Assembly: GCA_964016885.1 (NCBI GenBank) | Contig: OZ024743.1 | Location: 293,942,001 to 294,006,000, forward strand | Reading direction: 5' to 3' | Length of the DNA stretch: 64,000 nt | Origin: Eledone cirrhosa | Taxonomy: Eukaryota | Shown here: in pieces, positions 1 to 64,000 of the stretch | Position numbering within the stretch: position 1 is the stretch's first letter | Layout: each line of letters starts with the position of its first letter | The notes under the pieces: generated by a model | What the model saw: the letters and a program-made list of their open reading frames with translations, nothing else | What the model was told of the DNA's origin: nothing | The model's database searches: none | Program-made: the position numbers and the translations under genes

Positions 1-1371
1 CGATTTACCCCTTGTGCAACTAGTCATTGCATCCCGTACTTCAGCGGTTGTTATCGGCTTTTCGCAACACTCCGCCTCAGTGGCCGAAAGCCGCGGCAGT
101 CCGTCGAGGTAGACACTAAAGTCCATCCCTCGATCCGGCCCGCCACTGCCCCCGAACAGTTGAGCGAAGTGTTGCTGAAAAGCTTCACACATTTGCCCGG
201 GATCGAGTAGCATGCGCCCGTCGTGGTCCACCAAAGACCGGATCGTGGCTTTGTTGCCACGACGCGCCTCCGCCACTCGGGCCCATTGAACGGCTTTCGT
301 CCCCTCGTGTCTGAGAGCACGCACCCTAGCTCTGACAACGCAGCCTTCGTGCTTTGCATTGAAGAATTGGTCAAGGGCCAATTTCGCCGCAAGCACGTCG
401 GTCGCGATGCCTTTGCTAAGCGCCTCATCTAATTTTCTAACTAATTCTCCCTCTGCTCTATTTTTCTCTATTGCTAAAGTCTTACTAAACCTAATGGACT
501 CTATTCTAATTGCTCTTTTCAGAGCAAACCACCACTTTTTGTTGACGATGGCCCCCGTCAACGCCCGCTTAACTAGTTCGCTAATCCGGTCTCTGTAGGC
601 CTTGCGCGCTGGTAAGGACGCGTTTAACTTCCAGTAGCCGGGTCCTCGTCTATGAAGCCTATCTAAGTCAAGCACACAGATCACGAATTTGTGGTCCGTG
701 TAGCTGACTATCTTGAATTGTGGACAGCCTATGCTAGACCTATCTATTTCCCTACAAAATACTCTATCTAGATATGATCTGGATGACCCTATGCGATTTG
801 TCCAAGTCCACATGGGTACATTCGGGAAATCCATTCGGTACCTGTCAGACAGTTCAAAACGTCTGAGCAGGTTGGTGAGACTCTTGCACGCTCCTTCCCT
901 ATCCACTAATCCCACACAATCCCAGCGTGCATCTAAGATCCCGTTCCAGTCGCCCACTAACACTAAAGAGCGGGACGTTCCAAGAAAGGTCTCCAGACGC
1001 CGGAAGAAATCAGGCCGCCCTGCTCCTGTCGGGGCATAGACGGCCACTAACCTGAAAGCTTGCCCGTCTCCGCTGGTCACGTCCAGCACCACCAACTTAC
1101 CTTCTGGGTTCAGGAAGATGGCCCGTATGGCAAGATCCAAACCTCTCCGCAAAAGCACAGCAACTCCTCCCCCCGATCCCGAACGGCTGGGAGATGCGTA
1201 TACATCGTAGCCGCCGAAGATCGGTGCGAAAGCCTGTGCTTCGGAGATTCTGGTCTCGCTGATGGCCACTACATCTATGTTTAGTGACCTGAGGTCGTTG
1301 AGCAGGTGGCCCTGCTTCCATGACGACCCCAAGCCACGCGCATTTATGCTGCCCATTCTGAGTGAGGTCAT
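1..1371 (-). CDS. Tx1 ORF2 N-terminal part (APE endonuclease into RT), partial at window edge
   Basis: ATG at 1371 (MTSLRMGSINARGLGSS...). Near-identical to copy B ORF2 with no visible indel; missing from the ORF track, consistent with no stop before the window edge. Confidence 0.88.
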   Translation of the reverse strand, partial: MTSLRMGSINARGLGSSWKQGHLLNDLRSLNIDVVAISETRISEAQAFAPIFGGYDVYASPSRSGSGGGVAVLLRRGLDLAIRAIFLNPEGKLVVLDVTSGDGQAFRLVAVYAPTGAGRPDFFRRLETFLGTSRSLVLVGDWNGILDARWDCVGLVDREGACKSLTNLLRRFELSDRYRMDFPNVPMWTWTNRIGSSRSYLDRVFCREIDRSSIGCPQFKIVSYTDHKFVICVLDLDRLHRRGPGYWKLNASLPARKAYRDRISELVKRALTGAIVNKKWWFALKRAIRIESIRFSKTLAIEKNRAEGELVRKLDEALSKGIATDVLAAKLALDQFFNAKHEGCVVRARVRALRHEGTKAVQWARVAEARRGNKATIRSLVDHDGRMLLDPGQMCEAFQQHFAQLFGGSGGPDRGMDFSVYLDGLPRLSATEAECCEKPITTAEVRDAMTSCTRGKS

Positions 1372-1405
1372 GTTGAAAAGGAGTGGAAAAGATGGGAAAG
1401 ACCAC

Positions 1406-3390
1406 TTACCTTACTTCTCGTAGGGGAAGGACGGCTTTTCCATCCTTTTCACTGCTTGTGGCCTCCTCAGGAAGGATGTCCTTATAAATCCTCCTGGAGA
1501 GTGCTTGTCGGAAGTCTCCGATGTCTTTGGGGAATTTTTGTTTTAGTGTCATGTACGTTTTCTGTGTGATGCGAGTGATTTGTATGTGTGGAGGTGGTGT
1601 GAATTTTGGGGTTGTTGTGTAGTCTTTTTCTGTGATGCTGGTATTGTGTTGGATGTAGTGTAATAATTGCTTGTTGTTCAAATTTAATGCTGTGTAGTGT
1701 GTATCGTTTTGGTTGTTTTGTTTTGTTTGCGTTTGTTGTGGGTTTGTTTCTGTTTCGTATTTTGGTGACTTTTGTGGTGTAGGTGATAGTGGTGCTGGGG
1801 ATAATGATGGTGATGGTGTTGGTGTTTGGGTTGATGGGGTTGGTGATGCTGGTGTGGATGGTGGCATATCTGTCCTAACTTTTTTGTTTCTTAGTTTATT
1901 TGTTTCCCTCTGTATTTTGTTTTTGGAGGGGGAAGGAAGAGAATTTTTTCTTTTTTGGTTTCTTTTTTTTTTCCGGATATCGTTTCCCACTCCTCGTCGT
2001 CACAATCTGTCTCCAGTTGTGATAGGCCGGGGAGTGGAAAATCCTCCACAGCCGTTAGTTTTGGTTGTGGTGTGGTGGATGGTGTAGGCGCTGGTGCTTG
2101 TTCTGAAGCGTTGGGTGGTGGTGGTGTTCGTTTTGCTGGTGGTGGTAGTGGTGTTGGTTTTGCTACTGTTGCTGGGGTTGTTGCTGTTATAGTTGCTTCT
2201 GTTGTTGCTGCTACAGTTGTTGCTGCCATCTCTGCTACTGGTGGTGTTGATGGTTGTGTCACTGGGGTGGGTAGGAGAGGTGGCCTCAACCTTTTAGCCT
2301 GAGGGCAGAAAGCCCTTAGGTGGGTTCCTTCACCACAAACGACACACCTAGGTCTTCTGCCCTCGACAATTACCGTGAGGTGGCTGCCGTCAGTGAGGTC
2401 TATTACCTCTGGGATCTCCTCAATGCTTTTTTGGTCCGCTTGGATCAGGAGCTCCATCCCAGATCCGGACCAGTTTTCCTGCTTTTCTTTTGCTATTGTT
2501 ATTATTTTCGTGTTGGCCTCGATGCCGGCGATGACAGCCGCTATTAGCCAGGGAATTTCGATGGCCGGTGGAACGTGGGTCACCCTGATCTTTACGAGTC
2601 TCTGGCCACAATAGCTTGGGACGAGTGTGAAGTCGTCACTTTTTAATGGGGCCATGGAGTGTTCTCTAGCCTCCTCTGGTGTTTCAAAGAACACATCCAC
2701 GGTTCCATACTTTTGCCCACGTCTGATGTGGGTTTTTCTTGCCCACACATGTCCCAAAGCTTTTTGGATTTGGGACTCGGATGCCCGTTCCACTCGGCGC
2801 GATTTTACATTTATTGTTCTATACGACACGGTGCACAGGCGCCGATGCTCCATTTTATTAGGTGGGGGGGTGAGGCTGACCCTGTACCCATCTTTCTTTA
2901 CCATTTGTTTGGCATTTTCTAAATCTTCTTGAGTTACCGTGAACGCTTCGAATTGTTTTGCTACGATGGCGAAACTGAGGGTCGGTTTTATAATGTCATT
3001 GTTGTTGTTGTTGCTATCGTTAATATTAATTTTATTTTCAGTTGTGCTGGTGGTGACGTCAGTTGTCTTTGGTGGGGAAGAGTCCATTTTGCTTGATTTC
3101 ATTTCGACGTCACGAGTTAATTTATTTTTTTCTTCTTTTGTTTCTGTTGTCGCGGTGGTGGTGGTGGTGGTGGTTGTCGCGGTGGTGGTGGTGGTGGAGG
3201 GTTTAACACCTGCAGTCATTGGTAATGGCGGGAAATGAATGTCTGCCTGAGACAAATTTAAAATATTGCTACTGCTTATATTTTTTTTTGTGTTGGCAAA
3301 CGTAGTAACATTTACAATGGTGGTGTCGGTGTGAGGTGTTATTTTGTGAGGAAGGCTTTCAGCTGCTTCGTGCAGAGGGGAATTAGCCAT
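1406..3390 (-). CDS. Tx1 ORF1 (gag-like nucleic-acid binding protein, CCHC knuckle) of copy A, split by a frameshift in an A10 run
   Basis: ORF 1891..3390 contains CVVCGEGTHLRAFC (CX2CX4HX4C). ORF 1406..1990 supplies the C-terminus homologous to copy B (YKDILPEE vs YSDILLEE). The frame changes at the T10 run 1963-1972. Confidence 0.85.
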
Positions 3391-3599
3391 TTTTTTTCAA
3401 AGAAATTTTTGGATAATAATAAAAGTTAAAATTTTGGGCACAAGGCCCCAATCTTTTTGGGTGTCCTTTTCGGAAAACAATGTATGTGTGCTTATAAACA
3501 GTTTACAATAAAATTTTCCATAAATGGCAATTTTTAAACAAACGGAAATAACAAACCTTTGCGGAGCTCACGATAATACGATTTCCTACGTAGGTCGCC

Positions 3600-3634
<35 letters not shown>

Positions 3635-3895
3635 TTTCTTTATTAACCACAAGGGTTTACATAAAGTAGACATTAAGGACAGTGCAGGACAATGCAGGAC
3701 GGTACAAATGGGCATTTCTGCGTGTAAAAAAAACAAAAACAGAGGATGTAACAAAAATAACAATGAAAATAACAATGAAAAATTCCCCAATAGGGGGGAG
3801 ACTTCGGAGGGACATTTGTGGAGAAAGCCCAGTAAAAAGCCACAATGACCCTGACCACCAAGGCAAGTGCCCTCTCCCAGTTTTCCACCTTTAAT

Positions 3896-6800
3896 TTACA
3901 GATATATACTCAGAGTAGGCCCATTCACTCGGGCCATTCTTGCTTCTCTCACCCATCTTTCAACAAAATACTGGGAAGAGAGCACTTCCCTCTCTATTCT
4001 GATTTTCCTTTTCAAATGAAATTTGAAAAAGTCAATCAGAGCATCACCGAAGAGGTAAGTGCTCGTCTTCAGCCCTTTCAAACGTGTCCACCATACTATC
4101 TCTTTCGCCATGGCCACCAGACAGATAAAAACTGCCTGCCCTTCCCGGCTAAAGGAGGAGGGCGGGGCAATCCTCACGATGGACTCAGATGATAGCCGGA
4201 TCCGTCCTAAACGCGACAGCAGGTGTTCGACATAAACCCACAAGTCAGCAATTTTCGGACACTGGACGAGTGCGTGCAGGACGGTTTCGTCGCCCTGCGC
4301 GCATCTCGGACATGCCCGGCTGACGGCACCTCCATGCCTGTAGAGTTTATCCCGAACTGGCAAGGCTCCTCGGTAGCACTGCCAGGCCAGAGATTTCTGG
4401 AAGTTGTCCATAGGCCCCGGCCCGAAAGTTCTTCCGAAGAGATTGGCTAGTTGATTTTCGTCGACGCCTAGAGTTTCCCCAAGTACGTCGTCGCTCTTAC
4501 CCACCACTAATCCTCTATAGAACGCCGAGGTGGAGTTTCCACCGATCACATTGCCCGATTGGTCGAGGGCTGTGAGCGCCTGAAGACATTCCAGTCTCCA
4601 GGCGCTCCCTCTCGGTCTTCGCTTGACCCAGGACTGCAGCTCCGTCAAGGAAACGAGCTGGGGAAATACGTGTCTAGCAAACGGCGACCACACCTGATCA
4701 CCGTCGAGGAAGAGGTGGAGATGTCGTAGCCTGAGCGCGTACCTGCGCATCATCAGCCACGGCATGCCCAGCCCTCCACGTAGCGGGTGTTGACAACAGA
4801 TGGACCGCCTGACCATCGGAGCACGTCCCTTCCACAAAAAGCGAAAGAGCAAACGCTCCAGCGCAGTCAGGCGAGGCTTAGGACAAGGTACGACGGTCAG
4901 GCGGTAGCAGATGACAGACGCGATGTACGCGTTAGCCACCTCCGCTCGACCTTTCAGGGATAGCTTCCTCTCGGCCCATTTCTGGGTGAGAGAAGCCACC
5001 CTGCTCGTCACCTCGTCCCAGTTTTTGTCCGTCTGGAGGTCCGGACCGAACCAGACCCCTAGCAATTTAACCGGTCCGTCCGTCCAGCGTCCGACGACGC
5101 TGTTGGACGGCATGGAGCTGCCTCTCCAGGTGCCGAGCTGCAGGCCCACTGACTTTTCCTGGTTGATCATTGCTCCTGTCACCGCTTCGTATTCTCTTAG
5201 TGTAGTGCCGATCGCCTCGATGTGTTTGGCGTTCGACACCACTACGGTGACATCGTCCGCATAAGCTGACACGGATCTTCCGCATCCTAGTTCGCGCGGG
5301 ACTCCCCTCAACGTCTCCAGTTTGTGCAGTAATGGCTCGAGAGACAATACGTACAAGAGGGACGAGAGGGGACATCCTTGGCGGACCGAGCGCATGATGT
5401 TGAACGGTTCCGACAGGTGACCGTTCACTCTCACCACAGAGCAGATGTCGCTGTGCATGGCAGCGATCCAGCCTCTGAAGACGGGCCCAAAGCCAGCCGC
5501 CCTCAGGACTGCCGCTAGGTAACGATGGTCGACCCTATCGAAAGCTTTCGACTGATCTAAATTGATCAAGGACCCACCCGTGCCAGGTTCCTTAGCTACC
5601 CTCTCTATGATGTATCGCATGACGTGGAGGTTGTCGTGGATGGATCTGTCGGGAATGGCGCATGTCTGCGCCTCTCCCACCAGACCACCAACGACAAGCG
5701 CCAACCTCTTTGCTAGCACCTTGACCAAAATCTTGAACTCTGTGTTTAGCAGAGTTATGGGCCGGAAATTTTCTATGTTATCCCCCTTGTTCGGATCTTT
5801 TCTCAGCAGTGCCACCGCTCCTCGGCTCACAGAACTGGGAATTCTCCCGTTCTGTTGCCAGTTGCAGTAGACGTCCGCCAAGAGGCCTCCGAACAAGTCT
5901 GGCATCTGTACGTAAAGTTCATAGGGCAGACCATCCAAACCAGGCGATTTACCCCTTGTGCAGCCAGTCATTGCCTCCCTTACTTCAGCGGCTGTTATCG
6001 GCTTTTCGCAACACTTCGCCTCAGTGGCCGAGAGCCGCGGCAGTGCGTCGAGGTAGACACTAAAGTCCATCCCTCTACCCGGCCCACCGCTGCCCCCGAA
6101 CAGCTGAGCGAAGTGTCGCTGAAAAGCTTCACACATTTGCCCGGGATCGAGTAGCATGCGCCCGTCGTGGTCCACCAAAGACCGGATCGTGGCTTTGTTG
6201 CAACGACGCGCCTCCGCCACTCGGGCCCATTGAACGGCTTTCGTCCCCTCGTGTCTGAGAGCACGCACCCTTGCTCTGACAACGCAGCCTTCGTGCTTTG
6301 CATTGAAGAATTGGTCAAGGGCCAATTTCGCCGCAAGCACGTCGGTCGCAATGCCTTTGCTAAGCGCCTCGTCTAATTTTCTAACTAGTTCTCCCTCTGC
6401 TCTGTTATTCTCTATTGTTAAAGCCTTACTAAACCTAATCGATTCTATTCTAATCGCTCTTTTCAGAGCAAACCACCACTTGTTGTTGACGATGGCCCCC
6501 GTCAACGCCCGCTTAACTAGTTCGCTAATCCGGTCTCTGTAGGCCTTGCGCGCTGGTAAGGACGCGTTTAGCTTCCAGTAGCCGGGTCCTCGTCTATGAA
6601 GTCTATCTAAGTCAAGCACACAGATCACGAATTTGTGGTCCGTGTAGCTGACTATCTTGAATTGTGGACAGCCTATGCTAGACCTATCTATTTCCCTACA
6701 AAATACTCTATCTAGATATGATCTGGATGACCCTATGCGATTTGTCCAAGTCCGCATTGGCACATTCGGGAAATCCAATCGGTACCTGTCAGACAGTTCA

Positions 6801-7315
6801 AAACGCCTGAGCAGGTTGGTGAGGCTCTTGCACCCTCCACCCCTATCCGCTAATCCCACACAGTCCCAGCGTGCATCTAAGATCCCGTTCCAGTCGCCCA
6901 CTAACACTAAAGAGCGGGACGTTCCAAGAAAAGTCTCCAGACGCCGGAAGAAATCAGGCCGCCCTGCTCCTGTCGGGGCATAGACGGCCACTAGCCTGAA
7001 ATCTTTCCCTTCTCCGCTGGTCACGTCCAGCACCACCAGCTTACCCTCTGGGTCCAGGAAGATGGCCCGTATGGCGAGATCCAAACCTCTCCGAAAAAGC
7101 ACAGCAACTCCTCCCCCCGATCCAGGACGGCTGGGAGATGCGTACACATCGTAGCCGCCGAAGATCGGTGCGAAGGCCCGTGCTTCGGAGATTCTGGTCT
7201 CGCTGATGGCCACTACATCTATGTTTAGTGACCTGAGGTCGTTGAGCAGGTGACCCTGCTTCCATGACGACCCCAAGCCACGCGCATTTATGCTGCCTAT
7301 TCTGAGTGAGGTCAT
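3896..7315 (-). CDS. Tx1 ORF2: APE endonuclease + reverse transcriptase + C-terminal zinc finger, 1139 aa, intact
   Basis: APE motifs SINARGL, ISETR, VYAP, GDWN, YLDRVF, TDH; RT motifs KSPGLDG, FRPITLLN, DQSKAFDRV, RQGCPLS, YADD; zinc finger CPRC...ETVLHALVQC. Confidence 0.96.
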   Translation of the reverse strand: MTSLRIGSINARGLGSSWKQGHLLNDLRSLNIDVVAISETRISEARAFAPIFGGYDVYASPSRPGSGGGVAVLFRRGLDLAIRAIFLDPEGKLVVLDVTSGEGKDFRLVAVYAPTGAGRPDFFRRLETFLGTSRSLVLVGDWNGILDARWDCVGLADRGGGCKSLTNLLRRFELSDRYRLDFPNVPMRTWTNRIGSSRSYLDRVFCREIDRSSIGCPQFKIVSYTDHKFVICVLDLDRLHRRGPGYWKLNASLPARKAYRDRISELVKRALTGAIVNNKWWFALKRAIRIESIRFSKALTIENNRAEGELVRKLDEALSKGIATDVLAAKLALDQFFNAKHEGCVVRARVRALRHEGTKAVQWARVAEARRCNKATIRSLVDHDGRMLLDPGQMCEAFQRHFAQLFGGSGGPGRGMDFSVYLDALPRLSATEAKCCEKPITAAEVREAMTGCTRGKSPGLDGLPYELYVQMPDLFGGLLADVYCNWQQNGRIPSSVSRGAVALLRKDPNKGDNIENFRPITLLNTEFKILVKVLAKRLALVVGGLVGEAQTCAIPDRSIHDNLHVMRYIIERVAKEPGTGGSLINLDQSKAFDRVDHRYLAAVLRAAGFGPVFRGWIAAMHSDICSVVRVNGHLSEPFNIMRSVRQGCPLSSLLYVLSLEPLLHKLETLRGVPRELGCGRSVSAYADDVTVVVSNAKHIEAIGTTLREYEAVTGAMINQEKSVGLQLGTWRGSSMPSNSVVGRWTDGPVKLLGVWFGPDLQTDKNWDEVTSRVASLTQKWAERKLSLKGRAEVANAYIASVICYRLTVVPCPKPRLTALERLLFRFLWKGRAPMVRRSICCQHPLRGGLGMPWLMMRRYALRLRHLHLFLDGDQVWSPFARHVFPQLVSLTELQSWVKRRPRGSAWRLECLQALTALDQSGNVIGGNSTSAFYRGLVVGKSDDVLGETLGVDENQLANLFGRTFGPGPMDNFQKSLAWQCYRGALPVRDKLYRHGGAVSRACPRCAQGDETVLHALVQCPKIADLWVYVEHLLSRLGRIRLSSESIVRIAPPSSFSREGQAVFICLVAMAKEIVWWTRLKGLKTSTYLFGDALIDFFKFHLKRKIRIEREVLSSQYFVERWVREARMARVNGPTLSIYL

Positions 7316-7317
7316 GT

Positions 7318-9369
7318 TTAAAATAGAGTGGAAAAGATGGGAAAGACCACAGACCGTACTTTTGGTAGAGGAGGGATGGTTTTTACATCCCTTTTCACTT
7401 GATCGTCTGGTGAAGGGACCGTTGAATCGTCCCTTCGGCTGGTCGTCGGCTCTTCTAAGAGAATGTCTGAATATACTCTTCGATTGATGGTTCCTCCTAG
7501 GTCCCTGAAATCACCAACTGCGTTGGGGAATTTCGTTTTAATGTTTGTGTATTGTTTCTGTGCTATTTTTAGCAGTCTTATGTTAGTTGGCGTTTTGATT
7601 GGTGCTGGTATTATGTAGTCCTGTTGTGAAATGTCTGTGTGTTCAATTTTGTAAGTCATTAGTTTCTTGTTGTGTGTATTTATTGCCGTGCATTTGTTTT
7701 TCTGGGGGTGGGGTGTGGTTCTGCTATTTTCTTGTCGTTGTTGCTGGGTGTGTGTGTTTTGTTGTTGTGTTTGCGATGTTGGTGCTTGTGGTGGTGGTGT
7801 TGAAGGTGTTGTTGGCGGTGGGGTTGTCGCCGGTGGTGATGGTGGTGCTAGTGTGGGTGGTGATGGTGTTGGTGGTGTTGCTGCTGTGGGTCTCTTTGCA
7901 GTAGACTTTACCCTTTTCTCATTTCTTTCCTCCCTTTTCAAAGGCGACGATGCGCTGCTTCTGCGTTTGTGCCTTCTTACGACCTTTTGCCATCCCTCTC
8001 CCACCTTACACTCCATGTCTGATTCTGTGAGGTCGGGGAGGGGTACCAGCTCCACTCTTTCACTTGTTGTTGTTGGTGATGTTTGCACTGGAGTCTCTGT
8101 TGCAGCTGCATTTGGTATTGCTGTTGTTGTTGTTAATATTTCCACTGCTGCTGCTGTTTTTGATTTCCGTGGCGTGGGTATGGGTGCCACGGACCTATCG
8201 TTCCTGGTTGCCGCTTGTCCTGTTGCTGGTAGCCGTGGAGCCGGATTCGGAAGGAGGGGGGTTTTCTCCTTTCTCAGGGTCTTCTCGTTGCAGAAGGCCC
8301 TGAGGTGAGTCTTCGATCCACAGCGAAAGCATTTCGGGCGTTTGCCCTCAACACTTATGGGCAGTTGAGTGCCGTTATCGAAGTCTATCACATCCGGGAT
8401 AGCTTCGATGCACTCCTGGTTGGTTTGGATTAGCATCTCAATGGAGGTGCCGACCCAATCTTCTCTTACTTTTTTCTGTACTTGCAGTACAGTTGTTTTG
8501 TCCTCGATTCCGACGAGGACAGACGCGGCCAGCCAAGAAGGGGCCATTCCGGGTGGGACGTGGGTTAGTTTGACCCTCACAATTTTTTGCCCGCAGTAGG
8601 AGGGCACCAACACCATTTCCTCGCTCCTTAGGGTCACTACGGATTGGGCCTTTGCCTCCTGGGGTGTGGCAAAAAGTACGTCTACGGTGGCATATTTTTT
8701 GCCTCGGGTGATGTGCGTTTTCCACTGCCACACAGACCCCAAGGCTTTTTGTATTTGGGCCTCTGTGGCTCTTTCCACCCTACGGGATTTTGTACTTACT
8801 GTACGGTACGTGACCGTACAGTGCTGTTGGGTTTCGAAAAATGTTTCCGCTGCCTTGCAGATTGCTCGGTGTCCATTCTTTGTCACCATCTTCTTCGCTT
8901 CCTCTAATTCCTCATTTGTTATGAGGATTGTTTCCAAGTTTTTCGCAATACCTGCAAATGAGATTGGTTTTTCGTTGCTGCTGTTGTTGTTGTTGTCGTC
9001 AGAGCTGCTGTTACTTTTGTTGTTGCTGCAGGTACTACGACTACTGCCTTCGCCGCTGTTGCTGTGGTTGTTGTTGGTGTTGCTGCTGCTAATGCTGTTG
9101 TTGTTTATGCTGCTGGTGAAGCTGTTGCGGCTGCTACTGTTGTTTTCATTGTCACTGTTGCTGTTGTTATTACGGCTGCTACTGCTATTATTCCTGACGT
9201 CAGACGAATGAACTGGGTTTTCGTATTTCCCGCACACCTGTTTCGTCGCTGTCGTCGTCGTCGTGGAGAAACATTGCATGCTTTGCACGAGACTTTTCTT
9301 TTCTTTCGTCACTTGCGAAAGAGAAGGGAGGGAGAGAGACACATTTAAAGAAGGGAGGGAGAGAGTCAA
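7318..9369 (-). CDS. Tx1 ORF1 of copy B, up to 683 aa, CCHC knuckle, low-complexity N/S and P/T tracts
   Basis: CFRCGSKTHLRAFC knuckle; stop codon 2 nt before the ORF2 ATG (TAA-AC-ATG). True start codon uncertain. Confidence 0.9.
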   Translation of the reverse strand: MTLSLPSLNVSLSLPSLSQVTKEKKSLVQSMQCFSTTTTTATKQVCGKYENPVHSSDVRNNSSSSRNNNSNSDNENNSSSRNSFTSSINNNSISSSNTNNNHSNSGEGSSRSTCSNNKSNSSSDDNNNNSSNEKPISFAGIAKNLETILITNEELEEAKKMVTKNGHRAICKAAETFFETQQHCTVTYRTVSTKSRRVERATEAQIQKALGSVWQWKTHITRGKKYATVDVLFATPQEAKAQSVVTLRSEEMVLVPSYCGQKIVRVKLTHVPPGMAPSWLAASVLVGIEDKTTVLQVQKKVREDWVGTSIEMLIQTNQECIEAIPDVIDFDNGTQLPISVEGKRPKCFRCGSKTHLRAFCNEKTLRKEKTPLLPNPAPRLPATGQAATRNDRSVAPIPTPRKSKTAAAVEILTTTTAIPNAAATETPVQTSPTTTSERVELVPLPDLTESDMECKVGEGWQKVVRRHKRRSSASSPLKREERNEKRVKSTAKRPTAATPPTPSPPTLAPPSPPATTPPPTTPSTPPPQAPTSQTQQQNTHTQQQRQENSRTTPHPQKNKCTAINTHNKKLMTYKIEHTDISQQDYIIPAPIKTPTNIRLLKIAQKQYTNIKTKFPNAVGDFRDLGGTINRRVYSDILLEEPTTSRRDDSTVPSPDDQVKRDVKTIPPLPKVRSVVFPIFSTLF

Positions 9370-9651
9370 TTCTTTTTCGTAGCCATGTTGTTTTTTTTGT
9401 TTGAAATAAATATTGGGTACAAACCCCCAATAAGCAGTTATTTAACCCCGAAGGGCCAAATAACGGGCAGAAAGACCCCTCTCACGAGGAGGAGGGTGTT
9501 TTTGTCTACAAGTTGGTCTAAGTTTTAAACAATTTACAATTGTTAAAGCGTTCAAAATTTACAGTACCTTACAGAGCCGAGCCTCCGTCAACCATAGCAT
9601 TCAATAATAATAATAATAATAATAATAAAATTAAAAAAAATAATAAAAAAA

Positions 9652-10904
9652 ATAAAAAAATGAAGAAATTGATAAGAACTGAATACACACGGAGAGTAAG
9701 GAGCGTATTAAAGTCACATCTGAACAGTAGGAATGCCATAATTCCCGAGCTGTGTCTATTATTAGGTATATTGCGGGAATTCTGAGATAGAATGTTGCTG
9801 AACAAAAAGAAATGGATAGGAAGACTAGAAAGCTATTGACTATCTACAACATGTTCCACAAGAGGAGTGATGTCAATAGACTCTACTTAAGGAGATCTGA
9901 AGGTGGAAGAGGTCTTATCAGCATAGAGGACTGTGTTCAGATGGAGAAAAACAACCTACACAAATACGTGACTGATAGTAAGGAGCCAATGCTCAGAACT
10001 GTACTGAAGGAGAGGACAATAGACCAGGGGATGTCCAAGGAGAAAATAACAACAAGGAGAAAGAGCAGCCTTCAGGAAAAATCCCTTCATAGTACCTTCT
10101 TTGAGAAAACTGAATTCAGAGAACCACAGACATGGAACTGGTTGAAAAGAGGAGACCTTAAAAAGGCTACAGAAGGAATGTTAATGGCTGCGCAAGAGCA
10201 GGCCCTCAAAACGAAGTGGTTGAAACACCATATTTACAAGGAGGATGCTAGCCCACTGTGCAGGATCTGTGGAGAGAGAGAGGAGACTGTGGCTCATATT
10301 GTATCCGAGTGTAAACACCTAGCCCAGACTCACTATAAGGGCTGGAGACATGATGTGATGGACAGGGTGATCCACTGACACCTATGCAAAGTAAACAATT
10401 TACCACATTCTGAGAAGTGGTATGAGCATAAGCCAGAGTCGGTGATAGAAAACGATCAGGTGAATGTGCTGTGGGATTTTAGGATACAGACGGACAAGAA
10501 ACTGGAACACAATAGACCTGACCTGGTGGTTGTGGACAAAGAAAAAAGATCGTGCCTGATTGTGGATGTGGCCTGCCCATTCGACACGAGAGTGCAAGAG
10601 AAGGAGAGGGAGAAAATTAACCGATACCAGGACTTAAAGTGGGAGGTAAAAAGGATTTGGAACTGCCACGAAGTCAAAGTGGTCCCGATTGTCATAGGCG
10701 CACTAGGTACTATCTCAAAAAGATTCCAGGGATGGTTAAAGAAAATTGGCCCCTTCACGCTTTTTGGAACGCTTCAAAAGGCATGCTTGCTGGGAACAGC
10801 AAGAACCCTCCGATACGTACTGAATATCTGAGGCTGCAGGTAGTGGCTTGATATTCATTTCAACAAACATTCCAGTTAACTAACATCAATGACTGAGACT
10901 CAAA

Positions 10905-10907
<3 letters not shown>
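9652..10907 (+). mobile_element. R4/Dong-type RLE non-LTR retrotransposon, 5'-truncated copy 1 (pseudogenised)
   Basis: CCHC CRICGEREETVAHIVSEC, RHD motif, and PD-(D/E)xK endonuclease LWDFRIQTD...RPDLVVVD...IVDVACPFD...EKINRY. ORF ends 10831; short 3' UTR then (TAA)n at 10905-10952; internal stop. Confidence 0.9.
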
Positions 10908-10952
<45 letters not shown>

Positions 10953-13713
10953 GTGAGGAAATTACTTGGCATGAAAGCGAGAGGAAACAACAAACAAGAA
11001 AGATCAGAACCTTGGTGGAAGAAACGACTGAATGGTCAAATCAGGGAAATGAGAAATGACATTGGAAGATTGAGTCCCTACTGAATGGGACACTAAAAAA
11101 CATAGACACTAAAAATAGACAGGAAATAAAGTACAAAACTAGGAGGAAAAAGCTAAATATTATCATAGAGGAACTGAAGCAACGCATTGTAGCAAAGAGT
11201 GCACAAATTAGGCGATACGAGAGAAAAGTCTGTCAGTATAGACAGAACCGCATGTTTGACAACAACCAGAAGATGCTGTTTGGACAGCTTGAGGGGAAAG
11301 AAAGAGGCAACGACTAGATCCCTGAGGCGGAACGAACTAAGACGTTCTGGAGAGGAATATGGGATCAGGATGTTAAATATAATGACCAGGCAGTGTGGAT
11401 TGAGACAGTACAAAAGGATATTAGTGAACAGGCACACCAACAAACTGATTTGAGTATCACAGTTGAAACTCTTAAGGGGCAGGCCAAAAAACTAACCAAC
11501 TGGAAATCACAGGCCCAGATGGTGTGCAGGAGTATTGAATTAAAAATATAACATCCCTCCACCCGAAACTGACAACCACGTTCAATGACTGCTTGATGTC
11601 AGGTGAGGTACTAGAGTGGTTGACAAAAGGTACCACAGTTCTGGTAATGAAAGACTGAATCAAGGGTAATGATGTTACCAACTATAGACCTATCACATGT
11701 CTGTCCGTAATGTGGAAACTGTTGACAAGCATTATGTCTGAGGAAATCTACCATCACCTCCACACAAACAACTTGTTACCGGAAGAACAGAAAGGATGCC
11801 GAAAGAAGTCCCGTGGTACAAAGGACCAGTTACTTATTGATAAGATGGTAATGAGGAATTGCAAGAGGAGACACACTGGTCTTGACATGGGATGGATAGA
11901 CTACAAAAAGGCATTTGACATGGTGCCTCATTCTTGGATCACCAAAAGCCTAGAGATCTTCAAGGTGGCAGATAACATCAGACAGTTGTTGGGCAAAAGT
12001 ATGAAGTCCTGGAAAACAGAGTTAACATCAGCTGGAGTTTCCTTGGGAGGCGTGACGATCAAGAGAGGTATCTTCCAGGGAGATAGTCTGTCCCCTCTGT
12101 TGTTTGTCCTTGCCCTGATGCCCCTGACCATTATACTGCGAAAAGTGAGAGCAGGATACAAGTTGGGAAAGGGAGAGCTTATAAATCAATCACCACTTCT
12201 TCATGGACGATCTTAAGCTCTTCGGGAAGAGTGAGAAGGAGTTGGATGTGCTCGTTGGCACTGTCCGTATTTTCAGCAATGATATATGTATGCAATTTGG
12301 TATTAGTAAGTGTGGAGTCCTTGTGATGAAGAGGGGTAAATTGAGCAGAAGCAACGGAATCCAGGTACCAACAAGTGAGATGATAAAGGAAATTGACACT
12401 GAAGAAGGATACAAGTATTTGGGTGTTCTGGAGGCTGATGACACAAAGAACAAAAAAAATGAAGGAATTGATAAGATCTGAATACATTCGGAGAATAAGG
12501 AGCGTATTAAAGTCACATCTGAACATTAGGAATGCCATAAATGCAGTAAATTCCCGAGCTGTGTCTATTATTAGGTACATTGCGGGAATTCTGAGATAGA
12601 ATGTTGTTGAACAAAAGGAAATGGATAGGAAGACTAGGAAGCTATTGACTATCTACAGCATGTTCCATAAGAGGAGTGATGTCGATACTTAAGGAGATCT
12701 GAAGGTGGAAGAGGTCTTACCAGCATAGAGGACTGTGTTCAGATGGAGAAAAACAACCTACACAAATACGTGACTGATAGTAAGGAGCCAATGCTCAGAA
12801 CTGTACTGAAGGAGAGGACAATAGACCAGGGGATGTCCAAGGAGGAAATAACATCAAGGAGAAAGAGCAGCCTTCAGGAAAAATCCCTTCATAGTACCTT
12901 CTTTGAGAAAACGGAATTCAGAGATCCACAGAGAAGGAACTGGTTGAAAAGAGGAGACCTTAAAAAGGCTACAGAAGGAATGTTAATGGCTGCGCAGGAG
13001 CAGGCCCTCAAAACGAAGTGGTTGAAACACCATATATTCAAGGAGGAGGCTAGCCCACTGTGCAGGATCTGTGGAGAGGGAGAGAGAGAAGTGACTGTGG
13101 CTCACAATGTATCCGAATGTAAACACCTAGCCCAGACTCACTATAAGGGCTGGAGACATGATGTGATGGGCAGGGTGATCCACAGGCACCTATGCAAAGT
13201 GAACAATTTACCACATTCTGAGAAGTGGTATGAGCATAAGCTAGAGTCGGTGATAGAAAACGATCAGGTGAAGGTGCTGTGGGATTTTAGGATACAGACG
13301 GACAAGTAACTGGAACACAATAGGCCTGACCTGGTGGTTTTGGACAAGGAAAAAAGATCGTGCCTGATTGTGGATGTGGCCTGCCCATTCGACACGAGAA
13401 TGCAAGAGAAGGTGAGGGAGAAAATTAACCGATACCAGGACTTAAAGTGGGAGGTAAAAAGGATTTGGAACTGCCATGAAGTCAAAGTGGTCCCGATTGT
13501 CATAGGCGCACTAGGTACTATCTCAAAAAGATTCCAGGGATGGTTAAAGAAAATTGGCCCCTTCACGCTTTTTGGAACGCTTCAAAAGGCATGCTTGCTG
13601 GGAACAGCAAGAACCCTCCGATACGTCCTGAATATCTGAGGCTGCAGCTAGTGGCTTGATATTCATTTCAACAAACTTTCCAGTTAACTAACATCAATGA
13701 CTGAGACTCAAAG
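10953..13713 (+). mobile_element. R4/Dong-type RLE non-LTR retrotransposon, 5'-truncated copy 2 with RT (pseudogenised)
   Basis: RT motifs [45 protein letters not shown]; same CCHC/RLE C-terminus and 3' UTR as copy 1; several stops and frameshifts; ends in (TAA)n. Confidence 0.92.
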
Positions 13714-13774
13714 AATAATAATAATAAGAAGAAGAAGAAGAACAACAACAACAATAATAATAATAATAATAGTA

Positions 13775-14599
13775 ATGATTTCTTTATTGGCCACAAGCGC
13801 TGACATCAAGAAAAACATTACAGACGGCACAGGACGGTACAGGACATTACGATGTGGGTTTTGTGCGTGTAAAATTTGTTATTATTTATATAAAAAAAGA
13901 AAAGAAGACATAGAAACATATATATATATATATAAACAATAAAAATGAAAATTGAAACAGCGAAAAATTCCCCAATAGGGGGGAAACCTCCGAGGGTTAC
14001 TCGTGGCGGAAACCACACACAAGACCACGGCCACCCTGACCACCAGGGCAAGCGCCCTCTCTCAATTTTTCCATTTCTCAAACTACAGGCGTATATTCAG
14101 AGCGGCCCCGTTCACTCGGACCATTCTCGCTACATTCACCCACCTTTCAACAAACTTGCTAGAAGGCAGCACTTGCCTCTCCACCCTGATTTTCCTCTTC
14201 AAGTGAAACTTGAAAAAGTTAATTAGGGATTCGCCGAAGAGGAAAGTGTCTGTCTTTAACCCTTTAAACCTTGTCCACCACACAATCTCTTTCGCCATGG
14301 CCACCAGGCAGATGACAACCGCCTGCCCTCCCTCCTCGAAGGAAGAGGCGAGACCATCTGCACAATGGACACAGTCGATAACCGGATCAGTCCCACACGC
14401 GACAGCAACTGTTCGACATAGCTCCACAAGTCAGCAATGCTCGGGCACTGAACGAGTGCGTGCACGACGCTTTCATCGCTCTGCGCGCATCTCGGACAGG
14501 CACTGCTTACGGCACTTCCGTGCCTGTAGAGCTTATCTCGAACCTCCAACGCTCGCCGGTAGCTCTGCCAGGCAAGTAACTTTTGGAAGTTATCTATAG
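13775..14599 (-). mobile_element. Tx1 copy C, 3' fragment (ORF2 C-terminus and 3' UTR)
   Basis: Homologous to copy B 3633-4415 (CPRCAQSDESVVHALVQC; MAKEIVWWTR); same AATAAA-GAAATCA-(TTA)n end. Confidence 0.9.
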
Positions 14600-15730
14600 T
14601 TGCCCTCCTACTCACTGCGTTTGTTTTCTGCCCTGCTCTTGGTAGCAGAGGACCAGGTATTGGAAGGTAACGGGCAGGAAACAAACGCAGTATCCCCTTC
14701 CACGTTGAGTAGGAGGGCAACGTCCGTGGCACCCGTAACAATGCCACGGACAACTAAAGCAGCAGCATCAGTGGCGGCAACAACCAATAGCTACATTTAC
14801 AGTAGCTGCACCAGCAACAAAATAGCCGGAGAGGGCTCCACTACCACCACCAACAGCCGTGGAGCACATACCCTCCCAGACGCCACGGAATCCGACATGC
14901 AGTCTGAGGCGGGAGTGAAGTGGCAAACGGTCTGCCACAAAAAACAAAAAAACAAAAAAAAACTTAGATTCACCCTCCAAAAGCGAAGGCACACAAAGAG
15001 CGGTAAAGGCTGGAAGGAGACTTGCAGCCACACCACCACCATCACCATGACCACAACAAGCACCACCGCCAACAACAACCACACCAAAACCAGCATCACC
15101 AAAAAACACCAACAACGCAAACACAACAAAACGCACACACCCCACCAACACCAAGAACTCTCCCGACAAACATAAGAATCATTGATATCAAAATAGAACA
15201 GTACAAACTTTTAAAACAAAAAATTCCCCAACTCAGTTGGAGACTTCAGAGGGTCGGTTACCAAGAGGATATACACTGACATCCTCTTGTAATCACCCTT
15301 GACCAGCGAAAGGGACGGTTCTACTGTCCCTTCACCACACGATCAAGGTAAGTGACCCTTTCTGACTTGCCCCGTTTCTCATCCAACATGGCTGTACTTA
15401 GAATAGGCAGTATAAATGCACGTGGCCTGGGGTCATCTTAGAAGCAGGGTCACCTGCTCAACGACCTCAGGTCACTAAACATAGATGTGGTGGCAATCAG
15501 CGAGACCAGAATCTCCGAAGCACAAGTCTTAGCACCGATCTTCGGCGGATACGATGTATACGCATCTCCCAGCCGTCTAGGATCGGGGGGAGGGGTTGCC
15601 GTCCTTTTTCGGAGAGGCTTGGATCTCGCCATACGGGCCATCTTCCTGGACTCAGAAGGTAAGTCGGTGGTGCTGGGACGTGACCGGCAGCGAAGGCAAT
15701 GCTTTCAGGCTAGTAGCCATATACGGCCAG
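14600..15730 (+). mobile_element. Inverted Tx1 fragment: ORF1 C-terminal half and ORF2 N-terminus (APE), pseudogenised
   Basis: LPDATESDMQSEAGVKWQTV matches ORF1-B LPDLTESDMECKVGEGWQKV. ORF2 ATG at ~15388 (MAVLRIGSINARGLGSS*KQGH). Ends at (TTA)n 15731-15765. Confidence 0.88.
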
Positions 15731-16179
15731 TTATTATTATTATTATTATCATTATTATTATTATTTTGAATTTTATATCTTTCATTGATTTTATCTAACC
15801 GGTTATTATTCTTATTATTATTGCTACTGACGATTGGTTTGTTCAGATGTACATTTTATCAGTCTGGTAAGTTTTGTTTCAGTTCTTTGTCATGTCCTCT
15901 CTTTGTTAATTTTCTTAAGTTTACATATATGTATATATTGTCTACTTTGTGATAGCAAGTTTAAAAAATATGCAGAAAACATTATTAAATTCTGAATTCT
16001 ATGAGATAAATAAAGCTTACAAGTAGAACCATAGTTTCATTTGACTACTTACCTGATCAACATTATGCCTTAGGAGGTTTGGAACGAAAGTTTGATCGAC
16101 GTGCTGATCGAACGAGATCACAGTTTATGCGTGTAAAATCCTGGTTTAGCTCACAAATTACAACACAAACACCACACAG

Positions 16180-16507
16180 ATGCCATGTTAGATCTGTGTT
16201 GGTTCCGAGACGATTTCGTTAGTTGTTAGAGCAACGGAACAGCCCGCTCATGTAATTAACGTGCATGTGACTGAGCATTCCTCAGAAACGGGTATCCTTA
16301 ACGTTGTTCCAAGAGAGATTGAACTTACCACAGTGGGGAACAAATTCTATGAATTACAGTTTCAAATCCTTTTTTTTTTAAAGATGAGTGGACTGAAGCA
16401 ACATGAAATAAAGTGTCTTGCTCAAGGACATAGCGCACCGCTGGGATACAAATTCACGACCATATGATTTTGAGTCGAACAGTCTAATCACAACGCAATG
16501 CGCCTTC
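16180..16507 (-). mobile_element. tRNA-derived SINE (degenerate)
   Basis: Minus strand has a tRNA-like head then GTCCTTGAGCAAGACACTTTA. Related head at ~33490-33583 (-); related body segment at ~36855-36980 (+). Confidence 0.6.
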
Positions 16508-17444
16508 GCCACACACACATACATCTTAGCAGGAAAGGAATAAGTCTCTCCGAAGACGGATAAATATCCAGAAACAGTGCCTTTTGTTGTTAAGAATAGC
16601 AGTGACATGATTACAGCCAATTAAAAATTCATAACGAGGCTAAAAGGATGTTTATCATACAACTCTTGTTATGTTTCACGCTATGTCAGAGCATTACTAA
16701 TATTGTGTGTGTGTGTATATATATATATATATACACACACACACAAAAAAACATCACAAATAAACAAGCAATCTCTCCTTTATTGTCAGACAAACAAATG
16801 TGAGTGGTCTAGTGGTTTCTGTCTCTTATCTTGCAGCAATAAAAATAGCATTTTAAATGAAATTTACAATCACCCCCTGGATATTTTGCTTTCGATAATT
16901 CTTTATATTACAATTTGAATGTTTGAATGTTTTTAAATATAAATAGAGCCGCAGGAATTGTATTAAAAAGAAAGAACAAAATCCCCCCAAATAACGTTTT
17001 CTATTCATTTATTTTAAAATGCGTCGCTTTAAAATAGAGAAACATAACAATAGAAGATATAATATAAAATGAAATGGCCGAAACGTAAGAATTATGATCT
17101 CACTGGATAGGACGATACATAATATCGCATTATTGCAATTGTTGATTTCCTTTTATTGATGATGTCACTGTTCTGTCCTACATGTTTGCTTGTTTGTTAT
17201 GAGTAACGTTAAGAATTTTAATATCAAATAAACATTATTTTATATGAACGATTGAAAAATGGCGAAATTCAGTTCAACTGTCCTTTCTTCATGGACCCAT
17301 TAAAATTCTCAAAAACATATGTGAATTTCTATAAGGATTTTAATTGATTGGATAATTCCAGAATAAATAAAACCATCGCATGTTTTCAGAAACTATATTT
17401 ATTGTGAAAAATATATCAAAAAGCGTCAGCGAATTGAAAGCAAA

Positions 17445-18825
17445 TTCAATGGGATAAACGGCAGTCTATTTTTCTTCACACATTTCTTTGAAGTCTGGTT
17501 TAATGGTAAACAGTTCTTTCCTCATGTTTGCCTTGGCGCTCAATCTATTTTAAGATTAATATCTATTGTTGTATCTGAAGAAAATCATACTTCACTTAAA
17601 TGTGTAGCTGGAAAGAAGAGGATTACTTTAATAACCTTTTTACTGATAGCTTGTTTTATAGTACACCAATTTTTTGACATTGACAGACTTTTGAAAGCTG
17701 CTTTTAAACTGTTCGTATTCCGTTGTATTTAAATATGCCGGTCTTTATTGCGCATTATTGAATATATATTTAATTCAAGCATTGTTGTGTAACATGATAC
17801 TAGGGTCATTTGGAAAGTATTTACTAACGGAATTATAAATATCTACAAAATGTTGATGCATTTCATTAAAAAATTGTTTAAAGATCATTTGCATTAATTT
17901 CACAACTTAGATCACTCGAAATGTTTATAAAAATATTTACGTTATCAAGCCCATGGTTTTGTTGGCAGGCTTTCCGAAAGCTAATTTCCTTTTGAAGGCT
18001 TGGAATTTATTAATGGCGGCAAAAGCCTTTACTTCTTTTGCAATGAAAGGTTAACGTAATTCATTTTGACAGAAGATAAAAGCCACATAAATAATCTGAG
18101 CAACTACATTTTGTCTGTTAATCGTTCTGTAAATGGAAATATGTTCAATAAAAAAAAAGCTTAATTCACTAACAACTTTGTACGAGAAAAAACATTTCAC
18201 TTCGGTACGCAGCAAAAGAGCTTTGTGGGTACATCCCATTTCATCATACATGATATCAAAAACACGCGTGAGTAAACTATTCAGTGATGCAGTTACTAAT
18301 AATACACGTGCAAGGGATACAAATGTTAACCATTCAAATCCTGATAACCAACATACTTGTTTGTCTAGTTATAGAAACAAAAGAAAGTGCATTTCTGTAA
18401 TAAATACATTTATTATATCTGGGATAGGTAAACATTACATCAATAATTATGTGTTTCATGGCTGTAAGAGTTAAAGCAAGCATACAACGACCATGGCAGT
18501 AATTGCAAATTCTGTATAACAGAGAACCTTAAGATACCTTAAGCTGAACAGAGAACCTCAAGCTGTCTGTAAATAAAATGAATGGGATGGAAGAAGCATT
18601 TTCCTCTTATTTGCATACAAGACAGTTTATGCTATAATCTGTTAAGCACATTGTTATTCTAGGTACCTAAACTTATTCACGTAGGCCCCAATAATGCAAT
18701 ATGACAAATTATCATTTTAAATACCTCCCCGTTGTTTCTATACTTTGGCCGTATATATGAAGGAACACACTGTGAACAAAGATTTTCGCCTTCCTCCGTT
18801 TTATGAGTGGATCAGTTATGCTCAG
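17445..18825 (-). pseudogene. Decayed hAT (Buster/Charlie-like) DNA transposase
   Basis: Minus-strand fragments CIYYRNAL (~CIIHREAL), YDEMGCTHKALLLRTEVK (~LLLHTEVRW) and KKVIKVILFFPATHLSEV*FSS...RLSAKANMR (hAT C-terminal dimerisation domain); many stops and shifts. Confidence 0.8.
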
Positions 18826-18830
18826 ATAAT

Positions 18831-19017
18831 TGTTTCTACTTTTGGCATAAGGCCGGCATTTAGCCCAGTGCATTACTGGTGCTTTATTTCATCGACTCCG
18901 TAAGGATGAAAGTCAAAGTTAACCTCAGCGGGATTTTAACTCGCAACGTAAAGGAACATAACTCTGTGCTGCAAACATGGTGTCTGACGCTCTAACGATA
19001 CTGCCAATCTACCGCCC
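18831..19017 (-). mobile_element. tRNA-derived SINE with Nin/Deu-like core, flanked by TSD
   Basis: Core CTTTCATCCTTACGGAGTCGATGAAATAAAGCACC on the minus strand; direct repeat CTCAGATAAT at 18821 and 19022. Confidence 0.8.
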
Positions 19018-19494
19018 ATTACTCAGATAATGAAGAGAGAACATATCTTCTTATAGCATCTAATAGTGAAGGTATAATAAAATATGTGAATCTAAATTCG
19101 TATAATGTATAGTCCACTAGCAATCGGGTTCGATCCTAACATTCAACGACAGCCCCGTGTGTGTAAGATATTCGAAAATTTATCTTGCAATTTGTTTTTC
19201 TTTGTCAATGACTCTTCTTAATATTCCTCTTCATTTACTTTTGGTTTACCTGTTGTTTTGCCTCGGTTCAGAATGTCGATCAGCTTAGTTATGTAATCTC
19301 ATCACTCGGACAAATGTCTGCCCATGTTAAACTATGGTAGCATGCGTATCCCACCAGTTTGAAGGATTCACGAAAGCAAGAACTCCATGACATTCGAGTC
19401 ACTGGTTTAGCTTCACATTTATAGATTATTCTACCTATGTATTGAGATCTGTTACCCTCCCTTCACATAGCCAGGACTATATATCATCATCACA

Positions 19495-19550
<56 letters not shown>

Positions 19551-19555
<5 letters not shown>

Positions 19556-19775
19556 GAAGGAGTTGTGGTAAGGAACCAGATGGACCATAACGCACTAAAG
19601 TACTCAATACTTAGGGTAGTAGAGTGGGTAATAGGAGAAAGTATGACCCCGACGGCACAGCTCAAGTCGTTTCGACGGCTATTTCTGGACTAATGAGTCC
19701 AGAAATACCCAGAAATTAGTCCAGAAATAGCCGTCGAAACGGCTTGAGCTCTGCCGTCGGGATCATACATTCTCC

Positions 19776-19778
<3 letters not shown>
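19551..19778 (-). mobile_element. Small fold-back element between (TA)n tracts (~64-bp inverted arms plus 80-bp tail)
   Basis: Arms 19631-19694 and 19715-19778; homologous to 29136-29275 and 48890-49000; contains HHR stem III GAAACGGC...GCCGTC. Confidence 0.75.
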
Positions 19779-19807
<29 letters not shown>

Positions 19808-19836
19808 CTAGCAGATGTACCCGGCGTTGCTCGGGT
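19808..19836 (-). mobile_element. Helitron-like 3' terminus
   Basis: Minus strand ACCCGAGCAACGCCGGGT hairpin followed by ...CTAG|T; 5' end not located. Confidence 0.65.
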
Positions 19837-20459
19837 ATTAAATACCAGTTATGTATACCATTTATGTCAATACTTCAGTACTGCTGCGAAAACTATACTT
19901 TTACAAAATCATCGGCTTTTTCCAAAAGGGGGTTCCGGCCCCAAGGGGTCCCCTACTCAATATGTGCCAATTCTGAGAGTTCACATTCATCTGTAGAACA
20001 AACGTTGCCCATGTGTCAAGTTTTGTGAAAATTGGTTGCGAACTCCAGAAGTTATGACGTTTTGTTGCATTGCACTGCAGTGCTTCAGTCGACTCCAAGG
20101 AAGCGGTTGAAGGGGATTATCTGCCGGGAGGCCCTATAATCAATATCTGGAAAAATGAAGGTGCCCATGACCATCCGGAGTACATAAGTAACCTTTGTCT
20201 TATGTCTGGTGAAAATACTGTAGACATGCATAAGGTTTACACACACACGCGCGCGCGCGCGTGTGTGTGTGTGTTTGTGTGTGTGTGTATGTATTTGTGT
20301 GTGCGTATGTATATGTATGTGTATTTCGGTCGGCGTATACGTATGAACTGGCCTAAATCTTCACTATTTACTTTTACTATTTTAATAACCTTTGTCATTT
20401 TCGTTTTCAATTTTATTCACATCATTCTTAAACTCCGGGGCTGGAAATCATTCAGTTAT

Positions 20460-20752
20460 TTTAAATAGAATATTAATCTAACGACTTCATTTATACCATA
20501 AACCTGGTCTTGTCTTTGCATGAAATTGTTCTTCTCTGTCCACACAACGACGTATTATCCTCGCTTTTTTCCCGTTCATTACCAGGGAACGTCTTCACAA
20601 ACCAAAATATCGTCTTCCTGTTTTCCTTCGGTTGCAACGTTTCTCGAAATATTTACTTCTGCGTTCACAGATTATTTTTTTTGGCTTGAGAAGGTCACAT
20701 TAATGTTGAAAGCAGCGATTCTTTGCTTAAACTTTAATCTGTTCTTATAACA
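20460..20752 (+). repeat. Copy of dispersed non-coding 'family X' (also 25068-25350, 27131-27260, 27640-27797, 28160-28377, 61706-62552)
   Basis: Reverse complement of the shared TTAAAATAACAGATTAAAGTTTAAGCAAAGAATCGCTGCTTTCA segment; ends at (TA)n. Confidence 0.75.
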
Positions 20753-20805
20753 AATATATATGCATATGTATATATGCATATATATATATGCATATGTATA
20801 TATGC

Positions 20806-20902
<97 letters not shown>

Positions 20903-21377
20903 ATTAAATAAATGGAAAACTATATTTATAAAACCATATTTATTTCATTATATATATTTCGGGGATATCATATTAACAATATGCTATGCCTTCATCAGAC
21001 AAAATACAATATAAACAGTTTTATAGATAAATATATTCGACATACCGTAATAAACATCAACTTCATTTGAAGAGGTTTACTCTAGCAGTGAAAATACAGA
21101 GAGAAAGAAAGAGAGAGAGAAAAGAGGGAAATAAGAAAGAAAGAAAGACAAAACGAAGAAAAGGAAGAAAAAGAAGAAAAAGAAAAAGAAGAAATGCATG
21201 GGACAAAATAGAGAGATGGAAAAATAGATAAAGCGAAGAGCTTCATGTAAAGAGACAGAAAGAGATATATATATATATATAGAGAGAGAGGAAATAGAGA
21301 TAGATACATATATAAATATAGATATAGAAAAATTAGGTAGTGGGAGGTCATTTTGAGTAAGTGTATCAATGATGCAT

Positions 21378-21428
<51 letters not shown>

Positions 21429-22178
21429 GCTCAAGTATTAATGTAAGGGAGATATATAGAGAGATATAGAGAGATATAGAGAGAGAAAAAATTTAAAAAT
21501 AGCCAGACATATTCGAGGCGTAGAAAACCCTATGTTTTAATGTATTAGTATTTATAAAACTTACACTATATTGTAAATATCAGTATTCCTGAATGAAACA
21601 AGTATTCACAATGCGTGAAAATTCATTATCTTATGTTTAGTTTTTTAAAAAATTCATATGTCTATGTGAATCCAACTGATTCACTCCGCAAATTCAAAGT
21701 TACCGGAAAACATTCTCAATGTGGTATAAAAATTTGAGCGTATTATTATTCTTGCGATTACTCTACAAGATTATCTATCAAGCAGAAATAGAGAGCAGAT
21801 TTCAATATACTAATCGAAAATATATATTATATTATAAGCAGAGATAACAATAATAATGATAATAAGTAAAAATATATAAAAATATAAAAATATAGAATAG
21901 AAAACTAAAAAAGAATATTACGAAAGAATATTACATAATAAAAATATTGCATATTAAAAATACTACGTATTAAAAATATTACGTATTAAAACTTTACATA
22001 TAAAAATATTAAAAATAAAAATTTACATATAAAAATATTAAAAATAAAAATAAAATAAAATAAAAAATAAAAAGTAACAACTTTTTTAATTACGGCAACA
22101 ACATTAACAACTATAATAGAAAGCAATACAATAATTCCAAAGGACAAAAAAGAAATAGAACTAGGAACATAATTTGGT

Positions 22179-22835
22179 TTGCCCCCCCCTTTCTCACTAA
22201 ACATTAAAACCCACATCGCTAAATTATTTTTCAAAGCTCTTGATAATCGCTTCCCTAGAACACATAGGTACCACTCAATCTTCAATAGGCATACAATTAA
22301 ATTAACCTACTCATCCACCAAAAATTTAGCACAAAATATTAATAGAATAAATAATAGGAACTTAAAACCTACTGATAATAGCATAAATAATATACAAGTT
22401 AACAAATGTAACTGTAGAGATAGATCTAAATGTCCGTTAAATAACAACTGCTTAGTTAAAAATATAGTATACAATTGTAATGTTAATACTGACTCTAATT
22501 CTTTTAACTACGTCGGTTCCACATCGACGGAATTTAAACTTCGCTATAATAACCACAAGAATTCTTTCACAGATCCAAATAAAAAATCTTCAACGGCACT
22601 ATCAGGTGTACTCTGGCAACTTAAGCTAGATAACGTTAGATATTCGACGGCTTGGAATATAGTCTCAAGAGGGATTCCTTTTAATTCATCCTCTGAGACA
22701 TGTGACCTCTGCGCAGAGGAGATATTCTTTATACTAAAATCTAAAAATTCCCTTAACCTACGGACAAATTTATTCAGTTGTTGCAAACATAGATTAAACT
22801 CAACGTTTAAATATAAATTTAAATTTAAAATGTAG
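22179..22835 (+). CDS. Penelope (Naiad-type) C-terminal GIY-YIG endonuclease, partial
   Basis: PPFSLNIKT...IFNRHTIKLTYS, CNCRDRSKCPLNNNCL, NIVY...YVGSTSTEFKLRYNNH, CDLCAEE, CKHR. Confidence 0.88.
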   Translation: MPPPFSLNIKTHIAKLFFKALDNRFPRTHRYHSIFNRHTIKLTYSSTKNLAQNINRINNRNLKPTDNSINNIQVNKCNCRDRSKCPLNNNCLVKNIVYNCNVNTDSNSFNYVGSTSTEFKLRYNNHKNSFTDPNKKSSTALSGVLWQLKLDNVRYSTAWNIVSRGIPFNSSSETCDLCAEEIFFILKSKNSLNLRTNLFSCCKHRLNSTFKYKFKFKM

Positions 22836-24011
22836 TATATTTAGTTTGATTTATATTTATATGAGAACTAGCCGATAAATCTTTTGATTCCTAAATCTTT
22901 GATTCCCTCTTTTTACTCTTTTTATTGTTTATTTTATTTTATTTATTTTTATTTTTATTTTTATTTTTATTTTTATTTTTATCTAAACATTCCTCATGAA
23001 AAATTAAGCTACCCTAAAAGCCGATGCTCCAAATTTTTTGAATTAACCTTACACTTGATAAACTTATATATTAAATATAGGAACATATGTAGACATTATT
23101 GGACATCATAATCTTTTTTTGCGATATTCCTTGCTAGATGTGATTTGATAGATAATTTTTGGCTTTGTCTTGTAGTGAACTTGGCAATATATTGTCAATT
23201 AACTTTGAAGGGTTGTTCTTTGTGGTTTATTTTTATTTTCATTTTTATTTTTATTTTTATTTTTATTTTTATTTTTATTTTTATTTTTATTTTTATTTTT
23301 ATTTTTATTTTTATTTTTATTTTTATTTTTATTTTTATTCTTTTAGTATTGTAGTATTCTATAATATTTTTATTTTTTATTTTATTTTATTTTTATTTTT
23401 AATATTTTTATATGTAAATTTTTATTTTTAATATTTTTATATGTAAAGTTTTAATACGTAATATTTTTAATACGTAGTATTTTTAATATGCAATATTTTT
23501 ATTATGTAATATTCTTTCGTAATATTCTTTTTTAGTTTTCTATTCTATATTTTTATATTTTTATATATTTTTACTTATTATCATTATTATTGTTATCTCT
23601 GCTTATAATATAATATATATTTTCGATTAGTATATTGAAATCTGCTCTCTATTTCTGCTTGATAGATAATCTTGTAGAGTAATCGCAAGAATAATAATAC
23701 GCTCAAATTTTTATACCACATTGAGAATGTTTTCCGGTAACTTTGAATTTGCGGAGTGAATCAGTTGGATTCACATAGACATATGAATTTTTTAAAAAAC
23801 TAAACATAAGATAATGAATTTTCACGCATTGTGAATACTTGTTTCATTCAGGAATACTGATATTTACAATATAGTGTAAGTTTTATAAATACTAATACAT
23901 TAAAACATAGGGTTTTCTACGCCTCGAATATGTCTGGCTATTTTAAAATTTTTTCTCTCTCTATATCTCTCTATATCTCTCTATATATCTCCCTTACATT
24001 AATACTTGAGC

Positions 24012-24046
<35 letters not shown>

Positions 24047-24417
24047 ATGCATCATTGATACACTTACTCAAAATGACCTCCCACTACCTAATTTTTCTAT
24101 ATCTATATTTATATATGTATCTATCTCTATTTCCTCTCTCTCTATATATATATATATATATCTTTCTGTCTCTTTACATGAAGCTCTTCGCTTTATCTAT
24201 TTTTCCATCTCTCTATTTTGTCCCATGCATTTCTTCTTTTTCTTTTTCTTCTTTTTCTTCCTTTTCTTCGTTTTGTCTTTCTTTCTTTCTTATTTCCCTC
24301 TTTTCTCTCTCTCTTTCTTTCTCTCTGTATTTTCACTGCTAGAGTAAACCTCTTCAAATGAAGTTGATGTTTATTACGGTATGTCGAATATATTTATCTA
24401 TAAAACTGTTTATATTG

Positions 24418-24484
24418 TATTTTGTCTGATGAAGGCATAGCATATTGTTAATATGATATCCCCGAAATATATATAATGAAATAA
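24418..24484 (+). ncRNA. Minimal type I hammerhead ribozyme (inverted copy at 20940-21007)
   Basis: TATTTTGT-CTGATGA-stem II (imperfect)-GAAA-T-ATAT-A-TA|ATGAAATA; palindromic stem III loop. Confidence 0.7.
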
Positions 24485-24611
24485 ATATGGTTTTATAAAT
24501 ATAGTTTTCCATTTATTTAATATTGTAAATATACTCCAAGTATTTGTCGAGTGCTTTTATATCAGTTATAAATATTTACTAGTTGTAACCCAACAATTTT
24601 AAATATAACTT

Positions 24612-24692
<81 letters not shown>

Positions 24693-24980
24693 GGAGAGAC
24701 AGATAGAGAGAGATGCTTTGTACGGCTTTTGGAGGAAGGAGTGACCAGCAGTACGTTGTTCGGTATTATTACGAAAAGGTGTAGGAGAGGATTCCGCGTG
24801 AACTAACAGCTCGGGAGGAAACTGCTTACCTCGAAGATTCATTCGCCATCGTTCTTGTCAACGCTCTGTTTACTTGGTATTTGTTGGTCTACAATTAGAT
24901 GAATGGCGCACAAAGGGTTAATGTTTATTGGCAAGAAGTTTTTTGAATAATAAAAGACGGGTTAAAGCGACCTACAATGT

Positions 24981-25070
<90 letters not shown>

Positions 25071-25344
25071 TAAAATAACAGATTAAAGTTTAAGCAAAGA
25101 ATCGCTGCTTTCACCCTTAACGGGATCTTCTGAAACTAACAATGTCAATCTGTAAACGCAGAAGTGGATATTTCGAAAAAGGTTGCAACCGGAGGAAGAC
25201 AGGAAGACGATACTTTGGTTCGTGAAAACGTTCCCTGGCAAAGGGAATATAATACGTCATTAATAGGAGCGGTTCTTATATATTTGATATATATTTATCC
25301 TTATCGAACCCTCTTTGAATTTTAGTCTTCAAATTTATTATTAT

Positions 25345-25383
<39 letters not shown>

Positions 25384-25413
25384 TATATATATATATATAT
25401 GTGTGTGTATGTA

Positions 25414-25480
<67 letters not shown>

Positions 25481-26337
25481 ATGTATGTATGTATATATAT
25501 GTGTGTGTGTGTGTGTATGTGTGTGTATACATATATTTTTATGTGTATATGTGTATATCTATATATATGTATATGTTTTTGTATATGTATGTATATATCT
25601 TCTACTAAGGGCTGGTTCATGCATAGGTCATGTTTACGGCCCCATTCGACCCTGTGCTAGCTGGCAGATGGCAATATATTTTGCCGTTCCCGGGACTTTT
25701 GTCCTAGGAAAGGAAAATGCTCTCTGATGATCCGAACATTTCCATTGGAAGTCGCTAGGGATCTCTAATCTTTTGTAAGGTGAAACCGTCGGTAAAAGCA
25801 AATGGAATAGGTAAATATTTAAATTATATTTTTTAATTTATTTAAAAAAATTTTTGAATCTTGTTTGCTCCGCTTATCTCAACTTTATAGTTCTGGTATG
25901 TCAAATTAATACCATAGAACAACCACTGTACCATAGACACCCTATATATTTCCAGGGGTACTTAGTACCTATGGAGATATTAACCTCTTTTATATATATA
26001 TATATATATATATGAAAACAGGGAGAAAGAGACGATTATTAGGAAGAAAAATATATTGTTTTCCTTTTTTGTTTCTCTCTCTCTTTTTTTCTGGGTTAGA
26101 AAATGATTAAAACGATATGTTTTAATTTGTGTGAAGTGCTAACGTATTAGTTGATTTATTTATTATTTAACAATGGCATTTATTTATCTATTTATATATT
26201 TAATAATTGTCTATTACCGGTTTCAGCATTTTTATGCATTATCAAATGATAGTGAAACGTATTAGTGTGGTGTCACACATGTTAGAGAGAAGTTGCAGAA
26301 AGAATAATGTTATTTATAAACAAGGTTTATGAAGTGA

Positions 26338-26522
26338 AAAGAAAAAAGAAGAAAAGAAAAAAGAAAAAAAGAAAAAAGAAAAAAGAAAAAAGAAAAAAGA
26401 AAAAAGAAAAAAAGAAAAAAGAAAAAAGAAAAAAGAAAAAAGAAAAAAGAAAAAAGAAAAAAGAAAAAAGAAAAAAAGAAAAAAAGAAAAAAGAAAAAAG
26501 ACAAAAGAAAAAAAGGAAAAAA
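26338..26522. repeat. (GAAAAAA)n purine-rich simple repeat
   Basis: Directly visible; explains the poly-K/poly-F ORFs. Confidence 0.95.
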
Positions 26523-26629
26523 ACGGTCATAATGTAGAGCATAAAAGTCAATGTAGAAGAAAAAATAATGTTATTTACAGGCATAGTAAATCATATACAT
26601 TCATATATATTTATATATATGTATGTATG

Positions 26630-26736
<107 letters not shown>

Positions 26737-26960
26737 CAAAATAACAAGAGCCATGTTCTGGTGTAAATCCCTGAAAGGTTTATTTTGCTATGATCATTTC
26801 AATGACTGGGTTCAGTATGAATCTGGTGAAATCATCAGGTAATTCAAAATATAACGAAGGAATATATCAGATAAAATCATTGGTGTTTAAATCAGAGAGA
26901 AGAGGGCGGCTGGTATTTTAGCAGCTTGTATCTGCGTCGACCGCCCTCAATTAATATATA

Positions 26961-28150
26961 CTAGCAGAATGGCCCTGCGTTTCTCGGGATTTGCTCTAGG
27001 GTTCTTATATATTTGATATATATATTTATCCCTATCGAGCCTCGTGAAATAAATACATTTGTTTATATTTTGTTATTGTGTATGCAAAAATATTTGCACA
27101 CGAATATATAATTATATATATATATATATATTAAAATAACAGATTAAAGTTTTAAGCAAAGAATCACTGCTTTCACACTTAACAGGATCTCTGAAACTAA
27201 AAATCAATCTGTGAACGCAGAAAATGACTCTCTGCTTTCACCCTTGACGGGATCTTCTACCTAAAAGCAGTATGAAGTATACGAAGACTAACTGATGTAA
27301 CCGTTGGCCTTGTTTGTTTATATTTTGTTTTTGTGTATGCAAATATATCTCTCAGTGATGCATGTGATTATGTAATCGCCAGCCTTGTTTGTTTATATTT
27401 TGTTTTTGTGTTTGCAAATATATCTGTACACTATATCTATATTAAAATAAAATATTAATGTTTAAGCAGTGAATTGGCAGTATCGGTAGAGGGTCGGACG
27501 CCATGCTTTGACGCATAGAGTTACGGCCCTTGCCATTCTGAGTTCAAATCCCGCCGAGGTTAACTTTACGGGGTCGATAAAATAAAGTACCAGTAATGTA
27601 CTGGGTAATTTGCTGGCCTTGTGCCAATAGTAGAAACAATTAACGTTTAAGCAAAGAATCGCTGTTTTCAATCTTAACGGGATCTTCTGAAACTAAAAAA
27701 GTCAATTTGTGAACGCAGATGTAAATATTTCGAAAAACGTTGCAACCGATAGAAAACAGGAAGACGATACTTTGGTTCGGGAAGACGTTCCCTGGCATAA
27801 TAATATATATATATATATATACACACACACTATATATACATATATACACACACATACTGATCGCGTCATAATGTGGTAATGCAGACAATAGGCATACAGA
27901 CAGATATTATGAAGGCGCGACGTCATATCTATGTATCTATCTAAAAAGAGAAAGACTAAGAGAAAGAGAAAGAGATCGCTAAATCGCCTAATGCAGTCCC
28001 TAGGGCATTGAAAATTTGAAATTGCTTTTGCTCAGAACACTCAATAGGATCATAAGTATTACATGTGTAATGTTTGAAAAAAAAAACGGTTGGGTAATTC
28101 TCGAGTTTTAGGGAAACATACACAGACATTCTTAGTTTTATATATATAGA
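26961..28150 (-). mobile_element. Non-autonomous Helitron-like element with nested insertions
   Basis: Minus strand A|TCTATATATATAAAACTAAGAATGTCTG at 28150 and subterminal hairpin plus CTAG|T at 26961. Pairing of the two ends is inferred. Confidence 0.6.
27465..27640 (+). mobile_element. tRNA-derived Nin/Deu-core SINE inserted in a family X arm
   Basis: B-box GAGTTCAAATCCC; core GGGGTCGATAAAATAAAGTACC; TSD ATTAA(T/C)GTTTAAGCA. Confidence 0.8.
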
Positions 28151-28817
28151 TATATATATAGTAATAATAATAAATTTGAAGACTAAAATCCAAAGAGGGC
28201 TTGATAAGGATAAATATATATCAAATATATAAGAACCGTAGAGCAAATATTTATTAAAATAACAGATTAAAGTTTAAGCAGATAATCGCTGCTTTTACCC
28301 TTAACGGGATCTTCTGAAGATCCCGTTAAGGGTGAAAGCAGCGATTATTTGCTTAAACTTTAATCTGTTATTTTAATATATATATATATATATATAGTTA
28401 TGTTAATTGGTATTTTTCTTGGTCCAGCGAAACCGCGATCTATGCATATTTTTGTAAATAAATTGTTTTTTTCGAAATGCTTACTTTTCATATATTAGAT
28501 ATTATTGTAACTAAATATAATTTGTATAAATGAAGTTCTGCAGAAAATAGTTTTTAGCCTGTATAAGCATCGAATTATTTATGTTGTAATATGATTGAAA
28601 TACTTTTATTTTGATCTATAGTATATATCCCCGGCGCACACACAGGATCATCAGAAGAGATGATCCCGTGAGTGTGCAGGGGAAACTCCAGAGTAACAAC
28701 ACTCATTACTTAGCCGTAATGAATAACACACACACACACACATACATACATACATACATACATACATACATACATACATACATACATACATACATACATA
28801 CATACATACATACATAC

Positions 28818-28869
<52 letters not shown>

Positions 28870-29135
28870 TAAAGGTTAAATAGTTTCTAATACTTAAACA
28901 TCTCAATGAGAGAAATCTCTTAGTGAAGCAATACTATGTATTAAAATTGTGAAAAAAATTCTACTCAAACAAGATAGACGAAAAAGTATTCTATCTAACC
29001 TTATATATAGATCTCCCTACCATGGTTTCACATAATATCACTAGAAATAGCAGCCAGTAGACCGTTTGAACAACTTAAGGAGCATTTTAATATTGATTAT
29101 ATATAATTATATTATAATATTAATTATATATATAT

Positions 29136-29345
29136 AACGAAGGATGTGTGGTAAGGAACCAGATGGACCATAACGCACCAGAGTACTCAATATTTAGGGT
29201 AGTAGAGGGGGTAATAGGAAAAGTTAGATCCCGACGGCAGAGCTCAAGCCGTTTCGACGGCGATTTCTGGACTAAATTAGAATTTTTAGCGTGGTAAATA
29301 AATAGCTAAACTTTTCAAGGGGTCATTCCTTATATGGGAAGATTG
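29136..29345 (-). mobile_element. HHR-like motif plus tail, same family as 19551-19778
   Basis: Minus strand ATGACCCC-TTGAAAA-...-GAAACGGC-TTGAGCTCT-GCCGTC|GGGATC, then the tail into (TA)n; stem II poorly paired. Confidence 0.6.
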
Positions 29346-29399
29346 TAGTTGTCAAGAGGATTGGACAACATTTCTTGTAAACACACTTTGTGCAGCCAG

Positions 29400-29679
29400 G
29401 TTCTGCTGCACGTCGGGCTGAGGAGGCCAAACTGCTCAAATACCGGTTTTCTCCGACAGGTTTGCGGTCGTATCACTGGCAGTGGAGACTTCTGGTGTCC
29501 TCGGCCCCAGGGCTACCTCCTTACTCACCACCATAGGTACTGAGCTGGCCAGCCGCAGGTGTGAGCCCCGCAAGTTGGAGTGGCTCTTCCAGCGAGTCTC
29601 CCTTGCTGTCCTCCGGAGAAACGCCTTCCCCATTATGTCCGCCGGGGCTGTGGGTGGGCCCCATCGCGTACCGTTGTAG
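29400..29679 (+). pseudogene. CRE-like RLE retrotransposon C-terminal fragment
   Basis: VETSGVLGPRATSLL...EPRKLEWLFQRVSLAVLRRNA matches the ET.G..G....FQR.S.A..R.NA end of CRE-type ORFs. Confidence 0.7.
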
Positions 29680-29959
29680 TTGTTGTAGAGACCTTTCTAA
29701 TTAAATACACATTCTGAATTATTGGACATTTTTCATGGGCCCACATACATTGTGTTTGTATATTAGATTAAGTCTATCATAGCAGTGGGTGGGAGGTGGG
29801 GATGGCTGCACTTGCCTGTAGAACAATGAGGGAGTGGGTGGACCGGTCAAGCGTTGAAAGTGAATTCTATACAGCAAATTATAAGGAATGTGTATGAAAA
29901 TAGGCGAGAGGAAGCCGGCGAAAAAGGATTCTGGAGAAAATAGAGAAGGGACGTTATAG

Positions 29960-30262
29960 AATAGGTAAATCAATTGAGATTTAGAAGATAATAAATAAAT
30001 AAAAAAAATATATAAAAATATAAAATTAGATAGTAAGAAGTGATAAAAAATCACTAGAGTCTAAAACAGCTGCTATATTTAGTTGGTATTGCGTTTTAGG
30101 CCAATGCTATAGAATAGGTTAATAAGTTGAGAATAGAAGAAACTAAATAAATAAAAAAATTATAAAATTATAGAATTGGGTAGTAAAAAGTTATACAAAA
30201 TCTCTAGGGTCTAAAGCAGCTGCTATAATTAGTTGGTATTGCGTTTTCGGCCAATGCTATCT
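29960..30262. repeat. Diverged tandem duplication, ~152-bp unit x2
   Basis: Both units end CAGCTGCTATA.TTAGTTGGTATTGCGTTTT.GGCCAATGCTAT. Confidence 0.85.
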
Positions 30263-30316
30263 ATAATTTACTGGGGTGGGGGTATATATATATTATATAT
30301 ATTATATATATATTAT

Positions 30317-30502
30317 GGCGGTGGATTGGTAGTATCGGTAGAGAATCGGACACCATGCTTTGCAGCATAGTTACAGCCCTTTATGATCTGACTTCAAATC
30401 CCGCCGAGGTTAACTCTGCCTTTCATCCTTACGGGGTCGATAAAATAAAGTACCAATAGTGCACTGGGTAATTGCTGGCCTTTTGCCAAAAGTAGAAACA
30501 AT
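30317..30502 (+). mobile_element. tRNA-derived Nin/Deu-core SINE
   Basis: GGCGGTGGATTGG head, TTCAAATCCC box, GCCTTTCATCCTTACGGGGTCGATAAAATAAAGTACC core. Partial copies at 31570-31720, 31947-32085 and 51690-51775. Confidence 0.8.
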
Positions 30503-33500
30503 TATATATTATATATATGAAGGGTGGGAGACAGCAGTGTGGATGAGAGAAAGTTAGTGACAGGGAGGGAACGTGCTATTTATGTCTGACCAAGTTGTAT
30601 TCTAACGTTTCACCAGCTTAACATCATCCTGATTTGGCAATAAGGTAGTTTTTTTCACCGGAAATTTGGTATTTTTTTACGAAAATTGGTATTGTGTCTA
30701 TTCAGATATTGTTTAGTGCCATGACTTTGCTTGTATGTCTTTGTGATGTCAATAAAGTATAATGTGAGGAAGATTTGGTTGTTATTACTAGCAATTCAAT
30801 CTTCGGCTCATGCCTGGGCTTGTTCTTTTATATTTTTTTGGTTTTGCTATTTTATTTTGACTTACATTTGTTTCCCCAAAGCATAAATAGTGTCACTGAA
30901 GTAAAGATGATTTAACCATGACCGTTTAAGAGTCAGCGAAAAAGCCTCTACGCGGTCGGCATTGCCACCAACTCAACCCTCAATACTAACCCACCATCTT
31001 TGAAATATGCAGAATAAGCTAATACGGAACATAATAAATCAGAAAAGAAAAGAGGCTGGCTATGGCTGGTTTAATGATTATAAACATCGACACATGGAAA
31101 TACTTCTAAACAGTGGCTACGAATCGTTATGAAATGACATCTTGAAAACAGATAAAATACAAACTATTCACTCAAAAATTACTAACCATAAACATTTAAG
31201 CAATAATCTAGCAAAATACAAGACATTACAAACTTTACAGGAAAAATAACAGCAACTGAAAACAAAAACGATAAAAAAAAAACAGAAAGAACCACTGTTA
31301 GCTACACTTTCAACGCCACAGGTCCACACGGAATATATTTAAAAATAAACTCTTCAAGCACAAATGTAAACATTGTGAATATAACACAAATCTAAAAAAT
31401 TCTGAAATAAAACACTTTCATGAAACTAAAAGATTTTTCCAACACTCAACAATGATATAACAATAATTTAGGAAACACTTTTACTATCGAATACACACCA
31501 GTCTAAATAATGCTCAAATGAGACTAAGCAAACCCTTTCACTTTATAGTATGATTTTGTAAGATATAATGCGGCGAATTGGCACAGTCGTTAGAACGTCG
31601 GATAGAATGCTTTGTGGTATTCCTTCCGGCTCTCTGCTCTCTGAATTCGAATCCCGCTGAGGTTAACTTTACCTTTCATCCTTTCGAGTTCAATAAAAAA
31701 GGTACCAGTCAAGTACTGGGTTGATTCTTCCTACATATCTCTTTCTCGCTTCCTCTCTCTCAATTTCTATCCTTCTCTGAGAGAAATCTGCTGTACTCTG
31801 GCCTGATAGTGATGGGCTCCGCCAGGCTAAAAAAAATGTCCAAGAATCGCAATACGAGTAAGCCAAGACGGCGTCCGTGCGACTCCCTCAGGAGTTACGG
31901 GACTATACTATACATTGTAAGATATCTAAAAATGTACATTCAATATATTTGCCTTTCATCCTTACGGGGTCGATAAAATAAAGTACCAGTAATGTACTGG
32001 ATAATTGCTGGCCTTGTGCCTAAAGTAGAAACAATTATATTAGTAAAGTTTACTGGCCTGGTGCCAAAAGTAGAAACAATTATATTAGTAAAGTAATACG
32101 ACATGACACTACACTAGAAAGGCAAAATTTAAAGAATATAAGGAAGCCGATCGTTAGATCAAACCAAGGAAACTGTTGTCATTGGTCTTAACACTGCTGA
32201 TACTATCTGTTTGTAATGAAGTACACAAGTATCTTGTCCAACGCAACTGGACTAGTACTTTATCGTCTCCAAATTGCAACGTTTGCTTCACTGGGAGTTG
32301 AACTTTGAGCACACAGAGCCGAAATAAATTTAATTCACTTTCGTTACCATCTTTTCTATTATATTACTGATATTCATAGCTGTTGTTGTTTGTCACCGAG
32401 TTAGTCCTTGTCAGGAGAGCCGACGTTGAAGCCATTTTAATCGTAATAACTCGTTTTTTTCTCTAAAAATCAAAATTCTACATTCTGTTATTATTTAAGG
32501 CAGTCGAATATGATCTGACCTGTAAGGGAGTTCTAGCAGATCTAGCAACACCGTATGTCATTCTTTGTTATCTCGACAAAGATTTTAGCAAGTATGTGGT
32601 AGTAAATTTAATCTATCTGGTGTATTTAATCCGTTGCTTGGTTTGACACGATCACCTGGTACTAGTTGAGGAGGATAACTTACTCTTTCTGCCACTGCCA
32701 ATCTCGGATGCCCTAATAATTATAAAGGATCAGTGGGGGGATCTTGCATTTCTAACTAAAATAAAATACCTTGTAAAACAATTACAAAGTGACGAGAAAA
32801 ACGAGACTGCGCTTTCAATCTCTATTATTAGATATTATTTCTTTCTGCTAAGGCAAATATCACCAACAAGATAGGCATAGATATCACAACATCTCATTAT
32901 ACTTTTTACTAGTTTAGATCTGTAGATTTTGACCACCATGGGGCACTAAGCTCGACGGCCCTAGTTAATAATATCGAGTCCAGTATTTTGTTTTAACCAT
33001 TATTATCTTGTTATTGTGGATATCAAACGATATAAAAGATTAATAAATAAAAAAGGTTGCTAAGCCAAGCAGATTGAAATATCTTAAGGTGTGTTTGTTA
33101 TATTACCTTCTACTACCTTCAGTACAACACTCCGAAACATTTTCATTTCCCTTCTCAGACAGTTATTATTTCTTGGTGATATATAACTTGACAGCATCCT
33201 TGTTTGTTCGTTCCACTTTAATTTATATTCCAACCAGTTGCGATGTCAACAAAAGTTATATATTGTTTCCCAAAGCGAGAAAATATTTTTAATTGAACAT
33301 CAGCTATCAGTGTGCATTCTCAGTGTAACATCTAGATGTTTCACGATGTTAGAACGCTCGACAAGATCCCAGCCTTCACTCGCTTAATGAGTGGAGAGAA
33401 ACTTACCAAATCGGACCATGGAAACAATGTTACCATTGGTTTTTCCATTGTTGATAATATCTACCGGTCGCAAATCCTCGTAGTAAAATAAAGTGCCTTG

Positions 33501-33731
33501 CTCAAGAACATAACACAACATCCGGTCTGTGAACTCGCAACCTCACGATTGTGAATCAAATTCTTTAACCACTAATCTACGCGGTATATTTGAGGTTAAT
33601 TGTTTCCGTTTGTGTAATTAGCATATACATAAAGTCATAGAACCAATTACCTGCGGAATCGTTATGCACTCCCAGTGATCCAGAGTTTATATCTTACTCA
33701 CTCTCTCAGAGGATATATATATATATATATA

Positions 33732-34020
33732 TATAATATAAGATCAAAAGATGGTTAAAAGAGTTCCAAGTATTTTATTATGCGCATTTCAAAAACAAAT
33801 ATCATCATGGGATGATATCTGCGTTTTCATCAGATAAAATAGGGATACATGATATGAAGATTAAAAAAACACTTGTGAATAGTGAAGTTTTAAATCAACT
33901 CTTTTAGCCATCTTTTTATCTTATATTATTTATACTCCAGTCGAACAAACTGTAGAGTGCTACTTATCCGATATTTGCATTGCTTTATTGTACTACAATA
34001 AAACTCACCTCCTACAAATA
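33732..34020. mobile_element. ~290-bp HHR-bearing mini-element between (TA)n tracts
   Basis: ~33-bp inverted repeat (33733-33765 / 33897-33929) plus right-hand tail with ACTCC...GAGTGCT. Confidence 0.75.
33771..33841 (-). ncRNA. Minimal type I hammerhead ribozyme
   Basis: TATTTTAT-CTGATGA-AAACGCAGATATCATC..GATGATATTTGTTTTT-GAAA-T-GCGC-A-TA|ATAAAATA; canonical core with all three stems. Confidence 0.8.
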
Positions 34021-34036
34021 TAAATATATATATATA

Positions 34037-34951
34037 ACCGGAAAAAATGAAAGGAAATTTCATTTCTCACTCTTAGTACGGCTGTTACTTAAATATAAGT
34101 ATGTATACGTACATTCATATATGTATACATACGTACAGTAGTATGTATATATATATACATACATGCACACATATATATATGTACGTATGGATTCACCGAA
34201 CATTTATTATAATGCTCGGTGTGTTTGTAAACAAACATCCCGAATTAAGCCGTACAGTGTCTAGCAACCATCGTTGCTCATTTGTTCAACACTGACAAAG
34301 GAATGCTGTACGAGTTTCAAGCTTATTAGCTATCGTCAGCAACGTATACCTTCCTGCCAGATGATTGAACGTCTGAAAGTATATACTTTCCTTATGCATA
34401 TTAACGGCTGAGCAGCCTAATTTGCATATCGAGTGAGTTAATCGGCCAGGTGAACCGTTTATCGTTAATATGCATAAGGAAAGTATATACGTATGTATAC
34501 ATATATGTCTGTAGGTATACATAATTATATTTAAGTAATAGCCGTACTAAGAGTGAGAAATGAAATTTCGTTTCATTTTTTCCGTTTATCGTTTTCGGTG
34601 CACCCGGCCGATTAACTCATTCGATATGCAAATTAGGCTGCTCAGCCGTTAATATGCATAAGGAAAGTATATGCTTTCAGACGTTCAATCAACTAGCAGG
34701 AAGGTATACGTTGCTGACGATAGCTAATAAGCTTGAAACTAGTATAGCGTTCCTTTGTCAGTGTTGAACAAAAGAGCAACGATGGTTGCTAGACACTGTA
34801 CGGCTTAATTCGGGATGTTTGTTTACAAACACACCGAGCATTATAATAAATGTTCGGTGAATCCATACGTACATATATATATGTGTGCATGTATGTATAT
34901 ATATATATGCATACTACTGTACGTCTGTATACATATATGTATATACGTATA

Positions 34952-34953
<2 letters not shown>
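34037..34953. mobile_element. Inverted dimer of a ~430-bp non-coding HHR-bearing unit
   Basis: 34037-34457 is the reverse complement of segments in 34490-34953, in permuted order. HHR CTGACGA...GAAACTAGTA at 34709-34749 (+) and a counterpart at 34305-34344 (-). Confidence 0.8.
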
Positions 34954-35043
<90 letters not shown>

Positions 35044-35342
35044 GTATTACTTTTCATCTTAACACCATATGGAAAAAACAATTTGATTGGTTAGTTCTTC
35101 AACTACCTCCAAATAAGGACATGATACTAACATACTACTCATTCTGAATACAATTATTATTGCTTTTGAAAACAGCTGGTGATATGCATGTAAGTAAATA
35201 TTCTCTTTATCTGATACTTTGTAACTAACCTTACATATATCAATAACGGAGTATAGCTACAATGTATTATCATCACCTAGAAACGATCGTAAAGCAGTGA
35301 AATATATCTCTAATGACTTGATATTTTATTTCATTATTTTAA

Positions 35343-35410
<68 letters not shown>

Positions 35411-35474
35411 TATGTGTGTGTGTGTATATATATATATGTGTATATATATATATGTGTATATATATATATATGTG

Positions 35475-35563
<89 letters not shown>

Positions 35564-36559
35564 ATTGTGTTTGTGTTTACAAGAGAGACCCCAATTAGCT
35601 ACTTGCAACTACATATAAATAAAGTATATCATAGTTATGTTAAACGTTATTCCAAAAGAGATAATTAGGTAATTTCTGTATGTTTAAATAAATGTTCAAA
35701 TTACTGCCTGCTTGCATTAAAGTAAGCACATAGCCATTGTTTCTTTTTAATCAGTAATTTAATTATCGCCCCTTTCTATTTTTTCTCACCTCTCTCTTTT
35801 TCTCTCCCATCTATGTCTTTCACTTTCCTCCTTTCTCTAGATATTCAAAGAATTTCCGTTTTGCTACCTACATATAAGGCTTTCAGTCGACATCAGACTA
35901 TTGTAAAAGGCACTTAAACATTTTGGAATGTGATAAATCGAAACCTGGTCTCTGTTTCTCAGAATACCTGACCATTTTACTTAATCGATCACCATCGATA
36001 TTTGCAACTATATTTAGTGAATATAATTACTTATTTCAACAAGTATAGCGCCAACGAGAACAATAATAAGAGAAGCATCCCACAGATTTACAGACGTTAC
36101 TAAAAATGAAAAATCTATTTGGTTGTCTGTTGGGTATTTGTGCCGAGATTTTGTTAAAATAAGCAAGCCAACGAACAAATAAGCAAATATATCTATAAAA
36201 CAAGAATAGACAAGCGAGTAGTTTTTGGTCAGTACGAAAGTAGTTACTTTCTTGAAAATGGTATTTATTGGTTTATTCATAGCAATAATGTATATAAATA
36301 GTACGGTATACATTGTATACTAACAGATCTCAAAAGTCACGGAAATAGTCATATGAAGTTGCTAGCCTCTATCTATCGTTTCCGTAAATAACACGCAATT
36401 TTCATATAATTAGTGGTTACTAATGAACGCAGATATAGCTGTGTAGTTAAAATGTTTGCTTTGTAATCGTGCGACCCCTTGGTCGGTCCTACAAAGTGCA
36501 TGTATCTTTTATGATATCTTCGGCTCGACTCGACTCTTGTCTGAAATTGAGGAGACGAA

Positions 36560-36770
36560 AACACTAGAGAAGTTCGTTAATTTCGGCGTTCTTGGACTCC
36601 GGATCACATCCCTGCTCGCTGCTCTCGGGATGGAGTTGGCTGCCTACAGATTCACGCCCCACGAGGTGGAGTGGCTGTTCCAGACCGTCTCGTTAGACGT
36701 CCTCCAGAGCAATGCATTTTCCATCCTGTCGTCCGGGAGCTTATTTGGTGGTGGAGGATACTCGTTCTGA
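36560..36770 (+). pseudogene. Second, older CRE-like C-terminal fragment
   Basis: FGVLGLRITSLLAALGMELA...EVEWLFQTVSLDVLQSNAFSILS aligns to the 29482-29679 translation. Confidence 0.65.
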
Positions 36771-37449
36771 CGTCCTTTTCACACATGTATTGGGTGCTTT
36801 TTTAAAACTGTTGTATTTATTCATTCTTGACAGTAACTGTAAGTCAAATATACAGCTGTGTCACATTCTGTCACGTTAATTCCGTTTGAGAATTCCGTTA
36901 AAAATAATACACGTGTCTGTGGAATACTCAGCCATTTTGAAGGCTAATTCAATGAGTAGGTAATTGAAGTGATCGAACAATTGAGGGAAGAGTCCTTTAT
37001 TATCATTACTAGCAGAAACACCACACTTCGGTTGGTTTTCTGCTAGCATGTGAAGTGTGCATATTGATATTATACGCAAATATATATACATATAGATATG
37101 ATATATCAAATGAAATCGTAATTGGCAATATGCACAGAAATTGAACGAAGTCTCTTCTGTAATCAGTAAAGTAATCCATTATACATTTAAACATTTTTCA
37201 CATATAAACTGCATTAAGAGAAAATTAGCGACGGCAATATATGAATGTTTATATAAGAGATTTAATAAATGTTATAATATAACGGGCGCTAACCGGAAGT
37301 GTTGACATTTGAAAATTTTGAAGAAATGAATCTTAAAATAAGCAATAAAATTATTTATATTTAATCAAGAGTTACGAAATTTATTACATAAATTACGTAA
37401 TATTGATTCATTATTTATTCAAAGTAATCCAACTTATTTTACAAACGAG

Positions 37450-40400
37450 ATCATCATCATCATCATCATCAACGTTTAACGTCCGTGTTCCACGCTTGCA
37501 TGGGTTTGGACGGGGGTAGTCCCACTTGAGGCAAGAGTGATTGTCTTGCTCGCATAGGACTGTCTGGCAGGTTTTCTACAGTTGGATGCCCTTCCTAACA
37601 CCAACCACATTTACAGTGTGGGTCTGGGAGGTTTTTACCGTGTTGCCTACACGGCCACATTACAGCGTGGACTGTGTGTTTTTTTGTCGTGACACCTACA
37701 CGATCTCATTTGTTTCGGCCTCGATGGCGCGGCACCAACATAACTTTACATAGAACGGGGTGGTGTGGATCGGGTGGGGGTGGTGGTGGTGGGACGGGGT
37801 GTATTTTGTTAGAGATGCCTACTGGCTGGAGTAGGTTTTACTATATATTTAGGTAAGGCGGGTCTTCTCTGTTACTGAGTACCGCCAAAGGTCTCGGTCC
37901 AGTGACATTGTCTTGGAGAGGTGTAAGTGTGTGATGTCGGAGTTTATCAGCTCGTCCCAGGTTTTTCTAGGTCTGCCTATTCCGTGACTACCGTCTATCT
38001 TTATTGCCCTGCACTTTGTTATACAGCTATCGACTTTCATGCGCATCACGTGTCCATACCAACGTAGCCTTCTCTCGAGTAAACAACATCTGATCCCTCT
38101 TATCTCTAATTTTTTCCTTAGTTCGTTTATGCTTTGCCGTTCACGTATATTACTGTTACACATCCAGCGGAGCATGCAAGCTTCGTTCCTCTCTAGTCTG
38201 CGTATATCCTCTGCACACAATGCCCAGGTCTCACTGCCATGCAGCATTGCTGTTCGTATGCAGGCATCGTACAACCTGCCTTTCATTTTTAGTGAGAACC
38301 CTTTAGCAGCTAATAGTGGTATAAGCTCTCTGAACTTTTTCCAACCAGTTCTGACTCTAGCTACAGTACTTTCAGAGCACCCTCCCCCACTGCTGATTTT
38401 ATCGCCCAGGTAACGGAAGCTGTCCACTATTTCTATAGAACCCTCTGCGCAATTGAAAGAGCTAGTAGTTTGTGGGCACTTGCTGCTACTTATTGCACCA
38501 GAGCACCGGCCACATGTAAAATCTATGTTCTTAGTTAGCTTACCTGTGATCCCACTACATCTTTTATGCACCCATACTTTGCATTTAGGACATAAAATGG
38601 AGTTTCTACCTACGCCTTTCCTACACACCGAGCACGACCATTTCCCAGAAGGGACCGCCGCCTTGTTTTCTTTCCTACAAACTAGTACTTTGGTCTTAGC
38701 CAGGTTAATTTTAAGTCCTTTTCACTCTAGGCCGTGCTTCCATGTTTGGAATTTCTTCTCTAGCTCGGCCATTGATTCCGCTATGAGTGTCAGGTCGTCT
38801 GCGTATAGGAGTTCCCATGGGCAGCTGGTCTTGAACTCCTCTGTTATAGCCTGAAGGGCAATAATAAATAGTAGTGGGCTGAGAACAGAGCCCCGATGGA
38901 CGCCAACTTTTACGCTAAACTCTTCACTATATTCGTTGTTAATTCTAACCTTGCTGACTGTTTCTTTATACATGGCTTGTATAGCCCTCACAAGCCATTC
39001 GTCAACGCCTAGTTTTCTAAGAGCCCACCAGATAATGGAGCGGGGGACTCTATCGAAGGCTTTCTCCAAGTCGACAAAAGCTAAGTAGAGGGGTTTACCT
39101 TTAGCTAGGTACTTCTCCTGTAGTTGTCGTACTATGAAAAGAGCGTCTGTGGTACTTTTGCCTGACACAAACCCGAACTGCATTTCATCTAGGTCAATTC
39201 TCTCTCTGATTAGTTGCGCTATTACTTTTTCCGTGACCTTCATGACCTGGTCGATTAATTTAATGCCTCTATAGTTACTCCTATCTAGGGCGTCTCCTTT
39301 ACCCTTATAACAGTTAACGATGATGCTGCTATGCCAGTCCTTCGGAACAACCTCATTCTGTACGACTTGGTTAACTATGCAGGTGACCATGGTGTGTCCC
39401 ACCGTGCCAGATGCCTTCAGCATCTCAGCAACTATTTCCGAAGGCCCAGCCGCCTTACCCGTCTTCATATCCTTGATTGCCTTACTTATTATACTCCCCT
39501 CGACTAACACTGCTGGTCCCTCTATTGGGTCGATATGGGGGAGACTGCCTTTCTCCCAATCATTCTCCTCATTTAGTAGCCTTTCATAGTGACACTTCCA
39601 AGCTACCTTCTTATCAGCGTCGGTGATGGCAAGTGTGCCATCGTCGTTTAGTACACACTTCTTCCCGACAATATCACGGTTTTCCTTGACGCATTGCCTA
39701 GCAATCCTGAACACCTCACGTTTTTGGTCATCGCGTTGTAGAACATGCTTGAACTTTCTTTCCTCAGCTTCCCTTCTTGCTAAGTACACTTGTCTCCTAG
39801 CTTCCCTCCTGGCCACTTGATAGTCCTCTCTACTTCCCCCATCCCGCCATACTTTCCAAGCCTGCTTTTTGGCCTTAATTGACCCCTCCACCTTACTGTT
39901 CCACCACCATGTTACTCTCCTCCTGCCTACAGGCCTGCTCCAGCCACAGACTTCGTCTGTCGCCAACAGCAGGTTTGCTTTCAGAAATTCCCACTCTCCC
40001 TCTATATTGTCCGACTCTAAATGTTCTTCCTTACTGTCGAAAGCATCAAGTAATATGCTTTGAAATTTATTCCTGGCTGTGGGGTCCTTTAGCTTCCATA
40101 TTTTCCTCCTGAGGATAGTCCTCTTCTGTTGTCGAGTACGTCTCGTCCTGACTATGAGGTCGCTAATTATCAGTCTATGTTGGGAGGTGCATTCTTCATG
40201 GGGGAGGGATTTAGTGTTTACAACAGACACTCTGTCACGTCTTCTGGTAAGGATATAATCTACCTGGCTTGTGTGTTCCCCGGATCTATAGGTGATCAGG
40301 TGATTGTCACGTTTTTTGAAGTTAGTGTTACAGATAGTTAGGTTATTTGCATCACAGAATTCCAGGATTCTGGAGCCTTCCTCATTTCTAGTACCAAACC

Positions 40401-41250
40401 CATAGCCTCCATGGATTTCGTCGTAGCCGTCACAATGTTGTCCAACGTGACCATTTAGGTCGCCTGCGATAATTATATAGTCACTGTCGGATATTTGGGA
40501 GGTAGTTAGCATCAGTGTCTCATAGAATCTGTCTTTTATAGTGCCGGGCAGTCCGGATTGGGGTGCGTACGCAGATATTACTGTCACCGTAGTTCTATTG
40601 AGGACAAGTCGTATTTTAATTATTCTGTCGTTCACTCTATTTACGTCTATTATCTTATCTGCCCACTTTTCTGCTACCATGATTCCTACTCCACCCAGCC
40701 CATCGTCGTTTCCCACCCAGAAAAGCTTATAACATCGTTTTTTACCCTCAATGAACCTAGCAGACCCACCCCTCCACCTGGTCTCTTGAATACAACAAAC
40801 ATCGACCTCCTTACGTTCAAGCATTTCTACAACCTCGTTAGCGCGACCCTTTAGGGTGCCTACATTTATGGTACCAACTCTGAAGTTTTGGATTGCGTTT
40901 GGGGGTTGTGGGCGGTGGGGGGCGGGGGGCGATGGGGTTATGTTAGCCGTCCGCGGTCGAAACAATGAGGAGTGCTCGCATTCTCGTCCAAGAGGTGAAT
41001 TTGTCTTTATCTTTGGCATTGTCGCTGAGCGTCCAGATTTTTCTCTCTCTCACCTCCACTCTCCAGGATTCCGCAGTCCATCCATCCATCATATATCGAA
41101 AGGCAACCAGGCAAGCGATAGTATAGGCCTCTGGTTTCTGATTAGTCCGCGTAATAATACTGGTGATGCGTGGGGGCTCTGTTTTATGATTGGTCCACGT
41201 AATAGCAATGGTGGTGCGTGGGGGTGGGAGGGAGGGGTGTTGGGTAGCTA
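37450..41250 (-). mobile_element. RTE-clade LINE, near full-length
   Basis: Single long APE-RT frame; ~380-nt 3' UTR ending in a (TGA)n tail at 37450-37470; 5' boundary uncertain. Confidence 0.92.
37849..41019 (-). pseudogene. RTE ORF (APE + RT + Cys/His finger), 1056 codons with one in-frame TGA at 38722-38724
   Basis: GTINVGTL, IQETRW, AYAPQ, GDLNGH, QVDYIL; DLEKAFDRV, GSVLSPLLF, YADD; GLE*KGLKINLAKTK continues in the same frame into CSVC...CPKC..WVH.RC...CGRC. Confidence 0.92.
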
Positions 41251-41545
41251 GCAAGAAGGTAATGATTGAATGGGGTCCTTGCATTTAACAAGCGATTAAC
41301 AAAAATACAAAATTTGTTCTGTTAAATACGCCCAAAAACTTTCGTATTTAACAATTAATAGAAACAGAAAATGTAGTTTGTTTTAGCGATAGATTGGCTA
41401 TTTGGGCTTGATACGAAATATGGATTGTTTTGAAAATACGCTAGAATTAAGATTTGTGGAGGGAGAGAAATGAAATCCGTACATTACGTTTACATGAATA
41501 TCGTGGATAGACAGCAAGCAATGAAATTTGGCGAAGTGAATTCCT

Positions 41546-41635
<90 letters not shown>

Positions 41636-42375
41636 GAGAGAGAGAGGGGGGTGGCCACATGATGGCTGTGTGTGTTAGGCGTTTGACCGCCCCGTGCCTT
41701 CGAAGAAGGAAGAAGGAAAGGATTTTGTTTTTTTTTGTTTTGAAGATACGCTAGAATTAGGGATTGAGGTTTGAAAATACGTTAGGAATTAAGGTTTGAA
41801 AATAGCTAGCAAGAAGGTAATGATTGAATGGGGTCCTTGCATTTAGGCGTTTGACCGCCCCATGCCTTCGAAGAAGGAAGAAGGAAAGGATTTTGTTTTT
41901 TTGTTTTGAAGATACGCTAGAATTAGGGATTGAGGTTTGAAAATACGTTAGGAAGAGATAAAGAAATATATTCTGGATGCAGTCCTAGACTCTTCTCTTT
42001 ATTATACACTTTGCATAACATGTTTTTCAATTTTTGTTTAACTTGTTGTAGTGGAACTCGAAAGACATGAGTGTTACGACGTTAGTATAACACTAGTACG
42101 AGTGTAATCGACCGCGAAAAGCAAATTTATCACCGTAAAAAAATGTCTTATGGAACTTGTAACACTTCTTTGTACCCTGAATTCAAATGCCACCAAGGTC
42201 AATTTTTTGTTTTATCTTTTTACAGTAGAGACATTAAAAGACCAGTCTATAGAATAGAATTGGCGATACTTTAGGAACATCAGATGAAAGACCGAGTGAA
42301 ATTAGCTGCGGCTTTTTGCATTGTAAGAAAAAAACATTACTGACTGACTGAATTAATCTGTAGCTAGATTTAACA

Positions 42376-42454
<79 letters not shown>

Positions 42455-42460
42455 GAATAT

Positions 42461-42514
<54 letters not shown>

Positions 42515-44497
42515 ATATTAGAATATAAATATGAATAAAATGTTCTTTTGATCAATTACATTTTATTATACATATTTCGGAGGTACAACAGTACATCCTC
42601 ATCAGACAAAATATAATGTTACATGACATACCCTGAGATGTTAAATGGTTAAGATTTAATCAAGGTAGTGATTAACCTAAGAGAAAATTTAACATTTATA
42701 CCCTAATAATGAGAAAATGCGAAAACGTAATAAATTTAATAGAGAATGTGTGAGTAAGAAAAACGTTGCTTCATGTAACAGTCATCGAGATTTTAATATG
42801 TATGATACTACATTTTATCCAGGAAAGCATTTCATGAATTATAACAGTCAGCGAGAGAGTGGGGGAAAGATGAGGGGGGTAATGTATGCAGAAGGAGATT
42901 TGTTTCCCAAAGTTAAACGGTTAAGTTTGAAAATATTTAATTTATGTTATCTTAGGGTGAAGAATCGATATTTTAGGGGTTTTTTTTTAAATTGGTGGTT
43001 ATTTATATATTAGTTTTGTAAACTTTATAAGTGTGTTAACATTTCTAAGCTTCTGAATTTTTTGATGATAAGATTTAAAGGGTTTAGCTGGCCATTATTA
43101 AGGAAAGTTTACACTGTTGAATATTTTCCTAAATGTAATCTTTAATGAAGTTAGTCATTGTCAACGTATTAGGTATGTAAAGCTTTTGAAGTACTTATTG
43201 TTAGAACAATTTAAATAACGGTTATGTATATAGATATATATTAATTAATGAGCCAATATATTTTAGGTAAATGATAAAGAAAATAAAATTAAAATTAAAT
43301 AATAAATTGAGGCATGTTAAAACTAAATATATACCCATATATAACCGTGTGTACATGTATTAATTATTCCTAGCTCAAAGTAAAAACAATAAAAAAATTT
43401 AGAAATTAACTGAAAATTATGTATAGAAAGATACTGGGAGTTATATATGGATATATCTTATATTAGGTATTAGTGATACAGTATACTTTAGGTAAATGAT
43501 AACGGTTATAATTTTATATAATAAAGTTCAACGTGTTAAAGTTAAATACATATATATATAAGAAAAACAATAATAAATGCATGGATAATTCATAGTTCAA
43601 AATAATGTTTATAATAATTTGTAATTTGGATATTTGCTCTATATTTGAATCATGGATATAAGAATGCGGTAGGTATATTTAAAAACATAGAACAAATATA
43701 ATTACATACATATTATAAATAAGAAATCAGAAACGCATGAACAATTCACAGTTATAAATAAGTTCAGTAAAGATGAAAGGGTTGGATATAAAACTCAGAT
43801 TTAAAACTTAAGTAGGAAGATAAGGATAGAGAAATAAAGAAATAATGGCATGGATCAAAGTTAACATAATAATGTTATGTGTATCAATGTTCCGGCATGT
43901 TATTGAACAAGTGTCTTTCATTCGAACGTTATTTCTTCTATAGATAGTTATAAGATAGTGCAATATTAAAGGCCACTAAAGTTTTTCCCTGTTGATTTTA
44001 TACGTCTGACAACGAAGGGTCTCGTAGTTATTAATAATCAATAGGGTCTCCATTTTACAGAGTGCGCAGTTATTTGATATACGAGAGTTGTGGTAAACCC
44101 CACAGTTCCGAAGTGTTGTCCAAAGAATGGAGTATTTTAAATTCTTCTCCTTTAATGACCATATGAGCTATTGAATTTATTACGTTTTCGCATTTTCTCA
44201 TTATTAGGGTATAAATGTTAAGTTTTCTCTTAGGTTAATCACTACCATGATTAAATCTTAACCATTTAACATCTCAGGGTATGTCATGTATCATTATATT
44301 TTGTCTGATGACGACGTACTGTTGTACATCCGAAATATGTATAATAAAATGTAATTGATCAAAAGAACATCTATTTTATTAATATTTATATTCTAATATT
44401 AATAACTCCGGAAAATAAATTTATCGTAGAGTGCTTCCAATCTACTGACAAACTGATTCTTTGATATACTCATTGAATTTTGTTTAACTCTTCAATA
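42515..44497. mobile_element. Old Penelope-like element: decayed RT on minus strand between ~230-bp inverted pLTRs, tail on the right
   Basis: Arms 42515-42742 and 44168-44398; minus-strand relics SELWGLPQL, KWRP, SYLSFKSEFYIQ, YIHD; HHR in each arm. Confidence 0.75.
44293..44355 (+). ncRNA. Minimal type I hammerhead ribozyme (inverted copy at 42555-42617)
   Basis: ATTATATTTTGT-CTGATGA-(GGATGTAC TGTT GTACATCC, consensus of both copies)-GAAA-T-ATGT-A-TA|ATAAAATGTAAT; 12-bp stem I. Confidence 0.82.
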
Positions 44498-44514
44498 TAT
44501 ATATATATATATAT

Positions 44515-44711
44515 ATGGATGAGGTTATAGTTCACTTCAAGCATTGTGTAATGAGGTATAAACGTTTGTATATGTATAATAAAGCCAAAACAATGCAGGT
44601 ATGGACATAGAATAAAGAATGCAAATTGTCAACAATATCTTTTGCATTTGCATTCTTTATTCTATGTCCATACCTGCATTGTTTTGGCTTTATTATACAT
44701 ATACAAACGTT

Positions 44712-44715
<4 letters not shown>
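44515..44715. repeat. ~70-bp perfect fold-back with a 40-bp left tail, between (TA)n tracts
   Basis: 44557-44626 is the reverse complement of 44646-44715. Confidence 0.85.
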
Positions 44716-44776
<61 letters not shown>

Positions 44777-45162
44777 GTGGGAAAGTAAACAATCGGAGAA
44801 TAGACCGTTAAAACATGTTTATTTAAAACAGCACCTACATACGTTTCGCCCAGTTGGGCTTCTCAAGGGCATAAATAATCACAAGTGTTCCTTATATTGC
44901 TCGGAAAGAGTTTTGGGGGTTAAATCCACATCAAGGTTCATTGCTCGCAAAAATATCTTGTTTTGATTTTGCAGCAGGTCAAGGGAGGTAACTCTGGCCG
45001 GTGTTAGGGCAGTCTCTCCCGGACAATTTTTTTTTTCTTTTTTGCCGCATCCGTTTGTCTGAGGCTGGGTCTGGTATGCAAGGATTGTTTCCTGGGTGTT
45101 ATTTTGCAGCGCCTGCCCGCCGGGGTGTTAAGACTTGTTGCAGGGAGATCCAGTGTACTGTT

Positions 45163-47620
45163 TCACTCTTCCTCCTTCACCCATCTGAAGGAGGATATTT
45201 TTAAGCGATGTGTACAACTTATCACTGTTTCAGCTCTGCTGTGGATGAGCTCGTGGGGTGCAGTTATGATGTAGTAGAGCTCCATGAGGCAAAGATCGCA
45301 TTTCCTCTTGAAGTTGTACGGTGCAGCCCTGCCGACAATCTCCCAGTGCGTGGAGAAGCTGATGTTTAAGTCCTTTAGTGATGTGATGTAGTCCGCGAGC
45401 GAAGTGGAGTGCCTTAGTTTTCTATTTGTGAAAGAGTGGAGATGTGTTCGAAACCTAATTTTGAATGGGCCGGAGGTGGCCCCTATATAATGTTTAACGC
45501 TATTGTGGCTAGTAATAGTGCATCTATATATAACCCTATCAGTCAAGCAGTATCCTCTAAGTGGGCAGCGTCCTCTGTCGCGGCAGTTGCAATTTCTGTC
45601 GCGGTTCCGTCTATTTCCCACGGTAAGGCTATCATTGTTGCTGCCTACGTTGTTACCTACGCTACCGCAGCCGTCGTTCGCACAATTACAACCCACAGCA
45701 CGCGGGGTGGTGTGATTGTTATTCCGCACGTCATGTTCTGCATGTTCCCCAGTCATTTCGCGGTTATTCTGGTTGCGTCTGCGGATGCCGTTGCCAACAC
45801 TATTGGATGCTGCCAGGGAGTTGTTAAGGCCGATATAGTTATTGTCAGGTGTAGGTGCGTCTGTGTCGAGGTGCTGTGTCTTGGTGATCTTACTGTGGTT
45901 CGTTGTTCCTATGATGTCTGCTAGGTTAGGAGTAGTAGAGAAGGATATTTTTATATTGTTCCTATTAAGAATTTTTCTATACCGATGGTTGGGCGGGAAG
46001 TTCTTCTCTAAGGCTTCGAAGAACATCCGGGTTATGTTGGAGGCCACACTCCGAAAGTAGGGAGGGGGTGGGGTGGAACCATAAGACGTTACGGTGGCGA
46101 TTACGTGTCCTTGTACTTTTGTAAGGGTGGTTCCATCTAAGTGACCGCTCTTATGTGTGTTAATGCGCAGTCGCCCGTTCGGTGCCCCTTTCACTTTATG
46201 CTCGGGTGCACCTTTTCTACCTCTTCCATGTTTATGTACACGAAGATGTTGGTTGGAAGGCGTGGGTAGTAGGCCGTCGCCTTTGTTGGTTTTGTAATAG
46301 GGGAATAGTTTGAGTAATCTACAGTGTTCACCGTCGCCGGGGACGTGATCTTTGGTGCGGTTATCTATTCTATTATATCCGAATTCAACGAGGTCGCCGC
46401 GTGATCGGTTATAGGTATGGCTTACTATAACGTTAGTTTTATGAGGAGGGTGGTTTCTAGAGCTAGCGTTAGGGATGTAGGAAATTCCTCGGTTAAAGCC
46501 GGCGCTTATCAGGGCCCTATTGTAGTAATCTGCCGCTTGGTTGAAGATATCCTCATTGGCGGATAGCCTCGAGATTCTATGTGAGATACTATAGACTATG
46601 GAGTTGAGAGTCTGCTTAGGGTGGTTGGAGGCATAATTAATATAAGAGAGGCACTCTCCAGGCTTATGGTATGGCTTGTATAAACCCGTACTCAACTCCA
46701 GGGTCACGTCCAGGAAGTTGACAACCCTGTGGTTGAGGTCCATAGTTACGGATAGGCCGTATGACAAAAGAACCTGTGTATATGTTTGTTAAGGTTCTCT
46801 ATCCTACGGGGGCTATGGTTCCTAACGGTAAACAGGGCGTCGTCCCTATATACACCTCCTTGTAGGGCCGGTATTTCTTCCCTAAGCTTATGTAGGAGGT
46901 ATATCCCGACCAGGTCAGTTGCTTGCGCTGAGTCACTGGACCCCATCGTGAAATCGAAGTTATCAGGACGGTTGGTTCTGGTCCAGTGGGAGCCTTCGAA
47001 CTGGATAATGGTTCTACGTGCCGCTAGAATTATGTCTATTTCTTTTTTAGTGAGACTAGTGTTAGATCTAGCTAAGATAAGTGCCTTATTTAAGAGTATG
47101 GGGGAGATAGAGGCGTAGTAACTATCTATATCAAACTGGATGAATTTCAGGGTGGCTTAATCCGGCAACTCGGTGAACCAATTTATGACTTGGTCGGTGT
47201 TGCCCCAGAGGCAGACCTTAGCCTTTCTATTAAGCTCCAGTAGTACTCTGTCGAGAATCACTTTACTAATCTTACCTATATCTGATGTAGAGGGGCATAT
47301 TAGTCTAATAGAGGGGCTTTCATTAACGTCATATTTGTGATCCTTAAGAGAGAATTTAGGCGTCAGAGGGACGTACGGGTTAGTGTATTTTTCTATTTCT
47401 AAGCTGGTGATTATATCATTCCCTACTCTATTTATGTCATTTAGGGTACTAGAGGGTGTCTTTTTGTAGTCTTTGTGTAGTTCCTTATAAATGAATTTTT
47501 TATACTCACTTGCGTCCATCTTGTACAGCTTTTTGGTTTTGTCGGAGGTGACGAAGAGGTGCGGGTCATTCTTGATCTTAGTTATTAGTGTATCAAGGGA
47601 CATTAAGAATGGATTGCTGC
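45163..47620 (-). pseudogene. Penelope (Naiad-type) RT + GIY-YIG ORF, 5'-truncated, with a stop and frameshifts
   Basis: SLKDHK...IRLICP, FIQFDIDSYYASI, MGSSDSAQATDLVG, GVYRDDAL, VNFLDVTL, SNHP, CNCR...CPL, VIY...YIG; TAA at 47157 and frameshift near 46768. Confidence 0.9.
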
Positions 47621-47621
47621 A

Positions 47622-48158
47622 TTGGTGGGTTGTAATTGTGCTAACGACAGCTGCGGTAGCGTAGGTAACAACGTAGGCAGCAACAATGATAGCCTTACCG
47701 TGGGAAATAGACGGAACCGCGACAGAAATTGCAACTGCCGCGACAGAAGACGCTGCCCACTTAGAGGATACCGGTTGACTGATAGGGTTATATATAGATG
47801 CACTATTACTAGCCACAATAGCGTTAAACATTATATAGGGGCCACCTCCGGCCCGTTCAAAATTAGGTTTCGAACACATCTCCACTCTTTCACAAATAGA
47901 AAACTAAGGCACTCCACTTCGCTCGCGGACTACATCACATCACTAAAGGACTTAAACATCAGCTTCTCCACGCACTGGGAGATTGTCGGTAGGGCTGCAC
48001 CGTACAACTTCAAGAGGAAATGCGATCTTTGCCTCATGGAGCTCTACTACATCATAACTGCACCCCACGAGCTCATCAACAGCAGAGCTGAAACAGCGAT
48101 AAGTTGTACACATCGCTTAAAAATATCCTTCTTCAGATGGGTTAAGGAGGAAGAGTGA
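47622..48158 (+). pseudogene. Inverted duplicate of the GIY-YIG domain
   Basis: Near-identical to the C-terminus of ORF 45163..46767. Confidence 0.9.
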
Positions 48159-48450
48159 AACAGTACACTGGATCTCCCTGCAACAATTCGTAACACTCCG
48201 GCGGGCAGGCGCTGCAAAATAACACCCAGGAAACAATCCTTGCATACCAGACCCAACCTCAGACAAACGGATGCGGCAAAAAAGAAAAAAAAACAATTGT
48301 CCGGGAAAGACTGCCCCAACACCGGCCAGAGTTACCTCCCTTGACCTGCTGCAAAATCAAAACAAGATATTTTTGCGAGCAATGAACCTTGATGTGGATT
48401 TAACCCCCAAAACTCTTTCCGAGCAATATAAGGAACACTTGTGATTATTT

Positions 48451-48493
48451 ATGCCCTTGAGAAGCCCAACTGAGCGAAACGTACGTAGGTGCT
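48451..48493 (+). ncRNA. Hammerhead ribozyme, U3/A8 core variant (inverted copy ~44830-44872)
   Basis: GCCC-TTGAGAA-GCCC AACT G(G/A)GC-GAAAC-GTAC-GTA|GGTGC; palindromic stem III ACGTACGT; weak stem I. Confidence 0.65.
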
Positions 48494-48754
48494 GTTTTAA
48501 ATAAACATGTTTTAACGGTCTATTCTCCGATTTTTTACTTTCCCACGTGCTTACGCTCTGCCAACTCTCTAGCCCACTAAATATTAACACTTCGAACATT
48601 TAATACTGCCGGCACTAGTATCGAGCACCTTTGGCATACGCTACTTGGCAAATAACTATATGTATCACCTATCCCCCCTTTTTTTCTCTTTCTTGATACG
48701 TAAATACTATATATATATATGTATATATATATGTATATATATATATATATATAT

Positions 48755-49000
48755 ATTGAAGAGTTAAACTAAATTCAAGGAGTATATCAAAGAAAGAGTT
48801 TTACAGTAGATTGGAAGCACTCTACGAAAGAAAATATTTTCCCGAGTTATTAATATTAGAATATAAATATTAATAAAATAGATGGGAATATATATGGGAA
48901 TAGAAAAATGTATGACCCCGACGGCAGAGCTCCAGAAATACCCGTCGAAAGAGCTTGAGCTCTGCCGTCGGGTTGATACATTTTCCTATTCCCATATATG
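48755..49000 (-). mobile_element. Chimeric mini-element: tail of the 42.5-44.5 kb family joined to a hairpin of the 19.5 kb family
   Basis: 48755-48884 is the reverse complement of 44368-44497; 48890-49000 is a fold-back homologous to 19631-19778. Confidence 0.75.
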
Positions 49001-49658
49001 TGTTTTCTATTCGACGTGTGTGTGTGCACGAGTGTCTCAGTTCGGTTGTGTGTATGTATTTTCATGTGTGTATGTGTTTTAGTCTTGTCTTCTTAGTTGA
49101 ATGTGTTTATGTGTACGTTGTCGGTATATGTGTGTAAAGCGTATGTGTTAATGTAGCATTGCTCGTCTGAGAGAGTTTGCGTGGATTGTTAGTGGGAGTA
49201 TGTGCATGTGGTTATGTGTGTTTCTATATAAGCGTGTTTCTTCCTATCCGTATGTGTGTGTATTGAAGATAGAAGCTTACCTAGTTCAGATGGTAAAGGC
49301 TGTATTCCAGTTACGAAATAAGCTTCTTGAAGTGAACGTCATTAGTAAGGAAGCTATTTAGTTCCTAGTGGTGAATTGAATGGATGAAATGAAAGGAGTG
49401 GGATGCTTTAATACAAATGATTTGGCTGACAGAATTCAAAAGAATTAAAACAAAATTGAAAAGGGTTGTCTTGCAGTTCAGTTTGAAGTGGAAGTGCGCA
49501 TGTGTAATTCGGCTTATTATGTGTTTTTGTGTATTTGTGGGATGATATTTTTATTTTTGTTTGTGCATATGTGCGGGTATGTAGGTAAAAGTGGTGTGCA
49601 ATTAGTTCTTGATGGTGTGTGTGAGTGTCTCCGTCTGGGTGTGTATGTGTGCGTGTGT

Positions 49659-49766
<108 letters not shown>

Positions 49767-49969
49767 TAATTCCATCTTTGTATGTGTGTGTGTTTAGTTT
49801 ACAGTTATGAAATATACACATACTAAATCAGAAGGTAGATATATCTCTGATGTAATTGAAAAATGCACATAAAACTACATTAAAATTTTGCAAAGCAACA
49901 ACCAAAAGCTTATATATGAAGAGAAAATTGTATATGAGCTTAGACTTCATCATACATATAGGCATATTC

Positions 49970-50041
<72 letters not shown>

Positions 50042-50106
50042 GTGTATGTGCTTGTATGTATAAGTTATATGCGTATGTATATCAAATGAAAATGTTTTAT
50101 GTTATA

Positions 50107-50171
<65 letters not shown>

Positions 50172-50630
50172 TGGCGGACATGTATATATATATATAATAT
50201 ACATTCTCACAAACACTGGTATACATGTACGTACGTTAGCAGGTGTTATGTATCGATAAGTTTTGTTCTGTTTATGGCTTATTGTTCAAGAATTTTGACA
50301 AATTTCGAGTGAAAGTTATCATATCCCCTCGTTATGAAAGTATTTACAGAATTCTTTGAATACGTTAATCTCAAATATTGCGAAGATAGGAACAATATTT
50401 CTAAAGCTGCAACGCAATACTATTCTAATTATATCTACCTTTCACATTGGCTCTTTTATAGACATTCTTAAATGTGTGCATATATAATAATAATATGTAT
50501 ATATATCTATATATCTATATATCTATCTATGTATACATATAAAATAATAATATGTATATATATATGATATATAATGTGGGTGGGTATGTATTATATGTTA
50601 TACATCTCTCTCTTTTTATCTCTTTATATG

Positions 50631-50695
<65 letters not shown>

Positions 50696-50765
50696 AATGT
50701 ATTATATACACTTGAATAATAGATAAATAAATATATATATATGTATACCATACATACACACACAT

Positions 50766-50817
<52 letters not shown>

Positions 50818-53441
50818 TACGTTTCGATATATATATGTCTGTGTGTGTGTGTGTGTGTGTGTGTTTGTGCAAGGGTATATTATGAAGATGTGAAAACGTA
50901 TGTATGTAGATGAGTTTCCGATATCGTTACATATCCAAAAGATGATTGGAGCTTTTGGTATTAACATGGCATTATATATGTTGTCTATGTATATGAGTGT
51001 TTGTATGAATGTGCGAGGGCGTAAGAATCAGAGATCAATGTGTAATTCTTTCATCTTCTTTATTGATATTGGATCCCCTCTCATGAATATCATGTTATTT
51101 TCGTCATCGTCTATGAGTATCACCATATATTGTTTAATACAGCTAGTTATTAAATATGCAGACATGAGGTTTTCTTTCTTACAATATACATATGATCGAT
51201 TAGAAATCTATTCCTCATCACTTTATCATTATAAGTGCTTAATCAAATTTAAATTTGAAAAGAATTTATTTTCCATTCCGGTATTCTTCATTTTATTTTC
51301 GCATTTTATTATCATCATTTGTCATTATTCGTTTTTTTTTTTCATTATCAAATCTAATTATTGATTACCCTCTGTATTTTTTGAAATTTAATTATTCCAT
51401 CATAGGTAATACACAAATTATTCGAAGTTGTATGAACGCTAGAAAGTTAATAACATTTTTATCAACAGGGTTAAATAGTTTCAAAGGGTTTCAAAAATCC
51501 ATATTCATTACTTCATGTCTTATTCAAGCATATTCGTTGTTTAGCATTTTTACTACAAAATTCACACATGAACACTTATTACGAGAATTATTATTGTAAG
51601 GCAAGGAATTGAAATATTTGTTCCACCTCTCTGCACTTTGAGTTCAGATATCATTAAGGTCACCTTTGCCTTTCCTCCTACCAGTCTGAGGTAGATTGGC
51701 GGAATTGATAAAGCTGTCGGACGAGATGCCTTCTATTGCTTGTTGCGTCACTGTGAGTTCAGAGTTCAAATCCCGTTTTGGCCTACGCGAGTGGTGCGCA
51801 TAATCTGTCATCGAATTCATCATCATAACTATCGTTTGCTGACTTTAGCGGAGTCATCTCTGTTGTAAGTATTCTATGATGATTAGCCCTCTCTCCAACA
51901 ATCTTTGAGGCTCCGAAATGAGTCTTGACACTGAAGCTACACAAATACGTGGACTCTATAGCTTTCGAACAAAACTACATAAAAATCTTCTGGTTATAGT
52001 TTATGTAACAATAATTAACTTCATTGTTAGCATTTTAAAATTTATTTTCACTTTCCTTACAAGTTTTCACTATGTATATAGAGAAATATATATTACTATA
52101 TTCCTCTCTTTCTTCTTCATTCCGCTGCCATTCAGTATACTCCTTGCTCATCTTATGTAGGCATATGATTTTTTCCCTTATCTAACCATGCATTCTATCA
52201 ACTGTCCCAAATATTTCATTTTCTTGAAAACCTCGCATTGAGCGAAACACATTACTACCTGTAACAAATTATTTTAATATAACGTCTCTTCCTTCCTCCC
52301 TCCCTCTCTCTATCTCACTCTTATACACACAACATCGCTCTCTATCTCTCTCTCTGGGGAGAGTTTATGCTACGATTTATGCCATGTAAATAAATTGTTT
52401 TTGTAGTGATTCTGTGATGTTTCAATAAACTACAACGTGAGTTTCTTACAATAAGCTGAAATTGTTTTTGAAATGCATTGAATGTAGAATTTATTGGAAT
52501 AGATTATGATCTATTGGGAATAAATAATCATCTCTAAATGTGGATTTTATTGAATCGAATTTTGTGCAAACTGGGTTACATTATCCTTTTACACAGATAA
52601 TTAAACGCAACATTTTACTGAAATATGATTTGAAATTTTAAAATACTGGAATATTTATGAGGTTAAATTTATTTGTAAATCAAATCAAATTAAAAATTCA
52701 AACTTTAAAATGATAAAAAATGAAATCTGAAATTTAAAACTGTTTTTTTTTGTCGAGTGGACACTCTGATTAAATACTCTAGCATGAAATTGTTAAAAAA
52801 TGGAATGTTGGACGATAAAAAAATAATGGAAAAATGTTCACGTTGCATGATTGTTTCGAATATGTACCGTATCGATCAAGTTAATAAGGACGAACGAAGT
52901 TAAATTGAAATAAAAGGAATAACAAAAATAACGATTAACATAGGTAATATATATATATGTATATACTCTGGAGCTTCATCTGCGTACTCAGAGGATCATC
53001 TTGTCTGATGTCTCTGCGAGCGCACAGGTGTAACTCCAGATTAACATAATAGCCATAATAAATAGCCACAAGAGCCATAATAAATGAATGAATATATATA
53101 TATATATATATATATTGATTGATTGACTTGAATAATGCCTCCATCTGTATGTAAGTCTCTATTTCTCTCTTCAGTTTTAAATTTAACTATTCGTAATATC
53201 CACATTTTTGTGAATATTTTTCTTCTGCGAATAGAAATGGCCAAACTCAACAAAGACACGTAGTGAGCTATTTTTGTAAGTTTCTAAAAACTATTTAGTC
53301 ATGAAGAGAAGGACGATGATGTTAAGTTAAGTAGGGTGAGAAATTAATTTTACCAGGCTAGTAAGTATAGCGAGATTTGAACTTAAAATGCACAAAACCC
53401 GAAATATTTTCACATGTTTCTCATTCATTATTAGAATTTTA

Positions 53442-53630
53442 GGGCGGTGAATTGGCAGCACGTTAGAGCGTCAGACATTATGCTTTACAGCATAGAGTTA
53501 TGGCCCTTTAGGTTCTGAGTTTTAATCCCGCCGAGGTTAACTTTTCCTTTCATCCTTACGGGGTCGATAAAATAAAGTACCAGTAATGCTCTGGGATAAT
53601 TGCTGGCCTTGTGCCAAAAGTAGAAACAAT
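53442..53630 (+). mobile_element. tRNA-derived Nin/Deu-core SINE with TSD
   Basis: Full head and core; direct repeat ATTATTAGAATT at 53427 and 53629. Confidence 0.85.
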
Positions 53631-54021
53631 TATTAGAATTGCACCAATATTCTGTCACTAAATTAAAGAATATCTTCTTGACATCACTATATTGCTACAA
53701 AAATAGAGCGAATGCTTGCGAAGCAACAGAAGGATGTAAAAACAAACTATTAATTTAACAGCTTGCAATGTTGGAAGATGGAAGAAAATCCAAAACTGTA
53801 AGCTAGCTTATATAGATTGTAATCTAAAGACTTTGCTCATGTTTTTCAACCAATGGAAGTATCAAATATGAAATACGTGTATGTAGCTATGTACGAAACA
53901 AGTACGTATGATATACTATCTGTCTATCTGTCTATATATCTATCTATTTTGTCTTGTATACATGCCACTTGCCTACGCACACACACAAACACACACACAC
54001 ACATACACACACACACACATA

Positions 54022-54085
<64 letters not shown>

Positions 54086-54190
54086 GTGTGTGTGTGAGTG
54101 TGTGGTTTTCCAAAGATATACGGAAGGAAACCAAAGTTAAATAAGGTACTCAAAACATTAGTACATTTTTTTTGTACAGTCATAACTATA

Positions 54191-54253
<63 letters not shown>

Positions 54254-54290
54254 CATACGTGCCTAAATACACACATGCACATATATACAT

Positions 54291-54338
<48 letters not shown>

Positions 54339-54790
54339 CTCTTTCTCTCTCTCACTCTATATATATATGTATATATATATGCATCTCTCTGTGTTGTTCA
54401 TCCTGTTTGTTTATCCCACTATATATCTGTCTTCTCAATTATCTCACTCTCGATGCATCTATCTATGTTTGTAAATCCTGCTAAATCCGTTCATTATTCC
54501 TATTCTATATGTGATGTAAAAGATTACTTGTATTCCTAGAGACTCACAGTGAAGATTTAATATAGTTCTATCTAACTTTTACTGTGACCTTCACTATTCT
54601 GTTTTTTTTTCTACTTTTCTCACTCACGTTTTGCTTTCAGATAGTTTTTCCTGTTCTTCTCATAGACTTTCTGTCTGTCTAGATACATATCTGTCTATAC
54701 TTCTAACCATTTCCTTCTCTATAACTTCACTGTAATTTTATGTATTTTTCACCATCTAGTTACCTGTCTACGTCTCTCACTCTCTCTCAC

Positions 54791-55615
<825 letters not shown>

Positions 55616-56313
55616 CGTATATTTATATATATATATATATATATAGAAAAAAAAGATGAAATCGAAAATGCAACTGGAGTCTTATTTAAAAAAATATATA
55701 TATATTTATTTGGTTCCTTTACCGGTTTCGCAGTTCTTCTGCTTTTCAAAAGTAGAGTTGTGATGGAGGTTCTGTGGTTTTTCTCACATCTGGTTGGTCT
55801 CTGAATGTTACTTGTTTTATATGGAAAAAGTGGCTCGAAATGCCAGGTTTTTCGAGAAGTAATTTGATTGGTTGGTCAATAATTATAATAAATTTCGCGC
55901 CAGTTCACGTTACAAAGTTCTTCAAACAAGGGGGGTGTCACAGGTTGTTTTTTCATATATGAGTGTGTGAATTTCTTTTTACTTATTGACAAAACTATAA
56001 CCCTACTAACAAAAACCGAAGATCCCCGAACACAAGGCAGGACCCGATCCGCCGATCACAACCCATACAAAATATATTCCAAAACCGTAGACCCCTGCCC
56101 ACACAGAGCCTGTTCCAAAACCGTAGATCCCAACCCAACAAAGGAACAAAATCTAGAACCCGGACTATCAACAAACCGAACCTCAATAACTCCGAAACTT
56201 CTATACAATACACACAACAACAGGGAAAATACCATTAGATATAATAATACCATTGAAAAAACATTCCAGAAAAATCATTTTTTAGACCAAGGCTACAGGA
56301 CCCACGACACCCG

Positions 56314-58418
56314 GTGGCACAAACCGATTTTGAAAAACCGAAAATAATCAACCTTACAAATACAAACCTCTCAGCCCAACAAGTAAAAGTTCTCTCCAAA
56401 GGACTGAAATTCACACCAAAACCACAATACTCTAACCCCAATGAGATAAATGACGATATCTCACACTTCTGTAGAAAATTACGTCTCACAGAGGAATTCT
56501 TTGACAAGGAGAATAACGACGAATCAATTGTACGGAATAAAAGCAGCTACAACCCAACAAAAGATAGAAACAGAGTTCTGGACAAATTTTGTGACCACAT
56601 AGCTACTTTCCCATACCATGAACTACCACAACCTAAACCCAAACCCAACACGAGTCGAAGGGAATGGGAGATTATCCATGAACTAAAAAACAATACGGAC
56701 ATTATAATTAAGGAAGCGGACAAGGGAAGTACTGTTGTCATTATGGAGGCTGAAAAATATAAAAATTCTATGTTATCTCTCTTACAAAATACTAATTACT
56801 ATGAAAGAGTAAAAAACTACCAGCAATCAAAAACAATAACCAGATTAGACACACTGAAGACCTAACTAAAAAGGAACGCGATTATTTAACACATTTTGAA
56901 TACAAAACCAGCAACCTTTACGGACTTCCGAAGATCCACAAGTGTAAAATAATTAACGATGTCTGTAAACAATCCACCTCAACCTGCGTGAAGACACGAT
57001 ACCCCACAGACCTTAACATAAGACCAATTGTAGCGGGCCCACAATGTGAAACACACAGACTGAGCAACTTTATAGACATACTACTAAAACCAATTCTCAA
57101 ACACATACCAAGCCTTGTAAGAGATGATCTGGACCTCTTAAACCACCTCCCCAAACATGTCAACAACGACACTATTATTGTGTCTTTCGATGTAGTGAAT
57201 CTCTACACAACGATCCCACACCAATACGGACTGAAGCAATAGGATTCTGGCTACAGAAATATCCCAATGAGATACCTGACAGAATAGAAAAAAGCTTAAT
57301 CTCCAACGGATTAAAATTCATCTTACAGAACAACATTTTTGATTTCGATGGCAGTACTTACAAGCAAATATCGGCGACTGCGATGGGTACAAAATCCGCT
57401 CCAAATTATGCCAACTTAGTCATGGCATACTTAGAAGTCCAGATATATGAACAGTCCAAATCAAAATACGGATTGAACTTCCACAAATATTTATCAGAGA
57501 ATTGGAAACGCTACTTGGAGGATTGTCTCATACTTTGGTCCCACACACTCGACCAACTGAAGGATTTCAAAAACTTAATAAACGGCATCAATGACCACAT
57601 CCAATTCACAATGGAATACAGCCAAGATCAACTCCCATTTCTGGACATCTTAATCTTAAAAAAAGACACAAATATTGAAACTGACATCCACTACAAACCA
57701 ACAGATTCCAAACAATACCTGCTATTCACCGCCAACCATCCAAAGCACACGAAGACGAACATTCCCTTTAACCTAGCAAGAAGAGCTTGCACAATTGTTT
57801 CCAATTATGAAACGCGAAATAAAAGACTTCAAGAATTAAAGGAATTTCTACTCGAAAGAGAGTACCCACCATTACTAATAAATAATGGAATAGAAAGGGC
57901 TAAAGCAATAGGCATTGATGAATTACGAAGACAGAAACAAATTCAAGGTACGTCCAATATTCTATCATATATCTCAACATACAACCCAAGAAATGCGGAT
58001 GCTTACAACACTATTCACAAGAACATCCCACTACTAAAACAAAACCCAAGAATGAAAAAAGCCCTCGAAACACACAAAATAATCAAAAGCAAAAGACAAC
58101 CGAAATCACTGGAAACATTACTCACCAATGCCAAATTACCCACCACAAACACACAACCAACTGTCAAAAAATGTGGTCGTTCTAATTGTGGAGCCTGCAC
58201 TCAGAAACAGAATGACGGTTCATCGCCAACAATTACGAGATCCAACCATGAGACAGATACCACTAAGCGCACATCTAGACATATGCGCAAGTAATAAGAC
58301 ACCCAAATTCCAAGTCTTCCCATTTTACCTTTGCGCTAACAATACAACAGAACAAATACGAATACATAAGGAAAATATGTTTATTCAAAAATATAGACCA
58401 GCATTAAATATGGTTTAA
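56314..58418 (+). pseudogene. Penelope RT ORF, frameshifted, with GIY-YIG core deleted
   Basis: IINLT...LSKGLKFTP, ADKGSTVV, YGLPKIHK, IRPIVAG, SFDVVNLYT, MGTKSAPNYANL, RYLED (DD degraded), LPFLDI; CGRSNCGAC jumps straight to LRNRMTVH. Confidence 0.9.
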
Positions 58419-58915
58419 TATACATTATGTCAACACCATAACATGCTAACCATCCAAACAGACACATACACACACACATAACACCTTCTACTTTAGAAAA
58501 TAAAAACCCGAACTAAATAAACCTTAACATACGTTTGCACTGACAATACAACAGAACAAATACGAATAAGTAAGGAAAATATGTTCATTCAAAAATATTC
58601 CTACTAAAGGAATCGTTTTCCTACACACATCCACACACACACAATATATATATATATATTCTCTTCATTTTAACATGCTAACCATACTCCCACACACATA
58701 ACACCCATACACACAAAATAACCCCCACCCCTATACACACAACTCCTTCCCCCATTTCTTCTAATAGAATCACTTTCCTACACACATATATACACACACA
58801 AAATATATATATTCTCTCCATCTTAACATACTCCCACACACACACACACACACATAATACCAAAATACACACACACACAACTCCCTCCCCCTTCTACAAA
58901 TAGAATCATCTTCCA

Positions 58916-58966
<51 letters not shown>

Positions 58967-59833
58967 CACACAAATAAACATACACACCTTTACTTGCTTT
59001 ACTTCAATAGAAAATCTGAATTCTGACACCCCAGCGAACTAACCATATTCACTGAACCAGAACAATTCTCCCATCCAATTTCTCTTGACCATTATCTTCT
59101 GCTTGTCAAAAAATTCTCTAAAAAGGCTACAGAATAGATTTCCAAATAAGGGCGCGAAAATTTGATGAAAACTTGTTCACCGTGACAGCCATAATTTCAT
59201 TTATAACCAATCAAATTACGTTTATTAAAAAAAAGGCTTCGTGAGCCCCCCCCCCCTTTTTTAAGTAAAAAGAAATTCAAACACACACACACAACACACA
59301 CACACACAAGCACACAAATAAACATACATATCTTTACTTTCTTTATTCAATAGAAAATCTGAATTCTGACACCCCAGCGAACTAACCATATTCACTGAAC
59401 CAGAACAATTCTCCCATCCAATTTCTCTTAACCATTATCTTTTACTTGTCATAAAATTCTCTAAAAAGGTTACAGAATAGATTTCCAAATAAGGGCGCGA
59501 AAATTTAATGAAAACTTGTTCACGTAACAGCCATAATTTCATTTATAACCAATCAAATTACCTTTATTAAAAAAAAGCCTTCGTGAGCCCCCCTTTTTTT
59601 AAGTAAAAAGAAATTCAAACACTCATATATGAAAAAACAACCTGTGACCCCCCCCCCCCCTTGTTTGAAGAACTTTGTAACGCGAACTGGCGCGAAATTT
59701 ATTATAATTATTGACCAACCAATCAAATTACTTCCGAAAAGCCTGGCATTTCGAGCCACTTTTTCTATATAGAACAAGTAACATTCAGAGACCAACCAGA
59801 TGTGAGAAAAACCACAGACCCTCTATCTCAACT

Positions 59834-59875
59834 CTACTTTTGAAAAGCAGAAAAACTGCGAAACCGGTAAAGGAA
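59834..59875 (+). ncRNA. Hammerhead ribozyme, U3/A8 core variant (inverted copy 55714-55756)
   Basis: CTT-TTGAAAA-GCAG AAAAA CTGC-GAAAC-CG-GTA|AAG; palindromic ACCGGT stem III; short stem I. Confidence 0.65.
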
Positions 59876-60007
59876 CCAAATAAATATATATATATTTTTA
59901 AATATAAGACTCCAGTTGCATTTTCGATTTCATCATTTTTTCTTTATACTTTCACTCGTGTAGGACACCTCGGTTATTTTTTATTTTGTAAAAAAACCTC
60001 ACTTTCT

Positions 60008-60053
<46 letters not shown>

Positions 60054-60058
<5 letters not shown>

Positions 60059-61168
60059 GTGGATGAATACATCAACAGGTACGATGTACTTGTAGAAATA
60101 TTCAAGTTGTTTATAATACTTGTGGTTCAATGGTACTAATTCGAGATACCAGAACAATATAAAAAGTAGTGAAGCAAGCGGTTATCAAACAATTCTCTAA
60201 ATAAATTAAAAAACGATTTAAATAATCACCTGTTCCATTGCTGTTACCGACGGTTTCATCATTCCAAAAGATTGGAAATCCAGAGAATTTCCAATGGAAA
60301 GAAATTAATATTCAGACAGCCTATTTCCACACCATAAGGTTGCAAGCCCCATAGTAAGTAAATATTTTGCTCCCTGCCCAACGCATGCGGTCAAGCCGTT
60401 AAAATGACACACGCGCAAAATCAGGTCGCTGATAATAGCTGTATATTATAAACATGTTGATATTGCCACTAAAATTAGCAGCATTATTCAACGTTTTGTT
60501 CTCTACATAAGAAGAAAAATTATAGAAGTGGATGAATACATCAACAGGTACAATGTACTTGTAGAAATATTCAAGTTGTTTATAATACTTGTGGTTCAAT
60601 GGTACTAATTCGAGATACCAGAACAATATAAAAAGTAGCGAAGCAAGCGGTTATCAAACAATTCTCTAAATAAATTAAAAAACGATTTAAATAATCATCT
60701 GTTCCATTGCTGTTACCGACGGTTTCATCATTCCAAAAGATTGGAAATCCAGAGAATTTCCAATGGAAAGAAATGAATATTCAGACAGCCTATTTCCACA
60801 CCATAAGGTTGCAAGCCCCATAGTAAGTAAATATTTTGCTCCCTGCCCAACGCATGCGGTCAAGCCGTTAAAATGACACACACGCAAAATCAGGTCGCTG
60901 ATAATAGCTGTATATTATAAACATGTTGATATTGCCACTAAAATTAGCAGCATTATTCAACGTTTTGTTCTCTACATAAGGAGAAAAATTATAGAAGTGG
61001 ATGAATACATCAACAGGTACAATGTACTTGTAGAAATATTCCTCTGGATTTCCAATCTTTTGGAATGATGAAACCGTCGGTAACAGCCATGGAACAGGTG
61101 ATTATTTAAATCGTTTTTTAATTTATTTAGAGAATTGTTTGATAACCGCTTGCTTCGCTACTTTTTAT
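60054..61168 (-). mobile_element. Retrozyme-like tandem array: 469-bp monomer x2.1 plus a 127-bp inverted arm, between (TA)n tracts
   Basis: Units start at 60054, 60523 and 60992; 61042-61168 is inverted; one HHR-like fold per unit (60240-60321, 60709-60790). Confidence 0.8.
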
Positions 61169-61189
61169 ATATATATATATCTATCTATC

Positions 61190-61349
61190 TAAGGCGGGTA
61201 AAATTCCCGAGATCCATGGACGAGTTCTCTCCAGCGGTCTCTGTCCCTCATTATCGCTGCCATATCCTGCATCTCCAACAGACCAGTGTCTGTCCTTAGG
61301 GCATCAACATATGTTAACCTTGGTCTTCCTCTTCTAGTGTGTCCATGTA

Positions 61350-61351
<2 letters not shown>
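61190..61351 (-). mobile_element. RTE-type LINE 3' fragment (different family)
   Basis: [23 protein letters not shown]...[11 protein letters not shown]...* followed by (TAGA)n. Confidence 0.75.
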
Positions 61352-61417
<66 letters not shown>

Positions 61418-61418
61418 G

Positions 61419-61474
<56 letters not shown>

Positions 61475-61476
61475 CC

Positions 61477-61538
<62 letters not shown>

Positions 61539-61539
61539 C

Positions 61540-61580
<41 letters not shown>

Positions 61581-61582
61581 CC

Positions 61583-61653
<71 letters not shown>

Positions 61654-61654
61654 G

Positions 61655-61705
<51 letters not shown>

Positions 61706-61709
<4 letters not shown>

Positions 61710-62547
61710 TAAAATAACAGATTAAAGTTTAAGCAAAGAATCGCTGCTTTCACCCTTAACGGGATCTTCTGAAACTCAGAAATGAATATTTCACAAAGAA
61801 CGGGAATAAATGAATATAATTATTTGGAGCGGTGAAAAACAATTACACGCAAAGACATAACCACGTTTATGGTATAAAAGAAGTCGTAGACTAATATTCT
61901 ATTAGGTAGTTCATAGAGACGTTCTCTAGCAATGAACGGAAAAAACGAATACAAATGTCATATGTGGAGCGGGGAGAACAATTGCACGCAAAGACAAAAC
62001 CACGTAAATGGTATAACTGAAGTCGTAGGCTAAAATTCTAACTAGGAAACCAAATGTTAAGAATAAAGTAAATAAAATACAGAGGTAATTGAAATTAAAT
62101 AAATACATACACGCATCCATATACGTACATACACAAGCATACAAATACAAGCACGTAAAAAAAAAAAAAAAAAAAAAAAAACCCGCACGCACATACAGAA
62201 CCCACGCAACGCCTGTACCCGCAAGCATACGAATGTATACACCAAATACACATAAAAATATATATTAAAAAAAAAATATATATATATATATATGTGTGTG
62301 TGTGCGTGTATACATATAATTAAATAAACGTATATAAATAAATAAATACGTATATAACAAGCGCACACACATACCTACATGTAAATACACATATGTTCGG
62401 AGACGCACGTCAACCAAAACACAAAGTACACATATACACACACCCTACATACGTACGAACCCGCATACTCTATGGTTCTTATATATTTGATATATATTTA
62501 TCCTTATCGAGCCCTCTTTGGATTTTAGTCTTCAAATTTATTATTAT

Positions 62548-62552
<5 letters not shown>
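61706..62552. mobile_element. Longest family X copy (~845 bp, non-coding) between (TA)n tracts
   Basis: Same left end (TTATTAAAATAACAG) and right end (AAATTTATTATTATTACT) as 25068-25350; HHR-like fold at 61726-61776 (-). Confidence 0.75.
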
Positions 62553-62586
<34 letters not shown>

Positions 62587-62632
62587 ATGAGAGAGAGAGA
62601 GAGTGAGAGAGAGAGGGAGAGAGTGAGAGAGA

Positions 62633-62694
<62 letters not shown>

Positions 62695-63322
62695 GAAAAA
62701 TAAAGATAGGTATTTATTAGTTTATCTGTTTGTTTACTAGTAACCTCACCATGCCCTGTTTGTGTGTATTATCCCAGAAACATATATTTATATGAATTAA
62801 CTATATTTTACACAAATTACTTTAAACGGTGCTGATAATCTTCTTCATTTGAGAATGTTGATTACTCAGTATTGTTACTTCCAAACAATTTCTAAGTCAA
62901 GAGATATACGTAAAATATACAAAATATATACATAAAAATATAATTTGAATCTAACATTTTATTTTTATCTTCTGGAAAATGGTATTTATTTTGTAAAACA
63001 CTGTACTCATTTACCTAGTTGCTCGAAATCAATTAGCTTTTTAATCAGTAAACTTTTCCAGTGATTTGTACGCATAAAATGATCTTTGTAAGTACAAAAT
63101 GATTTTTCGTTAGGCTTTTTCTCCCAGGAGCTAAAAAGTAATCAAGAAAACATCCATTAGTTTATGACCTTCTTTAAAAATTAAGTTTACTTGCATATAA
63201 CCAGGCCCAAATTTCGCACACACACAGAGCATGACATGCATGTGTATATAAGCGCCGAAACATCTATGATCTGCGGTTTACAGCTGATGAAGGATTTCTT
63301 CTCCTTTTTCGTCTATATTACC

Positions 63323-63445
63323 ATCTTAAACTTTGTTTACAGTAACCACACAGCTCGTTTCGTTTCTTGTAATTTTTTATATATATATATATAAAATTAC
63401 AAGAAACGAAACGGGCTGTGTGGTACTGTAAACAATGTTTAAGAT
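63323..63445. repeat. ~53-bp inverted repeat centred on a (TA)n spacer
   Basis: 63323-63376 is the reverse complement of 63393-63445 with few mismatches. Confidence 0.8.
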
Positions 63446-63446
63446 C

Positions 63447-63581
<135 letters not shown>

Positions 63582-64000
63582 TGTGTGTGTGTGTGTGTGC
63601 ATGTGTGTGTGTGCGCGTGTGTGTATTCCCGTTTAGTTTTTCGGAAATTGCTAGAAGAAATGTGTGAATAAATCACCTAGTCGTCAATAATGCATATAAT
63701 ATTTGATATGAAACAGGAGACATACATTTTAATAGATAGTTTGTGCTCCTGGACATTTGATAGTTATGAAATGTTGTTCGAGAACATGGTTTTCAAAAGA
63801 CGACCTCATGGACAGAATTGTTCACTAAATTTATGTTTATCGAACGACAAAGATACCTGACTAGTTCTTAGGTCAAAACGCTTTGGTGTCAATAAACCAA
63901 CTAACCTAGTATAATCTAGTATAATCAACACATGCCGTAAACTGGCATGAACGAACTAATATATAAGGCGAATTGGCACATTGTTTTTTAATCGTCATAT

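Follow-up and report, generated by a model that had tools for sequence, protein, structure and literature searches.

ORF1 modules, comprising the 5' region and the RNA-binding ORF1 protein, have been exchanged as whole units between families of L1/Tx1-like LINEs in this genome, an event that we regard as almost certain. Such an exchange had been proposed in the first-pass annotation, and it was supported: synonymous divergence differs sharply between the two ORFs, ORF1 and ORF2 trees conflict (AU p 9e-70 against grouping family B with family G in ORF2), and the parental families were found, still present as fossils.

The window (the whole 64,000-nt stretch of DNA that was analysed) comes from a genome of 3.0 Gb, and its bases 1-9640 are the end of a head-to-tail array of ~45 kb on the minus strand. 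Taken together with the upstream stretches L031, L062 and L063, the array comprises six elements of near full length (B, A, B', D, F and an old A), with (ATT)n at the boundaries of each. The parts that lie in the window are listed in Table 1; the ORF1 of copy A also carries a frameshift near 1970, in an A-run.

Table 1. Parts of the LINE copies in the window.
Feature	Position	Strand	Evidence
Copy A, 5' part of ORF2 (AP endonuclease, ORF2 type 1), running on upstream into L031	1..1371	-	Pfam PF03372
Copy A, ORF1 stop (1406-1408) within the AG|GTAAGT motif (1404-1411), with 34-nt pyrimidine-rich spacer	1372..1411	-	
Copy A, ORF1 of type alpha: predicted tandem-RRM core, CCHC knuckle, C-terminal domain	1406..3390	-	
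Copy A, 5' UTR, no alignment to the B 5' UTR	3391..3599	-	
(AAT)n/(ATT)n tract separating B 3' end from A 5' end (target and tail)	3600..3632		
Copy B, 3' UTR with AATAAA signal	3633..3895	-	
Copy B, intact ORF2, 1139 aa (endonuclease, RT, zf-RVT), type 1, A lineage	3896..7315	-	
Copy B, old-A-derived spacer and ORF1 tail; family stop (7351-7353) mutated in the window copy only	7316..7397	-	
G|A junction from which family B was founded, 82 nt upstream of the ORF2 ATG; staggered, both ORF1 tails kept	7397..7398	-	
Copy B, G-derived 5' module: ORF1 of type beta (to 9386) and 5' UTR	7398..9602	-	
(AAT)n tract at the 5' end of copy B	9603..9626		
3' end of an F/G-type copy (ORF2 type 2), partner of fragment C	13743..14599	-	
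Fragment C, inverted piece of an F-family copy: phi-type ORF1 tail, 32-nt spacer, ORF2 ATG at 15388, ~330 nt of endonuclease	14600..15720	+	

The ORF2 of copy B contains PF03372, PF00078 and PF13966 (AP endonuclease, reverse transcriptase and zinc motif), with no other Pfam family at E<=0.1 and no RNase H. Its best relative of solved structure is human L1 ORF2p (E 6e-52, as against 1e-20 for R2) and its nearest named relative is a protein of Argonauta hians (73%), from which the host is probably an octopod. No named Tx1 protein occurred among 100 homologues or the clusters examined, and from these comparisons the elements are best described as Tx1-like, within an L1/Tx1-like group of LINEs, a label that falls short of proven Tx1. 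A separate ORF1 with an RRM and a CCHC motif is a known feature of the Tx1 clade. Here, a C-x2-C-x4-H-x4-C knuckle is invariant in the ORF1s of A, B and D, and a structural model of the ORF1 core built from three sequences (pLDDT 69) matched tandem-RRM proteins (E 7e-4, probability 0.99, low TM-score), which predicts a tandem-RRM-like core. Pfam gave no convincing family for ORF1, and no homologue was found among 1128 candidates of near length. Exchange had also been suggested at first pass to serve, perhaps, the evasion of host silencing; as to the positive selection that an arms race of this kind might bring, a crude estimate of dN/dS for the ORF1 core was 0.2-0.3.

Family B and its parents

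The ORF2s of A (1-1371, minus strand) and B (5945-7315, minus strand) are, as had been noticed at first pass, collinear and near-identical, at 95.8% over 1371 nt. Identity by blastn was 95.1% over 1455 columns, and it was 95.3% across the whole ORF2 and 3' UTR when A was extended by L031. The abrupt fall in similarity upstream was likewise confirmed, identity between A and B dropping to 55-64% across the ORF1 core and to 41-55% beyond it in the 5' direction, with 5' UTRs that could not be aligned; the cores, judged about half identical by eye, are 52% identical in amino acids. The shared stretch had, however, been placed too close to the ATG, as it starts ~82 nt and not ~35 nt before it, and the last 16 ORF1 codons of B are A-derived. 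The distance from ORF1 stop to ORF2 ATG had been said to differ in each copy, and it does so in the window (34 nt in A, 2 nt in B and 32 nt in C), but the 2-nt value is private to window B. At 84 of 90 distinct B-type junctions the sequence reads TAAG where A does, giving a 35-nt spacer, and a smaller sample agreed in full (29/29), while TCTG was seen in window B alone; the 2-nt spacing is a one-copy mutation.

The proportion of synonymous differences between A and B was 0.76-0.78 (saturated) in the ORF1 core and 0.087-0.089 in ORF2. The dS comparison that the first-pass annotation had called for thus gave a saturated ORF1 against an ORF2 dS of 0.09, which favours exchange. Even inside one ORF1 type, ORF1 dS is 2-3 times ORF2 dS (0.38 against 0.14 for A and old A), so part of the contrast must reflect rate or extra ORF2 exchange, which nevertheless cannot yield a gap of more than 20-fold. 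For decayed copies, in which ORF1 dS was first inflated by frameshifts, values from the ORF1-tree alignment were used; known mosaics were excluded from the family dS means (six rows) and the windowed-identity means (two rows), and two F rows are absent from the ORF1 tree.

This higher ORF1 rate, together with the position of the window in a ~45-kb array, could be taken to mean that there was no exchange, only fast ORF1 evolution, local ORF2 conversion or a collapse in the assembly, a reading that we consider highly improbable. Homogenisation of ORF2 by conversion in tandem arrays had been offered at first pass as an alternative, and assembly collapse named as a possible artefact; both are rejected because A and B are dispersed families, with 2353 exact junction-motif matches for the A type (some early B included) and 2343 for B. 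The best 40 matches for A and B are dispersed and 98-100% identical. Furthermore, A and B form separate clades in the ORF2 tree, each at 100/100, and the ORF2 of window A is 98-99% identical to dispersed A copies as against 96% to its neighbour B. A contig of 2370 nt from run X6 of another study spans the B junction (5609-7978) with 26 differences. The low-depth runs X5 and X6 were given no weight as to other species. The absence of exchange is also at odds with the conflict between trees and the existence of parents, as set out below.

Family B is a hybrid, with its 5' UTR and ORF1 from an older family, G, and its ORF1 tail, spacer, ORF2 and 3' UTR from old A. Family G came to light through a neighbouring copy in L066 whose 5' half is B-like (86%) and whose ORF2 is F-like; a search with this neighbour led to the family, of which 28 further junction-bearing copies were read and for whose junction motif 77 exact matches were counted. 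Identity between B and G is 78-95% over the 5' UTR and ORF1 and ~82% in ORF2, with a dS of 0.25 in ORF1 against 0.53 in ORF2. Separate trees of the two ORFs, also suggested at first pass, place B with G in ORF1, as ((A, old A),(F,(B,G))),D, and with A in ORF2 (+360..+3400), as ((A, old A, B),(G,F)),D at 100/100; constraining the ORF2 tree to B+G costs 1250 log-likelihood units (AU p 8.7e-70).

The joint, between window positions 7398 and 7397, is non-homologous and staggered by ~45 nt. The ORF1 of G extends one base beyond its third-last codon, after which come the last 16 codons of the A ORF1, with one added base that preserves the frame and stop of A. In early B copies the tail is still that of old A, without change, and in eight of them the 5' half is closest to G, at 92-95%. 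Early-B junctions numbered 557; the first 100 listed are identical at the joint, and 98 of these 100 carry the extra base. By exact motif matches B outnumbers its parent G ~30-fold (2343 against 77), an approximate figure since such counts are lower bounds that undercount old families. A two-step origin of B via a longer microhomology was considered and dropped, as the pattern of the intermediate had 0 matches, compared with the 77 G motifs.

A chain of ORF1 and ORF2 pairings

The first-pass annotation had described copies A, B and C as one ORF2 engine with three ORF1s. Fragment C does have a third ORF1 end and a different spacer, and its ORF2 start is very similar to that of A and B (87-89% over 335 nt), but the ORF2 is not the same. 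Over the remainder of ORF2, family F, to which C belongs, is 79-89% identical to A/B in 300-nt windows, with ~83% overall and ~75% at the 3' end, and the 3' end belonging to C itself (13743-14599, minus strand) is 75% identical to B. From their sequences, C and this 3' end can be read together as a single F-family copy that was rearranged, its 5' part being inverted. In place of one shared engine, the pattern is a chain: among the sampled copies, five ORF1 types (alpha, beta, phi, epsilon and delta) sit on four ORF2 types (1, 2a, 2b and 3), in the pairings alpha-1 (A), beta-1 (B), beta-2b (G), phi-2b (young F), phi-2a (old F), epsilon-2a (H) and delta-3 (D). At least three family-founding exchanges are thus needed.

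Most samples were drawn from best-match lists, the exception being the first 30 of 5461 matches to a shared endonuclease motif, which were typed as 14 A, 11 B, 3 F, 1 D and 1 of a new type, H. Further copies were found of H, which is a family in its own right. Junction-motif counts were 584 for the F type and 340 for D, and the top 40 matches of family D are 100% identical.

Young F was shown to be a recombinant with old F and G as its parents. In site painting, seven named young-F copies carried old-F/H alleles up to a point between +349 and +438/455 and G alleles beyond it, while no such change occurred in eight old-F copies; dS between G and young F is 1.15 in ORF1 against 0.13 in ORF2 codons 120-1139. 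B received the front half of G, and young F the back half. H and old F, both read to +1420, differ at 36 fixed sites in -307..-78, at 2 in the spacer and at 0 in +1..+1420; an exchange is seen here, in which either family may have been the donor. Among ten H copies, five have an ORF1 core of a fifth, deep type and the other five an old-F core with an H tail, implying a further break between core and tail inside ORF1 in the latter five. In the comparison by which the H cores were typed, ORF2 values are inflated by the rearranged rows L394, L403 and L289. L184, a candidate G/D chimera, turned out to be a deleted G followed by a piece of D.

The breaks that founded families lie at -82 (B), between -78 and -1 (H/old F) and between +349 and +438 (young F). 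The break of young F is homologous and falls within a conserved stretch. The fixed junction proposed at first pass could not be maintained, given that founder breaks are ~500 nt apart, with one non-homologous and one homologous, and that single-copy crossovers are found far into ORF2 (L064, L066_7600, L082, L106 and L200). The breaks of the three founding events mapped, a number too small for statistics, cluster near the ORF boundary (within ~500 nt) and not at a position common to all events.

(ATT)n arrays as a probable source of hybrids

(ATT)4+ stands directly 5' of all 20 of 20 young A/B copies. Among all fetched anchors it is present 5' in 36/40 and 3' in 35/40, where the tract may be the element's own tail; by the measure of Kojima (2015; PMC4494074), in which more than 20% of flanks denotes target preference, (ATT)n is a preferred target. 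In 16 of the 40 anchors another relative follows directly afterwards; in L186 and L188, for example, A comes after G. A chimera built like B, but present as a single copy, is L190, in which G, to ~+490, is joined without ATT to a type-1 copy from ~-20; it is a dead end. Mid-body joints between different engines numbered only two (L190 and L200) among 41 painted regions.

Mixed head-to-tail arrays at (ATT)n are likely to be the nursery of the chimeras, and the swaps probably arise because all families insert into the same short repeat and end side by side. A new copy would be primed at (ATT)n behind an older relative, and its truncated 5' end would be joined to that upstream relative, by a cDNA template jump or by annealing, with loss of the DNA between the two. 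A younger ORF2 would in this manner recruit an older 5' module. Selection would then retain only those hybrids whose ORF1 module is complete and whose ORF2 is nearly complete and working, which would explain why the founder breaks cluster at the boundary. The joining of a 5'-truncated insertion to an upstream element, with a deletion between them, is familiar from work on L1. A related idea, in which a 5'-truncated element inserts between the ORF1 and ORF2 of another, has been put forward by Metcalfe and Casane (2014; PMC4120745). Taken as a whole, the account of recombinant families whose hybrids came from a 5'-truncated copy joining an older upstream relative in an (ATT)n array is one that we consider probable.

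The swaps could instead have come about by reverse transcriptase template switching between co-packaged RNAs, or by ectopic recombination of dispersed copies, with arrays uninvolved, which we judge somewhat unlikely. The parental families do overlap in age (identity within G is 88-96%), the F break is homologous and inside a conserved stretch, A/B mosaics with breaks deep in ORF2 occur (L064, L066_7600, L082 and L200), and models of template switching and recombination have been discussed for mouse L1 (PMC3600994). Against this, the joint of B, with its stagger of ~45 nt, is not homologous, L190 displays the joining of a truncated copy, and mixed adjacency is common (16/40 anchors). Homologous breaks such as that of F could equally stem from ectopic DNA recombination, and the routes of formation may not exclude one another across events. 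For B itself, an origin by splicing can be envisaged, in which G was read through into a downstream A, spliced from a donor at the G ORF1 stop to a CAG in the A ORF1 tail, and retrotransposed in cis. The G side of the joint lies exactly at AG|GTAAGT and the A side right after CAG; the donor motif is found a single time in each of the reference elements of A, D, F and G, invariably at the ORF1 stop and in either of two reading frames; arrays of G then A exist, and spliced LINE chimeras have been reported in human (10.1101/2025.02.02.635956). The acceptor, however, is weak, with no adjacent pyrimidine tract and with AGs upstream, a 2-nt AG microhomology accounts for the joint equally well, and independent spliced retrocopies numbered 0 of 118 variant loci read. 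On balance we think it unlikely that B arose by splicing.

The 118 loci, all broken at the motif (34 further matches were listed), were point mutants, small indels and B variants, together with one microhomology deletion, and none of them lacked the putative intron of 52-54 nt. Searches for copies broken at the motif returned 28 and 45 matches for G/F, 38 and 41 for A and, with one of two complementary patterns, 0 for D. An in-frame fusion of ORF1 and ORF2 via this intron was rejected as a shared feature, since the phases suit A/B but not G. The wider proposal, that the conserved donor motif and (ATT)n stacking form a built-in shuffling device and that a splice founded family B, with at least 2343 copies, also seems rather improbable to us; if true, it would mean that read-through RNA is spliced from the ORF1 end of one family into the ORF2 module of the next.

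Relation to known chimeric LINEs

In mouse, families L1MdTf and L1MdGf arose when ORF1 and the 5' part of ORF2 from one lineage came to lie on the rest of the ORF2 of another (Sookdeo et al. 2013; PMC3600994). The families described here resemble them in that breakpoints vary from one event to another and an older 5' end is taken up by a young 3' end; the marks of such recombinant families are also present, with trees that are incongruent across the breakpoint and parents that can be identified for B and young F. In contrast to the mouse families, the ORF1s swapped here are 52-65% identical in protein, with a dS above 1 or saturated and 5' UTRs that cannot be aligned; one joint is non-homologous and kept two ORF1 tails; and five ORF1s and four ORF2s form a chain among elements that are target-specific and lie side by side. 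Reticulate evolution of ORF1, by whole-ORF1 transfer between lineages, has been described for Jockey/CR1/L2 elements, where ancient events are deduced from ORF1 architecture (PMC4120745). Here, by comparison, recent events are mapped to the base or to within <100 nt, with both parents and the single-copy example L190 in one genome.

Tx1 families that target microsatellites are known, Kibi at (TC)n and Koshi at (TTC)n, as are tandem insertions of SINEU-3, a SINE linked to Tx1 (PMC4494074). The present elements are, like Kibi and Koshi, APE-type LINEs with a microsatellite target, but the target is (ATT)n, and the term 'ORF1' has 0 occurrences in the main text of that paper. Octopus vulgaris has 13 recently active L1-Tx1 families (PMC13282606). 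The literature searched, in which subscription journals and Repbase reports are incompletely covered, yielded no case of ORF1 exchange for Tx1 elements or for cephalopod LINEs, and none is described in the accessible parts of PMC5381506, PMC13282606 and PMC13188248. What distinguishes the present case is how deeply the swapped modules diverge, the recurrence of exchange in a chain whose parents survive, the non-homologous founding joint and the mixed arrays driven by a shared target; of these, depth and repetition are the new part.

These families show that the ORF2 of a LINE can be served in cis by an ORF1 with only about half identity to the original one, and that lineages of ORF1 and promoter have histories separate from those of ORF2. 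In repeat libraries classified by reverse transcriptase only, these families would be lumped together or given wrong ages. Parents, early hybrids and hybrids are all present in one genome, which opens three long-standing questions to direct test: how LINE chimeras form, whether a borrowed 5' module enables families to coexist or to escape silencing, and whether recombination is faster where the target is specific.

Junctions, donor-like motif and A-run in ORF1

In five of the copies fetched for family H, which carries the epsilon ORF1 type on an F-like ORF2 of type 2a, an ORF1 core of the older family F copies was found joined to the H tail (L386, L389, L394, L399 and L403). These chimeric copies imply a recombination event internal to ORF1 that fell somewhere after the RRM/CCHC core and before the C-terminal domain. 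The donor-like motif at the ORF1 stop was retained in two frames across ORF1 types whose dS is saturated, with its -2 base altered in later B copies, and U1 binding or translation coupling can be offered as guesses at its role.

An A-run in ORF1 of family A (window ~1960-1980) throws the reading out of frame and removes the C-terminal domain in 16 of the 44 distinct young copies, and was found interrupted in one old-A copy. The frameshift in the young copies could be due to slippage, programmed frameshifting or homopolymer error.

Coordinates and content of the features discussed
Feature	Location	Strand	Content
AG|GTAAGT motif	window 1404-1411 and 15346-15353		present in all families
Two decayed LINE copies	window 9646-13760	+	RT, zf-RVT, PD..D-type restriction-like endonuclease motif
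LINE, 775 aa	window 37849-41049	-	endonuclease and RT; then a frame with a PHD-like finger
Family D	L031:1-1600 and L062 (upstream, same head-to-tail array); G000:C1:423365592-423418126 (tandem run)

Other elements in the window

The two decayed LINE copies, which are 94% identical to each other and which we take from their appearance to be Dong/R4-like, also terminate in (AAT)n, and this target is common to them and the Tx1-like group, in opposite orientations. The 775-aa LINE is presumably RTE-like, judging by its looks. Long ORFs at window 45163-47903 (-) and 56257-58294 (+) gave no Pfam match at E<=0.01; by eye, their residues resemble pieces of a Penelope-type RT.

Distribution of families G and D

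Of the 77 family G copies among the motif matches listed, 72 came from the contigs of greatest length, C1-C5 and C28, as a raw count unscaled to genome share. Family D is very young: its best 40 matches were all 100% identical, and on contig C1 it forms a tandem run of ten copies spaced at about 5.84 kb.

Follow-up and report, generated by a model that had tools for sequence, protein, structure and literature searches.

(AAT)n microsatellites shared by Tx1-like and R4/Dong-like LINEs of opposite orientation in Eledone cirrhosa

How do LINEs of two clades come to lie against one another, in opposite orientations, at one simple repeat? We analysed a 64,000-nucleotide window of Eledone cirrhosa contig OZ024743.1 (the whole stretch of DNA under study), in which positions 1-15765 form the right end of a stack of at least 35 kb with (AAT)n between its elements. 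The stack consists of Tx1-like LINEs (APE and RT; minus strand) and R4/Dong-like LINEs (RT and RLE; plus strand). It runs on for at least 20 kb upstream of the window, with four further Tx1 copies or copy parts in unchanged orientation.

Architecture of the stack

Tx1 copy A (subfamily A; 1-3599, minus strand) comprises the 5' UTR, ORF1 (open frame 1891-3396) and the APE-encoding start of ORF2 (1-1410), and extends beyond the window to about position -2289. Its first 210 nt from the 5' end at 3599 are 100% identical in 40/40 scored matches. An (AAT)11 tract (3600-3632, plus strand) separates this end from the 3' end of copy B, a full-length Tx1-like element (3633-9602, minus strand) with an ORF1 containing a CCHC knuckle (7318-9441) and an ORF2 containing APE, RT and zf-RVT (3896-7510). 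The 3' end signals of copy B (3639-3657, minus strand) are a 4-bp hairpin with a CUUGU loop (3645-3657) followed by AAUAAA (3639-3644). Copy B meets R4 copy 1 head-to-head across a plus-strand tract at 9603-9647, (AAT)n up to 9630 and A-rich from there on.

R4 copy 1 (family R4a; 9648-10905, plus strand) is 5'-truncated, corresponds to positions 3156-4423 of a near-intact R4a copy, and retains the CCHC and RLE region with stops. An (AAT)15 tract (10906-10952, plus strand) separates it from R4a copy 2 (10953-13713, plus strand), which is 5'-truncated (positions 1662-4423) and frameshifted across RT-CCHC-RLE. Both copies end in (AAT)n on the plus strand, as the first-pass annotation had it. Copy 2 then meets Tx1 copy C tail-to-tail in a single degenerate (AAT/GAA/CAA)n tract (13714-13776, plus strand) that also holds AGT units. 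The four junction tracts that the annotation had placed near 3600, 9603, 10905 and 13713 are thus all present, the last in degenerate form.

The 3' part of copy C (subfamily C; 13777-14599, minus strand) is 78% identical to copy B and 93% identical to an upstream C copy. It is followed by a fold-back piece (14600-15730, plus strand), in which a short minus-strand remnant precedes the end of ORF1 and the start of APE (C positions 1494-2618). This plus-strand piece (14672-15728), joined via the fold-back at about 14600-14675, is the one departure from the annotated minus-strand orientation of the Tx1 copies, which applies to A, B and the 3' part of C. The array closes with a (TTA)n tract (15731-15765, plus strand) whose polarity is the reverse of the other four. 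We rejected twin priming as the origin of the rearrangement because the polarity of this outer tract is wrong and the junction is a fold-back.

We considered whether a handful of insertions, multiplied through tandem duplication or unequal crossing-over, could have given such stacks, slippage having lengthened the (ATT)n tails. Seven near-identical B 5' ends are clustered at a spacing of about 6-12 kb, and tract length varies from 0 to 26 perfect units, both in keeping with this idea. In the stack analysed here, however, the Tx1 copies belong to subfamilies C, D, B, A, B and C (77-97% identity) and the two R4 copies are truncated at different points; SINEs inserted at unique sites, moreover, have gained no ATT units beyond their target-site duplications (TSDs). 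Duplication is therefore largely refuted for the array at 1-15765 and very unlikely as the general explanation, though it may still fit single homogeneous clusters.

Two clades on one repeat across the genome

The Tx1-like element has two ORFs, with an N-terminal APE, an RT and a C-terminal zinc-binding region in ORF2, as in the Tx1 clade, and shows a target-sequence preference with TSDs. A CCHC knuckle in ORF1 is a further feature of that clade, and the motif is present in this ORF1, which has no Pfam match. The sole named match of the element is a coral "Transposon TX1 149 kDa protein" (31%, E 4e-84); human L1 ORF2 matches more weakly (E 5e-52, from a different database). The APE catalytic residues are intact and alignable with L1-EN.

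The R4/Dong-like elements fall into two families, R4a (1073-aa open frame) and R4b (1216-aa ORF). Each has a single ORF with RT, CCHC and a PD-(D/E)xK restriction-like endonuclease (the motif read by eye) and lacks APE, as in the R4 clade. The best PDB matches of the R4-like protein are R2 proteins, and among the 120 homologs listed of 401 none is named R4 or Dong. The two families' proteins are 36-39% identical, and they share a target: 29/30 position-ordered R4a 3' ends and 33/33 R4b 3' ends lie inside AAT tracts, with TAA as the sense strand. We found no support for sequence borrowing between Tx1 and R4 in the subfamilies compared, whose sole match is a 25-nt CAC-repeat.

At 352 tracts, Tx1 ends are ATT-sense in 248/248 cases and R4a ends AAT-sense in 196/202, in agreement with the opposite orientations annotated from the window; since these loci were chosen through the elements themselves, the counts do not represent genome frequencies. 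The tail-to-tail meeting of R4 and Tx1 recurs as well. Among 100 position-ordered Tx1 tails, 20 have an R4a tail pointing at them no more than 200 bp away (0.07 expected), and none shows any other arrangement of the two tails within that distance. The 5' neighbours of 60 A copies are R4 in head-to-head orientation (22), Tx1 (17), SINE (5) and other sequence (16), and downstream of 52 A copies R4 lies tail-to-tail in 15.

The first-pass annotation had proposed a TAA/TTA-specific Tx1 family and named a tabulation of 5' flanks as its check. For full-length copies the proposal withstands that check: ATTATTATT directly precedes 579/621 exact subfamily-A 5' ends, an ATT tract precedes 30/30 best-scoring B 5' ends and 27/27 full-length copies chosen by their 3' end, and all 60 fetched A copies have an upstream ATT tract. 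It does not carry over to all 5'-broken copies, which have ATT at the break in 5/12 cases in one sample (absent in 7/12) and in 5/7 in a second (absent in 2/7). Internal deletions, present in 16/39 Tx1 copies, may account for some of the ATT-less breaks. Overall, a Tx1-like lineage and two R4/Dong-like families occupy (AAT)n microsatellites in common, facing opposite ways, and we consider strand-specific priming the likely reason.

Target duplications and the origin of the tracts

Copy B ends AATAAA-GAAATC-(ATT)n, much as annotated, and poly(A) is copied at 0/30 position-ordered Tx1 3' ends. Target duplications are visible at two imperfect sites. One Tx1 copy (locus L175) has a 26-bp TSD in which the entire 5' tract, imperfection included, recurs on the 3' side; a second (L176) has a 17-19 bp TSD at a non-repeat site. 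Most of the (TTA)n end of Tx1 is therefore target that has been duplicated rather than a tail copied from a template, and these TSDs support the earlier suggestion that each insertion regenerates its target.

The observed polarity, taken with the known mechanism of target-primed reverse transcription (TPRT), suggests that the Tx1 APE and the R4 enzyme nick opposite strands, Tx1 priming reverse transcription on the AAT strand and R4 from the TTA strand. From Tx1 polarity and the SINE sites described below, we infer a Tx1 nick at 5'-WAAT^R-3' on the AAT strand, a pyrimidine/purine step like the 5'-TTTT/AA-3' site given for human L1 endonuclease in PMC1950540. The freed ...AAT-3' end would pair with AUU at the 3' end of the Tx1 RNA, and a second nick, offset by 10-26 nt, would duplicate the target, so that one tract would become two, both still usable by either clade, and stacks would grow by single insertions. 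No fixed phase emerged for the second-strand nick: microhomology blurs 9/11 truncated junctions, and the ends of SINE TSDs favour no particular step (22 cases). The Tx1-like endonuclease resembles that of L1 in its catalytic residues, betaB6-betaB5 loop length, putative pyrimidine/purine nick and 10-26 bp TSDs. It differs in loop sequence, with two residues fewer than the Tx1L loop of the LTX chimera has, and its primer would end in AAT rather than oligo(T).

Two features count against an AAT target: the fixed ATT|G phase at 579/621 subfamily-A 5' ends and the ATT-less 5'-broken copies. Both would suit an RNA-derived (ATT)n, carried by a read-through leader or template jumping, with an endonuclease preferring only a short motif. 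The SINE's short-motif requirement and the near-identical B copies that recur in runs at a spacing of about 6 kb point the same way, and R2 RNAs carrying upstream target sequence offer a precedent (PMC3774820). Against this stand the recurrence of the whole imperfect 5' tract at L175, the truncated copies that adjoin ATT tracts, and the 22/60 A copies adjoining an R4 head of opposite orientation, which argues that R4-made tracts predate the Tx1 insertion. Moreover, we found no ribozyme at Tx1 5' ends with Rfam (A, B) or with a home-made descriptor lacking a positive control (A/B/C/D). We regard an RNA origin of the tracts as improbable.

Alternatively, Tx1 might leave the repeat uncut and prime on AAT-strand 3' ends supplied by fragility of the repeat or by the R4 enzyme when it nicks the second strand. 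That nick would sit on the AAT strand and give exactly the observed opposite polarity, and R4 is a frequent neighbour. That Tx1 depends on such ends is nonetheless hard to credit, given its intact APE catalytic residues, the L1-like TSDs and Y|ATTA consensus of SINEs far from tracts, and the TSD of L176 at a non-repeat site. Nicking of the AAT strand by the Tx1 enzyme itself thus remains our preferred reading.

A SINE with a Tx1-like tail

A tRNA-type SINE, with 144,147 exact tails in the genome, shares a covarying CUUGU hairpin at its 3' tail with Tx1 and has Tx1 polarity in 68/70 cases at the element-selected tracts described above. In an alignment of 18 hand-picked, mutually related family representatives, 87.5% of cells are paired, double changes occur in 3/4 pairs and the covariation score is reached by 0/500 shuffles; folding z-scores of the 4-bp hairpin are not significant. 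One SINE (L393) bears the terminal 15 nt of Tx1-D. It is the single match in a search for LINEs that combine AATAAA with a stem identical to that of the SINE, which returned no LINE. A CR1-like LINE at 37849-41049 was set aside as a partner, since its downstream region, read by eye, has no such tail.

The SINE requires only Y|ATTA(T). TSDs of 10-23 bp are present in 55/114 copies and begin with ATTA in 54/55; the preceding base is a pyrimidine in 52/55 (background 186/305, p=1e-7). Eight of the 55 begin ATTAAA, and these are not independent, as at least four represent one recurrent site in Tx1 A.

As in stringent SINE/LINE pairs, the two have homologous 3' tails with a covarying stem-loop, and common polarity and target motif; here, however, target restriction is much looser in the SINE than in the LINE. 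L1-clade pairs with a shared 3' stem-loop are described in maize and Chlamydomonas (PMC3747384), which counts only three SINEs with L1-clade tails, and PMC4494074 links SINEU to Tx1-Mar by target. On these sequence features, the Tx1-like LINE probably drives the abundant SINE: its ORF2p would grip the common hairpin, and short Y|ATTA(T) sites would be where the SINE lands. AAUAAA is placed 6-7 nt ahead of the element end; more speculatively, polyadenylated LINE RNA might therefore pick up several AUU units from its own flank and require a longer match, which would confine the LINE to long tracts.

A wider scheme is possible, and we put it forward tentatively, as one that may well prove wrong. 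A Tx1 ORF2p nickase recognizing a short motif (WAAT^R) would have its stringency set by RNA: an (AUU)n guide would confine about 10,000 LINEs to long AAT tracts, and a SINE that mimics the hairpin, with a match of 3-6 nt, would have spread to short sites numbering over 140,000. Together with two R4 families using the opposite strand, these elements would make the repeat a self-doubling landing pad for three kinds of element.

Targeting of TAA by Dong and of microsatellites by Tx1 is already known; the added part is the AAT target for Tx1, which our literature search, with Repbase outside its scope, did not return. PMC4494074 and PMC3812793 describe Kibi at (TC)n, Koshi at (TTC)n and crocodilian families at (TTCC)n/(TTTC)n, likewise APE-type L1/Tx1 elements with microsatellite-specific insertion. 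Going by those descriptions, the present lineage is set apart by its A+T-only target, which an RLE clade uses in the reverse polarity, and by its cephalopod host. For Dong, DongAg and DongBg, PMC3812793, PMC3774820 and PMC4640811 report TAA targeting by single-ORF elements with RT, CCHC and RLE, and (TAA)n flanks the sense strand, an arrangement also seen in the 5' junction primer for Dong (PMC3774820). Here, in contrast, two families share the target, and the HDV-like ribozyme that Dong carries was not detected at R4a/R4b 5' ends by a crude search (Rfam for R4a; home-made descriptor without positive control).

Microsatellite targeting is described as "not well understood" in PMC3812793. The findings extend the targets of the Tx1 clade to an A+T-only repeat, on whose two strands endonucleases of different types converge; multi-kb stacks result, and LINEs in their thousands are gathered at few loci. 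The findings also point to what probably drives a SINE present in more than 144,000 copies; few SINEs have L1-clade tails. Open-frame copies are available, and the contrast between LINE and SINE offers a simple system for separating the roles of endonuclease and RNA-DNA pairing in target choice.

A stack of LINEs joined by AAT tracts

The window is part of a 379-Mb contig in a genome of 3.0 Gb and contains a stack of LINE copies separated by (AAT)n/(ATT)n stretches, or tracts. On the minus strand, Tx1-like copy A (5' end at 3599) is separated by an (AAT)11 tract from full-length Tx1-like copy B (3633-9602). Further AAT tracts separate copy B from R4-like copy 1 (9648-10905) and copy 1 from R4-like copy 2 (10953-13713), both on the plus strand. 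A degenerate tract then leads to a rearranged Tx1 copy, copy C (13777-15730), followed by a (TTA)n tract (15731-15765). Upstream of the window, the stack extends for at least 20 kb through members of Tx1 subfamilies C, D and B and the remainder of copy A, all on the minus strand. Identity among its Tx1 copies is 77-97%, so simple duplication does not account for the stack. The R4 copies in the window match a near-intact copy at 96% identity, yet are truncated and broken.

Copy B contains two open frames, with matches to Exo_endo_phos, RVT_1 and zf-RVT in ORF2, and the catalytic residues of L1-EN align with those of its ORF2. A and B are 95% identical in ORF2 versus only 50% in their ORF1 cores, and combine a common ORF2 with diverged 5' UTR/ORF1 modules. 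The 5' UTR differs in every Tx1 subfamily; each begins with G and carries a hairpin immediately before ORF1 (window 3390-3599 and 9385-9602; loci L121 and L122), with a CUUGU loop in subfamily A only. A LINE of another kind (37849-41049, minus strand) encodes APE, RT and a PHD finger; we take it to be CR1-like, and downstream of it there is a short GAT repeat, with no ATT tract.

Tx1 ends and target duplication

The first-pass annotation had proposed (TAA)n as a landing pad common to two LINE clades inserting in opposite orientations. The 21 nt that open subfamily A are present in 621 places, and 579 of these 5' ends directly follow ATTATTATT, the opposite of the mostly non-TAA flanks that would have spoken against this proposal. 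We fetched 60 of these subfamily A copies (two chosen as exceptions, the other 58 taken by their position along contig 1), and each of them lies downstream of an ATT tract, in some cases an imperfect one. Their upstream neighbours are head-to-head R4 (22), a Tx1 tail (17), a SINE tail (5) or unclassified (16). For the 52 copies with a located 3' end, downstream neighbours are tail-to-tail R4 (15), Tx1 (11), SINE (5) or unclassified (21); eight of the 52 still have a frame that is open over 1150 codons or more. Similarly, an ATT tract precedes all 30 best-scoring subfamily B 5' ends, window copy B included.

Among 39 Tx1 copies selected via their 3' end, all 27 full-length copies show an ATT|G junction, a fixed phase. 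The 12 5'-broken copies begin after a long tract (3), a short tract (1), a target-site duplication (TSD) starting ATTATT (1) or none of these (7). Internal deletions occur in 16 of the 39, so some broken 5' ends may be deletions. At three other loci (L354, L358, L387) another G-initial element end, perhaps of another Tx1 subfamily, directly follows ATT tracts. Of 30 position-ordered Tx1 3' ends, 24 carry at least three perfect ATT units and none carries poly(A); five of seven short truncated copies from this set have an ATT-like 5' junction, and three more flagged copies were excluded because they seem to reflect internal deletions or an edge effect.

Two loci reveal the nature of the tail. 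At L175, a 26-bp tract including an imperfection is present on both sides of a full-length Tx1 copy, and at L176 a truncated copy in a non-repeat site has a 17-19 bp TSD. The element therefore contributes at most 1-2 ATT units and the target is duplicated at each insertion, which supports the earlier claim that each insertion regenerates its target. The remaining tracts, perfect or since mutated, are mostly uninformative on duplication.

Polarity and sharing of tracts

Across 352 distinct tracts, at loci picked through the elements themselves and with 184 of 704 flanks unclassified, Tx1 ends are ATT-sense in 248/248 cases, R4a ends (the family of window copies 1 and 2) AAT-sense in 196/202, and SINE ends ATT-sense in 68/70. 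R4b, a second R4-like family with a 1216-aa ORF 36-39% identical to R4a, occupies the same tracts with the same polarity as R4a (33/33 3' ends). Exact motifs count 9,913 Tx1 A/B tails and 9,701 R4a tails. Along contig 1, up to 43.7 Mb, an R4a tail faces 20 of 100 Tx1 tails within 200 bp, versus 0.07 expected. Moreover, 40 of 99 successive Tx1 tails lie less than 15 kb apart, versus 3% expected, and 36 of these 40 are co-oriented. Sharing of tracts by the two clades is thus confirmed, and its proposed interpretation is supported with refinements such as the small ATT contribution of the element itself.

Separately, seven near-identical B-type 5' ends spaced ~6-12 kb apart form a homogeneous head-to-tail array (G000:C4:222061274-222110529). 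Beside (TA)n, a short (AAT)4 also terminates a different repeat family (window 25335, 28162 and 62538; L395), which at L395 adjoins an R4a tail.

In copy C, a gap of 3.6 kb lies between the 3' part and the short remnant to which it is joined; this remnant folds back into a plus-strand piece (C positions 1494-2618), and a reverse-polarity tract comes next. The window is rich in long inverted repeats, and (TAA)n(TTA)n junctions are present in seven fetched loci. Copy C thus probably reflects a fold-back duplication with later deletions, not a violation of the polarity rule. Long fold-back inverted repeats, with arms up to 1.3 kb and 88-98% identical, lie at 20778-24670, 34090-34965 and 44775-48548; similar fold-backs at other loci yield inverted pairs of SINEs as well as (TAA)n(TTA)n junctions.

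We compared these results with the accessible text of published work (PMC4494074, PMC4640811, PMC13282606, PMC3812793, PMC3747384, PMC4758252, PMC1950540, PMC8869645, PMC3774820). There, Dong elements, including a snail family, target TAA (PMC3812793, PMC3774820, PMC4640811), and members of the Tx1 clade insert into (TC)n, (TTC)n, (TTCC)n and (TTTC)n (PMC4494074, PMC3812793). Octopus vulgaris has five Dong-R4 and 13 L1-Tx1 families with recent activity, whose targets are not analysed in the text consulted (PMC13282606). Neither an AAT-targeting Tx1 nor opposite-polarity sharing of one microsatellite appeared in the accessible text searched, and either may already be described elsewhere, for instance in Repbase.

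A SINE with a Tx1-like tail and the predicted nick

The SINE is ~185 nt long, with 144,147 exact 25-nt tails, and by eye its A/B-box-like motifs suggest a tRNA-type element. Its end aligns with Tx1 ends around a CUUGU-loop hairpin whose stems show compensating changes among A/B, C, D and the SINE. In 18 hand-picked, related rows, 87.5% of cells pair, three of four pairs show double changes, and none of 500 shuffles reaches the covariation score; folding z-scores for the hairpin were not significant. One SINE carries a Tx1-D terminus at its end.

None of 30 position-ordered SINEs ends in four or more ATT units, and a TSD of 7 bp or longer flanks 25 of the 30. From 141 ends we removed 27 in long tracts; 55 of the remaining 114 have TSDs of 10-23 bp, of which 54 begin ATTA. 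The preceding base is C (30), T (22), A (3) or G (0; pyrimidine p=1e-7), and some of these sites recur. Window SINE copies with the Tx1-like tail and ATTA-initial TSDs lie at ~27450-27640, 30316-30500, 32000-32080, 45146 (minus-strand offset) and 53430-53630. In several loci (L313, L316, L322, L329; also L189) the SINE occupies the same position within ORF1 of Tx1 A, reflecting either a hot spot or the spread of a SINE-bearing LINE copy.

We infer that Tx1 ORF2p mobilises the SINE; if so, the first nick would be 5'-WAAT^R-3' on the AAT strand. The LINE, unlike the SINE, needs long tracts; speculatively, its AAUAAA just before the element end could direct cleavage inside the flanking tract, yielding an (AUU)n guide. 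A crude search of the Tx1 and R4 5' ends for an HDV-like ribozyme found none. In target-primed reverse transcription, the strand that primes synthesis is complementary to the sense strand of the element. The primer strand would then be AAT for Tx1 and the SINE and TTA for R4, an assignment that would explain their opposite polarity and predicts that Tx1 and R4 nick opposite strands.
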